A stretch of 63,899 nt of DNA, filler included, from Ministeria vibrans ATCC 50519 (lineage: Eukaryota > Protista > Filasterea): NCBI GenBank assembly GCA_943704425.1. It is 5 parts of 5 records of this genome, joined end to end, with 100 filler letters (N's around TTAATTAATTAA, not from the genome) between each part and the next. Parts side by side here need not be neighbours in the genome. Positions count along the whole stretch, not along the records: positions 31,225 to 57,865 come from CALSCP010000277.1; 4 more parts are not named here. The stretch is one strand, 5' to 3'. A program made the position numbers and the translations under genes. Below the pieces are notes generated by a model. It searched no databases. It had not been told where the DNA came from and was given only the letters and a program-made list of their open reading frames with translations. Below, piece by piece: positions 1 to 63,899 of this stretch. Every line of letters starts with the position of its first letter. Within the stretch, counting starts at the first letter, position 1.

Positions 1-380
1 GATCCACGGCTGGCGGTAGTGACATTGCTGTAGTCGTTGGGTTGGGTGCGCAATGCGGCATAGCGAGCCCATTCGTGGACGTGAAGGTCGTCGCGAATGG
101 GCTCACCTGCCAACAATAGCACAATGGAGCTTTCGGGTCGGAGCGTCACTTGTGCAATAGCTTGGCGCACCTCCGCAACTGTGTCGTGTGCTGCAAAGAT
201 ACTCTGGTGGACGAGCTCCTCGGGCATGATCAAAAGACGCACAAGAACGCCGTCGTTGTCAAGGGCGTTGCTAGGTTGCATTTCTGAGGTTAAGCGCAAG
301 TGCGCTTTTCCACTTGATGGCGCCCCTGCTAACTGATGCGGTGTCAAAGGTAGATGGGAGTAGACATTGTCCTCAGACAT
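1..380 (-). CDS. Partial (3'-truncated at window edge) protein with N-terminal ubiquitin-like domain, possibly IQUB-like
   Basis: ATG at 380 after an AT-rich region, open frame to position 1: MSEDNVYSHL...DGVLVRLLIMPEELVHQSIFAAHDTVAEVRQAIAQVTLRPESSIVLLLAGEPIRDDLHVHEW, a beta-grasp-like pattern. Divergent from the dynein gene. IQUB identity is a guess. Confidence 0.5.
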   Translation of the reverse strand, partial: MSEDNVYSHLPLTPHQLAGAPSSGKAHLRLTSEMQPSNALDNDGVLVRLLIMPEELVHQSIFAAHDTVAEVRQAIAQVTLRPESSIVLLLAGEPIRDDLHVHEWARYAALRTQPNDYSNVTTASRG

Positions 381-714
381 GATTAATAAATTGATTTTAT
401 TAAATTTATATATACACGGTACTATTTCAATTTTTCTTATTCAAGTTGTATTTTGCTGAGTAACTCCTGTCAGTCCTGTCAGTCCTGTGGTCTGTGAAGT
501 GTGTAGTTTGGTATACGTAGTGACATAGTTTGGTGATAAGTGATTGTTGATAGATTTAACCGTGAGCCCACTGATCACTATTATTATTATTTCTCATTAT
601 CCTTCTTCTGTCGACATACTTCGCTCGACTCCTCGATCGACAGTATAATATAATTAACTTTATCGCCCTCGACGGCGCACTTGCCACTTGGTGTAACTCG
701 TGCCAACGCCAAAA

Positions 715-3700
715 ATGAGTAAGCGTCTGTTACCAAGGCAACCACTCTTTTTTAGAAAATAAAAAATAAAAACAACCTGTTCCTCCTTTCGTTCAGGTGA
801 CACGAGGTCTTTGTCTGCGTTCATGGACGACGACACGAGTCGCTCCGAGATGTCGGGATATGCGGCTGGCTCGTCAAGCGAACGGGTGCCCAATTCTCAT
901 GATTTGCCAGCCCTCGTCCAGCGTCTGAAACGCGGCGAAGAACGAAAAGCTGCCAACCAAAGCTTGTCACCTCGACGACACGACTTGTCCATGTACAAGT
1001 CCAAGTCGTCTTTGGCCGCCAGCAGGTGTGCAAAATTTTCTCCATCACCAATCAACACATCACATTTTCTTGTTGACATATTTGTTCTCTACTCTCAGTA
1101 TCAACGACTTACGCCAGGCTCTTGATCCATCCCGTGATCATACTCTCCAGTCCTTACTGTACCCGCCATATATAGCTTCTTCTTCCCGTTAGTACATGTC
1201 TTAATGTCTTTGACTTACTTAGGATCGCCACTGCAGCGAAGAAGCGTCAAGCGACTCGTCAGCGCGTTCTTGAGCAAGAACCGCCCCCGTCTCCACCTCA
1301 ACTCGAGCCCGAGCTGCAACCCAGCGCAAAGAAGCAACAAGCGGATTTTTTTGCGTTTCTCCGCTCACGCGTCGAGCAACAGTCTGAGGGTGAGCTTGAC
1401 GGTGCCTCGCTTACTCGCATCCTCTCGCTCGTCCCCGCCCCTCTCCGCGCCCACCCTTCTCTTCAACCTCTTGTTCACACTCTCATCAAGCACATCAAAG
1501 AAGAGTATGTTCGTGCCGAGACCGAATTTAATGTTCACTCGCGCATTCGTGTCCCAGACGAACGTAAAACCTGAAACATCCGAGAGAGCACAAACAAGAA
1601 AAAAAAACGAAGAAAAAAAACCATTTCACACTGCATTGTTTAGTTCTGTTCGACGAGGGGCGTCCTTTGAACGTCGTTGCACAGTCGGCTGTAAGGCACT
1701 CACGCGCACTGGAGAGTCAACCGCGCGCACCCGAGTCGGGCTTGGCCGTCGCCTGTGACTGGCACAACACCTTCTGTGACGCGCGCGTTCGCCTCGCCCC
1801 CTCATTGCACCTGGGTCATCCACATCTACAAGCTCTGTTACGACTCAACACCAAGCATTCACCGCACGTGTCCATGGCCGACGCATCTGTGGCGCGCACC
1901 AGCTCGGGCGGTGCCGTCGAGGTCTTTGCCTTCCGTGAACACGCGCGTGCAGCAGCAGAGCGCGCCGAGTCGCTTGTGCTCAACCGCTGGTACGCCGAAA
2001 TTATTGCTACCTTCCTCGACAACGACAAGGGTGACTCTGTCCCATCGTCGCTGTTTGGCGCTGCTGAGACACTCGTGGGAAACCAGATGCGAGCACTGCT
2101 GCACCGCTCTTTGGATGAGTATGTTACATTTTACACTAACCAAGAGCGCATCCACTGCCACTTGACGGTAGCAGGCATGCCGCTCTTTGCCGTGCGTCTT
2201 GCCCTTGCACCCACCACCACAACCAAAAACAGCCCACCACCATCATCATCATCACTACAGCTACACAACAACGATCGTCTGGTGGTTTTTGAGCCGTCCA
2301 TCGATGAGATCTTGCACAGCGTGACACACGTCTGCGACGTTATCACCGACATGCTTGCTTCGCTGCCCCTTATCCACACCCAAGTCTTGCCCATCAGTCA
2401 TCATCATGAGAGTTCCACCACAGCACGCTTCATTCCCTGTCGCGTTGACCCGCCTGTCATTGCACACGCAAAGACCCTCATTCAACATCACTTGACAGTC
2501 TACATTGAACAGGCTCGCAACTGCCACGCTCGTGTCGTCGCCGAATTTGCCTCGTTGCTTACCCATCAGCTTGATATGCATGTTACTGAGCTTCTTGACG
2601 CCGAGACTCCCCTTCTCGACTATGAGACTCTCATTGGCGAAATCAACGACATTCGCTCTCTCATCGATCGCGTGCGTCTCTTCAACGACCTCGAACACAC
2701 CACCATGTTCCAGCTTGACTATGCCGAGGTATCAGACTCTTATTTTCCCATCAATGTCACTTGGATCAACTCAAGCATCTTTGTTTTTTTTTGTTTTTTT
2801 GTTGTTCATCTCACCCAGTTGAAGGAGAGCTTGCTTGAACTGGCGCACGTACAGATGCGTCGACTCACAGATCGGCTGCTGGCCGACCACATGGCAGATG
2901 CACAGGCAATCTGCGATGAATACGAAGCGATTGCACGACGTGCATTGACCGTGCCGCAAACCACACAGGAGATGGTGAAGCAAGTAGACTTTGTGCACCA
3001 TGCCGTGATGCACGATGTCAATCGTCTGACGGCGCGCGTCAGTCTTGCAGCCAAGCGCATGGCCGCCCTGCTTGATGTGTCCGACACCCTTGATGATTCC
3101 GAGACAATCTTTGCACTCAACGAGACCGTAGTGCGCTGGCCGGCGCGCATCCAACCCATCTTTGACGAGAACAACGAGATTGTCATGAGCGCCCGACAGC
3201 GCAGCGAGCGTGATCTGCAGGAGAAGCGCGACCAGGTGTCGGCGATGCTTGAGGCAAGCGGGCGAAAGGCGGAGCAGTGTGCTGATTGGGGTACGGTGGC
3301 GGAGGTGCGCAAGTATGCTCGGGAGGTGCAGACGGTGCAGCGACAGCTCGAAGAGGCAAACCAGCTGATTGCGCATGTGAACAACGAGGAGCGTCTCTTT
3401 GAGTGGGAGCCCACCGAGTACCCGCGCGTCGCCGAAATCACCGCGCTCATTGAGCCCTACACGCGTCTTTACTTGCACGCTCTCAAATGGGAGAAGTCCT
3501 TGCGGCGCTGGATGGACTCAAGTCTGGGTGAGTTTCCGTCCGAGACCATTGAGACGGAGACGGACGAGATGCACCGTGACTGCTTCAAGTTTGCCAAGAT
3601 CTTTGACAAGCAATTTGCGCCCCGTCAGCTGGCCCTCGACGTCCGTGCTGCCATTTCCAACTTCAAGAAGAACTCTCCTATGATTCAAGTAAAGAGGCAA

Positions 3701-5966
3701 AAAAAAAAAAAATAAGGAGAGAGAAACAACAAACTCACAACGCGCCTTTGCGCGCATTGTTTTTATATAGATCTTTTGCAATCCGGGAATGCGCGAGAGA
3801 CACTGGGAGCGCATGTCGAGCCTGGTGGAACGCGACATTACGCCCGACAGCACCACGTCGCTGCGGAGCATGCTGAAAATGAATCTCACGGCCTACTTGG
3901 GCGAGCTTGCGTTGGTGAGCGAGGCGGCGAGCAAGGAGCACTCGCTGGAGACGGCATTGCAACGCATGAAAGGCGAGTGGGATGGCGTTCAGTTTACCCT
4001 TGCGGCGTATCGTGACACGGGCATTCGTGTGCTCTCGGCCATAGACGATCTCCAGTCTATGCTCGACGACCAGATTGTCAAGACACAGACCATGCGTGGC
4101 TCACAATTTATCGCGCCCATCGAGGGGCCCGTGCAGGAGTGGGAGAGCCGTCTGGTGTACACGCAGGAAACCATTGACGAGTGGTTGCGCGTGCAGGCAC
4201 AGTGGCTTGCACTTGAGCCCATCTTCAGCAGCGACGACATCAACCGACAGATGCCACAGGAGGGCAAGATGTTCCAGCAGGTGGATCGGACCTGGCGCGA
4301 AGTGATGGAAGTGGTCGAGCACGACTCTCAAGTGATGACCGCCATGGACCTTCCCAATCTCCGCCAACGCTTTTGCGATGCCAACGGTCTGCTCGACGCC
4401 ATCAATCGTGGTCTTCAGAGCTACCTCGAGGTCAAGCGACTCTTCTTCCCACGCTTCTTTTTTCTCAGCGATGACGAAATGCTCGAGATCCTCAGCGAGA
4501 CCAAGGACCCGACACGCGTTCAACCCCACCTGAAGAAGTGCTTCCAAGGCATCAACAAGCTGGAGTTTGACGACGAGCTTGTCATCCATGCCATGCTGAG
4601 TAGCGAAGGAGAGCGCATCAAAACAAGTTCGGCCATCAGCACGGCCGACGCCAAAGGTGCCGTCGAGCGATGGCTGCTGCAAGTGCAAGATGTGATGCGT
4701 GTGAGTGTGCGTCGTATCATTGAGGACGGCATCGATGCTTACGCGACCGACCCTCGCATTCAATGGGTGCTCGACTGGCCCGGTCAGGTGGTGTTGTGCG
4801 CGAGCCAGGTGTACTGGACACGTGAGGTGCACGCTGCCATCACTGACGGGGGACCACACGGTCTGCGCGCCTACCATGCGCGTCTCACCGAACAGCTTGA
4901 TGCTATTGTGGAACTGGTGCGTGGTCGACTTCCCAAACTCAATCGGGTTGCGCTCGGGGCACTCGTTGTCATCGATGTGCACGCTCGTGACGTCGTCCAT
5001 ACCATGGCCATCAAGGGTGTTGCCAAGGAGAACGACTTTGAGTGGCTCTCCCAGCTGCGTTACTACTGGCAGGACAACCAGGTCCAAGCGTGTATGATCA
5101 ACGCACAAGTCGAGTACGGCTACGAATACCTAGGCAACACCGGGCGACTAGTCATTACGCCGCTCACGGACCGTTGCTACCGCACTCTGATGGGTGCGTA
5201 CCACTTGCACCTTGGTGGCGCACCCGAAGGCCCCGCTGGCACTGGCAAGACGGAGACAGTCAAGGATTTGGCCAAGGCGCTCGCGACGCAGTGTGTCGTC
5301 TTTAACTGCTCCGATGGTCTCGACTACCTTGCCATGGGCAAGTTCTTCAAAGGTCTTGCCAGTACGGGTGCCTGGTCGTGCTTCGACGAGTTCAATCGCA
5401 TCGAGCTGGAAGTGCTCTCGGTCATTGCCCAGCAGATTCTCACCATCCAGCGCGCCATCATTGCGGGCGTCGACAGCTTCGTCTTCGAGGGCACCGAACT
5501 TGCTCTCAACCCCAAGTGCGCCGTCTACATCACCATGAATCCCGGCTATGCTGGTCGTTCCGATCTTCCCGGTACGGAACAAATTTAAACCCCCATTCTA
5601 ACTATTACCTCTTTAACTTTCTGCCAATCAATCTCATTTTTCGTTTATCCGTTTTTGCTTCGTAGACAATCTCAAGGCGCTGTTCCGCACTGTGGCCATG
5701 ATGGTCCCCGACTACGCTATGATTGCCGAGATCATGCTGTACTCGTATGGCTTTGTGCATGCGCGTGAGCTCTCTGTCAAGATTGTTACCACATACAAAC
5801 TGTGCAGTGAACAGCTGTCGTCGCAGCCACACTACGACTACGGTATGCGTGCGGTCAAGGCAGTCCTCACCGCTGCTGGTAGCCTCAAACTACGCTTTCC
5901 CACCGAGGACGAAAACATTCTAATGCTACGATCCATTGCCGACGCCAATCTCCGTAAGGCGATGGC

Positions 5967-6022
<56 letters not shown>

Positions 6023-9000
6023 TATAACAATAACAATAACAATAATAATTTTACGTTTTTTTCAACCCCTCAGCGAAATTTCTTGCTCATGACATTCCCC
6101 TGTTTGAGGGCATCATCAGTGATTTATTTCCTGGCATTCGCCTGCCCGATCCCGACTACCAGGACCTCCTGTGGGCCATCCACAAGAACTGTGCTGCTCG
6201 TCGTCTGCAGCCAACCAGCTTCTTTGTCAGCAAGGTTATTCAGACCTACGAAATGATGTTGGTATGCGGTGCAGCAAAACTGAAAGAATACCTTTTTCTA
6301 ATTGTCTCTCTGTCTCCTTGGGGGTTTGTTTAAAAAAATAGGTTCGACACGGATTTATGCTTGTGGGCGGTTCACTTGCCGGCAAAACGGAAGTGTTGAA
6401 AGTGCTGCAAGGCGCTCTGTGTGACCTGGCAGAGGCAGGCAAGATGAGTGAGCGTCGCACGCACTACCGCATCATCAATCCCAAGGCGGTGACTATCAAA
6501 CAGTTGTTTGGTCAGTTTGATGCAGTGAGTCACGAGTGGACCGATGGCGTGGTCGCCAACATCTTCCGCGAGTTTGCTTCGGCCGACAACAACGATCGCA
6601 AGTGGCTGTCGTTCTGTGGTCCAGTCGACACGCTCTGGATTGAGTCTTGTACGCTTTGTGCACTATACTTACTACCTATTACTAAACCTTTCTCTACTTC
6701 TCTCCGTAGTGTAAGTGCTGAACAAGTTGGTCTTCTCGACATTACATTCTCGTTTACTATTGTTGTCCGACTTATGTATTCTCCCACTGACTCACTTTCT
6801 TTAGGAATACTGTTTTGGACGACAACAAGATTTTGTGCCTGATGAGTGGCGAAATCATTCAAATGAGCGCCTCAATGAGTCTTATCTTTGAAACGATGGA
6901 TTTGTCTCAGGCAAGTCCGGCCACCGTCTCACGCTGTGGTATGATCTACATGGAACCGGCATCGCTTGGCTGGCGACCCCTCGTCTCGTCGTGGATTGAG
7001 CGATACCTTGGCGAGCGGGCTCGAGTTGAGGCGGACGAAGGAGACGCGCCGCCTGCTGTCCCTGCCTCTGCCACGGTGGTGTTTGGTGAGCGCGAGCGGG
7101 GCTATGTGAAAGGTGCCATTGAGTGGCTTGCGCCACTGCTGTTGGCCTTTGTGCGACGTTCGTGCACCGAAATGGTGGAGACGAGCGATGGACATTTGGT
7201 GGTGAGTCTGTTCAAACTCATTGAAATGCAGCTCGACGAGTTGCGTGCGACCGAGTTTCAGGCGGCACCCTCGCCCGACCTGGTGCAGTCGTGGCTTTTT
7301 GGCACCCTTGTGTTTGCGGCCATTTGGGGCCTTGGGGGCACACTGGACCGTGTCTCTCGTACCAAGTTTGACGTGTTTTTGCGTCGCCTGCTTGGAGTGG
7401 GCACGCGCGAGCAGCGCAGTGCTCTTGCCGCTGAAGTGATGACGCCGCTCCAGATGGAGCAGGCCGACGCAGAAAGCGCACTGCCGAAAACGTTTAAGGT
7501 TGAGGTAGCGCTGCCCGAGACCGCCGACTGCTTCACCTTTCAGTTTGTGCGTCGAGGCGGTCGAGGCAAATGGATTCCTTGGACCGAAGGACTCGTCACG
7601 ACGATTGATGCGCCACGCACAACACTCATGAGCGAGCTGACGGTGCCCACTATGGACACGGCACGCTACACGCGTCTCATGGACATGGGTATTCGTGCGG
7701 GGCGTCCAATGGTGTTTGTGGGACCGACGGGCACGGGCAAGTCGACGTATGCCAAGAACCTGCTCGTGCGCGACCTGCCTCGGGACCAGTTCACCCCCGT
7801 GTTTATCAACTTCTCAGCACAGACGACTGCAAATCAGACGCAGTCGATGATCATGAGCAAACTGGACAAGCGGCGACGCGGCGTGTATGGCCCGCAGATG
7901 GGACACAAGTGCGTCGTGTTTGTCGATGACATCAACATGCCGGCCCTCGAGCAGTACGGCGCGCAGCCGCCTATCGAGCTGTTGCGTCAGCTCCTCGACC
8001 AGGAACAGTGGTACGACCTCAAGGATACGTTGCCAATTAAACTGGTGGACGTGCAACTTGTCGCCGCCATGTGTCCTCCGGGTGGCGGTCGTGCGGCCAT
8101 TTCGTCGCGTTTGCTGCGCCACTTTAATGTCGTGAGCGTGTGTGACTTTGACGATGACTCACTGGTGCGTATCTTCTCGACCATTGTTGACTGGTTTCTG
8201 CGTGTCAACGAGTTTGACGCGTCTCTCATTACACCGGGAAAGCAGTTGGTACATGCCACGGCGGACGTGTACAAGGCGGCCGTGGCAAATCTGCTGCCAA
8301 CCCCGGCCAAGAGCCACTACACCTTTAACTTGCGCGACTTCTCGCGTGTCATTGAGGGTGTGCTTCTGCTGCAACCCCACAGCTTCGCGTCATCTGCATC
8401 TTCTTCTTCTGTTGCTCGTATGAGCCGCGTGTGGACCCACGAGATCTACCGCGTGTTCTACGATCGTCTAGTGGACGACGGTGATCGCGCCTGGCTCCAC
8501 GAGTGCGCTCGCAAGACCATGGAGAAGCGCTTCCAAATGCGCATGGAGGAGGTCTTTGCCGATTTGCGTGGCGACACTGCTACTGCAGTGGGGCCCGTTC
8601 AAGAGGCGCATTTGCGCAAGCTCATATACTCGCACATGGCATGCGACGCGCCCGAGTCTGCGCTCTCGGCTACGGCCAATGCCGCCACTCCCGCCGCGAC
8701 GGCCGCCTCAATCCAGTGCGCCTACCGCGAAATGGGCGACCTTGCATCAATGCGTGCGGGTGTGGTGGCACAGCTCGAGGAGTACAACCAGACGCACAAG
8801 GCCCAGATGCGCCTGGTGGTCTTTCCGTACGTGCTCGAGCACCTAGCGCGCATTGCACGTCTGCTGCGGACACCCGGTGGCAATGTGATGCTTGTTGGTG
8901 TGGGCGGTAGTGGGCGACAGTCGCTGACCCGACTTGCAACCTTCACGGCCGAAATGGGATTGTTTACTCCCGAGATTACTAAGTCGTATGGACGTGCGGA

Positions 9001-11115
9001 GTGGTGCGAGGATCTCAAGGCGCTGCTGCGACGCGCCGGTGGCAAGGGCGAGGAGACGGTCTTCTTGCTGACCGATGCGCAAATCAAGGATGAGTCATTC
9101 CTCGAGGACGTCAGCAATCTGCTGAATACGGCCGAAGTACCCAATTTGTATGCGCCCGACGAACGCCAAGAGATCATGGACATGGTGCGCGTGGCCCTGC
9201 GCGACTCGGGACAGCCGTCCGAGTTGTCACCGTTGGCACTCTTCCAAGCGTTTGTCGATCGTTGCCGAGCCAACCTGCACATTGTGTTGTGCATGTCGCC
9301 CATTGGCACGGCCTTTCGTAGTCGTCTGCGGCAGTACCCGTCGCTCATCAACTGCTGCACCATTGACTGGTTTCAGCCGTGGCCCGCCGACGGCCTGCAG
9401 ACGGTTGCCGAAGAATTTCTGGCCGACGTGGAGTTGGCGGACGACGAGCGACATGCCGTGGTGACTCTCTGCCAGTATTTCCACACGTCCGTGGCGGCCC
9501 TGAGCGAGCGATTTGCGGCACAACTGGCTCGTCATAACTATGTGACGCCCACAAGCTACTTGGAGCTTATTAGTACGTTTAAGGAGGTGCTGACACGTCG
9601 TCGAGACGAGGTGGTGTGGCAGCGACGACGCTACGAGGTGGGATTGGAGCGTCTGGCGTTTGCCAGCGAGCAAGTGGTGGACATGCAGCGCGAGCTAGAG
9701 TTGCTCAAGCCGCAGTTGGTGGTGGCTCAACGCAAAAATCAAGAAATGCTGGTAGTCATACAGGAAGAGTCGAAGCAAGTGCAGGCCACGAGTGAGATGG
9801 TGAGTGCCGAGGAGACGACGGCCAATGCGCAGGCAGAGAGTGCGCGGCTGCTCAAAGAGGAGTGCGAGGCGGACCTGAGCGAGGCGATGCCGGCCCTGAA
9901 TGCGGCTGTGACAGCACTTAACACGCTGCGCCCGAGTGACATTGCCATTGTAAAGACAATGAAGACACCGCCGACAGTGATCAAGCTGGTGCTTGAGTCG
10001 GTCTGCGTCATGTTCCAGAAGCGACCGGCACGCGTGCCCGACCCGCGCGGCACAGGCAAGATGATTGACGACTACTGGCCGACGAGTGTCAAGATGCTGG
10101 GCGACATGAAGTTTCTTGAGTCGCTCATTGGCTACGAGAAGGACACCATTCCGGCGTCGGTCATGCAGCGCATCCGATCCGACTTTATTCCACATGCCGA
10201 CTTTGTGCCTGACAAGGTGGCCAAGGCGTCGAGTGCGGCCGAGGGATTGTGCAAGTGGGTGCGTGCCATTGAAGTGTACGATCGTGTCGCCAAGGTGGTG
10301 ACGCCTAAGAAGGCGGCACTGGCCAGTGCCGAAGCAGAACTGGCTGCCACCATAGCATTGCTGCAGGAGAAGCGTCGGTTGCTGGCGGAGGTGCAAGCCA
10401 AGTTGGGAGCACTCGAGGCCAAGTTTTCCTCGATGCAGGCGGAGAAGGAGCGACTGGAGGCACAGGTGGATTTGTGTACTACCAAGCTAGTGCGAGCCGA
10501 GCAGCTGATTGGCGGGCTGGGAGGCGAGCAGGAGCGGTGGCGTGCGGCCGCAAAGACGCTGAGCGAGACGTACCGCAACTTGACGGGCGACGTGCTTGTT
10601 GCGTCGGGTGTCATTGCCTACTTGGGTGCATTTACGTCGACGTATCGCCGCGAGTGCACTACCGAATGGCTTGCAACCTGTCAGCGGCTCAGCGTGCGCT
10701 GTAGCGACGCCGACAATTTTTCGCTGACACGATTGTTAGGCGATCCGGTGGCCGTGCGCGCATGGAACATTGCGGGACTGCCACACGACCCCTTTTCCAT
10801 CGACAACGGTGTCATTGTGGCCAATGGGCGTCGTTGGCCGTTGATCATCGATCCACAAGGTCAGGCGAACAAGTGGATCCGCAACATGGAGCGCGATCGA
10901 GGTTTGCAGGTCGTCAAGCTGAGCGACTCGGACTTTGCGCGCACTCTCGAGAATGCCGTTCAGTTTGGTCAGCCGGTGCTTATTGAGAATGTCGGAGAGG
11001 AGCTCGATCCGACCCTCGAGCCGCTTCTCATGAAGCAGACCTTCAAGCAAGGTATTGCAATAAAGATAAAAATTAAGGGTATCAATGATCGATTGGAACT
11101 CGTGTTTGTGTTTGT

Positions 11116-11146
<31 letters not shown>

Positions 11147-13984
11147 CTTAGGGGGCGTGATGAGCATTCGATTTGGTGATTCGGTGATTGAGTATTCGGA
11201 TAACTTCCGATTGTACATTACGACAAAATTGCCCAACCCGCATTTCCTTCCAGAGCTCAGTGTCAAGGTAAAGAATGCAAAAAGGGAGAAAATGAAAAGA
11301 ATTGATATTTCATTGATATTGATTGAGACGTACTGTTGTTTTTTTTTTGTTTCGAAGGTGACTGTGCTCAACTTTATGATCACACAAGAGGGACTGGAAG
11401 ATCAGCTGTTGGGGCTTGTTGTAGCCAAGGAACGACCCGAGTTGGAGGCAGAGAAGAACCAGTTGATTGTGCAGTCGGCTGAAAATAAGAAACTGCTCAA
11501 AGAGATTGAGGATCGAGTAAGCCTCAGAAAATAAGAAAAGTGCATTTTTATTGTTTTTATTTTATTTTTTTCTTGTTTTTTTTTGATTATTGTTTTTTAG
11601 ATTCTTGAAACGATGTCCTCGGTGGAAGGGAACATTCTGGAGAGCGAAGAGGCTGTGGTGATATTGTCGGAGTCGAAGAAGCTGAGTGATGAGATTAGTG
11701 CGAAGCAACAGATTGCGGAGGAGACGGAACGGAAGATTGATGAGTCGCGCTTGGGCTATCAAGGGATTGCGGAGCACTCTGCGCTGTTGTTTTTTGCGTT
11801 GACGGAGCTGTCGCATGTTGATCCGATGTACCAGTACTCTTTATCGTGGTTTATTTGGCTGTTTACGCTGAGCATTGAACAGAGCAATAAGAGTCGTGTG
11901 CTTGAGAAGCGTTTGCGCTATCTCACGGACCATTTCACCTACTCATTATATTGCAATGTGTGTCGGTCGCTCTTTGAGAAGGACAAGTTGCTTTTTTCGT
12001 TTCTTCTCGCCCTGCAGGTACGACACTTACTATATAATATTGTTGATGTATTAAGAAAAATGGAGAAGAGGAGAGCTGTGTAAACAAGACTATATACCAA
12101 GCATCACAACACAAGGTGCAAGTTGTGACTCCTTTGTGTTTTTAGTTGGGACGGAAGCAAGGAGAGATGCAACAGGAAGAGTTAACGTTTCTTCTGACAG
12201 GCGGGGTGGGGCTGTCCAATGAGCATGCGCAGCCAACGGAGACAGCGGACTGGCTGAGTACGCGCAGCTGGGACGAGCTGTGTCGGTTGGTGGAGGGTAC
12301 GTGTGCGGCCACTAGCAAAGCGTTTGCGGGGCTTCTCTTGGACTTTGCGCGTGAGGAGAGTGCGCGCGAGGAGTGGCGCGTGTTTCATGGATCGCGCACA
12401 CCGGAGACGGCGCCGTTGCCAAAGCAGTGGCAATCGCGTGTGACGCCCTTCCGCCGTCTCCTGCTGGTGCGTGCTCTGCGACCCGACAAACTGACTGCGG
12501 CCATCACACGCTATGTCAATGAGCGTCTTGGGGCGCGGTTTGTCGAGCCGCCACCACTTGATTTGGAAGGGACGTTTCGCGACTCGCACGCCAGCACTCC
12601 CATTGTGTTTGTGCTTTCAGCGGGAGCCGATCCAATGGCACAGCTGAGTCGCTTTGCCGTTCTCAAAGGATTCGAAGGGGACCGATTTCAGTCCATCTCG
12701 CTCGGTCAAGGGCAAGGACCCATTGCACAGGTAGAATAAAATGAAGAAAACATGAAATGAAAATTCGAGAGAGAGACAGAGAAGAGGGAGAAAGAGAGGA
12801 CAGTGACATAAAGGGGGAAAAAAAAAACAAAACTAATCTAATTAATTTTTCTTAGGCGATGATTCAGCGTGCCACCAAAACAGGCTCATGGGTGGTGCTG
12901 CAGAACTGTCACCTGGCCGTGTCGTGGCTGCCAACCCTCGAGCGGCTGTGTGACGACCTTGGCCGTCGCAGCAGTCCCTCAGACAGTGATGATCCGGGCG
13001 AGGCTGTCCATCCCGAGTTCCGTCTCTGGCTCACTTCCTATCCCTCCAAGAGCTTTCCCGTGGCCATTCTTCAAAATGGTGTCAAATTGATCACAGAAGG
13101 TACACTCGCAATACTATTTTATCAACATTGCAACTTTCTTCTCTTATAGCGCCAAAGGGATTGCGGCAGAATCTCCTCCGCTCATACACATCTGATCCCA
13201 TCTCAGGTAAAAGAAAGAAAAACAAAAAAAAAGCTATTGACGCTTTTTTATTATTATGGTGTATGTACAGATACGCAGTTCTTTGGGGGAACAGTGAGCA
13301 GCGAGCGTGAGTGTGTGTGGCAGAAACTGCTGTTTGGATTGTGCTTCTTCCATGCGATTGTCCAGGAGCGCAGACAGTTTGGTCCTCAGGGGTTCAACAT
13401 TCCGTATGAGTTCAATGAGTCGGATCTCCGGTATGTAATTGTGACTCTAGTTTGTCATTGATTGACTGACTGACTTACGTGTCGTGTTTTAGGATCTCAT
13501 TGCGTCAGTTGCAAATGTTTCTTGATGAGACGTACGATGTGGTTCCCTTTGATGCACTGTTCTATCTGATTGGACAGTGTAACTACGGTGGACGGGTTAC
13601 GGACGATTGGGACAGACGCACAGTCACTCATTTGCTTGAAGGGTATCAAAAAACAACGGGGAGAGAGAAATTGTAGTTTGTGAGAAAGCGAAGAAAAAGT
13701 GACTCTGTGAGTGGAACGAAAGTCGAAAGATCGATAGAGAGAATGTGTGTGTGTGTGTGGATAAGTGTGTGTGGATAAGTGTGTGTGTGTGTGTGTCTTT
13801 GTGGTGTGTGTGTGTGTCTTTGTGGTGTGTGTGTATGTATGTCTTTGTGTGTGTGGAAAAGTGTGTGTGTGTGTGTCTTTGTGTGTGTGGAAAAGTGTGT
13901 GTGTGTGTGTGTGTGTCTTTGTGGTGTGTGTGTGTGTCTTTGTGGTGTGTGTGTATGTCTTTGTGTGTGTGGGAAAGTGTGTGA

Positions 13985-14015
<31 letters not shown>

Positions 14016-15510
14016 TCTTTGTGGTGCGTGTGTGTGCCTTTGTGGTGTGTGTGTGTGTGTGTGTGTGACTGAGTGCGTACGTTTGCCCTTGGATGTAGAT
14101 TCTTCTGTCGTGAAGTGGCTGACGATCATAAGTACCGCTTCAGCCAGAGTGGACTGTACTATGCACCGCCCAAGGGAGACCATGCCACCTTTGTTGAGTA
14201 TATTCAAAGTCTGCCGACCACTCAATCACCTGAAGTAAGAACTTTATTGCATTGCCCATGGAGTGATTGTACAATTTGACAATGATTGTTTGTGTCTCTC
14301 TTTGCACAGCTGTTTGGAATGCACGACAATGCGGACATATCTCGGGAGCTTAACGAGACGACTCAGCTCACGGAGAGTCTTCTTCTCACGCAACAGGGCT
14401 CTGCAACTGCCTCACTCACCACCCTGTCGTCCACTGAGACGACTGAGTCTGCTTTGCACGACATTTGCGAGCGGATTTTGTCGCAGATTCCCGCCGAGTA
14501 CAATGTGACGCTGGCAATGGAGCGCTATCCGGTGTGCTACCAGGAGAGCATGAACACAGTGCTTGTGCAGGAGCTTATTCGCTACAATCGACTTATCGCG
14601 GTCATTCGACGAACGCTCTGTGATGTCCAGCGGGCTCAAAAGGGCTTAATTCTTATGTCAAGCGAACTCGAAGATGTAACAAGGACAAAGTGCGAGAGAG
14701 GGCGATATAATAACTCCTTGTCTGGGTGCTCTTTGGGTGTAGGTCGCGCGCTCACTGTTGACAGGCAAGATTCCACAGAGTTGGGGGAAACAGTCTTATC
14801 CGAGTCTGAAGCCATTGGGCGCGTATGTGGCGGATTTGCGCGACAGGCTGTCCTTCCTTCAAGTAAGCGCGCTGCACACCATGAGAAAGTTGCTTGACTG
14901 GCATGGGTTTGATGATAGGACTGGATTGATAAAGGAGCGCCTGCCGTGTACTGGATCAGCGGGTTCTTCTTTACACAGTCGTTCCTGACGGGCGCACTGC
15001 AGAACTACGCGCGAGCACACAAGGTCGCCATTGACACGTTCACTTTTGCCTTTGAGGTGTTGAGCGACGCATCCGCCTCTGACCCTTCCTCGTGGCCGCA
15101 GCAAGGGCCGTCGCTTGACGCGGGCGGAGGCGTCTTTGTCCACGGGTTGTTCCTTGACGGTGCGCGCTGGGACGCGCAAAAGGGAGTGCTGGCCGAGCAG
15201 CATGCCAAAGAACTTTTTGCTCCCCTGCCCGTCCTCCGTTTCCGCCCCTGCGCCAAGGCTGACTTGAACCGCACCAACACATACACAGCTCCCGTTTACA
15301 AGGTATGCCGCAGCCATGGTCATTCAGCCAACACTCACTCACTGTCACTTGTGTGCTCTCCCATTCGTCTAGACGGCCGCTCGTCGTGGCTCTCTCTCGA
15401 CGACGGGCCACAGTACCAACTTTGTACTGCCCATCTTCCTTCTGTCAGATCAGCCCGAACGCCACTGGATTCGTCGTGGTGTCGCCTGTCTCTGTTCTCT
15501 TTCCTATTAA
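715..15510 (+). CDS. DNAH12: Axonemal inner-arm dynein heavy chain, DNAH12-like, multi-exon
   Basis: AAA1 P-loop [30 protein letters not shown]3 [11 protein letters not shown]4 [14 protein letters not shown], stalk/MTBD, C-terminus [10 protein letters not shown]...[11 protein letters not shown]; [24 protein letters not shown] resembles DNAH12 as recalled. About 20 GT-AG introns traced by eye; first coding exon appears to be ATGA (715-718); stop TAA 15508-15510. Confidence 0.93.
13744..14070. repeat. Intronic compound (GT)n microsatellite; other intronic simple repeats at 5968-6049 (AAT), 19971-20059 (CT), 38328-38403 (CA), 45108-45200 (TTC), 56109-56430 (TTA), 57750-57865 (AAT)
   Basis: Simple repeats seen directly, within inferred introns or at contig ends. 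Confidence 0.95.
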
Positions 15511-15551
15511 ACTTTTGCGTGTGTGTTTTTGTGTTTTCTGTACAATAACAT

Positions 15552-16715
15552 TCACAAGGAATTGAGCTTTGCTCTCACAAAACGAAAAATGTAACGACCC
15601 TTCTCAAACAGAGTCAGTGCGAAGCGCAAAGGATCCGCAGCGGCCGTCGACTGATTGAGGGACAGCCAGAGTCGCAGCAAGTGGCGTCTGCGGTCGGCTG
15701 CGTCGTGGTAGGCGGCGCGCGAGTGCAGCACGACGTGGTTTGAGATGAGCTGGATGTCGCCGCGCTCGAAGCGCATGGCGAGGGCGAATGTCGGGTCGTG
15801 GGCAATGTCGCGCACGGTGCGGATAAGAGCGTCGTGAAGAGGACTCAGTGGAGGTGCGTTAGGGTAGTCGTGTGCTGTGCGGAAGTATTCGACGTGGAAG
15901 AAGGTGCTCAGTCGACCGTTGAAGAGACGCGCAGGCTCGACAGGAAAGTAATCCACTCCGCCCGTGCCTCGCGTGTCGAGTAGCATGGGCTCAAACAGCG
16001 CGGCCGCTAGCGTCTTGTTGCGGCGCCACAGTTCGTTGTAGACACTGATGGACGACGCGAGCTTCGACTCGCCTCCTTCCATGGCCGTCTCAAGGCACAG
16101 CAGGCCGACCACATCGGCGGCGTCACAGTGGAAATCAATCGCCTCTCTTGTCCGATACTGCCGCACAGTGCCCAACGGCGGTGCATCCATGCCATGGAAT
16201 TCGTTGATCACGTTGCCCAGGAGGTCGTCGGCGTTGTTCTGCGCGCCCGGCTGTCCGAGAAGCGCACCAAGGCACCAGAAGAAGCGTTGGCTCTGCTCCA
16301 ACGACCACCGGTCGATGGGCACGCGGCGAATCAGAGAGACCCCAAGCCCGTCCACTGACAGTTCATGCTGCAGACGTTCTGTCAGGGAGAGGAGCCAGGC
16401 AGGCGCAGCTGCGCGGCATTTCTCCGCGCTGAGCGAGCGGAGTGTGTCCAGCGAACCAACCATCTGCAGCAACGCTGCTTGCTGCTCATCGCTGAATGAT
16501 GTTTGCCACGCACTCGTGTTGCTGTGCATTTCGTCGCTCAGCCAGGCGGCGCGCAGGGCAAACGGCGCAGGAGGCCAGTGCGAACTTGGAAGGTGAGGAC
16601 GAGCAAAGTAGTGAATGGACTGGGAAGTGACCGTCTTGTGCTCCTGCTGCTGCTGTGCGCCAAGTATGATAGCCAGTGCAGCAATGGAAACGACGAGCAC
16701 GCTTCTTCTCCCCAT
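15552..16715 (-). CDS. TauD/TfdA-like Fe(II)/2-oxoglutarate dioxygenase with N-terminal signal peptide, intronless
   Basis: HxD motif DFHCDAADVVGLLCL, GGESKLASS, GDIQLISNHVVLHSRAAY, RHLLRLWL; hydrophobic N-terminus VLVVSIAALAIILGA. Confidence 0.85.
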   Translation of the reverse strand: MGRRSVLVVSIAALAIILGAQQQQEHKTVTSQSIHYFARPHLPSSHWPPAPFALRAAWLSDEMHSNTSAWQTSFSDEQQAALLQMVGSLDTLRSLSAEKCRAAAPAWLLSLTERLQHELSVDGLGVSLIRRVPIDRWSLEQSQRFFWCLGALLGQPGAQNNADDLLGNVINEFHGMDAPPLGTVRQYRTREAIDFHCDAADVVGLLCLETAMEGGESKLASSISVYNELWRRNKTLAAALFEPMLLDTRGTGGVDYFPVEPARLFNGRLSTFFHVEYFRTAHDYPNAPPLSPLHDALIRTVRDIAHDPTFALAMRFERGDIQLISNHVVLHSRAAYHDAADRRRHLLRLWLSLNQSTAAADPLRFALTLFEKGRYIFRFVRAKLNSL

Positions 16716-16863
16716 GATGGTCAGAAAGAGAAAAAAAAAATGTGTGTATGACTGTGTGTGTGAAAATGTTGATCAAAAAGGTTTCAAATTCAAATCACCT
16801 CTTCTCGTCTTTCTCGAACAGTTCTATTTGCCTCTTTACCCGCTCGCAAGTGCACCCATTGCC

Positions 16864-19197
16864 ATGACGACCCTTCTGGACGAGAAACAGACGCTCCTGG
16901 CGTGCCAGGCTCTCCTGCAACATGTTGAAAAGGTATCCTTCACATTTCCACGTGTATCGAACTTCTTGCCCGATTTCCGCCCCTGCGACTTGCCCGTGTT
17001 GCACTACTGCGTGCACTGTGCCTGTGGCAAGTGGAATTTAGTCGGGAAAATGTCTTGGATGGACAATTGCAAAGCATTCATTCACTTTCATTTTGGGCCT
17101 TTCACTGACGCTCGTGCTCTCCTCCTTAGGCATCCAAGGACAAGCTCTTCGACGACGCCGAGTACATCAACATGACGTTTGCTCTGAAGAAGATCCCGCC
17201 GCCCCGCTCGCGCCCTTTGGCCTTGTACCGAAGCACAAAACTGTCAAACATTCATTTTTCTCATGACGACGTGTGTGTCTTTCTCCCTTCTCTCTCTCTC
17301 AGCCCCTTGCCCCACTCCCTGTACGGCGACGACGCCGAGATGTGTGTTATTGTGCGCGATCCACCGGCTGGCAAGAGTGACGACCACTTCCTTCCTACAG
17401 AGGCACTGCCGCCAAACACGAAGGTTAGCAAACGACTGACTCATAATTTTGATCACACCACTCATATGATGACGGCCCTTACCTGTGTAGTCTATGACTC
17501 TGACGCACTTGCGAAAGCACTACTCCACCTACGAGTTGAAACGCCAACTCGCACAGCTGTACGATCTCTTCCTCGCCGACGCTGCCATCATTCCGGCTCT
17601 CCCGCGACTCTGCGGAAAGGCCTTTTACGACAAGAAAAAGTAAACCTTGAACGCAAGCCCACCTTCTCTTGTACTGACGCATACTGGTTTGATTGCTCTT
17701 TATTTGTTTTGCTAGGCAACCGGTGCCTGTCCTGTTGCAAGGCGACATTGAGCAGAAATTGATTCGAGCACGCGACTCCACCTATCTGTACATCACAGGA
17801 GGCTCATGCTGGTACACACACGCCATAAAGACACGCACGCCACTCACTTTATATATGCGTATAGTTCTGTGAAAGTTGGCCTGACAAACCAGACGGCGGC
17901 GGAAGTGTGTGCGAATGTGATGGCGGCGGCAGCGGGATTTGCAGGAGCGATGCCGCATGGATGGGCACTGGTGCAGTCGGTGCATCTCAAGACGCCCGAA
18001 TCGGTTGCACTGCCCGTGTTTATGTCGCGCCTCAGTGCTGATGATGCTCTGCCGACCGATGCACTGTGGCCGGCGCAGGAGGCAAACCGGAAGAAGCGCC
18101 TGGCGGAAGCAGAGGAGACGGAGGGTCAGCAGCAGAAGAAGAAGAAGGCGAAGAAGCAGAAGAAGACGGAGATCACGGTGGCAAAACCGACGACAGCAGC
18201 CTCATCCACAACAGTAGCACCCAAGAAGGCGAAAAAGCGCAGTGCTGAAGAGGCAGTGGAGGAGAAAGTCAAGGCGACACCTGTTGCTGTTGCAACAGCA
18301 ACGCCCGTCTCAGCAAAGAAGAAGCAGAAGAAGACCACGACTACTACTACTACTACTACTACTACTGATGCTGCTGCTGCTGCAACGGCCACGCCCCTTG
18401 CAACGCCCACTAAGACTGCGTCGCCGGCTCTCACGCGCTCGGGTCTTGCGAAAAAGATTGCGACGCCCAGCAAGATGAAGAAGACACCCGACACACCCAA
18501 GGCAGTGCAGGAGACGCCCGCGATTGAGAAGGCAGTGCAGGAGACGCCCGCGACTGAGACGGCGGTGAAGACGCCCAAGAAGACGCCCAAGAAGAAAACT
18601 ATCGAGGCGAGCAAGACACCGTCGAAGGAGGCGAGCAAGACACCATCAAAGGAGAGCGCACTGGAGACGAAGAAGAGCGACGAAGCAATCACCGCAACGC
18701 CCAAGAAGACGCCCAAGAAGAAGACTGTTGAGGCGAGCAAGACACCGTCGAAGGAGAGCGCACCTAAAACTCCCAAGGCGAAGAAGAGCGATGACGCAGT
18801 CGCTGCAACGCCCAAGAAGACAGCCGAGGCGAGCAAGACACCGTCGAAGGAAAGCGCACCCAAGACACCTAAGACGAAGAAGAGCGATGACGCAGTCGCT
18901 GCAACGCCCAAGAAGACTCCCAAGAAGAAGCAGGCGGCAGTTCCGGTGGCAGAGGCAGCGGCCCCATTGCCGCAGGAGCAGCAGAAGAGCGTCGCACCAG
19001 AAGAGCCGACGCCCAGCAAGACAGCCAACAAGAAGACACCCAAGAAGGCAGCGACGCCCGCCGCAACGCCCAAGTCTACTAAGAAAGCCAAGACGGTCGT
19101 CTCCACTGCCAGTGCGAGTGCCTCTCCCGCCAAACCGTCCCCACCCGCCACCCGCGCCCGCCAGGCCGCCAAGCGCGCCGCCACCCCCAAGAAATAA
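16864..19197 (+). CDS. RSL1D1: Ribosomal L1 domain-containing protein (RSL1D1/Cic1/Utp30 family) with long K/T/P-rich tail
   Basis: Spliced exons give QALLQHVEK, PLPHSLYGDDAEMCVIVRDP, YELKRQLAQLYDLFLADAAIIPALPRLCGKAFYDKK, SVKVGLTNQTAAEVCANV, VQSVHLKTPESVALPVF, then a TPKK-repeat tail. Confidence 0.85.
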
Positions 19198-19226
19198 AGT
19201 TGACTTTGTTGTTCTTGTTTACTTTC

Positions 19227-19970
19227 TTATACAATGCCCCAACGGTCTTCAAATGCACCGCACACTTTGGCACAGACAAGACTGGCACTTAGAGGATACT
19301 CGCTGATGCTCACTGCCTCGTCTGTGTACGTCCACGTCTCCTTACCGTGTGCCATTGCCCCAATCACAACCACAATGGGTGTGTCGTCAGGTAGACTCGC
19401 TGCCCAGTCTCGTGCGTGCATGCATTTGTCCGCTTGATCACTCATCGCTATAGAGAGACGCAGAGAGAAGAAGCGAAAACTGCGTTCAGTCCGACTGTAC
19501 TGTGCTGTTGTTCTCACCAATCTTTCTACACCCCGGTGGGAGATGATCTGTCACAGGGCATTTGATGACTTTGAGCAGCTTGTCAGGGCCATCCTTGGCA
19601 CGAATACTGAGTTTGTGCAACAGTTGCACTGTAAGAAAGTGTGAGTGGAGAGGGTATTACTTTGTTTCTTTCTCCCTCCCCTCTCTACCACTTTGTTTCT
19701 TTCTCCTCTCTCTATCACTTTCTTTCTCCCCCCTCTCTCTATCACTTTGTTTCTTTCTCCTCTCTCTATCACTTTGTTTCTTCTCTCTATCACTTTCTCC
19801 TCTCTCTATCACTTTGTTTCTTTCTCCTCTCTCTATCACTTTGTTTCTTTCTCCTCTCTCTATCACTTTGTTTCTTTCTCCTCTCTCTATCACTTTGTTT
19901 CTTTCTCCCTTCTCTCTCTCTCTCTCGCTCTCTCTGNNNNNNNNNNNNNNNNNNNNNNNNNNNNNNNNNN

Positions 19971-20062
<92 letters not shown>

Positions 20063-20632
20063 ATCGTTACACATGAGTCCAGAGAAGCGCTTGAACGTTC
20101 TGGGAATCCTCGTGTGAGGGTTCACCTGAGAGAGAAAGAGGCGTGACGAAATGAGACAACACAAGAGGGAGAGTGACGAGACAGCGTGTTCTGCTTTCCC
20201 ACCTCAATCAAAACGTTTTTCGTCGTCTTGACAAACACCTGGAGTCGTCCCGCCTTGTTCAGCGGGCTGTCGAGCAATGACATCAGACACTGGTGTGTGA
20301 TGTCAGGTCGGACCTCCGAAATGTCGCGCTTGTTCTTCTGCAGAAGTGTTTTGTGGTCGTCGCAGTTGAGCAACTGAAATTCTTTTCCGACCTAACAGCA
20401 AAACAAGCAGGACCATCAGCACCCTGATCAGCGTACATCCACAAGAACACCCCCTCCAGTCGCATCCAGTGCGTCGCGTGGGCCATTGGCGCCTGCAAGA
20501 CTGTCTCGCGTGGGCGAACGAGAATCGTACTTTGCCGCTTTCAAGCGATGCTTCCTCCAACACAACAATCAATCGTTTGTTGACATCCTGCGACTCTTTC
20601 GAGTCACTCGGACGTGCTCCCAGGCGGCTCAT
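19227..20632 (-). CDS. EMG1: rRNA small subunit pseudouridine methyltransferase NEP1/EMG1, multi-exon
   Basis: [98 protein letters not shown]. Confidence 0.95.
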
Positions 20633-20897
20633 GAGAAAAGGTATTAAATTGTGTGAATTGTGAATTGTGAAAATTGAAATTGATTTCATTGATCTCATAT
20701 ACAAAAAGTCTCATATGAATCAGAGAGAGTAAAGAGTGTGTGAAACAATACTTCCAAAAAAAAGTGTGCATAGACGAAAGACCCACAAATACGCTCTCGC
20801 AGAAAGTGTACGATTTAAAACACACAACAAACAAACAAAAATGATTCAAAAATTATAAGAAAAATCGTAATAAAAAAAAACAATAATACAATACTTT

Positions 20898-23800
20898 TTA
20901 TGCATGAGCACCCCTCGTCGAGTAAGGACTCGTAATGACATTATTCGACAGCGGCACATACTGCTCGCTGTCGTGGAGATCCTTCTTGGATGACGAGACT
21001 AGCTCACCAAACTCAATGGAGGAGAGCACGCTGGCATTCGAGGCGGAGGCACAGGCGGCGGCGTGACGCGCCGAGTAGCGACGACGGCGCTCAAAGGCGC
21101 CCTTGCGGTGGTGACGCCATGCCACGTACCCCACAATAGCCAAAATCAAAAGTCCAATGGCTGCACCGACGCCTGCGCCAATGGCTGCCATCGAGGACGA
21201 CTGTGCGTCCGCCTGGCCCGCACTGTCCGACGGACAGGTACACTCCACCTCTTCCGCAAGGTTCATCTCGCCCACACACACTCCGCCATTCTCGGCCGTG
21301 ACCACAACGTAGCGCGACCGTGAACTCGCACAGCCACTGGTCATACCCGAGGCGCCTCCCGTCGACAGCACCGCACTGCAGTCGCTCCAAGTCGTCCACG
21401 ACGAGAGCACACAGTCGCGCGGTGCATTCACCTGACAAGTGGTCACGCGCGTCTGGCGCCACACACCCTCGTTGGTGCACACAAGCGAGTCGTCGCCCAC
21501 CAGAATAAGGCTGTTGTTGCACGAGACGAGGCAGTGGTCGCCGACATCTTGTCCGGTACACGAGACGACACTGAGCTCGGGTGCCGCCGGTGCGTTCAGG
21601 CACTGCGACACAGTGCAGTTAGGCAGCAGCGTGGGTTCCCACTCGCCCGAGGTCGCATTGCACACGCGCTCGGCGCTCCCTTGCAAGTCGGTGGCCGACG
21701 GACACGAGTAGGCGCACTCATAAAGCTCATTGCGGAGCGCATTGACCACACACGTCTGCTCAAGGCCGTCGGGAAGCGACGCGGGCAGCGTGCATGGAAT
21801 GGACGAACAGGTGGAAGGTGCCAGCACCTCGCCGGTCGTCACTGCGCGCCACGTGCCGTCGCCTGAGCACACACGCATGGGCACACCATCCATGGCATAG
21901 CCGGCGTTGCACGTGTACACACATCGCTCGCCCACGTCCGTTCCCTCGCACTCCACACCTCCGTTGGCTATGCCTGCAGGCGGGGTACACTCAACGGCGT
22001 TGGCTACGCAACGCCCTTCGTCGTTAGGAAAGAGCGACAGGTCGCTGCACACCGTGCCAATGTCAGTGTCTTGGCGCAGCGCAGCCGCACCCGAGCAGCG
22101 CTCGTGAATAGCCACGGTACACGCCGAGTATGAGTGTGGCAATGACGCGTTGCTCAGCAGACCGCCAACGCGGTTGCACGCCACCACATCCTTGGCAGTC
22201 ACATTGCACTGCGAATAGTCGTAGGTCTCGTTAGCGGCACACGAGCTGCCCGCACACCCTAGGTACGCCGTGGGGTTGGCCGTGGGCAAGACGTGCTTCG
22301 ATAGGAACGGCTTCAGGTTGCTCGGCGGCACCACCACGCGTCCAGCGAGCGTGGATGACGACAAGGCCGAGTTGTATAGCATCACACTCGCAAGTTCGCC
22401 GCGGAACAATGCCGGCTCGAGTTGCGCAACGAGACGCGACAGGTCAGCCCCAGCCGTCGAGTACAGGGTCGCCACTTGTGCATCGCTCATGTTTGTGTGC
22501 CACACTGCAAGTTCGTCCAGCAGGGCCGTAGTGTACTGCCAAGTGTACGAGTTCCAAGGGAACGTGTTCCACGGCATCATGGCCACACGATTCGCCGCGT
22601 ACGAGTACGAGCCGGCCGAGCCGGTCACGTCTTCGCCCACACGAACACCGTTGTCGTAGGCACGTAGGCCCGATGCGTGCGAATAGGTCAGCACATAGTG
22701 GTGCCAGTCGCCATCGTTCGAGAGCGTGTACGAGATGCCGTACGAGCGCGTGGTTGTCTTCAAATAGAAGCCGGTCTTGTATATTTGTACACCACCGCGG
22801 CTGCTAGAGTAGGGCTCGCCACCGTTAAGAATGTAGCGGCCCGTCGAGGTCTTTTTGAGCCAGAGCGAGACAGTCAGACCCGACTCTGCGCACATGTGCG
22901 GCCGCACGAGGCACTCGCTTTCGGGCCATGACATTCCGTACACGGGCGAACGGCCCACGCCTATGGAAATACAGGCGCCCTTGCCGCGGACGCATTCGTT
23001 GGCGGGGCGCAAAAAGGTACCACCACCATTGCCGGCAGGAGGACCCACCGACCAGGCACTGGCGGGTTGCGAGCGTGCGGAGCCCAGGTCGGGGATGCCG
23101 TTGAGTGGGTAGTCGCTAGCAGCGCTGTCGCGCATCCGATCAAACGACCAGTAGTGGCGTGGCTCAGGAACACCCGCGGGCATTTGCGAGCCGACCACCG
23201 CTGTTTGGAGCGTACTGCCGGCGTTGTCGTTAAAACCAAGAAAAAGCGGCAGCGATTCGGTGTTGCTGACGGAGGCGCCGGCAAGGTCGACGGCACTGTC
23301 AAAGACACCGTTGAGGTAAAAGCGTGCCGTCTGCGTGTCCCACGTGACTGCAACGTGGGTCCATACGTTGACCGAGACTCGTCCACGAGACACGGCCGCC
23401 AGCGACGTGTCGGACAAGGTGAGACGCAGACGTGCCGTGTCGTCAAAGGTCAGTGCAAAGTCTTGAGTGCCAGTGCCATCACCACTTGAACGCACCACAA
23501 TGCCGGCAAACGGCTGAATGTGTGAGTCGGGCTTGACCCACGCCTCAATGGTCATGTTGCCCGCGGCACTGGGCATTTTCTCACAGTTGGTGCGGAAACG
23601 AAGAACGCTGCTCGCCTGCGAGCCGCGCAGACGCACTGCACCCGTGTTCTCCACGCCGGCCAGAGCGGGAAACTGCGAAAGAGGCCCCTCGCGACCTGCC
23701 ACAATGCCCGATGTTCCGTACACGCGTGCGTCGTACTCCTCGAGCGAGTGTCCATTGTCCGAGCTGTCGACAATGCCCGACGACTCGAAGGTGCCCCAAA

Positions 23801-26602
23801 AGAGTGGCGCACCCGCCAGGATACCCTGGCGATAACGCATCGTGACGCTTCCTCCATCAATCTTCCACAGGTCAAACATGGGCGTGAGGTCCCGACCTGT
23901 CTCAAGCGACCACAGCACAAGAAGACGCGAGCGCTTTTCTTCGTCTGTTGTCGAGGACGGCATCAGATGGCTTCGTGCAAAGGCGCGTTGCAGCGACTCC
24001 CAGGTGAATGCTTCGACAATTTGATTGAAAAAAGCCAGACGTTCAAAAAAGCCAAAGTCGGCAAAAATCGAGTTGGTCGTGGTAAGGGGTGCCGTGTAGG
24101 ACGACGGAAAGCAGCGCGAGTTGACTGACCCCGTCACACTGTACCCGTGACACACAAACACGTTGGTGACCACCTCGACAGTTCCCGAGAACATGATGCT
24201 CAGTGCTCCCTCCGCATTGTGTCCGAGCTCGTGGCACACTACACAAATATGATATATGAGAAAGACTTCTCCGAGGATTTTTATATGTAAATTTCCTACC
24301 TCCCCACGAACCCGAGTCATAGAGAACAGCGGCATCAAAGACGACAATGTATGTTGGCAGGTTGCTGTTGACACCTAGCTCTTGAGACATGATGGGGTAA
24401 CCGCTGTGCAGGTAGCCTACGCTAATCTGATAGTCATGGACGATGATGTTGATGCGGCGCGGCCAGGCAAGGCCACGAAGCACCTCGTAGGTGGGCACGA
24501 TCTCGTCCCAGAAGGCGGCGGACGCTTCGAGCTCGGCAAACGAACGAGAGCAGAGTGTGGGACGCGGCACAAAGAAATGCAGCAGTGAGCTTTCGTACGA
24601 GGCAAAGGGTGCAGCGGCGTTGGCACACGAGGCATTGTACGCAGCCTCATCGGTGACACCCTGCTGGAAGCGCGCCATGGGCACGACATTGTCGAGGCCC
24701 AGCGTGAGCGTCACCAGTGGAAGAGTGTCCAGGACGGAGTCGGGGAAATCGAGGAGGACAGGACCGCCATGAGAGAAGGCAAGCTGTGTCACATTGGCAG
24801 TGAGCGCAGCGCTGGCGTAGAGCGAGGAAGGAGTGCGCGACCAGGAATCCTTGTCACTGGTGACAAACTGGTCTCGATTGATGCCAATAACAATGGACAT
24901 GCCCATGGCGAGGAACTCGTTGGCGATGCGCACCGTGATGGTGTCGCCTGGTTTGGCCCACCAGCCGGTGAACTGGAAGCGTGCGGCGCGCGTTGAAATG
25001 GCCACGTTGACATTGAAGACGGGCGTAGCATCGTACAGAGCATCAGCGAGTCCGTGACTGTCGAGACCGGGAAAGTGGCGGGCAGCGGGAGCGGCAGGTG
25101 CAACCGACTCAGACGACGCAATGGGGTACAGTAGCATGCAAAGCTTGACAGCGCCACCAGGGACCACGGGAAAGTTGTAGGTGACCGAGCTGCAAACGCC
25201 CGAGTTGAGCACGGTCAACATGTCCTGTTGAATCTCGACCGGTGTGTCGTCCTTGTTGCGCGACTTCATCAGACTGATGGATGACGTAAAGAGCGCCGTG
25301 TCCACATAGGCCGTGTCCCACCCTTGCACTCCGTGACCGTTGACCACTTTGTGATTCAGGTATGCAATCTGCAGTGCAATGCTGGTTTTGATGGGCGACT
25401 CACTTGTCGGCAGACCATACTAAAAGAAAGGAGGAAAAAAGAGGATTAAAATTCTTTTGGTTTCTTCTCTTCTTTTTACAGAGCCTGTGTTCCAATAGCG
25501 ACAGCAAAAGTAGACGCCTGAGTCTTGCATGATGCGGTTGGGGCCCCAAGTGACGCAGCTGCCGCCAACCCACTTGCCCGAGGCGGCGAGGAAGAGTGAG
25601 CCGCCCGAGAGAAGCCAGGCACGCACAATGACGGCGTTGGCGGCACTCACGTGTGAGTGAGTGCCTGTCAGGACTAAGAGGTCCGCTTGCGGCAGCCATG
25701 TGTCAAGGTTGCTCTGCCCAGCATAAATGACGACGAGCGTGCGACCGAGCGAGGCGAATGCGTCGACCATGGTGCCGTTCCAGAAGGACAGGAGTGAGGT
25801 GGAGCCCACGACGACACGTACTGTATCACGGCTGTGCGAGAGCCACTGTGTGGAGTCGACAAAGAATGGTAAATCAGCACCAAGACCCGAAGCAAAGTCA
25901 CGATGGGCAAAGGCAAGGGCTCGACCTGAGCCGGCTGTGGTGGCCACGGCGGCGGGCCAACGCGAGCCACTCCAGTCCACTTCGAAGACGGACGATGCGT
26001 TGGTGGTGGACAACACCATCAAGTTGACTTGGTAGTTACTCGACCAGTTGTCATTGAGTTGCATTGCCGAAGGTGGTGGGAACGTCCCATACTGCACAAA
26101 AAATTAGTATATTTGAGAGTGGTACAACAAAAGACTGTTAACAGCTTACTGTGACATTGCGCGTGAATGCGTACGCCTCAGAGTAGAGCTGAGGTGGGAA
26201 AATGTCGTCGGTTGGGCATTGATTGGGGCCGAGAGTAGATGGGACGGTTTCGCTTGCGTTGCGTGACGCCAGGTAGGCACCCTTGGCGGGCAGGTAGGCG
26301 TTTCCATTGGCGGTCAGAGCAAAGCGAGTGGTGAACGAGACATCGTAGACAGAGGCGCGGTAGGCAAAGGCAAGGGCACCCGTCGTCGTGGCACACATGC
26401 GCCATCGGCCAACGGTGATCGTGCTGGGGAAGTCGGTGGACACGCACGAGCCAACCACAGCTGAGAGTGCCGCCTCCACACCTCCCTCGGCGTACCCAGC
26501 AAAATCCCCGCCGCCGATCCACAGCGCGCCGCTGGTGCTGATCCACATGGCAGTTTCCTCGCCATCAATAAAGGCGAGCGTCTTCGACGACGTCTCACAA
26601 AT
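20898..26602 (-). CDS. Type I membrane protein: TCAF/FAM115-like region + peptidase M60 (HELGH) + 2 LamG/ConA-like + 3 Sushi/CCP + TSP1 + TM; 5'-truncated at contig end
   Basis: Spliced SWGVCHELGHN...GTVEVVTN zincin motif preceded by DYQISVGYLHSGYPI and FTGWWAKPG (M60-like); MTIEAWVKP...WTHVAVTWD and LTVSLWLK...WHHYVLTY (LamG); C-P...C.YTCNAGY...RVC...GTW (Sushi); CVLSSWTTWSDCS...RSRYV (TSP1); TM AIGAGVGAAIGLLILAIVGYVAW followed by RHHRK. Confidence 0.8.
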
Positions 26603-26628
26603 CTGAAACGAAGAGAATACGAAAAAAA

Positions 26629-26728
26629 NNNNNNNNNNNNNNNNNNNNNNNNNNNNNNNNNNNNNNNNNNNNTTAATTAATTAANNNNNNNNNNNNNNNN
26701 NNNNNNNNNNNNNNNNNNNNNNNNNNNN
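26629..26728. other. Artificial contig-joining linker (N44-TTAATTAATTAA-N44); same linker at 31125-31224, 57866-57965 and 62427-62526
   Basis: Identical 100-nt N spacer with an all-frame-stop core occurs four times. Confidence 0.97.
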
Positions 26729-26779
26729 CCCTAACCCTAACCCTAACCCTAACCCTAACCCTAACCCTAACCCTAACCC
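26729..26779 (+). repeat. Telomeric repeat (CCCTAA)8, TTAGGG type, at contig start
   Basis: Eight perfect CCCTAA units at the very start of a contig, in the orientation expected for a left chromosome end. Confidence 0.9.
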
Positions 26780-27432
26780 AAAGCACTTAACAGCCGTCAT
26801 CGGCCACAACCAACCCCATAGCAAACGAATCACACACACAACAGCCCACGCCTGCCTTCTCACGCAACAGACCACGATTGCAACGAATACTCAGTTTTCG
26901 AGTTCAACAACGTCATTGCAGCCATTGCGACGATTGTGATGGAACAGAGAACGATACATCCCTAGCACATCTAATGTACACTTACTGGTCGTTTTAGGCT
27001 CTGAAATGTGACAATGATGAATGAGTAAAGACTGAAGAAGTGAAGAGTGAAAAACTGGATTCGAGGTTGGATACATCTACATTAGGATCAAATGGCAGTT
27101 GAAGTCGCTAGCTTATCCGTTGTAAGCGTCGGTACAGTCGCAGAATGTGTCGCTTTTAAAACAGAGAACAAGCGGAGCCTGTAGAGTCTGTTCTGTTGGG
27201 CGGTAGAGGTGACTCGCAAAAAAAAAAGAACCCTTTCTCTCTGTTTTCTCTCCGTCAATCTCTGTCTCAGTCTGTCGCTCAAACGAAACTTCCAAGCCAG
27301 CATGAGAGCAAAGACAGTCAGCCTGACATACACAGTCGTTATCCAGTGAGGTAATCCCTAATAACCCCCAAAATGAGCTATTGGGTCAAGATCAAATACA
27401 TTCATCAAAATGTAAGTAATAAAATCAAGTCG

Positions 27433-28587
27433 CTACAGCTCTCCATTGCGTCGCCGCTCGCGCTCTTGCGCTGTCATATGTGCCACTGCCATGCCGGCCA
27501 CTCCTGCAGTAACCAGCCCGAATAGACCAAGCGCAATTCTGCCGCCCACACCTAAACCTGTGCGAAACATTCATGAAATGCGTCAGAGTCTGCACACTCA
27601 GAGTCGCTTAGATGCCGATACCCTGTTCGCGTGGCTTCTCACGCACCACCATCTCTTGATCATCCAACCACTCCTCCTCCTCCTCCTGTGGCATCAGAGC
27701 CCTGTAGTTGTTTCGTATCTCCCTCATGAGTCGCGCAACACTGTCGAGCCAGCGCTGACCATCCAGAATGTTGAATGTTCCCAAGTCAGAGGGAATAAAG
27801 ACCACTGGCGGCTGGAGATGTGTACGCCTGTCCCAAGTCACTCGCAGCGTTTCGGGGCGGGAAATCAGTTCGACTGTTTTCTCCAACAGATCCCACTCAC
27901 TCCCACGAGCGAGACCTCGAGCGGCGTGCAGAGTCACAAGCTCAATGAAGACAGACGGCACTTTTACCTGCAGCACTCTCTTGACAGCTGCCTTGAGCAG
28001 ACGGATGACGTCTTTGCACTGACTACGTTGGTGTTCTGGAAGGGATCCCATGCGCCTGACAATGGCGACTTGTGTCGGAGTGGACGCAACAAGTCGATAT
28101 CTACGAATTCGAAGTTGATCAACTCCGCTACTTGTTTGTTTACTTTTTACTGTCGAGGCAATAGCTGAGGAGACTGCATTGCTTCCTGACAGGTCGGAAG
28201 AATGTCCATGTCGACAATGACACCTCCGCCGAAGTTTAGATGGCACTGTATGGCGTAGGGAGTGGTTTTTTGGTGTTGGTATTCTCGGTGTTGTGCGAGG
28301 TGGCGATGAATTTCCTGAAGAACGCCAAAGATCCAACCCTCAATGCCCGCGGCTGGAAGACCAATGATCTGAACAACAAGATCAACATCCGAGCCCACAA
28401 TGTTTGTGCCCTTTGCTGTTGAGCCAGCACGATGGGCTTCCGCAACGCGATACGAAAAAGCACTACTGCGTAGCCACTCGCAGACGCGGTCGACAGCCTC
28501 ATTCTGTTGCCGCATCACTTCACGGCGCTCCATAACATGGTCTCTCAGGTAATCGCTGAGTTCAGCTCGAATACTACGGTCGATCAT
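27433..28587 (-). CDS. OAS-like / CD-NTase-like nucleotidyltransferase with C-terminal hydrophobic anchor
   Basis: AGSTAKGT..GSDVDLVV and VDMDILP (Pol-beta-type GS motif plus three Asp); OAS C-terminal-like KDVIRLLK...VPSVFIELVTLHA...PPVVFIPSDLGTFNI; a 64-nt GT-AG intron (27621-27558) joins a last exon GLGVGGRIALGLFGLVTAGVAGMAVAHMTAQERERRRNGEL*. The frame change near 28150 needs a small intron or is a frameshift. Confidence 0.78.
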
Positions 28588-29014
28588 GAGTTAAATAAAT
28601 GAAGAATAAAGAAGAAAGTCAAGAAACACAAGTTTACACAATAAGATGTAGATGGGAAAAAGTGCCAGAGCTAGAAATAGGCACCCACTCATTCGGAGAT
28701 AAAAGGGTTAGAATTGATCAAAAAGATCAAATAAGCAGAAAATGATTGCCTTCTTCTGATGTTTTTGTTGTTTTTGCCAACATTTTTGTCATCATGAGAA
28801 ATACCCTTTGGCACTTTTTCTGATTTCTCTTATAAGACGTAGATGAGGAAAAGTGCCAGAGCCAAAGAGGCATAAAAGCGTGAGAAAACTGATTAAATAA
28901 GCAGAATATAATTGCCTTCTTCCTGATGTTTTTGTTGTTTTTGCCAAGAAGTGAATTTCTGAAATTTTATTCTTCCGATTCTTCGCTCCAGTATTCCTCC
29001 TCCTCGTCCTTGAA

Positions 29015-29200
29015 AAGCGTGATTTTTGTTTTGTTGAAAGGAGCGACTTTGTTTGGGTTGAAAGGAGCGACTTTGTTTGTGTTGAAAGGAGCGACTTTGT
29101 TTGTGTTGAAAGGAGCGACTTTGTTTTGTTGAAAAGGCTTGATTTTTGTTTTGTTGAAAAGGCTTGATTTTTGTTTTGTTGAAAAGCGTGAATTTTGTTT
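29015..29200. repeat. Subtelomeric minisatellite, ~22-24-nt unit (TTGTTGAAAGGAGCGACTTTGT and variants)
   Basis: About 8 visible tandem copies of two related variants. Confidence 0.85.
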
Positions 29201-29750
29201 ATTGATTAAATCGCTTAAGAGTAGAAAAAAGGGCTTGGATTTCAGTAGGTGGGATGTTGTGGTGTTTGAGGAAGTCGGTAAGGACAGTGTTGCGTGTGGG
29301 CACAGGAAAACGCCACGTTGAGACGGTCGTCTTAGTTTCGTCGCGTTCGTGTTTGGTTTTGTTGTCGAGTTTTTGTTTCGTGTGCGCCGGGCGGGACACG
29401 GACATCACATGGTCGTCGTCGTCGTCGTCCTCTTTCTCATCCGTGTCCTCTTTGTCTTCGTCTTCGGAATACTCAACCAGAGGGTTGGGGTCGACGATTG
29501 TTGAAGTTGAATAGTTTGACAAAATCACATCACGGGGCTCAAAGACATACTGTCCGAATGAGGGCTTGAACTGATGCATTCTGACGAGATGCGTTTTGAG
29601 GGTGTATGGGTTGCCATGTAATCGTGATGATGGGCAGCCTTGGACGAGACATTTGTACCCTTGAGTTCCCGTCGCTGAATCGTCAACAAGAGTAAGGCTG
29701 AAATAGTTCCAAACATGCTCACCATCACGAGGCTTCTTGGTGTACGGCAT
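29199..29750 (-). CDS. BED zinc-finger protein, possible hAT-transposase remnant
   Basis: HVWNYF...YKCLVQGC...PYTLKTHLVRMH fits the BED finger pattern (W-x-Y-F, C-x4-C, L-x-x-H-L-x3-H); no catalytic transposase domain visible. Confidence 0.65.
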   Translation of the reverse strand: MPYTKKPRDGEHVWNYFSLTLVDDSATGTQGYKCLVQGCPSSRLHGNPYTLKTHLVRMHQFKPSFGQYVFEPRDVILSNYSTSTIVDPNPLVEYSEDEDKEDTDEKEDDDDDDHVMSVSRPAHTKQKLDNKTKHERDETKTTVSTWRFPVPTRNTVLTDFLKHHNIPPTEIQALFSTLKRFNQ

Positions 29751-30244
29751 GGTTTAAGGGGAAGTGTGAAAAGTGAGAAGAGAAGAGAAATGAGTGAAAG
29801 GCTGAAAGCTGAAAAGAGTGTTTTTGTTTGTTCTGAAGACAGAATAAAAGTGTGAAGACAAAATAAAAGTGGTTTGCTCAAACTGGATTATGGGACTATT
29901 TTCTTTGTTTTTCGTATTGGCTTCATGCCACCCGCACCCGTTTACCGTCGTGAAACACGAGTCGTGATGGCCCACTGCAAGTCGTCGACAAGTAGCGACG
30001 CGACCATCCGAGTGTCACCACCTCCCCGTACAACCATTCTGTTCAAACAGAAAAAACAAAACAACTCAGTTGATCGACTTGTTTGAGGGCAGCATCGCCA
30101 GAGTGAGTAGGATGAGGACAGACAACATACACATCACGAAGCAGCGATGTATCTGTTCAATACAAGGTTGATCGAACCGTCTTACTTTTGCTCCGTTCTG
30201 TTTTACTTCGATCAAAGCGAACAGAACTCCAATAGAACCAAACT

Positions 30245-30705
30245 GGTGATAATCGATTGATAGCCTGGTTCAGGCAAATCAACAAAACAAGTCGGCGCAA
30301 TAGGGGGTGGAGGTAGGAGGTGGTGATGATCGATTGGTCGCCTGGTCCATGCAAATCAGTAAAAACAAGACGGTGCAGTAGGAGGTGGTGATCGATGATC
30401 CATGCAAATCAGCAAAAACAAGACGGTGCAGTAGGAGGTGGTGATACCGTGATAGTGGATTGGTCGTCTGGTCCAGGCAAATCAGCAAAAGCAAGACGGT
30501 GCAGTGATCATCGATGGTCCATGCAAATCAGCAAAAACAAGACGTTGCAGTAAGTGGTGGTGATGGAGGTGGTGATAGTGGATTGGTCGTCTGGTCCAAG
30601 CAAATCAGCAAAAACAAGACGCTGCAGTAAGAGGTGGTGATAGTGGATTGGTCGTCTGGTCCAGGCAAATCAGCAAAAACAAGTCGGTGCAGTAAGAGGT
30701 GGTGG
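30245..30705. repeat. Imperfect tandem repeat, ~50-75-nt units with core GCAAATCAGCAAAAACAAGACGGTGCAGTAGGAGGTGGTGAT
   Basis: About 7 copies of the core seen directly. Confidence 0.85.
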
Positions 30706-30744
30706 GTGGTAGTCGTGTGTCCATCAAATCACTGTTTTTCAACA

Positions 30745-31124
30745 ATGAAATATTTAATATTAATTGTGTTTTGTTCTGTGTTTTCTGTCGGAGTGGAGCT
30801 GGCAGATTTTCCTGTCTGTCACAACAAAGACACAGAACTCGGTGAGCTGGGTTGCAGTGGGGAAGTCTGCACAGAGTCCACTGTTGATCTCACTCGAGTG
30901 GGGTCCATTGAAACATACCATGACAACTTCACCACCATTTGGGAATTGTCTATTGCGCCAGGTAGATCGATCCCACTCCACCGCCACGACCACAACTTCC
31001 TTATGATCCCCATTATACCGTCCCGCCTTGCCTTGTTCAACAAAGACGGTACATTCGAAAAACAGTGCAATACCGAAAAACTGGATCCTGATTTGAAATT
31101 CCAAAAAATACTTTTTAATATCGG
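30745..31124 (+). CDS. Small secreted cupin-domain protein, 3'-truncated at contig end
   Basis: Signal-peptide-like MKYLILIVFCSVFSVG; VGSIETYHDNFTTIWELSIAPGRSIPLHRHDHNF resembles cupin motif 1 (PG..PLHxH). Confidence 0.55.
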
Positions 31125-31275
31125 NNNNNNNNNNNNNNNNNNNNNNNNNNNNNNNNNNNNNNNNNNNNTTAATTAATTAANNNNNNNNNNNNNNNNNNNN
31201 NNNNNNNNNNNNNNNNNNNNNNNNGGCTCACTTCTTCCAGGAGGCGCAGTCGTACACGGGCAAGAAAAAAAAAGT

Positions 31276-32583
31276 TTAGGCCTTCTTGTACTCAATCTTC
31301 TCGACCTTGACATCAGTGCCAACAAGCTGGTAGACGTAGACAACGGCGGCTGAGCCCTGCACGTCCATCAACACAAAGGAGGGAGTCACCTCACTACGAC
31401 ACAAACAAAACAAAACAAACAGTTCACGGGGGAGGGAGGCTGTGACGGATGAGCTGACCTGGTAAGTGAGCTGTACGCACCCGTGGCACTTCCTGGGTTG
31501 ACAAAAAACTTTCCGTCGCGCTGGAACGACTCGTACTTGTGCGTGTGTCCGGTAATCAGAATGTCCACATCCAACTGAATGGAGAAGACAAGCAAGGGTG
31601 AATGGGGAAACGAGAGATGACCGTGTTGTACCTGTCGTTGCAAAAGAGACAACGCCTCGACATCACCCCATGGCACTACGGTGTGTCCGTGGCAAAGGCC
31701 AATTTTCAACTGACCAACTGTGACGACCTTTTGGTCGGGGTACGCGGGGTTCTATTGGAGAGACGCAGAGAATGAAGTTGACAGATTGAATTGACAGGGA
31801 AGCAGAACAAGTGTGTACCTCATCGAAATCTCCCTTGACAACATGCACGTCACTTGCGAGCGACTTGAGGTAATCAAAACTTTCCTGCAACACACAAAGA
31901 GATATTTTGAGAGTAAAGAAAAAAGAGACGGGCTCTACGACTGAACTACAGCCTAGAGAGACGTTGAGGGGCGGGCGGGGTTCGGCACGGGCACAGCGAG
32001 GGGGTGCGGAGGGCAGGATGGCGAGGGGATGGCACTGCCATTGCGATGTTGCTCTGTCGCTTTGTGACGCGCTTGGAGGGGGTTCAGTGGGACGCAAGGA
32101 AGACAACCCGCATGATCGCAACCATCCATGTCCGCCCCACATCGACATGGGAGCGCCAGGCGGCAATGAAGCGAGAAGCGCAAAAAAAAAAAAAAAAAAA
32201 AAAAAGAGACGACTGCGAATGAGCGGAAGACGACAAAAGGAAAAGGGGGCTTGGCGATGACGACAGCCGCGGGCAGGGAGTGGCTTTGGGTTGCTCCAGT
32301 GGCTGGTCGGATCAGGCCCCGTGCGGTGCATAAGACGCCCAATTCGCTGCGTTTGCTTTTTTTTTCTCCAACCAACCTTAGTGCATAAGTTTCCCGTGCA
32401 CAGAACGTGTTGGATTTTTCCCGGCACCTACATAGCAAAGAGAAGGTGAAGAGATGGAGTGAGACAGGAGTCGGGGAGGACGAGGAGCGAGGAGACGGTC
32501 CGTACCAAGAGCTTCTTGAATTTGGCTGGCAAGTCGTTTGACCTGTGTGGAATGTGAAGATCGCCAAGTACTAAGACAAGCAT
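31276..32583 (-). CDS. VPS29: Retromer subunit VPS29, 6 exons
   Basis: [91 protein letters not shown]. Confidence 0.97.
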
Positions 32584-32725
32584 GTTTGATTACAAAATAG
32601 GAGAAGAAATAATGTATAGCTAAATGTAAAAGAGGATCAAAGATAACTTATAATGATACCAAGTTCAATACGGATTCAATACGAATAATGTTCATAACTA
32701 GTAATAATTACATAATAATACACTC

Positions 32726-35700
32726 ATGTCTGACCCTAACGCTATCTCACGGCGCTCGATGGTGCGTGCCGGGTACTACGACGATCCCTTTGTGCGGCAT
32801 TTTGTTGCCAAGCTGAAGCAGCGATCGGCCGTTGTGCACCGCCTCCAGTTCGCCATGGCCCACCTCCACGACGCGTTTATCGACGCGTTTGTCACGCGCC
32901 ACGACGGACCCGTGCAGCTTGTACTGGTTGGCTGTGGCGACGACACGAGTACCTTTCGACTTGCGCAACGCCAGGGGTCGAAAGGTCGCTGTGTGCGAGT
33001 GTTCGACCTGGAACGAGACGCAGTGCAATGCAGACGACGGGCAACGATGCAGCCGCACGCCTCTATGCAGGCCTTGATCAGGGATGCATATGCTGAACGG
33101 CCGTGTACTCCATTGGGCGTCGAGCTTTTGCTGTTGTCTGTGGGCGACCCACACACTGAGGTGTTGACGGACGTTCTCCAGCGAGCAGGCTTTGTTGGTG
33201 CACTGCCCACGGCCGTCGTGCTTGGTGACCACCACGCCCTTGTCAGTCCAAATGCACTCTCCATTGTCCTTCAATACCCTTGTGTGACCGCTCTGACGTT
33301 GGCAGAGGACGTTGCAGAGTACGTCTTCACAAGTCAAGTGCCAACTCGTCAATGTTTGTTTGTGTAGGATGCGCGACGGTCATGCCAGCATTGAATCGAC
33401 TTCATTTGATTTGTGGACTTACTACTACACGGTGATGAGTGAGGCGGAGCGCACCAGAGTACAGTCACTGGAAGTCTTTTTCGAGCATGAGACCTGGCTG
33501 CGAGTTGCGCGTGCAAGATGTGTGCGTCTTTACGGGAACACAACCATTTTTTCCCGTGATGTTGACGATGGCCGTTCTTTGTCGGGGGAGTCGTCGTCTT
33601 GCGCAGGGCGTGTTGACAGCACTGTCACTCAGTTAGACATTGGTACGCGAGCGAGTGCCTCGCAGGGACGCATTGCACGTTGGGGGCACACGGTGTGTGC
33701 CAGTAGTGAGGGAGCCGTTCTCTTTGGAGGCTACTCAAGTGCTTCTGCGCCTCTCAATGACGTCCATTGTCTGTCCCGACGCACACTTACATGGCGACCC
33801 CTTGTCACAGGAGGGTGTCCGCCTGCAGGGCGTGCCTACCACGCGGCAGTCTCGCTGGGAGGAATGGCACTCCTTGTGGTAGGTGGACATGGTACTCGCA
33901 CGAGCGCACATCTTCCTCCACGTGCCTGGTTGTTAGATTGTGGTTCTAGCGCGAGTGGTGGACGATGGCTTGATCGTGTGCACCTGCCGGGTTTGGCTCG
34001 GTTTCGCCTGGCCATGGACATGGAACAGATTCACGACGACACGGACGAGGGAAGCACGCAGTGGCGCGTGGTCGCTTGCGGAGGACTTGCAGCTGATGAA
34101 CCAGGTGTGCTCCACGACAATGTTGTCATGTTGCGTCTGCGGCGTGACGAGAATGCGTCGTGGCAGACGCTCGACGACGATTGGCGCACGTTAGTGTTGG
34201 GTACACAACAACGGGGACGCCACTCACACTCCTTGACGCGTCTGAGCGCCGGCACCTTCTTTATGTACGGAGGAATGGACGCGTCAGAGCGGTTGCTTGG
34301 AGATCCCTGTCTCTTGCACCTTGGTGCGACCAACTCTGCAACGATCACGGATCTGACTGCGCATTTTGATCCGCCGCTGCCGCGTGTGTTTGGGCACAGA
34401 ACCACGGCATCGTCGGACGGAACGCGACTCGTCATCCTGGGTGGTGTGTTCGAAGAGAACTATTGTGATCGCGTTGCACTTGTGGTCGATTTGTCGACCT
34501 TTGTGTGGGAGTGGTGTGACACGGAGACTGTGTTGTTGGGTGCGTCGCCCACCGCACTGTATGGCCACGCGACGTGTGTGCTTGCAGACACCAGGCGACT
34601 GCTGCTGTGCGGCGGAGGTGACAGTCTCTTGCATCGGTGCGAACCTGTCACTCGTGTGTTGGAGGTACCCTTTGGATTGGAAAGTGTGGCAGCAGCGGAG
34701 TCTGTTGTTGCGCAGCCGGCGATAGTGACCACGGGAACACCCGCAACGCGTGCGATTCGCTCCGTCGACGCACTGACAGAAGAGGAGTTTGAGCACGCAT
34801 GCGAGCACAGCCGCACACCCTTTGTTCTGCGTGGTTGTTCGCTTGGCACTGCTGTTGAGGAGTGGACACCCGAATTTTTGAGTACTGTGGGTCGGGGTGT
34901 GTCTGTCCCTGTGCACTGCTGCGAAGACGACCAGCTCGATTTTATTGCGAAGAATTATGCGCTGCGCACGCTCGAGTTTGATGAGCTCGTTCGACGTGTG
35001 TTTGACGTGTCGTCGGACGCGCGTATGTATCTGCGCAGCGTGGGCAACGACGTGCGCAAGGAGCGTGCCGACATGCGCCTGACCTTTCCCGCCCTCGGCA
35101 TGACCTTTGCGCTTCCGGCTGCAATGGAGGCGCGAGTGAGTGCGCGCCACTTTTCGACGGCGCTGCGTGTGGGGTCACAGGGCATCCGTGTGTTCACGCA
35201 CTACGACATATGTGACAATGTACTGTGTCAAGTGCGTGGCGAGAAGCGTGTCACCGTTGCGGCGCCCGAGAGTGCGCATGCGCTGTCCGTGCATGGCTCG
35301 CAGTCGCGTGTGGTTGATCTCAAAGACGACTGCGCCTCGCAGCTGCATCCTCGCTTTGCCCAAGTACAGCGCTACGAAACCACATTGGGTCCCGGTGACA
35401 TTCTCTTTATTCCCGCCTGTTGGTACGTTCTCTGCAATTGTTGATTGATTGTTTGTTGGCAGGTTTCATTCCACTGAGTCGCTGACACCGGTGTCTCTGT
35501 GAATGGCAGGTTTCATTCCACCGAGTCGCTGACACCGTGTGTCTCTGTGAATGCGTTTTTTACGCATTTGCAAGCCAGCGACTACTGCCCTCGGGATTTG
35601 TATGGGTCGAAAGATTTGACCGAGGTACGCGATAATAATAATAATTGAAGCATGTCTCACCTTTGTTATGGTAGGCAACCAAGGCATTGGATGATGTAGA

Positions 35701-35797
35701 GCGTGCCTTGGTGCGCCTAAGACAGCTGCCGCAGTACTATGCGAGGTTTTATGCATCGATTGCGGCCGGCAAGTGTTTGCAGGAGCTGAATGGGTAA
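32726..35797 (+). CDS. tRNA wybutosine-synthesis protein: LCMT2/TYW4-like methyltransferase + Kelch + TYW5-like JmjC fusion
   Basis: SRRSMVRAGYYDDPFVRHFV, QLVLVGCGDDT, LEVFFEHE (LCM-like, divergent); Kelch repeats RWGHT, RAYHAA, RHSHS; JmjC MYLRSVGNDVRKE, FTHYDICDNVLCQVRGEKRV, GDILFIPACWFH, DLYGSKDL. Confidence 0.8.
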
Positions 35798-36358
35798 TGT
35801 ATAATAAATGAATGAGGAATTGGCGCCTCCCGACTATACGACAGATCCGTAGACTTAGTGAGTCATAGCCCATTAAAGACTATACAAGAATAGCTCACGC
35901 GTTTCCACTAAAAATACATGGGTTGAATGGTACGCAATAGTGTGCCCATGGGGGCGGGAAGGCAGGTGCTGCTACGCGTCTCAAGGGGCGGGCCAAATGA
36001 ATAGTCACAGCTGGCTGTGGGCCAGAGTGTCTGCTGCCTTGCCGCGCTTGTTGGTGTCTCATGGCGAGTTTGTTTATGGTTACTTAATCAGCTCGTCGCG
36101 CGACAGCGAGGTGAGTGGCTTCCTCGTGTTTTGAGCGAGGACAACTCGTGCGACTCACAACGAACTAACAACTACCTCCCTCATTTCACAACTAACCTTG
36201 GTTAGACAAACTATAAAGGAATACCAATGGATGCTAATGAGTATGACTAGTTTTGAGGAGTCCGTGGCACTTGAATTGAAATAAAATATAATTTATGAAA
36301 ATAAGGTTAAATAGCACTTTTTGGGAAAAACCTTCATCTACCTGAAAATCACCAAATA

Positions 36359-36437
36359 CCCGGCGTCGGGCTGTTAAAGCCCGGCTAGCTCAGTCGGTAG
36401 AGCACAAGACTCTTAATCTTGCGGTCGCCGGTTCGAG
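36359..36437 (+). tRNA. Circularly permuted tRNA-Lys(CUU), copy 1: positions 60-73 at 36359-36372, spacer GTTAAA, positions 1-59 at 36379-36437
   Basis: 5' piece GCCCGGC TA GCTC AGTCGGTA GAGC A CAAGA CT-CTT-AA TCTTG CGGTC GCCGG TTCGAG lacks its 3' end; upstream C CCGGC GTCGGGC T supplies the T-stem and acceptor-stem 3' strands; flanks form a BHB motif; oligo-T terminator follows. Confidence 0.9.
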
Positions 36438-36442
36438 AGTGG

Positions 36443-36453
36443 TTTTTTTTTTT
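36443..36453 (+). terminator. RNA polymerase III oligo-T terminator of permuted tRNA copy 1
   Basis: T11 run right after the GTGG trailer; copy 2 has the equivalent run at 54684-54693 on the minus strand. Confidence 0.75.
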
Positions 36454-36552
36454 GCTTTTTTTGCTTTTATCGTTTTTTTTTTTTCTATGGGTTGAATGAA
36501 ATGAAGTTGAAATCTTCTTTTTTCTGTTTCTGATACTATTGTTCTCCATTGT

Positions 36553-36676
36553 CTACATATCGTTTCTTTTACATGGACGCTCCATCTTCCTGAAATTGGG
36601 GCTGGTCTGTGCCGGAAGCATTGTACTACTCTTAATAATAATGATTTTTTTAATATTATATTTTTTATTAATAATA

Positions 36677-36709
<33 letters not shown>

Positions 36710-36987
36710 TTTATTGTTCTATTGTATTTTGGGTCAAAAGACAGATTGGACCTTGGCCAAGCTCGTGAATTCTTGTGCACTCCGTTGTTCTACACGAAAC
36801 ATAATGAGAAAACAAAAGGAGAGATACCGCGTCACTCACCTCGAATACTCCGCAGTTTGAGGCGCTGTTCGGAGAGCATGGGCGACAGAAATGCCTCAAA
36901 GGTGTCCACGTACGCTTGCAGGCTTGTCTTGTAAATGTCCGTACCTGTACACCCCATATGTGTCAAGACAAATATACTGCAATAAAA

Positions 36988-37040
<53 letters not shown>

Positions 37041-37577
37041 CGTACCATCTTTAGACTTTTTGGGCGAGTGGTCGCCCTCAGCGTATGTGTTGAGCTCGTC
37101 TAACAGCGTCTGGAGGGTAGGCACGGCAAATGGATCAAACGTGTCAAAGTCGGCGGGTGCAATAGGCACGCAAACACGCTGCGTCTTGGGACTGTAAAAG
37201 AGATACGTATTCAGAAGATACTCATCAGAAATAATGGTCACAGTGGAAGGCTTCTTTTTCTCAACGTACTGCACAGCAAAAGGGCTCTTCAGCAAATGGT
37301 TGAGACCCTCGGTGACCGCAATGTCCAATTTGGGGTACGCAAGCTGCAGAATAATCTCTTCCACCCAGTAGCGTTTGAACTGAAACCACAAATCCATTCA
37401 CAAACACGACACAGTGAGACAGGGAAACGGAGACAAAAAAACAGCAAGAAACACACTCACACATGCAAGCACACGTGCCCATAAAAACAGTCACCGACAC
37501 ACCACAAAAAATCACACACACACACACACACACACCACAAAGACACAAAAACACACACACGCCATGAAGACACAAAA

Positions 37578-37617
<40 letters not shown>

Positions 37618-38325
37618 CGACAGGACCGCACCTGTTGCTTTTGAGTAATGTCAACCAGGTCTTGCCAATACTCGTGCGCTTCAGTGCGCGTCTCCAGTCG
37701 CTCGTTCCATGTGCGTCGCAATTCCCCCTGTGCTCCTCCATCTGGCACCAGCTGGACAATCTTTTCGCGTGCCTCTTCATCCACAAACATTGCCTGCTCG
37801 CTTAAAAGCTGCATAAAGTCGTCGTGGATCACTCCCACTGCTCGCTTGAGACTCGGGTGGAGCGAATTGAGCGACACCTTCTTGGCGCGCTCATTGCCCC
37901 CATTTCCCACATTCAAATACTGGCCCACCGACTTGCGACAGTCTTGAGTCAGCTTTCGTGCCCGTTCGTCACACACCCACACGTGAATTCCTGAAATGCA
38001 CCATCGTTAAGCAATCGTAAAAAACACGAGACGACCCCATCAGTGAGTACCTCGTCGTCCAGAGTACACCCACAGCAGGTTTTCAAACCCAAAATCAGAG
38101 CGCAGCGCCGCGTCAAGTACTTTCATAGCAATGCGCATGAAAATCCAGCATTTGGGACAAATCGAGGCACCCGAACAGCACGTTCTGTGCGAGACACGAG
38201 CAGGTAAATCAGTGAGGGAGAGAAAAACAAAAAGAAAAACAGAGAGTGAGACATACAGACGGACGGACACGCTCACAGACAGGCATACACATGCACATAT
38301 CAATTAATACAAACTCACTCGAATA

Positions 38326-38407
<82 letters not shown>

Positions 38408-39262
38408 GTTCTCGTAGTAGTACCTGACTTCGTCGTAATCGGTCATATCAATATCAAAAACGAGCTCACGTTCCCTCGGCTGGAACGCACTTGCCTTCAA
38501 TCCTTTCTTCTCTTTCGGCTACACCAATTGGAATTCACTCAGCTGCCTTACTCGCACCCACCACGACAACTTCCATACCTTGGCAGTGTACACAGCACCA
38601 ATATCAATCTTGTGCGGCAGCTTGTCCGTCATGGCTGCCTTGAGTTCGGCCGCAGACGAGAAGGACAAGTATCGCACGTACACATCGCCCTGCAACATCC
38701 CCAGGTTCACACAAAACAACACACGTGCGCCGCAAGCGCACTGCAAATACAAACACGTGTACGTACCTTGAGCGTGAATGAGAACTCGCGGTGCGTAAAG
38801 TACGTTGGTTGCACTAAACGTTCAATCATGATAATATTTTTTTGTCAGTTTGCGCGCCAAAAGATCAAAAGCGAAACACACTTACCTCCACCGTAACTGA
38901 GCCATCTGTAGAACATATTGTAGTCAAACAACTGTCCGTAGTACATTTTGATCAACTGAAAGGGCGGCAAAACAAAGAGTTGGCGCAACGAGAAGGCATT
39001 TCTCACTTTTCGTTTTTTGCTTATGTACATCGTGAAATTCAAAGCCAGCGTCGTTGTTCATGGGCCTACGCACGACAGCCTGCTCCTGCACGACGGGTAC
39101 AGCGCCAGGTGCGCCCGTAGAAGTCGTTGTGGCGTCCGCAGCCTGCTCGTCGAGCGACTCGGCGTTGTCTTGTTTTGCCGCTGTCATTTCAACGTCTGCG
39201 TCGCCAGGCGACTCGCTCACGAGGCCTCCAACAATGGTTTTCACTTCGGCGTCGACGTCCAT
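36553..39262 (-). CDS. PRIM1: DNA primase small (catalytic) subunit, multi-exon; exact last exon uncertain
   Basis: [104 protein letters not shown]. Confidence 0.95.
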
Positions 39263-39448
39263 CACAGTATCAAAAAAAAATGAATATTATTCAATTCAAG
39301 AAAATTCAAAATAATTCAGAGAATCGAGAGCTGTACGCCAAATTTTAGAGAAGTCTTCAATTAAACGCTCACAAGCCAAATCACTTCACAGAACAAACTA
39401 CGCATCAAGGTGAACTTCATTTGATCGTGTCTTATACAAGATTAAAAA

Positions 39449-41793
39449 TTATCGTGCGGAGAGAAGAGAGGAGGACGCAAGAGGAACAGCAGAAGGAGGA
39501 GTTTGCATGCGACGGCCTAGTGACGGAGCAAACCAATCAGGGAGTGGCACTGTCGTGGCAGGATCCTTGTTAAGGAACGCCTGGCGTTGCACAACGTATG
39601 CCTGTGACGACTGAACCGCAGCGTAAATGGATCCTGTACAACAGAGAAAAGGAATAAAAATAATTGAGAACACACTCACAAAACACACACCCACACACTC
39701 ACTCACTCACACACCCACTCACTCACTCACACATACATACATTCACACAACACACACAGTATAAAGTTTTGGTTGCTTTCACGTACCACCCATCCACGCG
39801 CGAATGTTCTCCGGGAAAGGGCACTCGACAGTGGCGACGGGGCTCTTGCCGGCAAAACGTTCGTCGTTGAGAATAGACTGTTCCAGCTCCTGACAAAATC
39901 GTCGCTCGAGTCCTGCACACACACAGAGAGAGAACAGAGTGTGTAAACGAGAAAGGCGCGTAAAAAAATCAGCCAGTTATAAAAGTAGTGTACCAGGAAT
40001 CATTGAAGTTCCGCCAACAAACAAAATTCGTTGCATGAGCTGCGATCGAACCTCGCATGAGCACTACACAAGATAATTAATAATAAATATATGACAAATT
40101 TTATAAATTTAAGAGATCGATTTTGCATGGACTCACCTTGGCAAGACACTCACGAACCACGCGCACAGCAGAAAGATCTTCAATGCCATCGGCACGAAAG
40201 ACGGGCTCGCATGCATTACACAGGATCTGAAACGAAAAAGTAAGTGCAAAGCAAAGCTTTAGAGATACACTAGTCGAAAAAAAAAACACAGGCGTACGTT
40301 GCGTGTGAGAATGAGTGCGCCCTTGGAACCCTTTTGAGTGCCAGAGCGCAGCTCATAGTGCCAGGTGGGCTCGTCGGCATCGACCATCGACGAGACAACA
40401 CGACCAAACGACGTGATGCTGTGGTCGGAGGCAGCAGCAGAGGGACGGCGCTGTGACGCTAATGCAGATGCCTGCGCCGCGGACTCATCCACATGTACAC
40501 CTTCACTCGAATCGTCGGGACCCGACACCCCAGCCTGCTCCGTCTTCTTTAGCTGACTGTGTGCATCCTCAGACGGTTGCGGCCAAGTGGAAGCGGCGGC
40601 GGTGGTGGTGGTGGTGCTGGTGGTGGACGCCGAAGAAAGCGTGTGGAAAGAGCGAACGTGTGCACCCCGCACTGTAATGTCGTCAAGCACAGCCAGAGGG
40701 AAGTCCCACAGTTCGCGACGAGCAGCCGCTGGAAGAAGACGCGAAAGAGACAATGGCATCACAGCACGGCCAGAAAAACCGCCCAGCGGCTCGACAGTGT
40801 CTTGATCTTCGTCGTTGTTGTCGTGCGCATCGTCCTCGTCGCGGTTGTCATCTAGGCTGGACATGGACAATTGCTGTGACACGGAAGTGATGGTATCTGA
40901 ATCAACGATGCCCCCACCGGCAGCGGCAAGCGAGGTGAGCAACTGTGAAGGAGTGCCAGCACGACGTGGTTCGTTGGATGTAGCGCTCGCGTCGGCTTTC
41001 TGGACGGGACTGGAAGGCACCGAGAGCATCTCAACCTCTTCAAGGGACTGCGCGAACACTCCATGGAGAACAATGAGGTTGCGCAGCGTTTCGCGGACTG
41101 TTTGGCCGGCCACGGGAGACACGGAGTAAGCCGCCATGAGCGGGTGGCCATCGACGAGAGGCAAGCAGCGCGTGCTGTGGGTGCCACAGTCGACAACGAG
41201 GCAGGTGTTCGACTCGCACACCACCGAAGGCATGCACAGTAAAGGCACAAAGGACACTACGGTCAGAACAGGAACCAAAGTTACAACCAAGGCAAATAAT
41301 ATGAAGAGAGTGTTTGTTACCAGAGGCGACGCACAAGCATCGAAAGAACCCGTTTAAAAGACTGTCGCGAAAGGCCCAAGAGGCATCGGGAAGTTCCAAG
41401 AGCACAATGCGACGGTCTGTAGGCATGACAAGCAGATGCCGCAAGAATATCCGGGACAGCATTGCGTCGACGGCAGGTTGCAAGCTGAGAGAGAGAGAGA
41501 GAGAGGGAGGGAGGGAGGGAGGGAGGGAGAGTTGGCGGGAGGCGACGCGTCTGTGGCGGCTGCTGCTGCCTTCCGTACCTACTGATGTCGGCGCGCGTGC
41601 ATGTCGAAGGGGCCTTTGCAAGAAAGTCTGCCCTTCTGAGGATACAGCGTGGCGCAGCTTCGCCTGAGTGCCGAGAGGAGGAGGAACTTTCAAACACAAC
41701 CAAAATACCACTCAGTCTTGTACCTGCGAAGCCCACGCGAATGTGAGCATCGCCAAAGTCAAACACTACAGCAGGCTTTTCTACCAGCGACAT
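39449..41793 (-). CDS. ACTR10: Actin-related protein 10 (dynactin Arp11) with low-complexity insertions
   Basis: EKPAVVFDFGDAHIRVGFAGEAAPRCIL, IFLRHLLVMPTDRRIVLLE, CLVVDCGTHSTRCLPLVDGHP, VVGGTSMIPG, C-terminal LPDW. Confidence 0.85.
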
Positions 41794-43608
41794 GCCAGCC
41801 AATTGAAGGGTGCTGAAGAAGAATTATTTGAAATGAAGTGAAAAGACTGAATTCTGAATTCTGAAAAACACTCATCGATCTGTCATTTCTGAATTCAGCT
41901 CATCGTGAGCTCATCGTGTTCGAACTGAGATTTATTACGAGCGAGCCACAGCGACACTGATTCGTGATTGGAGGTTGGTTGAATCTTAGAGGAGATTGTC
42001 TGGCGGTAAAATAAATCAAAACGACCAAGTGATCAATTACAATGCTATGAATAAATCATTTACATTACACTAAACGTACCTTGTAGTCATGGGGTGCCAC
42101 GCCTGCCTTTGAACGTTTTTTTGTTTCTCACGCAGAAAAACACTCTGAGAGGGGTTTCTGCTGAATAACAAAAACAGGTTTTGAAAAGTTTCACACAGTT
42201 TTAACCCTGTTAAATCTTCCATTGGTATAATGGTATCTCATAATACTGCCTGATCCATGATCAGAAAACGGCTGTACATATGGTACGTAAAAATACTGCT
42301 GAGGGCGAAAAAAAGGCTGAAATGAATTCTATAATCACCTTTGCGTGTAAAGGATCTCACCCCACAACCTTCATCAAGCGCATTGACCATTCTCGTGATC
42401 TCGTCAAGATCATATGCATATTATGAGAATTCCCATGCAATTTAATGGAGGTTATTTCCATAATTATTATTATTTTAATTGATTTTTAAAGGATGCAGAT
42501 TATTTTCGTTCTCGTAATAGTTGATATTTTCCATTTGGCGCAAAAACTTCCAGCGCCCACAGGATTACCACTATGTACTTTTACTCGCTGAAAACAACCC
42601 CTACGCGCCGCTGAAAGCAATATCATAGGCTACTTAACAAAGCGCAGAGCGTATCGTTGAAAAATATAGGGGCGATTGGTGGTGAGCAGCAACGGCGCAC
42701 TTTGGCGGGCAAAAGGACATATGTTTGCACCCGACCTACGGGGTCGGAAAAAATCACTCATTGGAGGCGCTGCAAAATATGACCATGTGTATTGTTGAGA
42801 GGTGTGCACAAGCCTAAGGCACTCGAAAATGAACTCCCTACCAATGCTAATGGTTGTTTTGCTCCCATACAGTACAACTAAACTCATTCGAACCCAGTCT
42901 CGATAGCTGAATCGAGACACGATGCAACCCCGATGGAACAATGCCCACTAATGCCCACTAATGCCCACTAACGAGTCTTCAAATGGGCAGACGGTTGTTA
43001 TAAATAGCACAAGTCTGTGACGAGTGAGGTATCACCCACAGCTATATATGAAAGACTGCTATATTGGCATCCCGTACAAACAAACAAGAGAGGGATTGAA
43101 AGCAGAAAGCATTGCCAACACGCCAATCTCAAGCGATCTGGTGCCTCTCGAGTCCGTATATGACTGCATAAGCAACGACAAGTCACATTAACGCCGAATA
43201 ATGGGAGGGGATGGGAGTATTTCAATGCACAAGACAATCAACAACACCCGCGCTATTTTTGTCAAGTGACCAATACTAATAAAATATTTAATAATATTAT
43301 TAATGAATTCCACTACACAGCACATCTATCAATGCACACTAGGACATGCAAGTCGTAAAGGCTCGCTTGTGCAATACAATGCTTCCGCCACAGGTGAGCT
43401 CGAAGAAGAGGGAGCACCCATCGACCCACGGATACGCTCGCGCAGCAGGCGTACGAAGAATTCAAGGAATTCCGCGAGAGGCACACACACCGAGAGCACA
43501 TATTCATAATTGACTCATAATAATAATAATTTCAATCAAAAGCTGATTATTATTGAATTTTATTGCTCACGAAAAGACCGATTCCCAACATGCTATAAAA
43601 CAAACTCT

Positions 43609-46167
43609 TCACTTTTTGGCATTCGCTTCGGCTTCTGCTTCGCGCTCAAGAGCCCGGATTTGACGCTCGACGTGACGTTGAGCGAGCGAGTTGACAATGG
43701 AAATAGCAAAGTAGGAGAGCATCGCAATGATGAGCATCTCCCAGACAAAGCCCACGAGAGAGCCCCCTTGGGGTGCTTCAATAGGCACATCGCTGTTCTT
43801 GTCAAACTTGGCACGGTACCGAACCACAGCACCACTCACCTGGCCGATGAGAGGCGACGGCAGCACAGTGGCAGCCCAGCGGATTACGGCGTCGAGTACC
43901 GGTTCACTGAACATGAGCACCACAAAAAACATCTGCGAACAAGAGCAAAGTGCATGTGATGAGCTCGCGTACGAGAAAAAGAAAGACGGGGAGGGGTGCG
44001 TCTCACCTGAATGTGCATTTTGACGACGGCCTTGCCAATGAGAGTCGCACCAAAGAACGTGCCAAATGGCACCAGAAAATGCCCACAGGTCACACCAGCG
44101 AGGTCAAACAGAGGATTCGGGATCTGCACAGAAACGAGGGGAGGAGGACGGGGCATAACAGAAAAATATCAACAACAAATCAATGTGTAACAATTGCACA
44201 GAGTGTGCCTTACGGAAGCGCACGCAAGAATGCCCCAGAAGCCGAGGCGAGACACAAGGGAATGGGTGAAGCGCTTGAGGCGCGTCCACAGTGTCTGGTC
44301 GGTCTCATCCTCCATCTGACGCATCTCCGCCTCAAGTTCATCCTGTACCGAGCCACTCAGTCGCGCCGCACGCGCAATAAAGTATGGCGGAAGCTCACCT
44401 GCCAAGACATACCAAAATAAGACGCCATAAGACAACAATAAAATGACAGAGAAAATAAATGAGAAAACATGCAAGAGAATGCAAATCAAAAAGAAAGACA
44501 AAGAGTGGAAACGGGGGGGGGGGGGGTAGAGTCACACGAACAGATGATAGTCATACCAATGGCGGTGCCTGCGCCCCACAAAAAGGCCTCGAGACGCACT
44601 TTGCTCACAATGCCCCAAATGGTCACAGCCGTCGCACCCGACGCAGTTCTGTGAAAGCGCTTTGTTAATCGAATCGCACGCCATTGAAGTGGAAACGTCA
44701 TGAACACTCCCCACTCACACAACACCTAATACACACTCACTAACTCACAACACATAGCCACCAACACACCACACCACACAGACACACACAAACATACATA
44801 TACAATACATAGAAAAAAAAAAGAAAAAGAAAAAACGCCGTACACAGGACAGGAGAGCATGCCAACTTCGCGTGAGACAAAGTCCAGAGTGCCGCACTTC
44901 CACGCAGCCATGGTCACTTCGGCAATAAAGGGACCCGTGTACAGGAGGAATGTGTGCAAGCCAGTGCCCAGACCCACCGACGAAAGCACACCAAGCCACA
45001 CCCAGTACGAACAGTACCAGATCTCTTCAATAATATCCTCCACACTGCACAAAAAAGAGACCAACAACAGAATTACTATCGCACTCTCTGACTGTTTCTC
45101 TCTCGGTTTCTTCTTCTTCTTCTTCTTCTTCTTCTTCTTCTTCTTCTTCTTCTTCTTCTTCTTCCTCCTCCTCCTCCTCTTCTTCTTCTTCTTCTTCTTC
45201 TCTCTCTCCCTCTCTTTCTCCAACTCTCTCTCTCTCTCAAAGTATGTACCGATCCGAGTGGTGGCTCTTGAGCCCAATGGACTCGGGTGACAGGTACACT
45301 ACAAGGATGGAAAGAGCCACGGCCAAAAGCAGTGTGACGGCAGAGCGCTAAAACAATCAAAGATGAATTGGTTGCTCTTAATGAGCAATGTAATAACAAT
45401 AATAATAATTATTATTATTATTATTATAATTATTATTGTTCTATACCCACTCGACGAGCCAGCTCAGAATATGCTGCAAGAGTGTCAAGGTCTCTTTGAA
45501 AAAGAACATGACGGTGTGGATCGGTGATCGCAACAGCGTCAAGTGATGCAATCGATCTTTGTATTCGTGTGCCTAAGTCAAGAAGTACACGAATTAGTAT
45601 GGATGTAACTTGCATGGGACGGATGGCTTGGTACGTTTTGAGGGGGCAACGCGACATCGGGCGATGCTGAGACTGTCGGCGTGGGGGGCGATGCAGCTGT
45701 GGGCTGCATACGACCGCGCGCGGGCGAGCGGCTGCGACTGGGCGATCGGCGACGCGTCTTGGTCGAGGCAGCAGTTGCAGCAGCCGCAGTTGCAGCAGCA
45801 GTTGCAGTCGCAGCTGCGCCCGAACCGTCGCCAGCAGACTCGACAGCCCGCGCCGCAATGCGCGTCTTTGCACTGCGCCTGGGAGGCGTGTGTGACGGCG
45901 AGGCACTGCGGCGTGTTGGGGCTGGGGATTTCGCGCGAACCGTTGTGCGCGACCGTGTCGAAAACGATGGCGAGGCCAAGGCTGACGCGGCAGTCGAGGT
46001 TGCGCGCACGCGAGCAGAGGCCTGCAAGGAGACAAGAAAGGTTCATACACATGGCACGCGGCAGTCGATGGGGCGGTGGGACGAGCGTGAGGTCGGAGTA
46101 AGAGAGAATTCCGGTTGAGTTGGAACATAGAACATACTCGATCAAGAGACTTCGAGCGCAGGGGCAT
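43609..46167 (-). CDS. VMP1: Vacuole membrane protein 1 (DedA/VTT scramblase), multi-exon
   Basis: [109 protein letters not shown]. Confidence 0.95.
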
Positions 46168-47144
46168 GTCGATAATTGATGGAGGCTCGTCGGGAGAATG
46201 GAAAAGTAATGAAAATTTAATATATTTTTTTATTTTTTCGTCCTTCAAGTCGAGTGGAGCGCATTTTTATAATTTTATTATTATTATAATAATTATTATA
46301 CTGTTCTCCCATGTTACCTCTAGAGTTTAGGTTGAGTTTGCAAGGCGGTCTGGCTGTGTCTTCGCGTGGTGACTGTATCATTAATAAATGGGTTGTATTC
46401 TTCTTCTTCTAATAATTATTATGATTACAAAGATATTCATCTAAGTAGGTCGTAAGTACCTAATGCCTCAGCACGACACCAAAACTCCACGGAATTTAGA
46501 CGCCAGGGCAAGTTTCTGCTGCTGCTCCGCCACGATGCACTCATCATGGGTAGCGCCGAGGCATGACGGGCCAAGGTTAGTGGGTCCAAGTGATTCACCC
46601 TCGAGCTTCCCGATCGCAAACCTCTTTTTTTTTCCCTTCGCCCATTCGAGCTACCCCCGATACTCTGAACCTTAAACCCTTCCCAATTCATATGAGTCTC
46701 CTCACAATCAAACACACACACACAATCTTGACACGTACAACTTAACGAGCACCAACCAGTTCCCCGTGTGTGTGCCACCGGAGCACTACGCTCCAGCCGC
46801 CACCTGGACAGCTGGTCGCCGCCGACTACCAACCCCCATTAATATTGCTTCAACAACAACTTTGACTTTATACCTCTTGCCGATAGACACATAATTCATG
46901 GAGTTGGAGCCCTAAGCCCTCACCGGGAGTACGGCGCACCAATTGTATATGCGATTGCCTCGCTGGATCACCACAACACAAGCACGTATGACCTGCCACT
47001 GTTCTCCCATGCTACCTCTGAAGTAAATTTTGAGTTGATTAGTCTGGCCAGCGCTGTGTCTTAAATGTTTTTGCGTGGTGATCATGACTGTGGAGTGACT
47101 AGTACTGTATCATTAATAAAATAATGTGGTGTAACAAAAATAAG

Positions 47145-50100
47145 TTACACAAGATCTTTCATCTCTCCAATCGAAATGCGCGAGCCGGCAGCTTCCGCCT
47201 GCTGATCAAACATGTACAAAATGTGACAAAAGGATGGACGCGTCAGTTGGTTGGGCTGCCACATGGCTTGCATGAGGTCGAGCAAAGGTATGGGCCAGTT
47301 GCGTGCTTTGGTGTGAAACAGGTCGCATTTGGTGGAGGGCCGTAAAGGGTTGCTGGAGCTCTTGACACGGTTGTAATTTTCATCTTCCACCTGATAGCGC
47401 TGCTGCATAATGACCTCCCACATGATGATAGCAAAGGCATACACGTCGATGGGCTGACCATAGAATCGCGCCCGTGGCTTCAGCAATTCGGGTGCCTTGT
47501 ATATCGCCGTCCCAAAGATCTCATCGTTCTTGCTCAATTTCACATAGTTGCGAGGAATTTTCGCAGGGCGTCGTTGAGCGGTGGAGCGCACATGACGTCG
47601 AAAGGAACCGCCACCCTCGTCAAAGACGCTGTCGTCGCCCTGCTCCATCAGAGGCTCCGTCAAGTCCGATGACTTGGTGCTCCAAAAGGAGAGCACCGAG
47701 CGTCCCAGCGAGCGCGATCGAGACACATGTTGCTCCACCGACGGCAACGACAATCGTGGTACCGGTATACTCCCACTCTCGGACTGGTAGAGCGAACGTG
47801 AGCGGTACACGTTGGATTCGGCATCGTCGGTGGAAACTGAGCCACGATCGGATCGTAGGTCGCCATCGGTGTCGGACAGCCTATCAGCAGCATCGTAGTC
47901 GCAATCGTCGCCATTAATGTTGTCGTCGCCGTTGTCGCCGTGAACGTTGACATCTTCGTTGTCGTCTTCGTCGCTCTGTTGGCTCTCCTCGGCGTTCCCT
48001 TCAAACACCGCTCCATGGTACTCGACGAGCTTACACTCGCCAAAGTCGCACACCTTGGCAACCAGTCTCGTTGTGCTGTCGTCGATGTGCTCCAGCGCAA
48101 CCAGAACATTGTCGAGCTTGAGGTCACGATGGATGACACGGAAATTCTGCAGTCGCCCATCGGGTTGAGCGCGTGGAATCACAGCGTTGTGGACATACTC
48201 CATGCCCCGCGCGACCTGGCGCAGTAAATCTTGTCGTACCTCACGTGTGACGCGCAACCGCCGGCTCACTACGTCGACAAGGGAGCCTTTGCACAGGGGC
48301 ATGACGTAGAAGGGCGAGTTGTTCGCACTGTGCTTTCCATAGCCGTACAGCTCTATGACATTGGGGTGTCGAAGCAGTTGCAATAGATTCATCTCGTCGA
48401 GCAAGGCCTTACGCTCCACCGCAAAATAATCGGTGGCGGTGGCCGTATTGTCACGCCATGTCGATGCTTTCGCCTGCAGCTCTTTGACAGCAACCTTGCG
48501 CACATGACACCATGTTGCCTCGAGCACCTTACCTCCACCGCCAACTCCAACAACGCCCGCCTCGCCCTCGCGGAACGCCAAGTCCTTTTCTCCAATTAGC
48601 CAACGATGGCGGATCTCCTCAATGTGCCGACGATTGTTTTCGCCCATTTGATTAATGTCGATCACGCGACGCTTCTCGGCGTGGCGCCGATATACCACAA
48701 GGGCAACCAAGGCAATGAGCAGCAGGCCCGCAATGCTGCCAACGATGGGTGCCCATCGATCGTCGGTGTTACGTTCCTCCGACTTGCAATTAGTGTTCAG
48801 CGGACCATCACAACCAGCAGTACAAGAGGGGTCACAGTCGTAGCAACTCGAGCCCAGCGGGTACATGCTCGTCTCGTTGCAGGCGCGTAGGCACTTGGGT
48901 ACGTTACTGGTGGCGGAAGTGCTTGATGCCGACGGCTGATACGAGAGGTAGGGTGAATCACAGCGGCACGTGACATCAAATGAATAATACACCGTATCAC
49001 TAGCATCCATGTCGTACGCAAAGCTCGCCGTTTCGGGATTCTTAAGATGGCATGTTCCGTGTCCCGAGCATGGCAAGTCACTGACATCACGACTGGCTGT
49101 GTCGAGTCCCTCACACAAAAAGACATACTGGCAGTTTGGCCCGGTCCAACCGTTGGGACAGCAGTCGCGCGGCGACGGTCCGTAGCAGCCGGCAAATCCC
49201 TGAAAGGAACACTCGGTGGAGCAGAAGCCCTCGCAGACGGGTTGCGTTCCATACATGTTGGGTGGGCAGCTGGGACCATTGGAGCCGTTGTCCGAGTAAA
49301 ACTTGTTATAGAAGATGGTTGCAATGCCCCAACCACGCGTGTACGTCAGTGGAGTAGTGACGACAGACTCCAAGTCGTTTCTACGTTACATTAAATATTT
49401 TGAGCAGAAGAAGAAAATAAAAATAATAATAATAACATCTACGCTGCGATGCAACTCTAATATCGCCGACGACAAGAAAAAATGACGCAAAAAACATAAA
49501 AGGACTAATTATGTCAGGTGGTGCACAATAATCAATCAAAAAGATGAACATGCATGATTAAAGAATGATACGCAGGACAGTTCTTCCGTCATTAAACTTA
49601 TTGGTATTTATACGTCTCATAAATTGAACGCAACTTACGAGGCAAGATTGATGGCGGCAATAGGTGGAATGGTGAGCGAGCCATTGAGACTACAATTGGC
49701 AGCGGAGATAGTCAGACGACGGAGTTGCGATGGAGGGAAGTAGGTGAAGAGTGAAGAGAGGGAATCGAGAACGAGAAGCGGGTTGTGAGAAATGCTAAGA
49801 ACCGACAGAACAGGGAGCGAGACGATGGCGGCGGGGTTGAGGACGGAGAGGCGGTTCTCGTCGAGAAAAAGCATTTCAATGTTGGAAGGCAGTCCAAAGG
49901 GCACCTTCTCGAGAAGGTTCGACTCGAAGGAAAGGGACGACAGAAGATACCAGCGGGAGAAGACGCCCGCCTTGACCGTACGGAGTTTGTTGCCGGCAAG
50001 ACTGAAGGAAGTAAAGGAGTAGAGATCGTTGAGCCAGCACTCGTCGAGGGAGGTCAAGTTGTTATTGGTCAGGTAGACGCCGGTGACAAAGACACCCGAA

Positions 50101-53100
50101 AAGATGCCACAGGGCAATTCCGTGAGCCAATTGTTCGAGAGGACCACGTTGCGCAGACTGTGAATGCCTTGGAAGGCTTCCGCAGGCACGCTGGTGAGTT
50201 GCATGCCCGAAATACTGAGGGTCTCGAGCGCCGTCAGCTGTCGAAGTGCTTCGAGTGGATACTCTGAGAGCAGATTGCGATCGATGCGGAGGACCCGAAG
50301 GGAGCGCAAGCCATTAAAGGTATCGGGTGGCAAGTCTGAGATATAATTGTCGACGAGAGATAGACGCTCGAGAGAGCGCATGGACTGGAACAGACCGACG
50401 GGCAACGTGGCAAGGCCTGTCTCGTTGAGAGACAGGTCAAGGAGGTTGACGAGCGTTGTGGCAATGGCACTGATGGAGTCGCCCACGGGATTGGCATCGA
50501 GCACGAGCTGGTGGAGGGCGTACATCGAGGCAAAATCGGCGGGGACAAGCTTGGAGATGTTGCAGAAGCTCAAGGAGAGCGTCTCAAGAGAGTAGAGGGA
50601 GCGCAACGCGACGGGAAACTCCATCAGGGGATTTTCATTGAGATTGAGATTCACTACAAAAACAGAGAAATTAATACGAAATTTAATACAGAATAATGCG
50701 GATGAATCACGTAATAATTATAATAATTAATTTATTTATTTAATAATAATAATATTATTATTAATTTTATCATTATTATTATTATTATTATGATTATTAT
50801 TATTATAATTATTATTATTATTATTATTATTATTATAATAATAATAATAATAATAATTAATAATTTATAGATAAAAGAAGAAGCCCACAATCTCAAAGTA
50901 TAAATAGAAAGAAACGATCAAGAAACATTACAAACCAAAATTGTTCCATACTGAGTCCATTGAGAATGTCTTTCGGAAAGAGATTATCGTCGAGCTTGAC
51001 AATGTTGTTTCGCGAGAGGTCGATACTGCGGATGTTGACAAGGGAAGTAAAGGCATCGGCGGGAAGACTGGGAATTTCGGTGTCACTGAGGGACAGAACG
51101 CGCAGCTCGGAGAGGGAGGAAGCGCGCAGGGCAGAGGGATACGCTTGCAAAGGATTACTGTCCAGCAGTAGTTCGGTAAGTGCTATCGACTGATTGAAGA
51201 GGTCCGGTGGAAGCGTTGGTTCTTCCAGCTCATTGAACCGCAAATCAAGCAAAATCAAATTTGGCAAATTTTGAAGAGCTATCCAGGCGATAAAATAAAG
51301 TAAATAATTAGTAATGATTCAATAATTATTATAATTATTATTAATTGTTTCTTATTATTATTATATACAAAACTTACTTGAAGGAGGGAGAACGGAGATT
51401 TGGGTGCCGGCGAGGAGAAGAACCTGCAGAGTAACGAGCCTGGACTGGAGCAGAAATTCCGGAAAGCAACCAAGTGGATTACCCTCGAGATCCAAAAGCG
51501 AGATGGACCGATGGCGTGAGCCAAAGAGAAAGGGTGGAATAGAACTACAGGAAAGATTGTTCGAGTGCAAGTTTACTTCCAAGAGGCTTGGCATGGCGGC
51601 AAAGGCGTCGGTGGGAATACGCGACAGACGACAATTTCGAAGGGAGATGTGCTCAATGTACTCGAGAGAGGTGGTTGTGAGCTGGAGAGCACGGGGAAAA
51701 TTGAGAAAAGGATTGTTGTCAAGCACGAGGGTTGTAGGACGACTTGTGTTGCTTGCAAATGCGTCCGGATCAACGGAATTTTCGTTCAACTGGTTCGAGG
51801 AGAGATCCAACAGGCGAAGAGAAGCCATAGCGGCAATGATGTGAGCGGGTAGCTCCAGTAGACCGGCGTTGCGCAAGTCAAGTGTGCTCAGCTGGCCAAA
51901 GGTGGAGTTGAGGAGACCGGCAGGAAAGCGACCGAGGGGATTACTCTCGAGGCTGAGCCACACAAGGGTGTCGGCCAAAGGCTGGAGGGTGGAGGAGCCG
52001 AGGGACTCGCTAGAGAGTTGATTGGACGCCAAATTGAGGTGCTGGAGCGAAGTGAGATTGGCAAAGGGTGACTGTCCCAGATAGTGGAGGAGCGTTGAGT
52101 TGAGCACAAGAGTACTGAGGACTGGCAGCGATGCGTGACTGACGGCCTTGGGAAAGGTGCCCAGAGGATTACCATCGAGGTAGAGGTGCGAAAGACGAGA
52201 GTTACTTTCAAAGAGCGTCGAGGGAAGAAGCGCTTCTTGAAGAAGAGCGCCATGCGATGCCTTGAAGTTGTTCGACAGACTGAGTTGTTGAAGGAAAGGC
52301 ATGGCAGCAAAGGCAGAAGAGGGAAATGCGAAAATTTGAGCGGAGGCAAGAGAGAGAATGGTGAGCGACGAGAGAGACTGAATTTGCGTAGGAAATGAAC
52401 GCAAGGGATTTCCATTGAGGTAGAGGGTGTGCAAATGGGGGAGACCATCAAAAGCGAGGGGGTCGATGCTGCTCGATGACAGCTGGTTGTCGCTAAGAGC
52501 GAGCAATGTCAACGCGGGGAGCATTGCAAAAGCTCGAGCAGTGACGTTGCGCAGATTTGTTTCGCTGAGCGCAAGTAACGAGAGGGAGGGTAACAGCAAA
52601 GGCAGGTTGAGATCGAGCGTACTGGTGAGAACATTGCCCGAGAAAATGAGAGTGGTCAAATTGTGATGGCGTGTTCCGTTGAGCACGCCGGGTGGGAGAC
52701 CCTCGAGGACATTGCCCTGCAACGAGAGATAGGATAGCGACGAGAGGGAGGCAAAGGACTCGGAAGAAATGCCACCGTTGGAGAGGCCCGCATAGCCAAG
52801 GTCCAGGTGCGAGAGTGACGCGAGTTGGGAATCGCGCAGCGCGTTGGGCACGACACCGAGAGGATTGCGAGCCAACGAGAGGTGTTGAAGGGAGGCGACG
52901 CCATCAAAGAGATTTTGCGGTAACTCAAAGAGCTGGTTTCCCGAGAGGTCGAGCGAGGACAATTGGGGCATGTGGTGGAAGGAAAAATTAGCGTTGAGTG
53001 ACCTGAGATTTGTGTTGCTAATGTTTAGGGCACGCATGAGGGGAAAGGATGTGGTTGCAAGCGACGAAGGAAGGCGGCCGAGGGGATTGCCGCTGAGGTC

Positions 53101-53817
53101 AAGTGAAACAAGCTGAGTGGCATTCTGGAAGGCGCCCGGAGCAAGTGAGCCGTTGGTGGCGCCGGTGAGCTCGTTGAAGGCAAGAGAGAGAGTGGTCAGG
53201 TTGGAAAGCGTGCTCAGGCTCGTCTCGCCAAGTGTGTGCAAGCGGGTGAAGGACAAATCAAGACGAGTGATGGAGGCAGCGTGACGTGTGGACAGAACGG
53301 AGGGGAACGATGCGAGAGGGTTGTCGTTGAGGAGGAGGGTGGAGAGACGAGTGTTGTTGAAGGCATTGGGTGAAAAATATTGAGCGCGAATCAAGTTTGC
53401 CCCAAGCGACAGGAACTGCAGTTTGGGGTTGTGTGCAAAGGCATTGGCGGGTACGTTGCGGACTCGCGAGGCAGTGAGGGTAAGGGTGGTGAGGTTGGGG
53501 GCGTTTGAAATAAAATTGGAGGGAAAGCATTCCAAGGGATTGAAGAAGAGATTGAGGGTTGTGAGCGAGGAGAACGGCAAGAGAGACGCCTGTTCGAGGC
53601 TGGAGCAGGTGAGGAAATTGTCTGAGAGATCGAGCGTGGCGACGACGTGAGCGACAGCCGAGAAGTCTGGGAGTTGACGCAAGAAGTGGCGTGCACAATC
53701 AACGGTAAGCGTCGGAGTGGGCGTACATTGGCACACGGTGCAGACAGGAGGCTGTTGCGCAGCAAGACAGGCCAGAGGAGCAACGACGAGAAGAGCTAGG
53801 CTTGTGAACAGAATCAT
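47145..53817 (-). CDS. LRR receptor-like kinase: signal peptide, LRRNT, several dozen LRRs, EGF/furin-like Cys-rich region, TM, TKL-type kinase
   Basis: ORFs 51361-53817, 50893-51267, 49635-50654 and 47145-49373 are separated by AT-rich introns; LxxLxLxxN repeats; CSGHGTC, CYDCDPSCTAGCDGP; TM IVGSIAGLLLIALVALVVY-RR; GVGGGGKV, VAVK, HRDLKLDN, DFG, GTAIYKAPE, DVYAFAIIMWE. Confidence 0.88.
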
Positions 53818-54698
53818 GCAAACAGAGCGAGGAGAATTGAAAGGAAGTTGAAAGTCCCTAGGCGGACTAAGGAGCTAGGGAGGCCGAGTGGAGGGGACAG
53901 AGGAGGGAGCAGTAGGAGTCGGGAGAGTTCAGATGTGGACTACGGAGTAGCGAGTGCACCTGGTTAGTAGAGTGAGGAGCAAAATAATTGATGCATAATA
54001 AATGATTGTATATTGTATATTTATATATTAATTTTTTTTTCTGATTTTTCACTGACTCAAAGTGAATTATAACAAGATACCTTTGTATCTTCAAGCAAGG
54101 GCTCTGTTTGCGAACCACGGTCGCAGCTTGTCGGCTGCCATGTACAAGACGCGTCGCTTTGACCGTTGTCATCGTTTAGGTGTCAAAATGAAAACATATT
54201 ATTTTCTAAAAAACGACGTGAGAAATGTCTTGCAAGGATTAAGAGCGACAACTGACAAGTGACAAGTCTGTCAACTGTCAAGTGACAAGTGCAGGACTGA
54301 AGGTTAGAAGGCATCGAGCAACAACTTATAAAAAGCATAGTCAAGTGAGTCATTATTTGATTGGTTGTAGGTATAAAATTTGGATCAGTCGACGTTCTTG
54401 ACAAGACACTGAAGACAGACTTTTGACAGACAGGGAGACACCCTACTCACTACTGACCCTAGCTAGTAGCTAATAGCTATGAGAGTTTGCAAGGCGGTCT
54501 GGCTGTGTCTTTGCGACTGAAGCAAAGTCGCTCACATGACGTCGAGAAACACCGCGAACGTCGGTAATGGGCGCATTGGTCACTCTAAGAGACAAGAGTC
54601 TAAGTGAGTCTCTAACTCTCGAACAACTCTCAAACAATAAAAAAAATAAAATAAAAAAAATAAAAAATGCCGGAAATAAATGCAAAAAAAAAACCACT

Positions 54699-54778
54699 CT
54701 CGAACCGGCGACCGCAAGATTAAGAGTCTTGTGCTCTACCGACTGAGCTAGCCGGGCTTATAACAGCCCGACGCCGGG
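54699..54778 (-). tRNA. Circularly permuted tRNA-Lys(CUU), copy 2: positions 60-73 at 54778-54765, spacer GTTATAA, positions 1-59 at 54757-54699
   Basis: Reverse complement matches copy 1 in both tRNA pieces and the BHB flanks; the spacer is 1 nt longer. Confidence 0.9.
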
Positions 54779-55046
54779 TATTTGGTGATTTTCAGGTAGA
54801 TGAAGGGTTTTCCCAAAAAGTGCTATTTAACCTTATTTTCACGTGTACTTTCAAAATTTCTGTGTTGACAGAATTCGTCGCTGTACTTAACAGTAACCTT
54901 TTCAGGTCACTAAACAATGATGCGCTACTCTCCAGCAGAGTTTTGAATGAATGTGGTAGCGATATATATAAGTTGAAATTTTCGATGCTTTGCGCACACA
55001 CACACACAGTTTTTGAACTAGAATCTGATTATTCTTTTCTTCTTCT

Positions 55047-56108
55047 ATGAAACGAACAACATTGTTCTCTCGCGTTGACCGAGCAGGGGCGCAGACGCTC
55101 AACGACGAAAGCGACGACGAGAGCGACGAGGACGAAGCACGGCGTCAAGAGCAACTTGCCCAGCGACGCAAGGAGGCAAAGGAGCGAATGAGACGCCAGC
55201 TTGAGGCGGAAGAAGCCAGGCGCAAGGGACTTGTGAGTGGTGCTAGTGATGCCAACGAAGAAGGTAAGAGAACAGACACACACAATACAAACAAAAGGGA
55301 AATGTTGATTGGTAGCAGACGAGAAGGACAACGACGACGAGAAGGACGACGCTGCCATGATTGAACTGGCGGCTACGCGGCTCATTAAGCGCCGGCAACA
55401 AGTAACTGCGCAACGTGCGCAGCGTGAGGAGCGTTTCGGCGGCACCTGCGAAGACAACAACACCGACTTGATCTTGAATCGTCCTGGACATCCGACCAGG
55501 AAGAGAAAGGAGTCTGACCGGGATGAGGGCGGACCGATCAGCGGCGCGGGTGGTGGTCCTGACGGGGGTGATGGGAAGGAGCTGCAGGGAGACGATGATG
55601 ACGACTTTTTGGTCATGGAAGTGTACGAGACTGAGTCGAAGAAAAGGAAAGCGCGCACTGCTTCAGGTGCGAGGCGCAGCAAGGCAAAAACAGCAGTTGA
55701 AAATGACGTGAACGTGAGCAGCGTGGACGATTTGAAGACTGCTACCAAGTCTGGGGACAAAGCGGCAGTCAAGGTGGCGAAATCCGCACAGCAACGAGAG
55801 GCGCTGCGCTTCAGCAATGTGACTTTTCTCGACGAGTTGCCCGACTACACTCAAGTGGAAGAGCGGGACGACTATCTTGCAGACGCTAGTGTGCGCATTC
55901 CAACACTATGTGGAGTTGTTCCGCCAGCCGAAGACGCCCCCTTTGTGCTGGATGCCGGTCGTAACATTTCCGTGCCCGCCTCTATCAGTCGATACTTACG
56001 CTCTTACCAGCGCGAAGGCATTCAATTTTTATGGGGACGTCTTGCCAAAGCAACAGGAGGAATTCTTGCCGATGACATGGGATTGGGAAAGGTACAGTAC
56101 CTGAATAC

Positions 56109-56182
<74 letters not shown>

Positions 56183-57526
56183 TTATTATTATTATTGTTA
56201 TTCAATTTTTTTTTATTAATTTTATTTTTATTATTAAGTTTTATTTTTATTTTTATTTTTTATTTTTTATTATTAATTTTATTTTATTTTTATTATATCA
56301 ATTTTATTATTATTATTATTAAGTTTTATTTTTATTTTTATTTTTTATTTTTTATTATTAATTTTATTTTATTTTTATTATATCAATTTTATTATTATTA
56401 TTATTATTTTTATTATTATTTTTATTTTTATCATGTGAAATAGTAGGATTTATTGACTCTTTTCTCCTAAAACAGACGGTTCAAGTCATTGGACTGCTTG
56501 CGGCAGTGTTTGGAAAGCTGGGTCGTACGGATGACCGAGTGCCACGCGAAGCTGCGCTGCGATCGGGCACAAGTGTGGTTGCACCAGTGCTCATTGTGGC
56601 GCCTGCCGTGGTCGTGTACAACTGGCAAGACGAACTGCAGACGTGGGGTCTATTCCACACGGCCGTGCTTCATGGCGCCGCTAAGGAAGAGACTCTTGAC
56701 ATGCTCAGTGCAGGTCGCTGTGAGGTCGTCCTTACAAGCTACGAGACGGCCGCCCAAGAAACACACCGTCTCTCCTCTGTCCGATGGCTCGTAAGCTTAA
56801 AACAAAAGAAATAAAAACCAACAAAAATTAAGAAACTAATTCTATTAATGTTATTGTGCATTATCATCTGCGTGTTGTTTCTTTCAGATGACCGTCTTTG
56901 ATGAGGGTCACAGGTTGAAAAATCCTTCGAGTCAGCTGTCGATGGCTGCCGGTCGTCTGGTGACCAACTCGCGGTTTATCCTGTCGGGCACTGCTGTGCA
57001 GAATAACCTAATGGAGCTGCACACGCTCGTGTCTTTTTGTGACGCCTCCATCTTTGGCGAGAAGGGCAACTTCAAGAAAACTTACGTTGCGCCTATCGGA
57101 GTTGGGCATCAGATCACGGCAACGGTTGAACAGGTCAATGTGGCGCGACGCAAACTCGAACGGCTCTGTCAGCGCCTCCGACCAGTGCTACTACGACGCA
57201 CCAAGGCCATCATTCGCGATCAGCTGCCTTTGAAGAACGACCGCGTGCTCTTCTGTGATATATCTCAGGCTCAGCGTGACGCTTACAATGGTCTCCTCGA
57301 CAGCAACGACTTTCGCTTTCTCTACGATACCGCCCTCTACAGCGAACAATGCCAGCAGGCGTCCAAGACGTCGCGCGCCGACGACCGTGCCCATGAATTG
57401 TACCTCTACGAGTTGTACGGCTTTCACGCTCGCGATCGCCGGTACATTGTTTTTCCCTGTCTCGTCTCGTTGCGCAAAGTTGGTAACCATCTGGCTCTTT
57501 TGGTGCCCAGTGACATCCAGCGCAGG
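55047..57526 (+). CDS. ERCC6L2: SNF2-family helicase, ERCC6L2/RAD26-like; 3'-truncated at contig end
   Basis: [87 protein letters not shown]; helicase C-terminal lobe not in this contig. Confidence 0.8.
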
Positions 57527-57758
57527 GTACGAAAACGAAACTTTAATAACTCGCATCCGTTTTATCATACATAAGCTCGTATGAAACTTTGTCGACATGA
57601 GAGATTCGATTGTTGCGATTCTTTTTTAAATTGCAACTAAATGACACAAAAAATTGCGCACGGAAAGATTTTTTTGACAGAGTTCTACACAGAATCGATT
57701 ATTGCTTATGACCTTTGTCATGTTTAACATAATAATTAACAACAACAACAACAACAAC

Positions 57759-57865
<107 letters not shown>

Positions 57866-57965
57866 NNNNNNNNNNNNNNNNNNNNNNNNNNNNNNNNNNN
57901 NNNNNNNNNTTAATTAATTAANNNNNNNNNNNNNNNNNNNNNNNNNNNNNNNNNNNNNNNNNNNN

Positions 57966-58037
<72 letters not shown>

Positions 58038-58056
58038 ATCACTTTGTTTCTTTCTC

Positions 58057-58088
<32 letters not shown>

Positions 58089-58147
58089 ATCACTTTTGTT
58101 CCTTCTATCACTTTGCTTCTCTCTCCCTCTTTCCTTTCTTATCTAGA

Positions 58148-61100
58148 CATCTTTTGAAGCACCTGACGCGCGTCTTGCAGCTCTCCTTCCTACGTTGTGG
58201 GGCGCAGTGGGGCGTGCGCAGCCCTTCCTCAAAGATGTTCTCAACCTTGGTTCTGAGTCTCGTCCGGCGTTTGTGCAAGCACAAGCCGCCCAAGAGGTCC
58301 GACAAGCGACTCATCCACATCAACTACTCACCTCCCTCTCACTCTCTTTTTCTCTTTCCACTTAGATATGTGCACAATTCTGGACGATTGCGACTGCCCT
58401 TGAAGTGTACGTGCTGGCGTCGAGGTGGCAGCACGCCACAGATATCGCCGAGGCGATGCTAAGCCATCGTATGCCTGAACTGTGGATGCTCCAAACGACC
58501 GCCGCCAATCTGCGCCTCATTCTTCACCGCACTCGCAACCCTCCCACGTCACTCTTTCGCTTCTGGATGGAGTTTCTCGAAGCGGCCATTGTGTCTTCGG
58601 CAGAGCTCGAGCACACTGGCACCGACAAACGCTCATTTCCCCTTCTTGAAGTCTTTCACGAGCAATATCTGCCGTCGCGTCTCGTCGTCGACCGCACATC
58701 CATTGCCTGCTACGACCACACAGGCGAGACAGTCATGTGGATTTGCAAAGGGTCGTCTTTGCTGCGCACTTGCAGTAATGGCGACGGTGGTCGATCACTC
58801 TACCTCTTTGTGCGCAATGTCGCTGATTTGTTCCACATCGTGTGCGCAACGACCGCCGATCGCGACTGGCTCTCGAACCGTGCCGAGCAGCTGCGTCTGT
58901 CGGCGGCGCAACAAGCCCACCCGCCCATGCGAGACATTGACCGGGCCGACTCTACCACCGACCCTTCTCTCTCCGCCACCCCCTCTGCTCCTAGTCTAGA
59001 CACTCACTCTCAATCGTCTTCTTCATCCCGCAATCGTCGTCAGAGTTTTGCCGCGCAATCATCTGCGCAAAAGACTACGCTGCGCGAGGTACCACCCAAC
59101 GAATCGCCCTTTCGCTACTCCTTTGAGGTTGATGCGTCGCGTGGCGATGGCTCGCGCGAGCTCTTGGGCTCCGGCTCGTGCGCACACGTCTTTGGGGCAT
59201 TCAACAAGGACACCGGACACTACATGGCCGTCAAGGTACTTTGCATTGCCTCTTATTTTGGACGCATTCATTTGTTTGTCTGACTCACTCTCTCGATTAT
59301 CTCGTAGGTTGTGCCAATGGCGCGCAATCGCACTGAACAAAGTCTGCCACTCATTGAGGAAATTCATCTCCTCAAAAAGTTGCGCCACCCAAACATTGTC
59401 GATTATTACGGATCGCAGACGGAAGGAAACACCTTTCTTGTCTTCATGGAGTGGGTCTCTGGTATACAATTTCCCATGCAAATGAGAAAAGTTGACGTCT
59501 TAATTTTCCATTAGGCGGATCACTGAAACTTCTGTTGCGGAAGTGGAACCAACTGTCGACGAGCGTCGTGCGGTCGTACACCGCACAGGCACTGCTCGGT
59601 GTCGAGTATCTGCACAAGTGTGGCATTGTCCATCGCGACATCAAAGTACCCCTTTGCTCGAGAGAATGCGTCCTCTATCTACAACTTGGTGTCTTTCTGC
59701 CCTCTCTCCTCTCTTTCTCCCTCTGACACTCTGGTTTCCATCTCTCTTATTATTTCTCCCTCTGTCACTTTGGTTTCTATCTCTCTTATTCTTTCTCCCT
59801 CTGTCACTTTGGTTTCTATCTCTCTTATTCTTTCTCCCTCTGTCACTTTGGTTTCTATCTCTCTTATTCTTTTTCTTTCCTTCTTTCTCATTTGTTTTTT
59901 TTCTTTTCTTTCTATTGCTCTTGCGCACTTTTACTTCGTTCTTAGTGTGCAAATATCCTTGTGAGTCATGCAGGTTTGATCAAAATCAGCGATTTTGGTT
60001 GTTCCAAGCGCCTCAAGTCCATCTCAATGCGCGCTCATTCGGTCTGCGGAACCGCGCAGTTTATGGCACCTGAAGTGATCAATAACCAAGGAAGGGGCTA
60101 TGGGCGAGAGGCAGACATCTGGTCTATGGGTTGCACTATCATCGAGATGTGCTCGGGCAAAACACCCTGGTCCGAGGTCCGTCTACCACCACCACTTTTG
60201 ATGCCACTCTCGTATCTTTCACGTACTTACTGTCTGGCCTTGCCCAACTCTCTGCTACGTAGATCAAGGAGGACATTGCTGTCATGTTTCGCGTAGGCTC
60301 CGTGGGCGAACACCCGCCCTTCCCCGACGTGTGTGCCGCCGAGGACGACATGGAGGACTTTCTCAAGCATTGCTTCGTACGTGATCCCGTCCACCGCGCC
60401 ACCGCGCGTCTCTTGCTCCAGCACCCCTTTATCAGCCACGTCGAAATCCCTCGCGCCCTCCAGTCCATTGACACGCGCCTCAAGGAAGATCACGACGTCA
60501 TCTCCATGTTTAACGGCACCGCTAACATGACCGACTCCCACGCCAAAGGCTCTAGCGCCGCAGACGACGACGACACGGATATTGACAGCAACATTGAATT
60601 TGATGTCTCCAACCCTCAAGGGAGAATACCCGCGCGGCGTGTCTCTCGCCAGATGGGTATCATTGGCTCGACTACTCCCACGACCGAACATGCTCCCTCC
60701 CTTCCAGCCATCTCCGCCTCTCCACCCGCCACTCCTACCACTTCAGCGAATTCTCCGATACTCTCCTCATCTACTGCCTCATCTCCCGCTGTTCCTGCCA
60801 CCCCTTCGGCCTTGCCCCGTCGCTCGTCGCGCCCTTCTCTTCAAACCCAAGCGAGTGTGGGCAGTTCGACACACTGGGGCAAACTCAAGCGACACGTTCG
60901 TGGACCTGCCATGCGCGATGTTGCAGGCCTTGTCATTGAACGCACTCGTGGCTGGCTTGTCACGCTCGTGTGCACGCAACGCAGCGAACTGGAACGCCGT
61001 TGGCGTGAAGCCATCCAACGCGAGACTTCCCTTTCCTCCTCCTCATCCTCCTCCACCGCCACTTCAGCGGCCACTACTGCCACTTCACCCGCTCCTATGC

Positions 61101-61822
61101 CGCTTCCTGAATCTATTGAGTCACACATTGCACCGCTGCTCAGTGCTTTCGAAACACTTCTCGAGCATCGCAGCACGAGTGCCATGAACACGGCAAACGA
61201 GCAGCTTGCGTACGAGATTACCGCAGGACGTCTCTCTATTGCTCTTGCGAACCGCCTTATCTTTCTCTACCGTCGTGTCGTCATGTCCCTCGCCCGCAAC
61301 GACTCGTCCGTCGATCCCTCGTGGGTATTTGCCATCGATGGTTTTATCTCTTCCTCCGTTTCTCTCGCCCAGAATGATCTCTCCCAGCGCGTTTTCAACC
61401 GTAAATTCTCCGGTCGCAAACTCCATCGTCAGAGCTCCATCGGCTCGCGTATGCAACACTCGCTCACAGGACGTCCCCTCTCGTCAAACCCCGAGCCGCC
61501 CACGACAGACATCCCCCCTTCTGCCACCACCGCTACGACACACTCCGTCAACACTCTTTCAGAAAAGGACAAGACTGCACGGCCAGTACAAGCAGATTCT
61601 ATTGAGCGTGTTCCAGTCGCTCCTGCAAACACCCCCAACGTTTCACTGCTCGACCAACTCCAGGCTGAGCTCACTCAACAACGTCTTATCAACGCCACAC
61701 TTGAACAAAACCTCAAGAAGAACCAACTCACTCCTCCGTCTCGTTCATACGCACTACCCTTCTCACTCATCTCCATTTCCCTCCTCTTTGGCATTGCAAT
61801 TGGTCGCTCATTGAAACTGTAA
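58148..61822 (+). CDS. ASK-family MAP kinase kinase kinase (MAP3K5/6/15-like); 5'-truncated
   Basis: FRFWMEFL and RSFPLL...YLPSRL...LYLFVRNVADLFHI (ASK TPR/PH region); LGSGS, MAVK, EEIHLLKKLRHPNIVDYYGS, HRDIK, IKISDFGCSKRL, GTAQFMAPEVINNQGRGYGREADIWSMGCTIIEM; C-terminal WVFAIDGFI motif. Confidence 0.82.
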
Positions 61823-61858
61823 TCATTGATTAAAAAGAAGAAGAAGAAAAAAATTAAA

Positions 61859-62286
61859 CTACTGGATATCATCGTCTTCTTCGGTCATCTGCTTCTTGAT
61901 GCGCAGAATGATGGTAGTGAGCCACGAGTCGAGACGCGTCAGCGCATCGTACTCGGCCACCACCCCCGTAAACCGGTCGATGTCTTCTGCTTCCCGCGCA
62001 CTCGACAGATCCTAAACGCCAGTGCACACAGCGAGTCAGTCCGTCTGTCTCCCTCGTTGTATCACTTTGTTTCATTTCTCCCTCCTCTCCATCACTTTTT
62101 GTTTCTCTCTCCCTCCTCCCTCTATCTCTCTGTATGTATGTCTGACCTTGACAAGTCGACACTCGCGTGAGTCTGTGAATGCCGGGTAGATGGTTTGATA
62201 GCGCTCGATGGCCCGCTGTGCTGACGACGGATCAAAACACAGATGACACAGTGCTGCTTTGAAGAAATATTCCTTTGCGGACCACT
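61859..62286 (-). CDS. NAPA: Alpha-SNAP C-terminal exons (5'-truncated at contig end)
   Basis: [57 protein letters not shown]...EDDDIQ*. Confidence 0.92.
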
Positions 62287-62333
62287 GCAGAACAAAGCAA
62301 GACATGATTAGCCAAATTAATATGAACACTTTG

Positions 62334-62364
<31 letters not shown>

Positions 62365-62371
62365 TAATAAC

Positions 62372-62426
<55 letters not shown>

Positions 62427-62627
62427 NNNNNNNNNNNNNNNNNNNNNNNNNNNNNNNNNNNNNNNNNNNNTTAATTAATTAANNNNNNNNNNNNNNNNNN
62501 NNNNNNNNNNNNNNNNNNNNNNNNNNAAAAAAACACACACACACACACACACACACAAACAAACAAACGTTTAACATAATATTTTCATAATTATACTTAT
62601 TTAGACGCACAAGTCTAAAAGGTGTAC

Positions 62628-63885
62628 CTTGTGACCAATGCCTTGGATAAGGCGGCCCGCGTCACGCATGTGGTTGATAAACTCGCGCGGGGCCATTCCG
62701 GTGTCGTAGGCCTCGGTAAAGTCACGGGCGGCGCCGTCGAGAGCTCCGCCAAAGCGATCGCCAATGGTAAGCAGACCTGTCACAAGCGACGAGACGAGAT
62801 CCTTTCCGGCACGCGTTGTCACAATGGTGTTGTGTGCGCCCGAGACGGCCGGGCCATGATCGGCCACAATCATCAGACTCATCTCAATAAAGCGTGTCGC
62901 ATAGCTGGGCAGACGACGCTTGAACCACAGCAGTGACAGCACACCACCGACGCCAATGTCTTCACTGAATGCCGCACTAATCGGCATCCCCGCGTACAGC
63001 AGCTCCTCTCCTCGCTCGTCGCAAATAGTCGTCATAAACTGCGCGGGCTTGCGGATCAGCCCCAGCTCTTTCGCCCACGAGTAGTCAATCGGCACTTTGG
63101 GCACGGGCGGCTCGCGTCCAACTACAATTTTTCCCTGAAAAGAAGAGCCAAATAATATCAATCTGAGTGACTCTTGGTGTTTGCTCGCATCGTAGACAGA
63201 ATCGAGGCTCAATCAGTCTCGAATCTGAATCTCTCTCCTCAATCCATCAATCAAGCAATGTCACAATCAGACTCTCATCTCAACCAATCGACTCGTAAAG
63301 TACGCGAAGCACAATAATAATTATTATAATATTATTATTAATATTTGTGCATACCTCTTGAACGAGCTTCTTGTACGTCGTCTGAATGGCTGCGTCGAGC
63401 TTGTCAAAGTTGGCCGGGACGACACAGCCGGCCTCGGCGAGCGCCTTGTTCTTAGCACGAGCGGTCTCACGAAGTGCATTGGCACACGCACCGGCATGGC
63501 CAAACTGGACTTCACTGGCAAACGCATCGGCACACGTACCAATGCACCACGCGACGAGCGGCTTGGTCAGTGTTCCGTCGCGCACCGCCTCACAAATGCG
63601 GTACTCCTCAGTGCCGCCAATCTCGCCCAGAAGCACAAGCATCTTGACCGCCGGGTCACGCTGGTAGCGCAGCAAATGGTCCAGGAAGGTCGAGCCGGGA
63701 TAGCGATCGCCGCCAATGGCAACGCCCTCGTAGACGCCGTCAGTCACGCGCGAGATGATGTTGTTGAGCTCGTTGCTCATCCCTCCGCTGCGGCTCACGT
63801 ATGCCACTGAACCCGGACGGTACAGCTTACTTGAAATGATGTTATCCAGCATTCCTCCTGTGTTTCCAATCTTGAAGCATCCAGC
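62628..63885 (-). CDS. ACLY: ATP-citrate lyase, internal exons (partial at both ends)
   Basis: [58 protein letters not shown] (phospho-His), [35 protein letters not shown]. Confidence 0.96.
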
Positions 63886-63899
63886 CTAACAAAAAAAAA

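What the first reader, a model, noticed from the sequence alone, without database searches (positions are those of the whole stretch)
6640..6820. Probable one-nucleotide exon in the dynein heavy chain gene
Seen: the exon ends TGG ATT GAG TCT T|GTACGC (donor 6649) and the next long exon begins CTTTAG|G AAT ACT GTT TTG GAC GAC AAC AAG (6805). Direct joining gives TCT TGA, a stop and frameshift. Between them lies TCTCTACTTCTCTCCGTAG|T|GTAAGT: a pyrimidine tract and AG (6708-6709), a single T (6710), then a consensus donor (6711). Including the T yields TCT TTG AAT, i.e. [13 protein letters not shown], matching the conserved dynein AAA2 motif WIE(S/N)(M/L)NTVLDDN. The flanking introns (61 and 94 nt) are of normal size for this genome with branch-point-like ACTAAAC and ACTGAC. 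Known: 1-nt exons are very rare (one is reported in Arabidopsis APC11) and are missed by gene predictors.
Basis: partly seen in the sequence, partly recalled or inferred. Interest (0 to 1): 0.8.

Follow-up and report, generated by a model that had tools for sequence, protein, structure and literature searches.

The report
One-nucleotide exon in dynein gene
A flagellar dynein motor gene can be read correctly only if a single T, sitting between two ordinary short introns, is spliced in as an exon; a second dynein gene in the same genome has the same layout, so this is very probably a real example of the rare "one-base exon".

Summary
The upstream exon ends TGG ATT GAG TCT T at 6648. A 61-nt GT-AG intron follows (6649-6709), then a lone T (6710), then a 94-nt intron starting GTAAGT (6711-6804). 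The next exon starts G AAT ACT at 6805.

Of 19 junctions checked in this gene, this is the only one whose phases do not fit (1+1). Adding the T gives [13 protein letters not shown].

In 160 homologues the spacer between WIE and N is always two residues. The second is M, L, I or F, and all of those codons have T in the middle position.

The decisive new evidence is a paralogue about 50% identical in protein (contig C1488 of the same genome). It has the same layout, TCA A|GTACGA…CCTAG|T|GTAAGT…TTTTAG|G AAC, which gives WIES-M-N. The surrounding intron sequence does not align and the codons differ at synonymous sites. This rules out an assembly error or a chance match.

A strict genome-wide pattern search found no other such site. 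The six closest genes from other species that could be fetched have no intron here.

No transcript data could be reached, so the splicing is inferred. One-base exons are already documented in Arabidopsis APC11, Fusarium CYP621A and Coprinopsis (13 cases). This is a new member of a known, rare kind.

The parts
823..15509 (+). Axonemal (inner-arm, DNAH7/12-like) dynein heavy chain gene. It has at least 20 introns, and the ends given are approximate.
   Evidence: Pfam finds DHC_N2, AAA_6, Dynein_AAA_lid and AAA_7 on the exons. The nearest named relatives are dynein axonemal heavy chain 7/12.
6342..6648 (+). Upstream exon, ending ...TGG ATT GAG TCT T. It leaves one base of the next codon.
   Evidence: The translation ends ...[10 protein letters not shown]. 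Phase bookkeeping shows one leftover base.
6649..6709 (+). Intron A, 61 nt. Donor GTACGC, branch-like TACTAAAC at 6680-6687, pyrimidine tract at 6688-6706, acceptor TAG.
   Evidence: The GTACG donor type also occurs in three other introns of this gene.
6710..6710 (+). One-nucleotide exon, T. It is the middle base of the codon T-T-G (Leu).
   Evidence: The same T is conserved in the paralogue at G000:C1488:104918 on the minus strand.
6711..6804 (+). Intron B, 94 nt. Donor GTAAGT, the only full-consensus donor among 20 in the gene. Branch-like ACTGAC at 6786-6791, acceptor TTTAG.
   Evidence: The dynein paralogue on C1168 has a phase-2 intron at the same codon position.
6805..11051 (+). Downstream exon, starting G AAT ACT. 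It supplies the third base of the Leu codon and then NTVLDDNK...
   Evidence: tblastn with the Gonapodya protein P0121 leaves exactly residue 1688 (the M of WIENMN) uncovered between the two exons.

Best explanation
Window base 6710 (T) is a constitutive one-nucleotide exon of an axonemal dynein heavy chain gene. Two ordinary U2-type GT-AG introns, 61 nt and 94 nt, abut it. Their removal joins TCT T + T + G AAT, giving Ser-Leu-Asn and restoring the universally conserved motif WIE-x-(M/L)-NTVLDDNK of the AAA2 module.

The acceptor of intron A and the donor of intron B overlap physically: U1 would sit on AGT|GTAAGT. The two introns are therefore most likely removed one after the other, by intron definition, as at a recursive-splicing ratchet point but keeping one base. 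Either order gives a usable site. If A goes first, CTTT|GTAAGT remains as a donor. If B goes first, CCGTAG|TGAAT remains as an acceptor. The full-consensus GTAAGT donor and the strong pyrimidine tract, both conserved in the paralogue, probably make up for the lack of exon context.

What is shown: the sequence layout, the phase mismatch, the conservation in a paralogue and the residue statistics. What is inferred: that the spliceosome actually uses these sites, and that the removal is sequential.
For: 1. The layout is exactly as described.

2. Of 19 junctions in the gene, 18 are phase-compatible plain GT-AG introns. Only 6648|6805 is 1+1. The other introns are 50-128 nt plus one of 456 nt, median 83 nt. 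So 61 and 94 nt are typical, while a single 156-nt intron would be the second longest.

3. Paralogue G000:C1488 (minus strand) reads TGG ATT GAA TCA A|GTACGA...(80 nt)...CCTAG|T|GTAAGT...(77 nt)...TTTTAG|G AAC. This gives A-T-G, so WIESMN.

4. The two genes are only about 50% identical over 1150 aa. Their introns are unalignable apart from GTACG, TAGTGTAAGT and TTTAGGAA, and the flanking codons differ at synonymous sites. The 10-nt core is therefore under selection and is not a recent copy.

5. In 160 homologous dyneins the spacer is always 2 residues. The second residue is M in 134, L in 23, I in 2 and F in 1, and all of these have T at codon position 2.

6. I enumerated all two-intron GT-AG solutions. 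Only the 1-nt exon keeps the spacing, and only it is shared by both genes.

7. Genome-wide, the full layout pattern hits only these two loci, with 0 controls.

8. Both genes have long intact reading frames of 1454 and 1429 aa.
Against: No cDNA or RNA-seq could be reached for this organism.

Six related genes from other species have no intron at this codon, so there is no cross-species conservation. These are four of the nearest relatives of this gene (Gonapodya, two JGI metagenome contigs, one Logan contig) and two relatives of the C1168 paralogue (Carpediemonas, Pythium).

The branch-like motif of intron A in this gene (ACTAAAC) is imperfect.

The tree does not resolve whether the two paralogues are sisters (AU p = 0.42). 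A single origin is therefore compatible with the data but not shown.
Confidence: 0.88

Rival explanations
1. Assembly or sequencing error. A T is missing at the exon edge (true sequence TCT TT|GTACGC), so there is one ordinary 156-nt phase-2 intron, and the internal AG-T-GTAAGT is a coincidence.
For: Restoring a T at 6648 would also give TCT TTG AAT. The paralogue on C1168 has exactly such a single phase-2 intron, AAC AT|GTACGC...TTTTAG|G AAC.
Against: The same supposed missing T would have to be missing in C1488 as well (TCA A|GTACGA). That site is not in a homopolymer. Both introns would also have to carry, by chance, one of only 8 pyrimidine tract-YAG-N-GTAAGT sites in a 29.7-Mb genome, with N = T both times.
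Confidence: 0.02
2. A cryptic upstream donor GA|GTCTTG (6644/6645) is joined to the acceptor at 6804. This gives an in-frame [11 protein letters not shown] that lacks two residues.
For: It is in frame and uses GT-AG.
Against: None of 160 homologues has a spacer other than 2 residues. All 20 donors of this gene start with GTA, and GTCTTG does not. C1488 has no GT upstream of its GTACGA donor, so this model cannot explain the shared layout.
Confidence: 0.03
3. The main product skips the T. The result is TCT TGA, an immediate stop, in this gene and a frameshift in C1488. On this reading the locus is a pseudogene, or the site is a switch for unproductive splicing.
For: Skipping yields an in-frame TGA at once. 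One-base exons are presumably easy to skip. Flagellar genes are stage-regulated (general knowledge).
Against: Both genes keep intact frames of more than 1400 codons on either side, and about 20 other correct junctions. The splice core is conserved between paralogues while the introns have diverged. That pattern is expected only if inclusion matters.
Confidence: 0.05
4. One intron is removed by non-canonical splicing (GT...TA or TA...AG), or the structure is a nested stwintron.
For: Single-intron joins that keep the spacing do exist on paper: TCT TGG (S-W) in this gene and TCA AGG (S-R) in C1488. An internal GT at 6709-6710 could start a nested intron that recreates an AG.
Against: Those joins need GT-TA or TA-AG borders, and they put W or R where 160 of 160 homologues have M, L, I or F. 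The nested [A2,3]-type reading (internal intron 6709-6804) yields TCT TAA, a stop. There is no GGT for a [D1,2] stwintron.
Confidence: 0.01

Closest known systems
Single-nucleotide exon of Arabidopsis thaliana APC11 (Guo & Liu 2015, PMC4674806)
   Same: It is a constitutive 1-nt exon between two GT-AG introns, needed to keep the reading frame, and it was missed by annotation.
   Different: The APC11 case is proven by cDNA and GFP-fusion assays in plants. The case here is inferred from sequence and paralogue conservation only, in a protist-like genome with short introns of about 80 nt.
One-nucleotide exon of Fusarium CYP621A P450 genes (Nelson & Syed 2026, PMC12940212), and the 13 one-nt exons in the long-read annotation of Coprinopsis cinerea (PMC12230235)
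   Same: In Fusarium there is a phase-1 and phase-2 mismatch at a conserved motif of fixed spacing. The lone base is the middle base of a conserved codon. The combined intron is about twice the usual length. The AG-N-GT core is conserved among homologues.
   Different: In Fusarium the base is G (AGGGT) and is conserved among orthologues of 20 species, with SRA read support. Here the base is T and is conserved between two old paralogues within one genome, and it is absent from the relatives in other species that could be examined.
Recursive splicing ratchet points (zero-nucleotide exons) in Drosophila and human, and fungal stwintrons (PMC8605326, PMC5587772)
   Same: An acceptor and a donor are juxtaposed, so they cannot be occupied at once and must be used in consecutive splicing reactions.
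   Different: Ratchet points leave no base behind and subdivide very long introns. Stwintrons have an intron inside a splice signal of another intron. Here two complete short introns leave one coding base between them.

Membership tests
One-nucleotide (single-nucleotide) exon | The flanking exons are out of phase by exactly one base when joined directly | tested here: met
   The phases are 1+1 at 6648|6805. This is the only incompatible junction of 19. The direct join gives TCT TGA.
One-nucleotide (single-nucleotide) exon | An internal AG-N-GT with a canonical acceptor (pyrimidine tract, branch-like motif) and a canonical donor, splitting the gap into two introns of normal size | tested here: met
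   CCGTAG|T|GTAAGT, with introns of 61 and 94 nt against a gene median of 83 nt. It is the only AG.GT site in the gap.
One-nucleotide (single-nucleotide) exon | Including the base restores a conserved residue and a fixed motif spacing | tested here: met
   TTG (Leu) here and ATG (Met) in C1488. In 160 of 160 homologues the spacer is 2 residues and the second residue is M, L, I or F.
One-nucleotide (single-nucleotide) exon | The layout is conserved in homologous genes | tested here: met
   It is present in paralogue G000:C1488. It is not present in Gonapodya or in five other related loci, so it is specific to this lineage.
One-nucleotide (single-nucleotide) exon | Transcripts (cDNA or RNA-seq reads) spanning both junctions | not testable with these tools
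   No read data were available. No near-identical protein fragments were found in the protein collection.
Stwintron (spliceosomal twin intron) | An internal intron interrupts the donor, branch or acceptor element of an external intron | tested here: not met
   There is no GGT for the [D1,2] type. The [A2,3]-type reading (internal intron 6709-6804) gives TCT TAA. The two introns are complete and side by side.
Recursive-splicing ratchet point | AG|GT juxtaposed with zero exonic bases inside a long intron | tested here: not met
   One base is retained, and the whole gap is only 156 nt. The resemblance is mechanistic only.
Axonemal dynein heavy chain | DHC_N2 linker plus AAA1-AAA3 modules, with dynein-specific lids | tested here: met
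   Pfam E-values are DHC_N2 8.6e-116, AAA_6 7.9e-80, Dynein_AAA_lid 5.7e-25 and AAA_7 1.9e-54. The best named hits are axonemal heavy chain 7/12.

The most novel reading that the evidence does not exclude
The one-base exon may be an old, selectively maintained state that also acts as the intermediate of one-nucleotide intron sliding. Five of the ten dynein heavy chain paralogues found in this genome carry introns at four different positions within a 4-nt stretch of the same motif:
- AG|T CTC (C2237)
- TCG|ATG (C1679)
- T|..|T|..|G (this gene)
- A|..|T|..|G (C1488)
- AT|G (C1168)

Loss of one or the other of two abutting introns would turn a phase-1 intron into a phase-2 intron. Skipping of the base gives an immediate stop, so it could also serve as an on/off switch for flagellar dynein expression.
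Probability: 0.15. Interest if true: 0.7.

Novelty: new member of a known kind. Interest (0 to 1): 0.55.

Why it matters
One-base exons mark the lower limit of what the spliceosome can define as an exon. Only a few are documented, and gene predictors miss them. The usual result is a large, essential gene split or truncated into two broken models.

This case adds a well-supported example in a motor protein. It comes with an internal control that other reports lack: two long-diverged paralogues that keep the same 10-nt AG-T-GTAAGT core while completing different codons (TTG and ATG).

It offers a simple system for asking two questions: in what order abutting introns are removed, and whether such structures are intermediates of intron sliding. 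Practically, it shows that annotating this genome needs micro-exon-aware methods.

Tried and rejected
**Transcript or orthologue support**
- A protein search with the downstream exon and an all-against-library HMMER search found nothing closer than about 50% identity.
- Six related genes were fetched: four of the nearest relatives of this gene (Gonapodya L039, JGI L051 and L052, Logan L058) and two relatives of the C1168 paralogue (Carpediemonas L059, Pythium L060). All read W(I/V)EN(M/L)N without an intron. The contig L057 ends before the motif.

**Metagenome scan for the full layout pattern**
- It gave two hits, both chance matches in AT-rich non-dynein DNA.

**Genome-wide strict pattern**
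- The six other hits are ordinary exon ends, coding sequence or non-coding flanks. None is a further 1-nt exon.
- Weaker donors (GTAnnn) were not screened, because the pattern becomes too degenerate.

**Alternative splice models**
- Micro-exons of 10, 16 or 25 nt in this gene, and of 16, 22 or 34 nt in C1488, either add residues or contain stops, and none is shared between the two genes.
- The nested-intron and non-canonical-border readings were rejected, as set out under the rival explanations.

**Other checks**
- Sisterhood of the two paralogues is unresolved: C1488 sat next to Gonapodya in FastTree, and the AU test does not reject a C25+C1488 clade (p = 0.42).
- Rfam finds no RNA family in the two introns or anywhere in the window.
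- The organism was not identified. The nearest relatives of the different paralogues are scattered across chytrids, insects, oomycetes, Carpediemonas and prasinophytes.

**Joined model**
- The spliced gene model was not sent to any search tool. Exons were searched separately, by reference.
- Scripts joined only a few dozen bases around the junction, to read the frame.

Full report
**1. The observation**

- The exon ends TGG ATT GAG TCT T at 6648.
- GTACGC starts at 6649.
- A pyrimidine-rich stretch ends in TAG at 6707-6709.
- A lone T stands at 6710.
- GTAAGT occupies 6711-6716.
- CTTTAG ends at 6804, and the next exon starts G AAT ACT GTT TTG GAC GAC AAC AAG at 6805.
- The branch-like motifs TACTAAAC (6680-6687) and ACTGAC (6786-6791) are present.
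- The exon translations are ...[11 protein letters not shown] and [20 protein letters not shown]....
- Joining the two long exons directly gives TCT TGA.

**2. The gene**

The window carries a large gene on the + strand, from about 823 to about 15509.
- Pfam finds DHC_N2, AAA_6, Dynein_AAA_lid and AAA_7 on its exons.
- The nearest named relatives are axonemal dynein heavy chains 7/12, also called Dhc62B.
- I mapped 19 junctions from 2728 to 15373.
- All donors begin GTA. Only the donor at 6711 is the full GTAAGT.
- Intron lengths are 50-128 nt, plus one of 456 nt filled with a TG repeat. The median is 83 nt.
- By phase bookkeeping, 18 junctions are compatible plain GT-AG introns. Only 6648|6805 is incompatible: one leftover base plus one leading base.
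- Splitting the 156-nt gap at AG|T|GT gives introns of 61 and 94 nt, both typical for this gene.

**3. What the protein family requires**

I took the homologous dyneins returned by the searches and kept the 160 that carry the motif.
- The spacer between W(I/V)E and N(T/S)(V/L)LDD is always exactly two residues.
- The first residue is N, S or D.
- The second is M (134), L (23), I (2) or F (1). All of these have T at the second codon position, which is the base that stands alone at 6710.
- tblastn with the best relative (P0121, Gonapodya prolifera) leaves exactly one residue uncovered between the two exons: the M of WIENMN.

**4. The decisive comparison: a paralogue**

I searched the window's own genome (29.7 Mb, 2860 contigs) with the two flanking exons and found ten dynein heavy chain loci.

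The closest is on contig C1488, minus strand. It reads TGG ATT GAA TCA A|GTACGA...(80 nt)...CTCCTAG|T|GTAAGTA...(77 nt)...GTTTTAG|G AAC ACT.

The single T, at C1488:104918, completes A-T-G, giving [13 protein letters not shown].
- The two genes are only about 50% identical over 1150 residues and about 25% in the tail.
- Their introns do not align except for GTACG, the 10-mer TAGTGTAAGT and TTTAGGAA.
- Nearly every flanking codon differs at a synonymous site.

The core is therefore conserved by selection. It is not a recent duplication or a gene conversion.

An assembly error would have to occur twice, the second time outside any homopolymer.

**5. Chance**

- YAGNGTAAGT occurs once in the window, against 0.19 expected.
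- In the whole genome, YYYYYNYAGNGTAAGT occurs 8 times, against 25 for the reversed control. Two of the 8 are these homologous sites. The other six are ordinary exon ends, coding sequence or non-coding flanks.
- The full layout pattern (WIE codons, four bases, GTA..., YAG-N-GTA..., YAG-GAAY) hits only these two loci, with no controls.

**6. Alternatives enumerated**

A script listed every two-intron GT-AG solution that restores the frame.
- Apart from the 1-nt exon, this gene allows micro-exons of 10, 16 or 25 nt.
- C1488 allows micro-exons of 16, 22 or 34 nt.
- All of them add residues or contain stops, use non-GTA donors, and are not shared between the two genes.
- Single-intron joins that keep the spacing need GT-TA or TA-AG borders. 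They would encode W or R, which are never seen at this position.
- A nested reading with an internal intron from the GT at 6709 gives TCT TAA.

**7. Other species**

Nothing closer than about 50% identity exists in the protein collections.
- Four of the nearest relatives whose DNA could be fetched have no intron at this codon: Gonapodya L039, JGI contigs L051 and L052, and Logan contig L058.
- Two relatives of paralogue C1168 also have none there: Carpediemonas L059 and Pythium L060.
- A metagenome scan for the layout gave only two chance hits.

The feature is therefore specific to this lineage.

Whether the two paralogues are sisters is unresolved. FastTree put C1488 next to Gonapodya. The AU test does not reject a C25+C1488 clade, p = 0.42.

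**8. Mechanism (inferred)**

Both introns have complete signals of their own, so intron definition suffices.

The acceptor of intron A and the donor of intron B overlap. Two spliceosomes cannot occupy them together, so removal should be sequential, as at recursive-splicing ratchet points and in fungal stwintrons (PMC8605326, PMC5587772).

Either order leaves a usable site.

The consensus GTAAGT donor is unique among the 20 donors of this gene and is conserved in the paralogue. Together with the long pyrimidine tracts, it plausibly compensates for the missing exon context.

Skipping the T gives an immediate TGA in this gene, so mis-splicing would be unproductive.

**9. Origin (speculative)**

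Five of the ten dynein paralogues have introns at four positions within a 4-nt stretch of this motif:

| Paralogue | Layout at the motif |
|---|---|
| C2237 | GAG AG\|...\|T CTC |
| C1679 | TCG\|...\|ATG |
| This gene (C25) | T\|...\|T\|...\|G |
| C1488 | A\|...\|T\|...\|G |
| C1168 | AAC AT\|GTACGC...TTTTAG\|G AAC |

C1168's phase-2 intron sits where intron B sits. Its outer borders look like those of the 156-nt gap here, but with the T at the exon edge.

Two routes are possible. A second intron may have been gained one base upstream of an existing one. Or the edge T may have been lost and rescued by an internal AG-T-GT, a route also suggested for Fusarium (PMC12940212).

**10. What is known already**

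One-nucleotide exons are documented in three places:
- Arabidopsis APC11 (PMC4674806).
- Fusarium CYP621A, with read support (PMC12940212).
- Coprinopsis cinerea, where 13 cases come from long reads (PMC12230235).

The present case meets four of the five defining features. The fifth, transcripts, could not be tested. It is not a stwintron, and it is not a zero-nucleotide ratchet point.

**11. Procedure note**

The spliced model was searched exon by exon, by reference. Scripts joined only a few dozen bases around the junction, to read the frame.

**Verdict**

This is a new member of a known, rare kind. Its interest is moderate to high because of the paralogue conservation and the nearby discordant introns.

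Noticed in passing
G000 loci L025 (C1679), L026 (C1168), L029 (C2237) and L022 (C1488); window 6636-6810: Five of the ten dynein heavy chain paralogues have introns at four different positions within a 4-nt stretch of the WIE-x-(M/L)-N motif. They sit at phase 2 in the Ser codon, at phase 0, and at phases 1 and 2 in the Met/Leu codon. Six related genes fetched from other species have none there. This looks like an intron-gain hot spot, or like intron sliding.
   Followed up: partly
window 13643-14098: This is the longest intron of the dynein gene (456 nt). It is almost entirely a TG dinucleotide array with a higher-order repeat of about 116 nt.
   Followed up: no
window 5954-6073 and 11052-11151: One intron is filled with a (TAA)n microsatellite of 27 copies at 5967-6049. 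Another has a run of about 35 T before its acceptor.
   Followed up: no
window 17806-19197 (+): A 463-aa open frame with no Pfam hit. It is very rich in Lys, Thr, Pro and Ala, with TPKKTPKKK-type repeats (tandem units of 24-96 nt). It accounts for the strong A-over-T skew of 0.52 at 18001-19000. It may be a basic nuclear or nucleolar protein.
   Followed up: no
window 20901-25347 (-) and 15555-16715 (-): The neighbouring genes are an M60-like (enhancin-type) peptidase with Laminin_G_3 and Sushi domains, and a TauD/TfdA-family dioxygenase.
   Followed up: no
window 19655-20059: An intergenic pyrimidine-rich tandem array with 27/54/121-nt units of CTTTCTCCTCTCTCTATCA type, followed by a perfect (TC)44.
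   Followed up: no
L022 (G000:C1488:104720-104767, minus strand): Paralogue C1488 has an extra short AT-rich intron after ...IIQMPEG, which the window gene lacks. The two genes share only some intron positions: near P0121 residues 1427, 1587 and 1688.
   Followed up: partly

What the first reader, a model, noticed from the sequence alone, without database searches (positions are those of the whole stretch)
36345..36453. Circularly permuted tRNA-Lys(CUU) gene with a bulge-helix-bulge at the 59/60 junction
Seen: layout is leader AAAATCAC-CAAA-TA|C CCGGC GTCGGGC T (tRNA 60-73), spacer GTTAAA, GCCCGGC...GCCGG TTCG-AG (tRNA 1-59) |A-GTGGTTTT. Swapping the two pieces gives a complete 73-nt cloverleaf: acceptor GCCCGGC/GTCGGGC, T-stem GCCGG/CCGGC, T-loop TTCGAGC, anticodon CTT. 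Leader and trailer pair (AAAATCAC/GTGGTTTT), TTCG pairs with CAAA (3 of 4), leaving two 3-nt bulges (AGA, TAC); cutting after the second base of each bulge, as tRNA splicing endonucleases do, joins G59 to C60 exactly. Known: permuted tRNAs processed through a circular intermediate are described in the red alga Cyanidioschyzon, some prasinophyte green algae, a chlorarachniophyte nucleomorph and the archaeon Thermofilum. Inference: this host looks like a flagellated holozoan-like protist, where I know of no report, implying an independent origin and a BHB-competent tRNA splicing endonuclease acting outside position 37/38. Standard tRNA scans would likely call it a truncated pseudogene.
Basis: partly seen in the sequence, partly recalled or inferred. 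Interest (0 to 1): 0.95.

Follow-up and report, generated by a model that had tools for sequence, protein, structure and literature searches.

The report
Circularly permuted tRNA-Lys(CUU) gene, two copies
A lysine tRNA gene is written back to front: its last 14 bases lie upstream of its first 59, so the RNA must be cut, circularised and re-opened to work; it occurs twice in this 26.6 kb piece of an unidentified marine eukaryote that is none of the few annotated algae known to have such genes.

Summary
Window 36359-36372 is tRNA positions 60-73, 36373-36378 is a 6-nt spacer, and 36379-36437 is positions 1-59. Swapping the two parts gives a 73-nt tRNA-Lys(CUU) that ARAGORN calls. ARAGORN finds nothing in the native order, and Rfam finds only a partial tRNA.

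The two copies differ only in the upstream block, the spacer and the T-run length, and their flanks are unrelated.

An exhaustive permuted-tRNA scan of the piece finds only these two loci. It finds none in 71 kb of control DNA.

An 8-bp leader/trailer helix sits in the exact bulge-helix-bulge (BHB) register (p about 7e-4). The central 4-bp helix is weak (3 of 4 pairs; not in the MFE), so the BHB is relaxed.

The layout is the known "type IV" (59/60) permuted tRNA of Cyanidioschyzon and Thermofilum.

The host is unresolved: it is not an annotated alga, but "holozoan" is not shown either.

Verdict: a real, probably functional permuted tRNA gene. It is a new member of a known kind, possibly in a new lineage.

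The parts
36296..36344 (+). Copy 1: upstream block conserved between the two copies (one substitution at 36330). It holds a TATA-like TTAAATAG at 36307-36314, about 31-38 nt before the leader helix. Candidate upstream Pol III promoter.
   Evidence: Alignment of the two copies; sequence read. Promoter role is inferred by analogy with C. merolae (PMC3978253).
36345..36358 (+). Copy 1 leader. AAAATCAC (36345-36352) pairs with the trailer. CAAA (36353-36356) can pair with T-loop 54-57 (3 of 4). TA (36357-36358) are the first two bases of the 3-nt bulge whose third base is C60.
36359..36372 (+). Copy 1, 3' part of the tRNA. Position 60, T-stem 3' strand 61-65, acceptor 3' strand 66-72 and discriminator T73. 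No CCA is encoded.
36373..36378 (+). Copy 1 intervening sequence GTTAAA. [quoted passage not shown]
   Evidence: The length lies within the known range of 1-74 nt.
36379..36437 (+). Copy 1, 5' part of the tRNA (positions 1-59). Acceptor 5' strand, D arm (A box), anticodon arm with CTT, variable loop, T-stem 5' strand and T-loop 54-59 (most of the B box).
36438..36453 (+). Copy 1 trailer. A36438 is the third base of bulge A58,G59|A. GTGGTTTT (36439-36446) pairs with the leader. The T11 run (36443-36453) is a Pol III terminator.
54793..54841 (-). Copy 2: upstream conserved block with the same TATA-like element.
54779..54792 (-). Copy 2 leader, identical to copy 1.
54765..54778 (-). Copy 2, 3' part of the tRNA (positions 60-73), identical to copy 1.
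54758..54764 (-). Copy 2 intervening sequence GTTATAA (7 nt, one base longer than in copy 1).
54699..54757 (-). Copy 2, 5' part of the tRNA (positions 1-59), identical to copy 1.
54684..54698 (-). Copy 2 trailer (A, GTGG) and T10 terminator run.

Best explanation
Both loci are functional 'type IV' (junction 59/60) circularly permuted nuclear genes for tRNA-Lys(CUU).

Proposed pathway (steps 1 to 5 are all inferred; none was observed here):
1. RNA polymerase III starts a few bases upstream of 36345. It is positioned by the conserved TATA-like block rather than by the A box alone. It stops in the T run, giving a precursor of about 105 nt in the order leader, 60-73, spacer, 1-59, trailer.
2. The precursor folds as a cloverleaf. 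The spacer closes its acceptor stem, and the open T loop is clamped by the 8-bp leader/trailer helix. This fold is shown by prediction only.
3. The tRNA splicing endonuclease reads this as a relaxed bulge-helix-bulge. The T stem plays the part of the anticodon stem, and 59/60 is the loop position equivalent to 37/38. It cuts after the second base of each 3-nt bulge.
4. The tRNA ligase joins G59 to C60, making a circular intermediate.
5. RNase P and tRNase Z remove the 6- or 7-nt spacer, and CCA is added.
For: Structure:
- The swapped halves give a canonical 73-nt tRNA-Lys(ctt).
- The MFE is the permuted cloverleaf plus the leader/trailer helix, z = -3.3. Helix pair probabilities are 0.5-1.0 and T-stem probabilities 0.85-0.98.
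- The leader/trailer helix lies in the exact BHB register, p about 7e-4.
- U54 pairs with the leader base three positions before the cut. This is the analogue of the anticodon-intron pair of eukaryotic pre-tRNAs. It is read from the sequence and interpreted from established knowledge.

Specificity:
- The exhaustive permuted scan hits only these two loci in 26.6 kb and none in 71 kb of controls.

Conservation:
- The two copies lie 18 kb apart in opposite orientation and are identical over all 73 tRNA positions, the leader and the trailer.
- They differ only at one upstream base, in spacer length and in T-run length. Similarity ends abruptly at 36296 and 36453.

Gene signals:
- A TATA-like element lies upstream and a T10-11 run lies directly after the trailer.
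- The spacer holds no T run, and no CCA is encoded. These are the features listed for algal permuted tRNA genes (PMC3978253).

Precedent:
- The 59/60 junction and a 6-7 nt spacer are both within the described range. C. merolae expresses type IV genes through a circular intermediate.

DNA reality:
- The surrounding 4 kb is held by 20 runs from 10 studies.
Against: - There is no RNA evidence.
- The central BHB helix has 3 of 4 pairs with an A.C mismatch and is not predicted to form on its own (+4.3 kcal/mol, P about 0.004).
- The A box and most of the B box remain in normal order inside the 5' part. TFIIIC-directed initiation would normally start inside the 3' part and yield a useless truncated RNA, so an unusually distant start site is required.
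- Only two copies with three differences exist, so purifying selection is only suggested (about 0.06 by chance) and a recent duplication explains the identity equally well.
- It is unknown whether the genome also has linear tRNA-Lys(CUU) genes.
- No relative's locus could be found for covariation.
Confidence: 0.74

Rival explanations
1. Dead relic. The loci are remnants of a rearranged tandem tRNA-Lys array (the 3' end of one gene and the 5' part of the next), recently duplicated as a 158-bp unit. They are not processed into a working tRNA, and linear genes elsewhere do the job.
For: - No expression data exist.
- The three differences between the copies are too few to prove selection.
- The central BHB helix is weak.
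- In choanoflagellates, tRNAscan-SE reports both normal and 'pseudogene' tRNA-Lys(CUU) genes (PMC6188563), so redundancy is plausible.
Against: - A relic would not be expected to keep a perfect cloverleaf, an 8-bp leader/trailer helix in the one register that yields a BHB (p about 7e-4), a TATA-like element and an immediately adjacent terminator.
- The leader and trailer show no leftover similarity to the missing tRNA halves (read).
- All differences between the copies avoid the tRNA and the helices.
Confidence: 0.14
2. Transcribed, but only from the internal A/B-box promoter. This would give an RNA that starts inside or after the 3' part: a 3'-truncated tRNA-like RNA (positions 1-59 plus trailer) with some other role or none.
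For: The A box and 9 of 11 B-box positions are intact and normally spaced in 36379-36441 (read; Rfam aligns positions 8-63). The trailer GTGGT mimics 4 of 5 T-stem pairs.
Against: This does not explain the exact 14-nt complement upstream, the leader/trailer helix, or the conserved 49-nt upstream block.
Confidence: 0.05
3. Two-piece tRNA. The precursor is cut at the spacer and trimmed at the T loop but never ligated. A 1-59 fragment and a 60-76 fragment stay together through 12 base pairs and work as a nicked tRNA.
For: The weak central helix could make endonuclease recognition poor. Twelve base pairs (acceptor plus T stem) would hold the pieces together.
Against: No precedent was found for unligated nuclear tRNAs in the papers read. 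All studied permuted tRNAs go through ligation to a circle. The exact BHB register argues for the splicing machinery.
Confidence: 0.04
4. Assembly or chimera artefact.
For: The window is a draft contig, and read support at the locus itself could not be inspected.
Against: There are two independent copies in different flanks. The 4-kb neighbourhood is held by 20 runs from 10 studies, 13 of them with at least half of the words. An independent metagenome contig matches the neighbouring gene exactly.
Confidence: 0.02

Closest known systems
Type IV (59/60) permuted tRNA genes of Cyanidioschyzon merolae: Ala(TGC), Arg(CCT), Lys(TTT) (Soma et al. 2007; review PMC3978253)
   Same: - 3' part upstream of the 5' part on one strand.
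- Junction between T-loop positions 59 and 60.
- Short intervening sequence closing the acceptor stem.
- BHB-type leader/trailer pairing.
- Upstream TATA-like element and downstream T stretch.
- No encoded CCA.
- One of the three is also a lysine tRNA.
   Different: - The anticodon is CUU, not UUU.
- The spacer is 6-7 nt, against 8-38 nt.
- The host is not C. merolae: no near-identical annotated protein exists, and the genome is microsatellite-rich with long intergenic regions.
- Expression is proven there and untested here.
- No sequence comparison with the C. merolae genes was possible.
Permuted tRNA-iMet and tRNA-Tyr of the archaeon Thermofilum pendens (Chan et al. 2011, PMC3218864)
   Same: Junction at 59/60, a very short intervening sequence (1-7 nt), and a relaxed or strict BHB at the junction.
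   Different: The archaeal genes encode CCA and also carry a 37/38 intron. Here there is no CCA and no intron, and the context is a eukaryotic nuclear genome.
Type II (37/38) permuted tRNA genes of Ostreococcus, Micromonas, chlorarachniophyte nucleomorphs and Auxenochlorella (Maruyama et al. 2010; PMC4494063; PMC12633428)
   Same: Same gene logic and the same proposed maturation through a circular intermediate.
   Different: Their junction is in the anticodon loop, where the eukaryotic endonuclease normally works. Here it is in the T loop, which needs recognition independent of the mature domain.
Split tRNAs of Nanoarchaeum equitans, and two-piece tmRNA or rRNA from permuted genes
   Same: The RNA is encoded in rearranged pieces that are brought together through complementary flanks.
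   Different: Those pieces are separately transcribed or remain unligated. Here both parts lie 6-7 nt apart in what looks like one transcription unit.

Membership tests
Circularly permuted tRNA gene (Soma classification, type IV) | 3' part of the tRNA lies upstream of the 5' part on the same strand, separated by a short intervening sequence | tested here: met
   36359-36372 (positions 60-73), 6-nt spacer, 36379-36437 (positions 1-59). The second copy has a 7-nt spacer.
Circularly permuted tRNA gene (Soma classification, type IV) | Swapping the parts gives a complete cloverleaf with the conserved eukaryotic tRNA nucleotides | tested here: met
   ARAGORN calls tRNA-Lys(ctt), 73 nt. T8, G18G19, T33, T54T55C56 and A58 are present (read).
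Circularly permuted tRNA gene (Soma classification, type IV) | Junction between positions 59 and 60 of the T loop | tested here: inconclusive
   Junctions 58, 59 and 60 all give a valid cloverleaf. The BHB cutting rule selects 59/60, which gives T loop TTCGAGC.
Circularly permuted tRNA gene (Soma classification, type IV) | Leader and trailer form a bulge-helix-bulge motif around the junction | tested here: inconclusive
   The outer helices (8 bp and the 5-bp T stem) and two 3-nt bulges are in the exact register. The central 4-bp helix has an A.C mismatch and is not predicted to form. This is a relaxed form, as also described for known cases.
Circularly permuted tRNA gene (Soma classification, type IV) | One transcription unit: upstream promoter-like element, downstream T stretch, no terminator in the intervening sequence | tested here: met
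   TTAAATAG at 36307-36314 lies in a block conserved between the copies. A T11 or T10 run follows the trailer. The spacer has no run of four or more T. Function of the element was not tested.
Circularly permuted tRNA gene (Soma classification, type IV) | Expression through a circular RNA intermediate and a mature, CCA-tailed, joined tRNA | not testable with these tools
All listed runs were contigs, not raw reads.
Ordinary truncated tRNA pseudogene | No sequence nearby that restores the missing 3' end | tested here: not met
   The exact 14-nt complement lies 6-7 nt upstream in both copies.
tRNA-derived SINE | tRNA-like head followed by an A-rich tail on the same strand, with many dispersed copies | tested here: not met
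   The tRNA sense strand is followed by a T run, not an A run. There are only two copies in 26.6 kb, with a sharply bounded 158-bp unit.

The most novel reading that the evidence does not exclude
This would be the first permuted tRNA gene in a eukaryote that is neither a red nor a green alga nor a nucleomorph derived from one, possibly a heterotrophic marine flagellate related to choanoflagellates. Its tRNA splicing endonuclease and ligase would act at the T loop (59/60), and the permuted genes would be a main source of tRNA-Lys(CUU). If so, the 91-93-nt tRNA-Lys(CUU) 'pseudogenes' that tRNAscan-SE reports in Monosiga brevicollis (PMC6188563) might be related non-canonical genes rather than dead ones.
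Probability: 0.35. Interest if true: 0.85.

Novelty: new member of a known kind. Interest (0 to 1): 0.68.

Why it matters
Permuted tRNA genes are known from only a handful of genomes: Cyanidioschyzon, Mamiellales, Auxenochlorella, chlorarachniophyte nucleomorphs and Thermofilum. In eukaryotes they are known only from lineages of red or green algal ancestry.

A working type IV gene in another lineage would have three consequences:
- The trait would have arisen repeatedly, or be older and more widespread than thought.
- A eukaryotic splicing endonuclease outside Cyanidioschyzon would be shown to cut a BHB in the T loop, away from 37/38.
- tRNA gene censuses made with standard scanners would be shown to under-count or mislabel such genes. 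That affects codon-usage and tRNA-supply analyses such as those published for choanoflagellates.

The locus is also a compact, directly testable substrate (about 105 nt) for endonuclease, ligase, RNase P and tRNase Z assays.

Tried and rejected
**Reads**
Only local alignment, folding and scripts used them.

**Relatives by DNA**
A metagenome scan used a pattern taken only from 36359-36383. None has a tRNA 5' part downstream.

**Other contigs of the same organism**
Exact look-ups of two neighbouring ORFs found nothing. The one contig found (L001, 3.2 kb) ends before the tRNA.

**Host identification**
- Three protein searches gave no near-identical annotated protein.
- Named relatives of the TYW4-like protein are taxonomically mixed.
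- The Atlas gave no usable taxon.
- A tree placed the protein beside proteins from GC-rich, compact, probably bacterial contigs, not with choanoflagellates.
- The sample names found no paper.

**Synteny**
The Monosiga brevicollis TYW4 neighbourhood (L122) holds no tRNA, permuted or not.

**Other items**
- The search of earlier findings was not open.
- Rejected readings were a SINE, an ordinary pseudogene and an assembly artefact (see membership tests and rivals).
- The Rfam 'CrcZ' hit at 36998-37111 is a poly-A artefact.

Full report
**1. What is in the sequence**

| Window positions | Element |
|---|---|
| 36345-36352 | Leader helix strand, AAAATCAC |
| 36353-36356 | CAAA, central-helix strand |
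| 36357-36358 | TA, first two bulge bases |
| 36359-36372 | tRNA positions 60-73: C60, T-stem 3' strand, acceptor 3' strand, discriminator T |
| 36373-36378 | Spacer GTTAAA |
| 36379-36437 | tRNA positions 1-59 |
| 36438 | Trailer A |
| 36439-36446 | Trailer helix strand, GTGGTTTT |
| 36443-36453 | Run of eleven T |

ARAGORN finds no tRNA anywhere in the piece in its native order. Rfam's tRNA model matches only positions 8-63 at 32.1 bits, just over the gathering score of 29. It does so by borrowing the trailer GTGGT as a poor T-stem strand. When the two parts are swapped in a script, ARAGORN calls a 73-nt tRNA-Lys(ctt) with a regular cloverleaf.

The minimum-free-energy fold of 36345-36449 is the permuted cloverleaf. 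The spacer closes the acceptor stem, the D and anticodon arms are normal, the T stem forms, and an 8-bp leader/trailer helix clamps the open T loop (-38.6 kcal/mol, z = -3.3, none of 200 shuffles as stable).

**2. A second copy**

Rfam also reported an identical partial tRNA on the minus strand. Reading and aligning it shows a second complete unit at 54841-54684 (-):

| Window positions (minus strand) | Element |
|---|---|
| 54792-54779 | Leader |
| 54778-54765 | tRNA positions 60-73 |
| 54764-54758 | Spacer GTTATAA |
| 54757-54699 | tRNA positions 1-59 |
| 54698-54684 | Trailer and ten T |

The two units are identical except for three things: one base in the upstream block (36330), one extra T in the spacer, and the length of the T run. 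Similarity starts abruptly 49 nt before the leader helix (36296 / 54841) and ends with the T run. Beyond those points the flanks are unrelated.

All three differences avoid the 73 tRNA positions and both helix strands. With so few differences this is only suggestive of selection (about 0.06 by chance). The conserved upstream block holds a TATA-like TTAAATAG at 36307-36314.

**3. Is it more than chance?**

I wrote an exhaustive scan.
- For every 7-bp acceptor closure with a spacer of 0-80 nt on both strands (4,142 candidates), it built every junction from 10 to 66 and every plausible tRNA length.
- It filtered these constructs for a T arm and passed them to ARAGORN.
- Eighty-nine constructs passed the filter and six were called. 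All six are at the two loci.
- No intact T arm exists elsewhere in the piece.

For the leader, a random 14-mer of local base composition pairs 8 of 8 with the trailer in the one BHB-compatible register, with at least 3 of 4 central pairs, at a frequency of 7e-4. The structure is not a chance arrangement.

**4. The junction**

By cloverleaf alone the joint could be 58/59, 59/60 or 60/61. The BHB reading selects 59/60.

The topology is this. On one strand lie the T-stem 5' strand, then 54-57 (central helix), then the bulge A58,G59|A, then the trailer helix. On the other strand lie the leader helix, then CAAA, then the bulge U,A|C60, then the T-stem 3' strand.

This is the canonical pre-tRNA geometry with the T arm in the place of the anticodon arm. 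59/60 is the sixth/seventh loop position, just as 37/38 is. U54 pairs with the leader base three positions before the cut. That is the analogue of the anticodon-intron pair that eukaryotic endonucleases need (established knowledge; summarised in PMC3978253).

The weak point is the central helix: C-G, A.C, A-U, A-U. Forcing it costs 4.3 kcal/mol, and its pair probabilities are about 0.004. The outer helix and the T stem are at 0.5-1.0 and 0.85-0.98. It is therefore a relaxed BHB. Relaxed forms ('no H', hBH) are described for known permuted tRNAs and introns.

**5. Comparison with what is known**

Soma's review (PMC3978253) lists 34 permuted tRNA genes in six algae and one archaeon, and defines five junction types.
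- Type IV (59/60) comprises C. merolae Ala(TGC), Arg(CCT) and Lys(TTT), and T. pendens iMet and Tyr.
- Intervening sequences run from 1 to 74 nt.
- Algal genes have an upstream TATA-like element and a downstream T stretch, have no terminator in the spacer, and do not encode CCA.
- Maturation goes through BHB cleavage, ligation to a circle, then RNase P and tRNase Z.

Later papers add chlorarachniophyte nucleomorphs (PMC4494063) and the green alga Auxenochlorella (PMC12633428). A 2026 review still restricts eukaryotic cases to red and green algae and nucleomorphs (PMC13578239). A search for 'permuted tRNA' from 2015 on found no report from a heterotrophic protist.

The present loci meet every structural criterion of type IV. 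The BHB and the exact junction are met only in relaxed or inferred form. Expression is untested.

One feature deserves note. In a 59/60 permutation the A box and nine of eleven B-box positions stay in normal order inside the 5' part. TFIIIC could therefore still bind. But transcription must start at least 34 nt upstream of tRNA position 1, further than usual, presumably directed by the conserved TATA-like block. This is the least secure step of the mechanism.

**6. The host**

The piece is ordinary eukaryotic nuclear DNA.
- G+C is about 50%.
- It holds long microsatellites.
- It holds genes for a TYW4/TYW5-like fusion, DNA primase small subunit, an actin-related protein, a receptor-like kinase, LRR proteins and an SNF2 helicase.

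The surrounding 4 kb is held by 20 public runs from 10 studies, including seawater and algae metagenomes. An ENA marine metagenome contig encodes the neighbouring protein exactly.

No near-identical annotated protein exists in the large databases. This excludes C. merolae, Ostreococcus, Micromonas, Bigelowiella, Auxenochlorella and other annotated genomes as the source.

The nearest relatives of the TYW4-like protein reach only 33-37% identity. The named ones are:
- Salpingoeca kvevrii
- Monosiga brevicollis
- Papus (Cercozoa)
- Chromosphaera
- two diplonemids
- Perkinsela
- an aphelid

The LRR protein's best matches are animal chaoptin-type proteins at 24-32%. In a quick tree the window's protein does not join the choanoflagellates. 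It joins two proteins from GC-rich, compact, probably bacterial contigs, on a long branch. I therefore regard the host as an unplaced marine eukaryote.

**7. A lead from the literature**

Southworth et al. (PMC6188563) ran tRNAscan-SE on choanoflagellate genomes.
- In Monosiga brevicollis they found one normal tRNA-Lys(CUU) gene and five 'pseudogenes' with the CUU anticodon. Four of them, 91-93 nt long, lie in tandem on scaffold 26. AAG is nevertheless the optimal lysine codon.
- Salpingoeca rosetta has six 75-nt Lys(CTT) calls.

I could not fetch these loci. They may be non-canonical rather than dead genes. Tandem arrays of interrupted tRNA genes are exactly the proposed precursor of permuted genes. 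This is a lead, not evidence.

**8. What could not be done**

This region is the highly conserved tRNA-Lys core. No RNA or read-level evidence exists here.

The one metagenome scan used only 36359-36383 and returned chance matches. No orthologous locus was found, so there is no covariation test.

**9. Verdict**

The best explanation is a functional type IV circularly permuted tRNA-Lys(CUU) gene matured through a circular intermediate (0.74). The main rival is a non-functional relic (0.14).

It is a new member of a known kind. The novelty lies in the host lineage, which remains to be identified, and in the implication that a splicing endonuclease outside Cyanidioschyzon acts in the T loop.

Noticed in passing
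window 54684-54841 (-): Second, near-identical copy of the whole permuted tRNA-Lys(CUU) unit. It lies 18 kb from the first, in opposite orientation, with a 7-nt instead of a 6-nt spacer. It is not mentioned in the finding.
   Followed up: yes
window 32726-35444 (+): Fusion gene of the tRNA wybutosine pathway (TYW4/TYW5-like): LCM methyltransferase, Kelch propeller and JmjC/Cupin_8. It is read as two ORFs (32726-33367 and 33312-35444) that overlap in different frames, so there is a short intron or a frameshift. It lies about 900 nt upstream of the permuted tRNA.
   Followed up: partly
Literature: Monosiga brevicollis CH991567 250951-252741; Salpingoeca rosetta ACSY01000655 and ACSY01000666: PMC6188563 reports five tRNA-Lys(CUU) 'pseudogenes' in M. 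brevicollis, four of them 91-93 nt long and in tandem, and six 75-nt Lys(CTT) genes in S. rosetta. Unusual lengths for this one isoacceptor may mean non-canonical gene structures in choanoflagellates.
   Followed up: partly
window 36986-37037 and 36963-37397 (-): An A run of about 40-50 bases lies next to an exon of a DNA primase small-subunit gene. It produces a poly-Phe tail in the ORF and a spurious Rfam 'CrcZ' hit at 36998-37111.
   Followed up: no
window 37540-37620, 38300-38410, 45096-45240, 50720-50900, 56085-56460, 57725-57865: Long microsatellites ((CA)n, (CTT)n, (ATT)n and (AAT)n) fill much of the non-coding DNA. The ATT/AAT arrays form long imperfect inverted repeats with each other.
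   Followed up: no
window 47145-49373 (-), 49635-50654 (-), 51361-53817 (-): A receptor-like kinase has a Cys-rich ectodomain, one membrane span and a Ser/Thr-type catalytic loop (HRDLKLDN). Beside it lie two LRR_8 proteins whose best database matches are animal chaoptin/artichoke-type LRR proteins (24-32% identity). No close paralogue or orthologue was found in the databases.
   Followed up: partly
L123 and L124 (JGI metagenome contigs Ga0558119_01573 and Ga0558118_05176): The closest full-length relatives of the TYW4/TYW5-like fusion sit on 64% G+C contigs that are gene-dense and apparently intron-free. Their neighbours include penicillin amidase, GH3 and a SET/MYND/SH3-kinase set. This may be a bacterium or a very compact eukaryote carrying a eukaryote-type wybutosine fusion gene.
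   Followed up: no
window 55309-57574 (+): An SNF2-family helicase gene is split into at least two ORFs (55309-56322 and 56888-57574) by an (ATT)n-rich stretch, presumably an intron. It lies about 500 nt from copy 2 of the tRNA.
   Followed up: no
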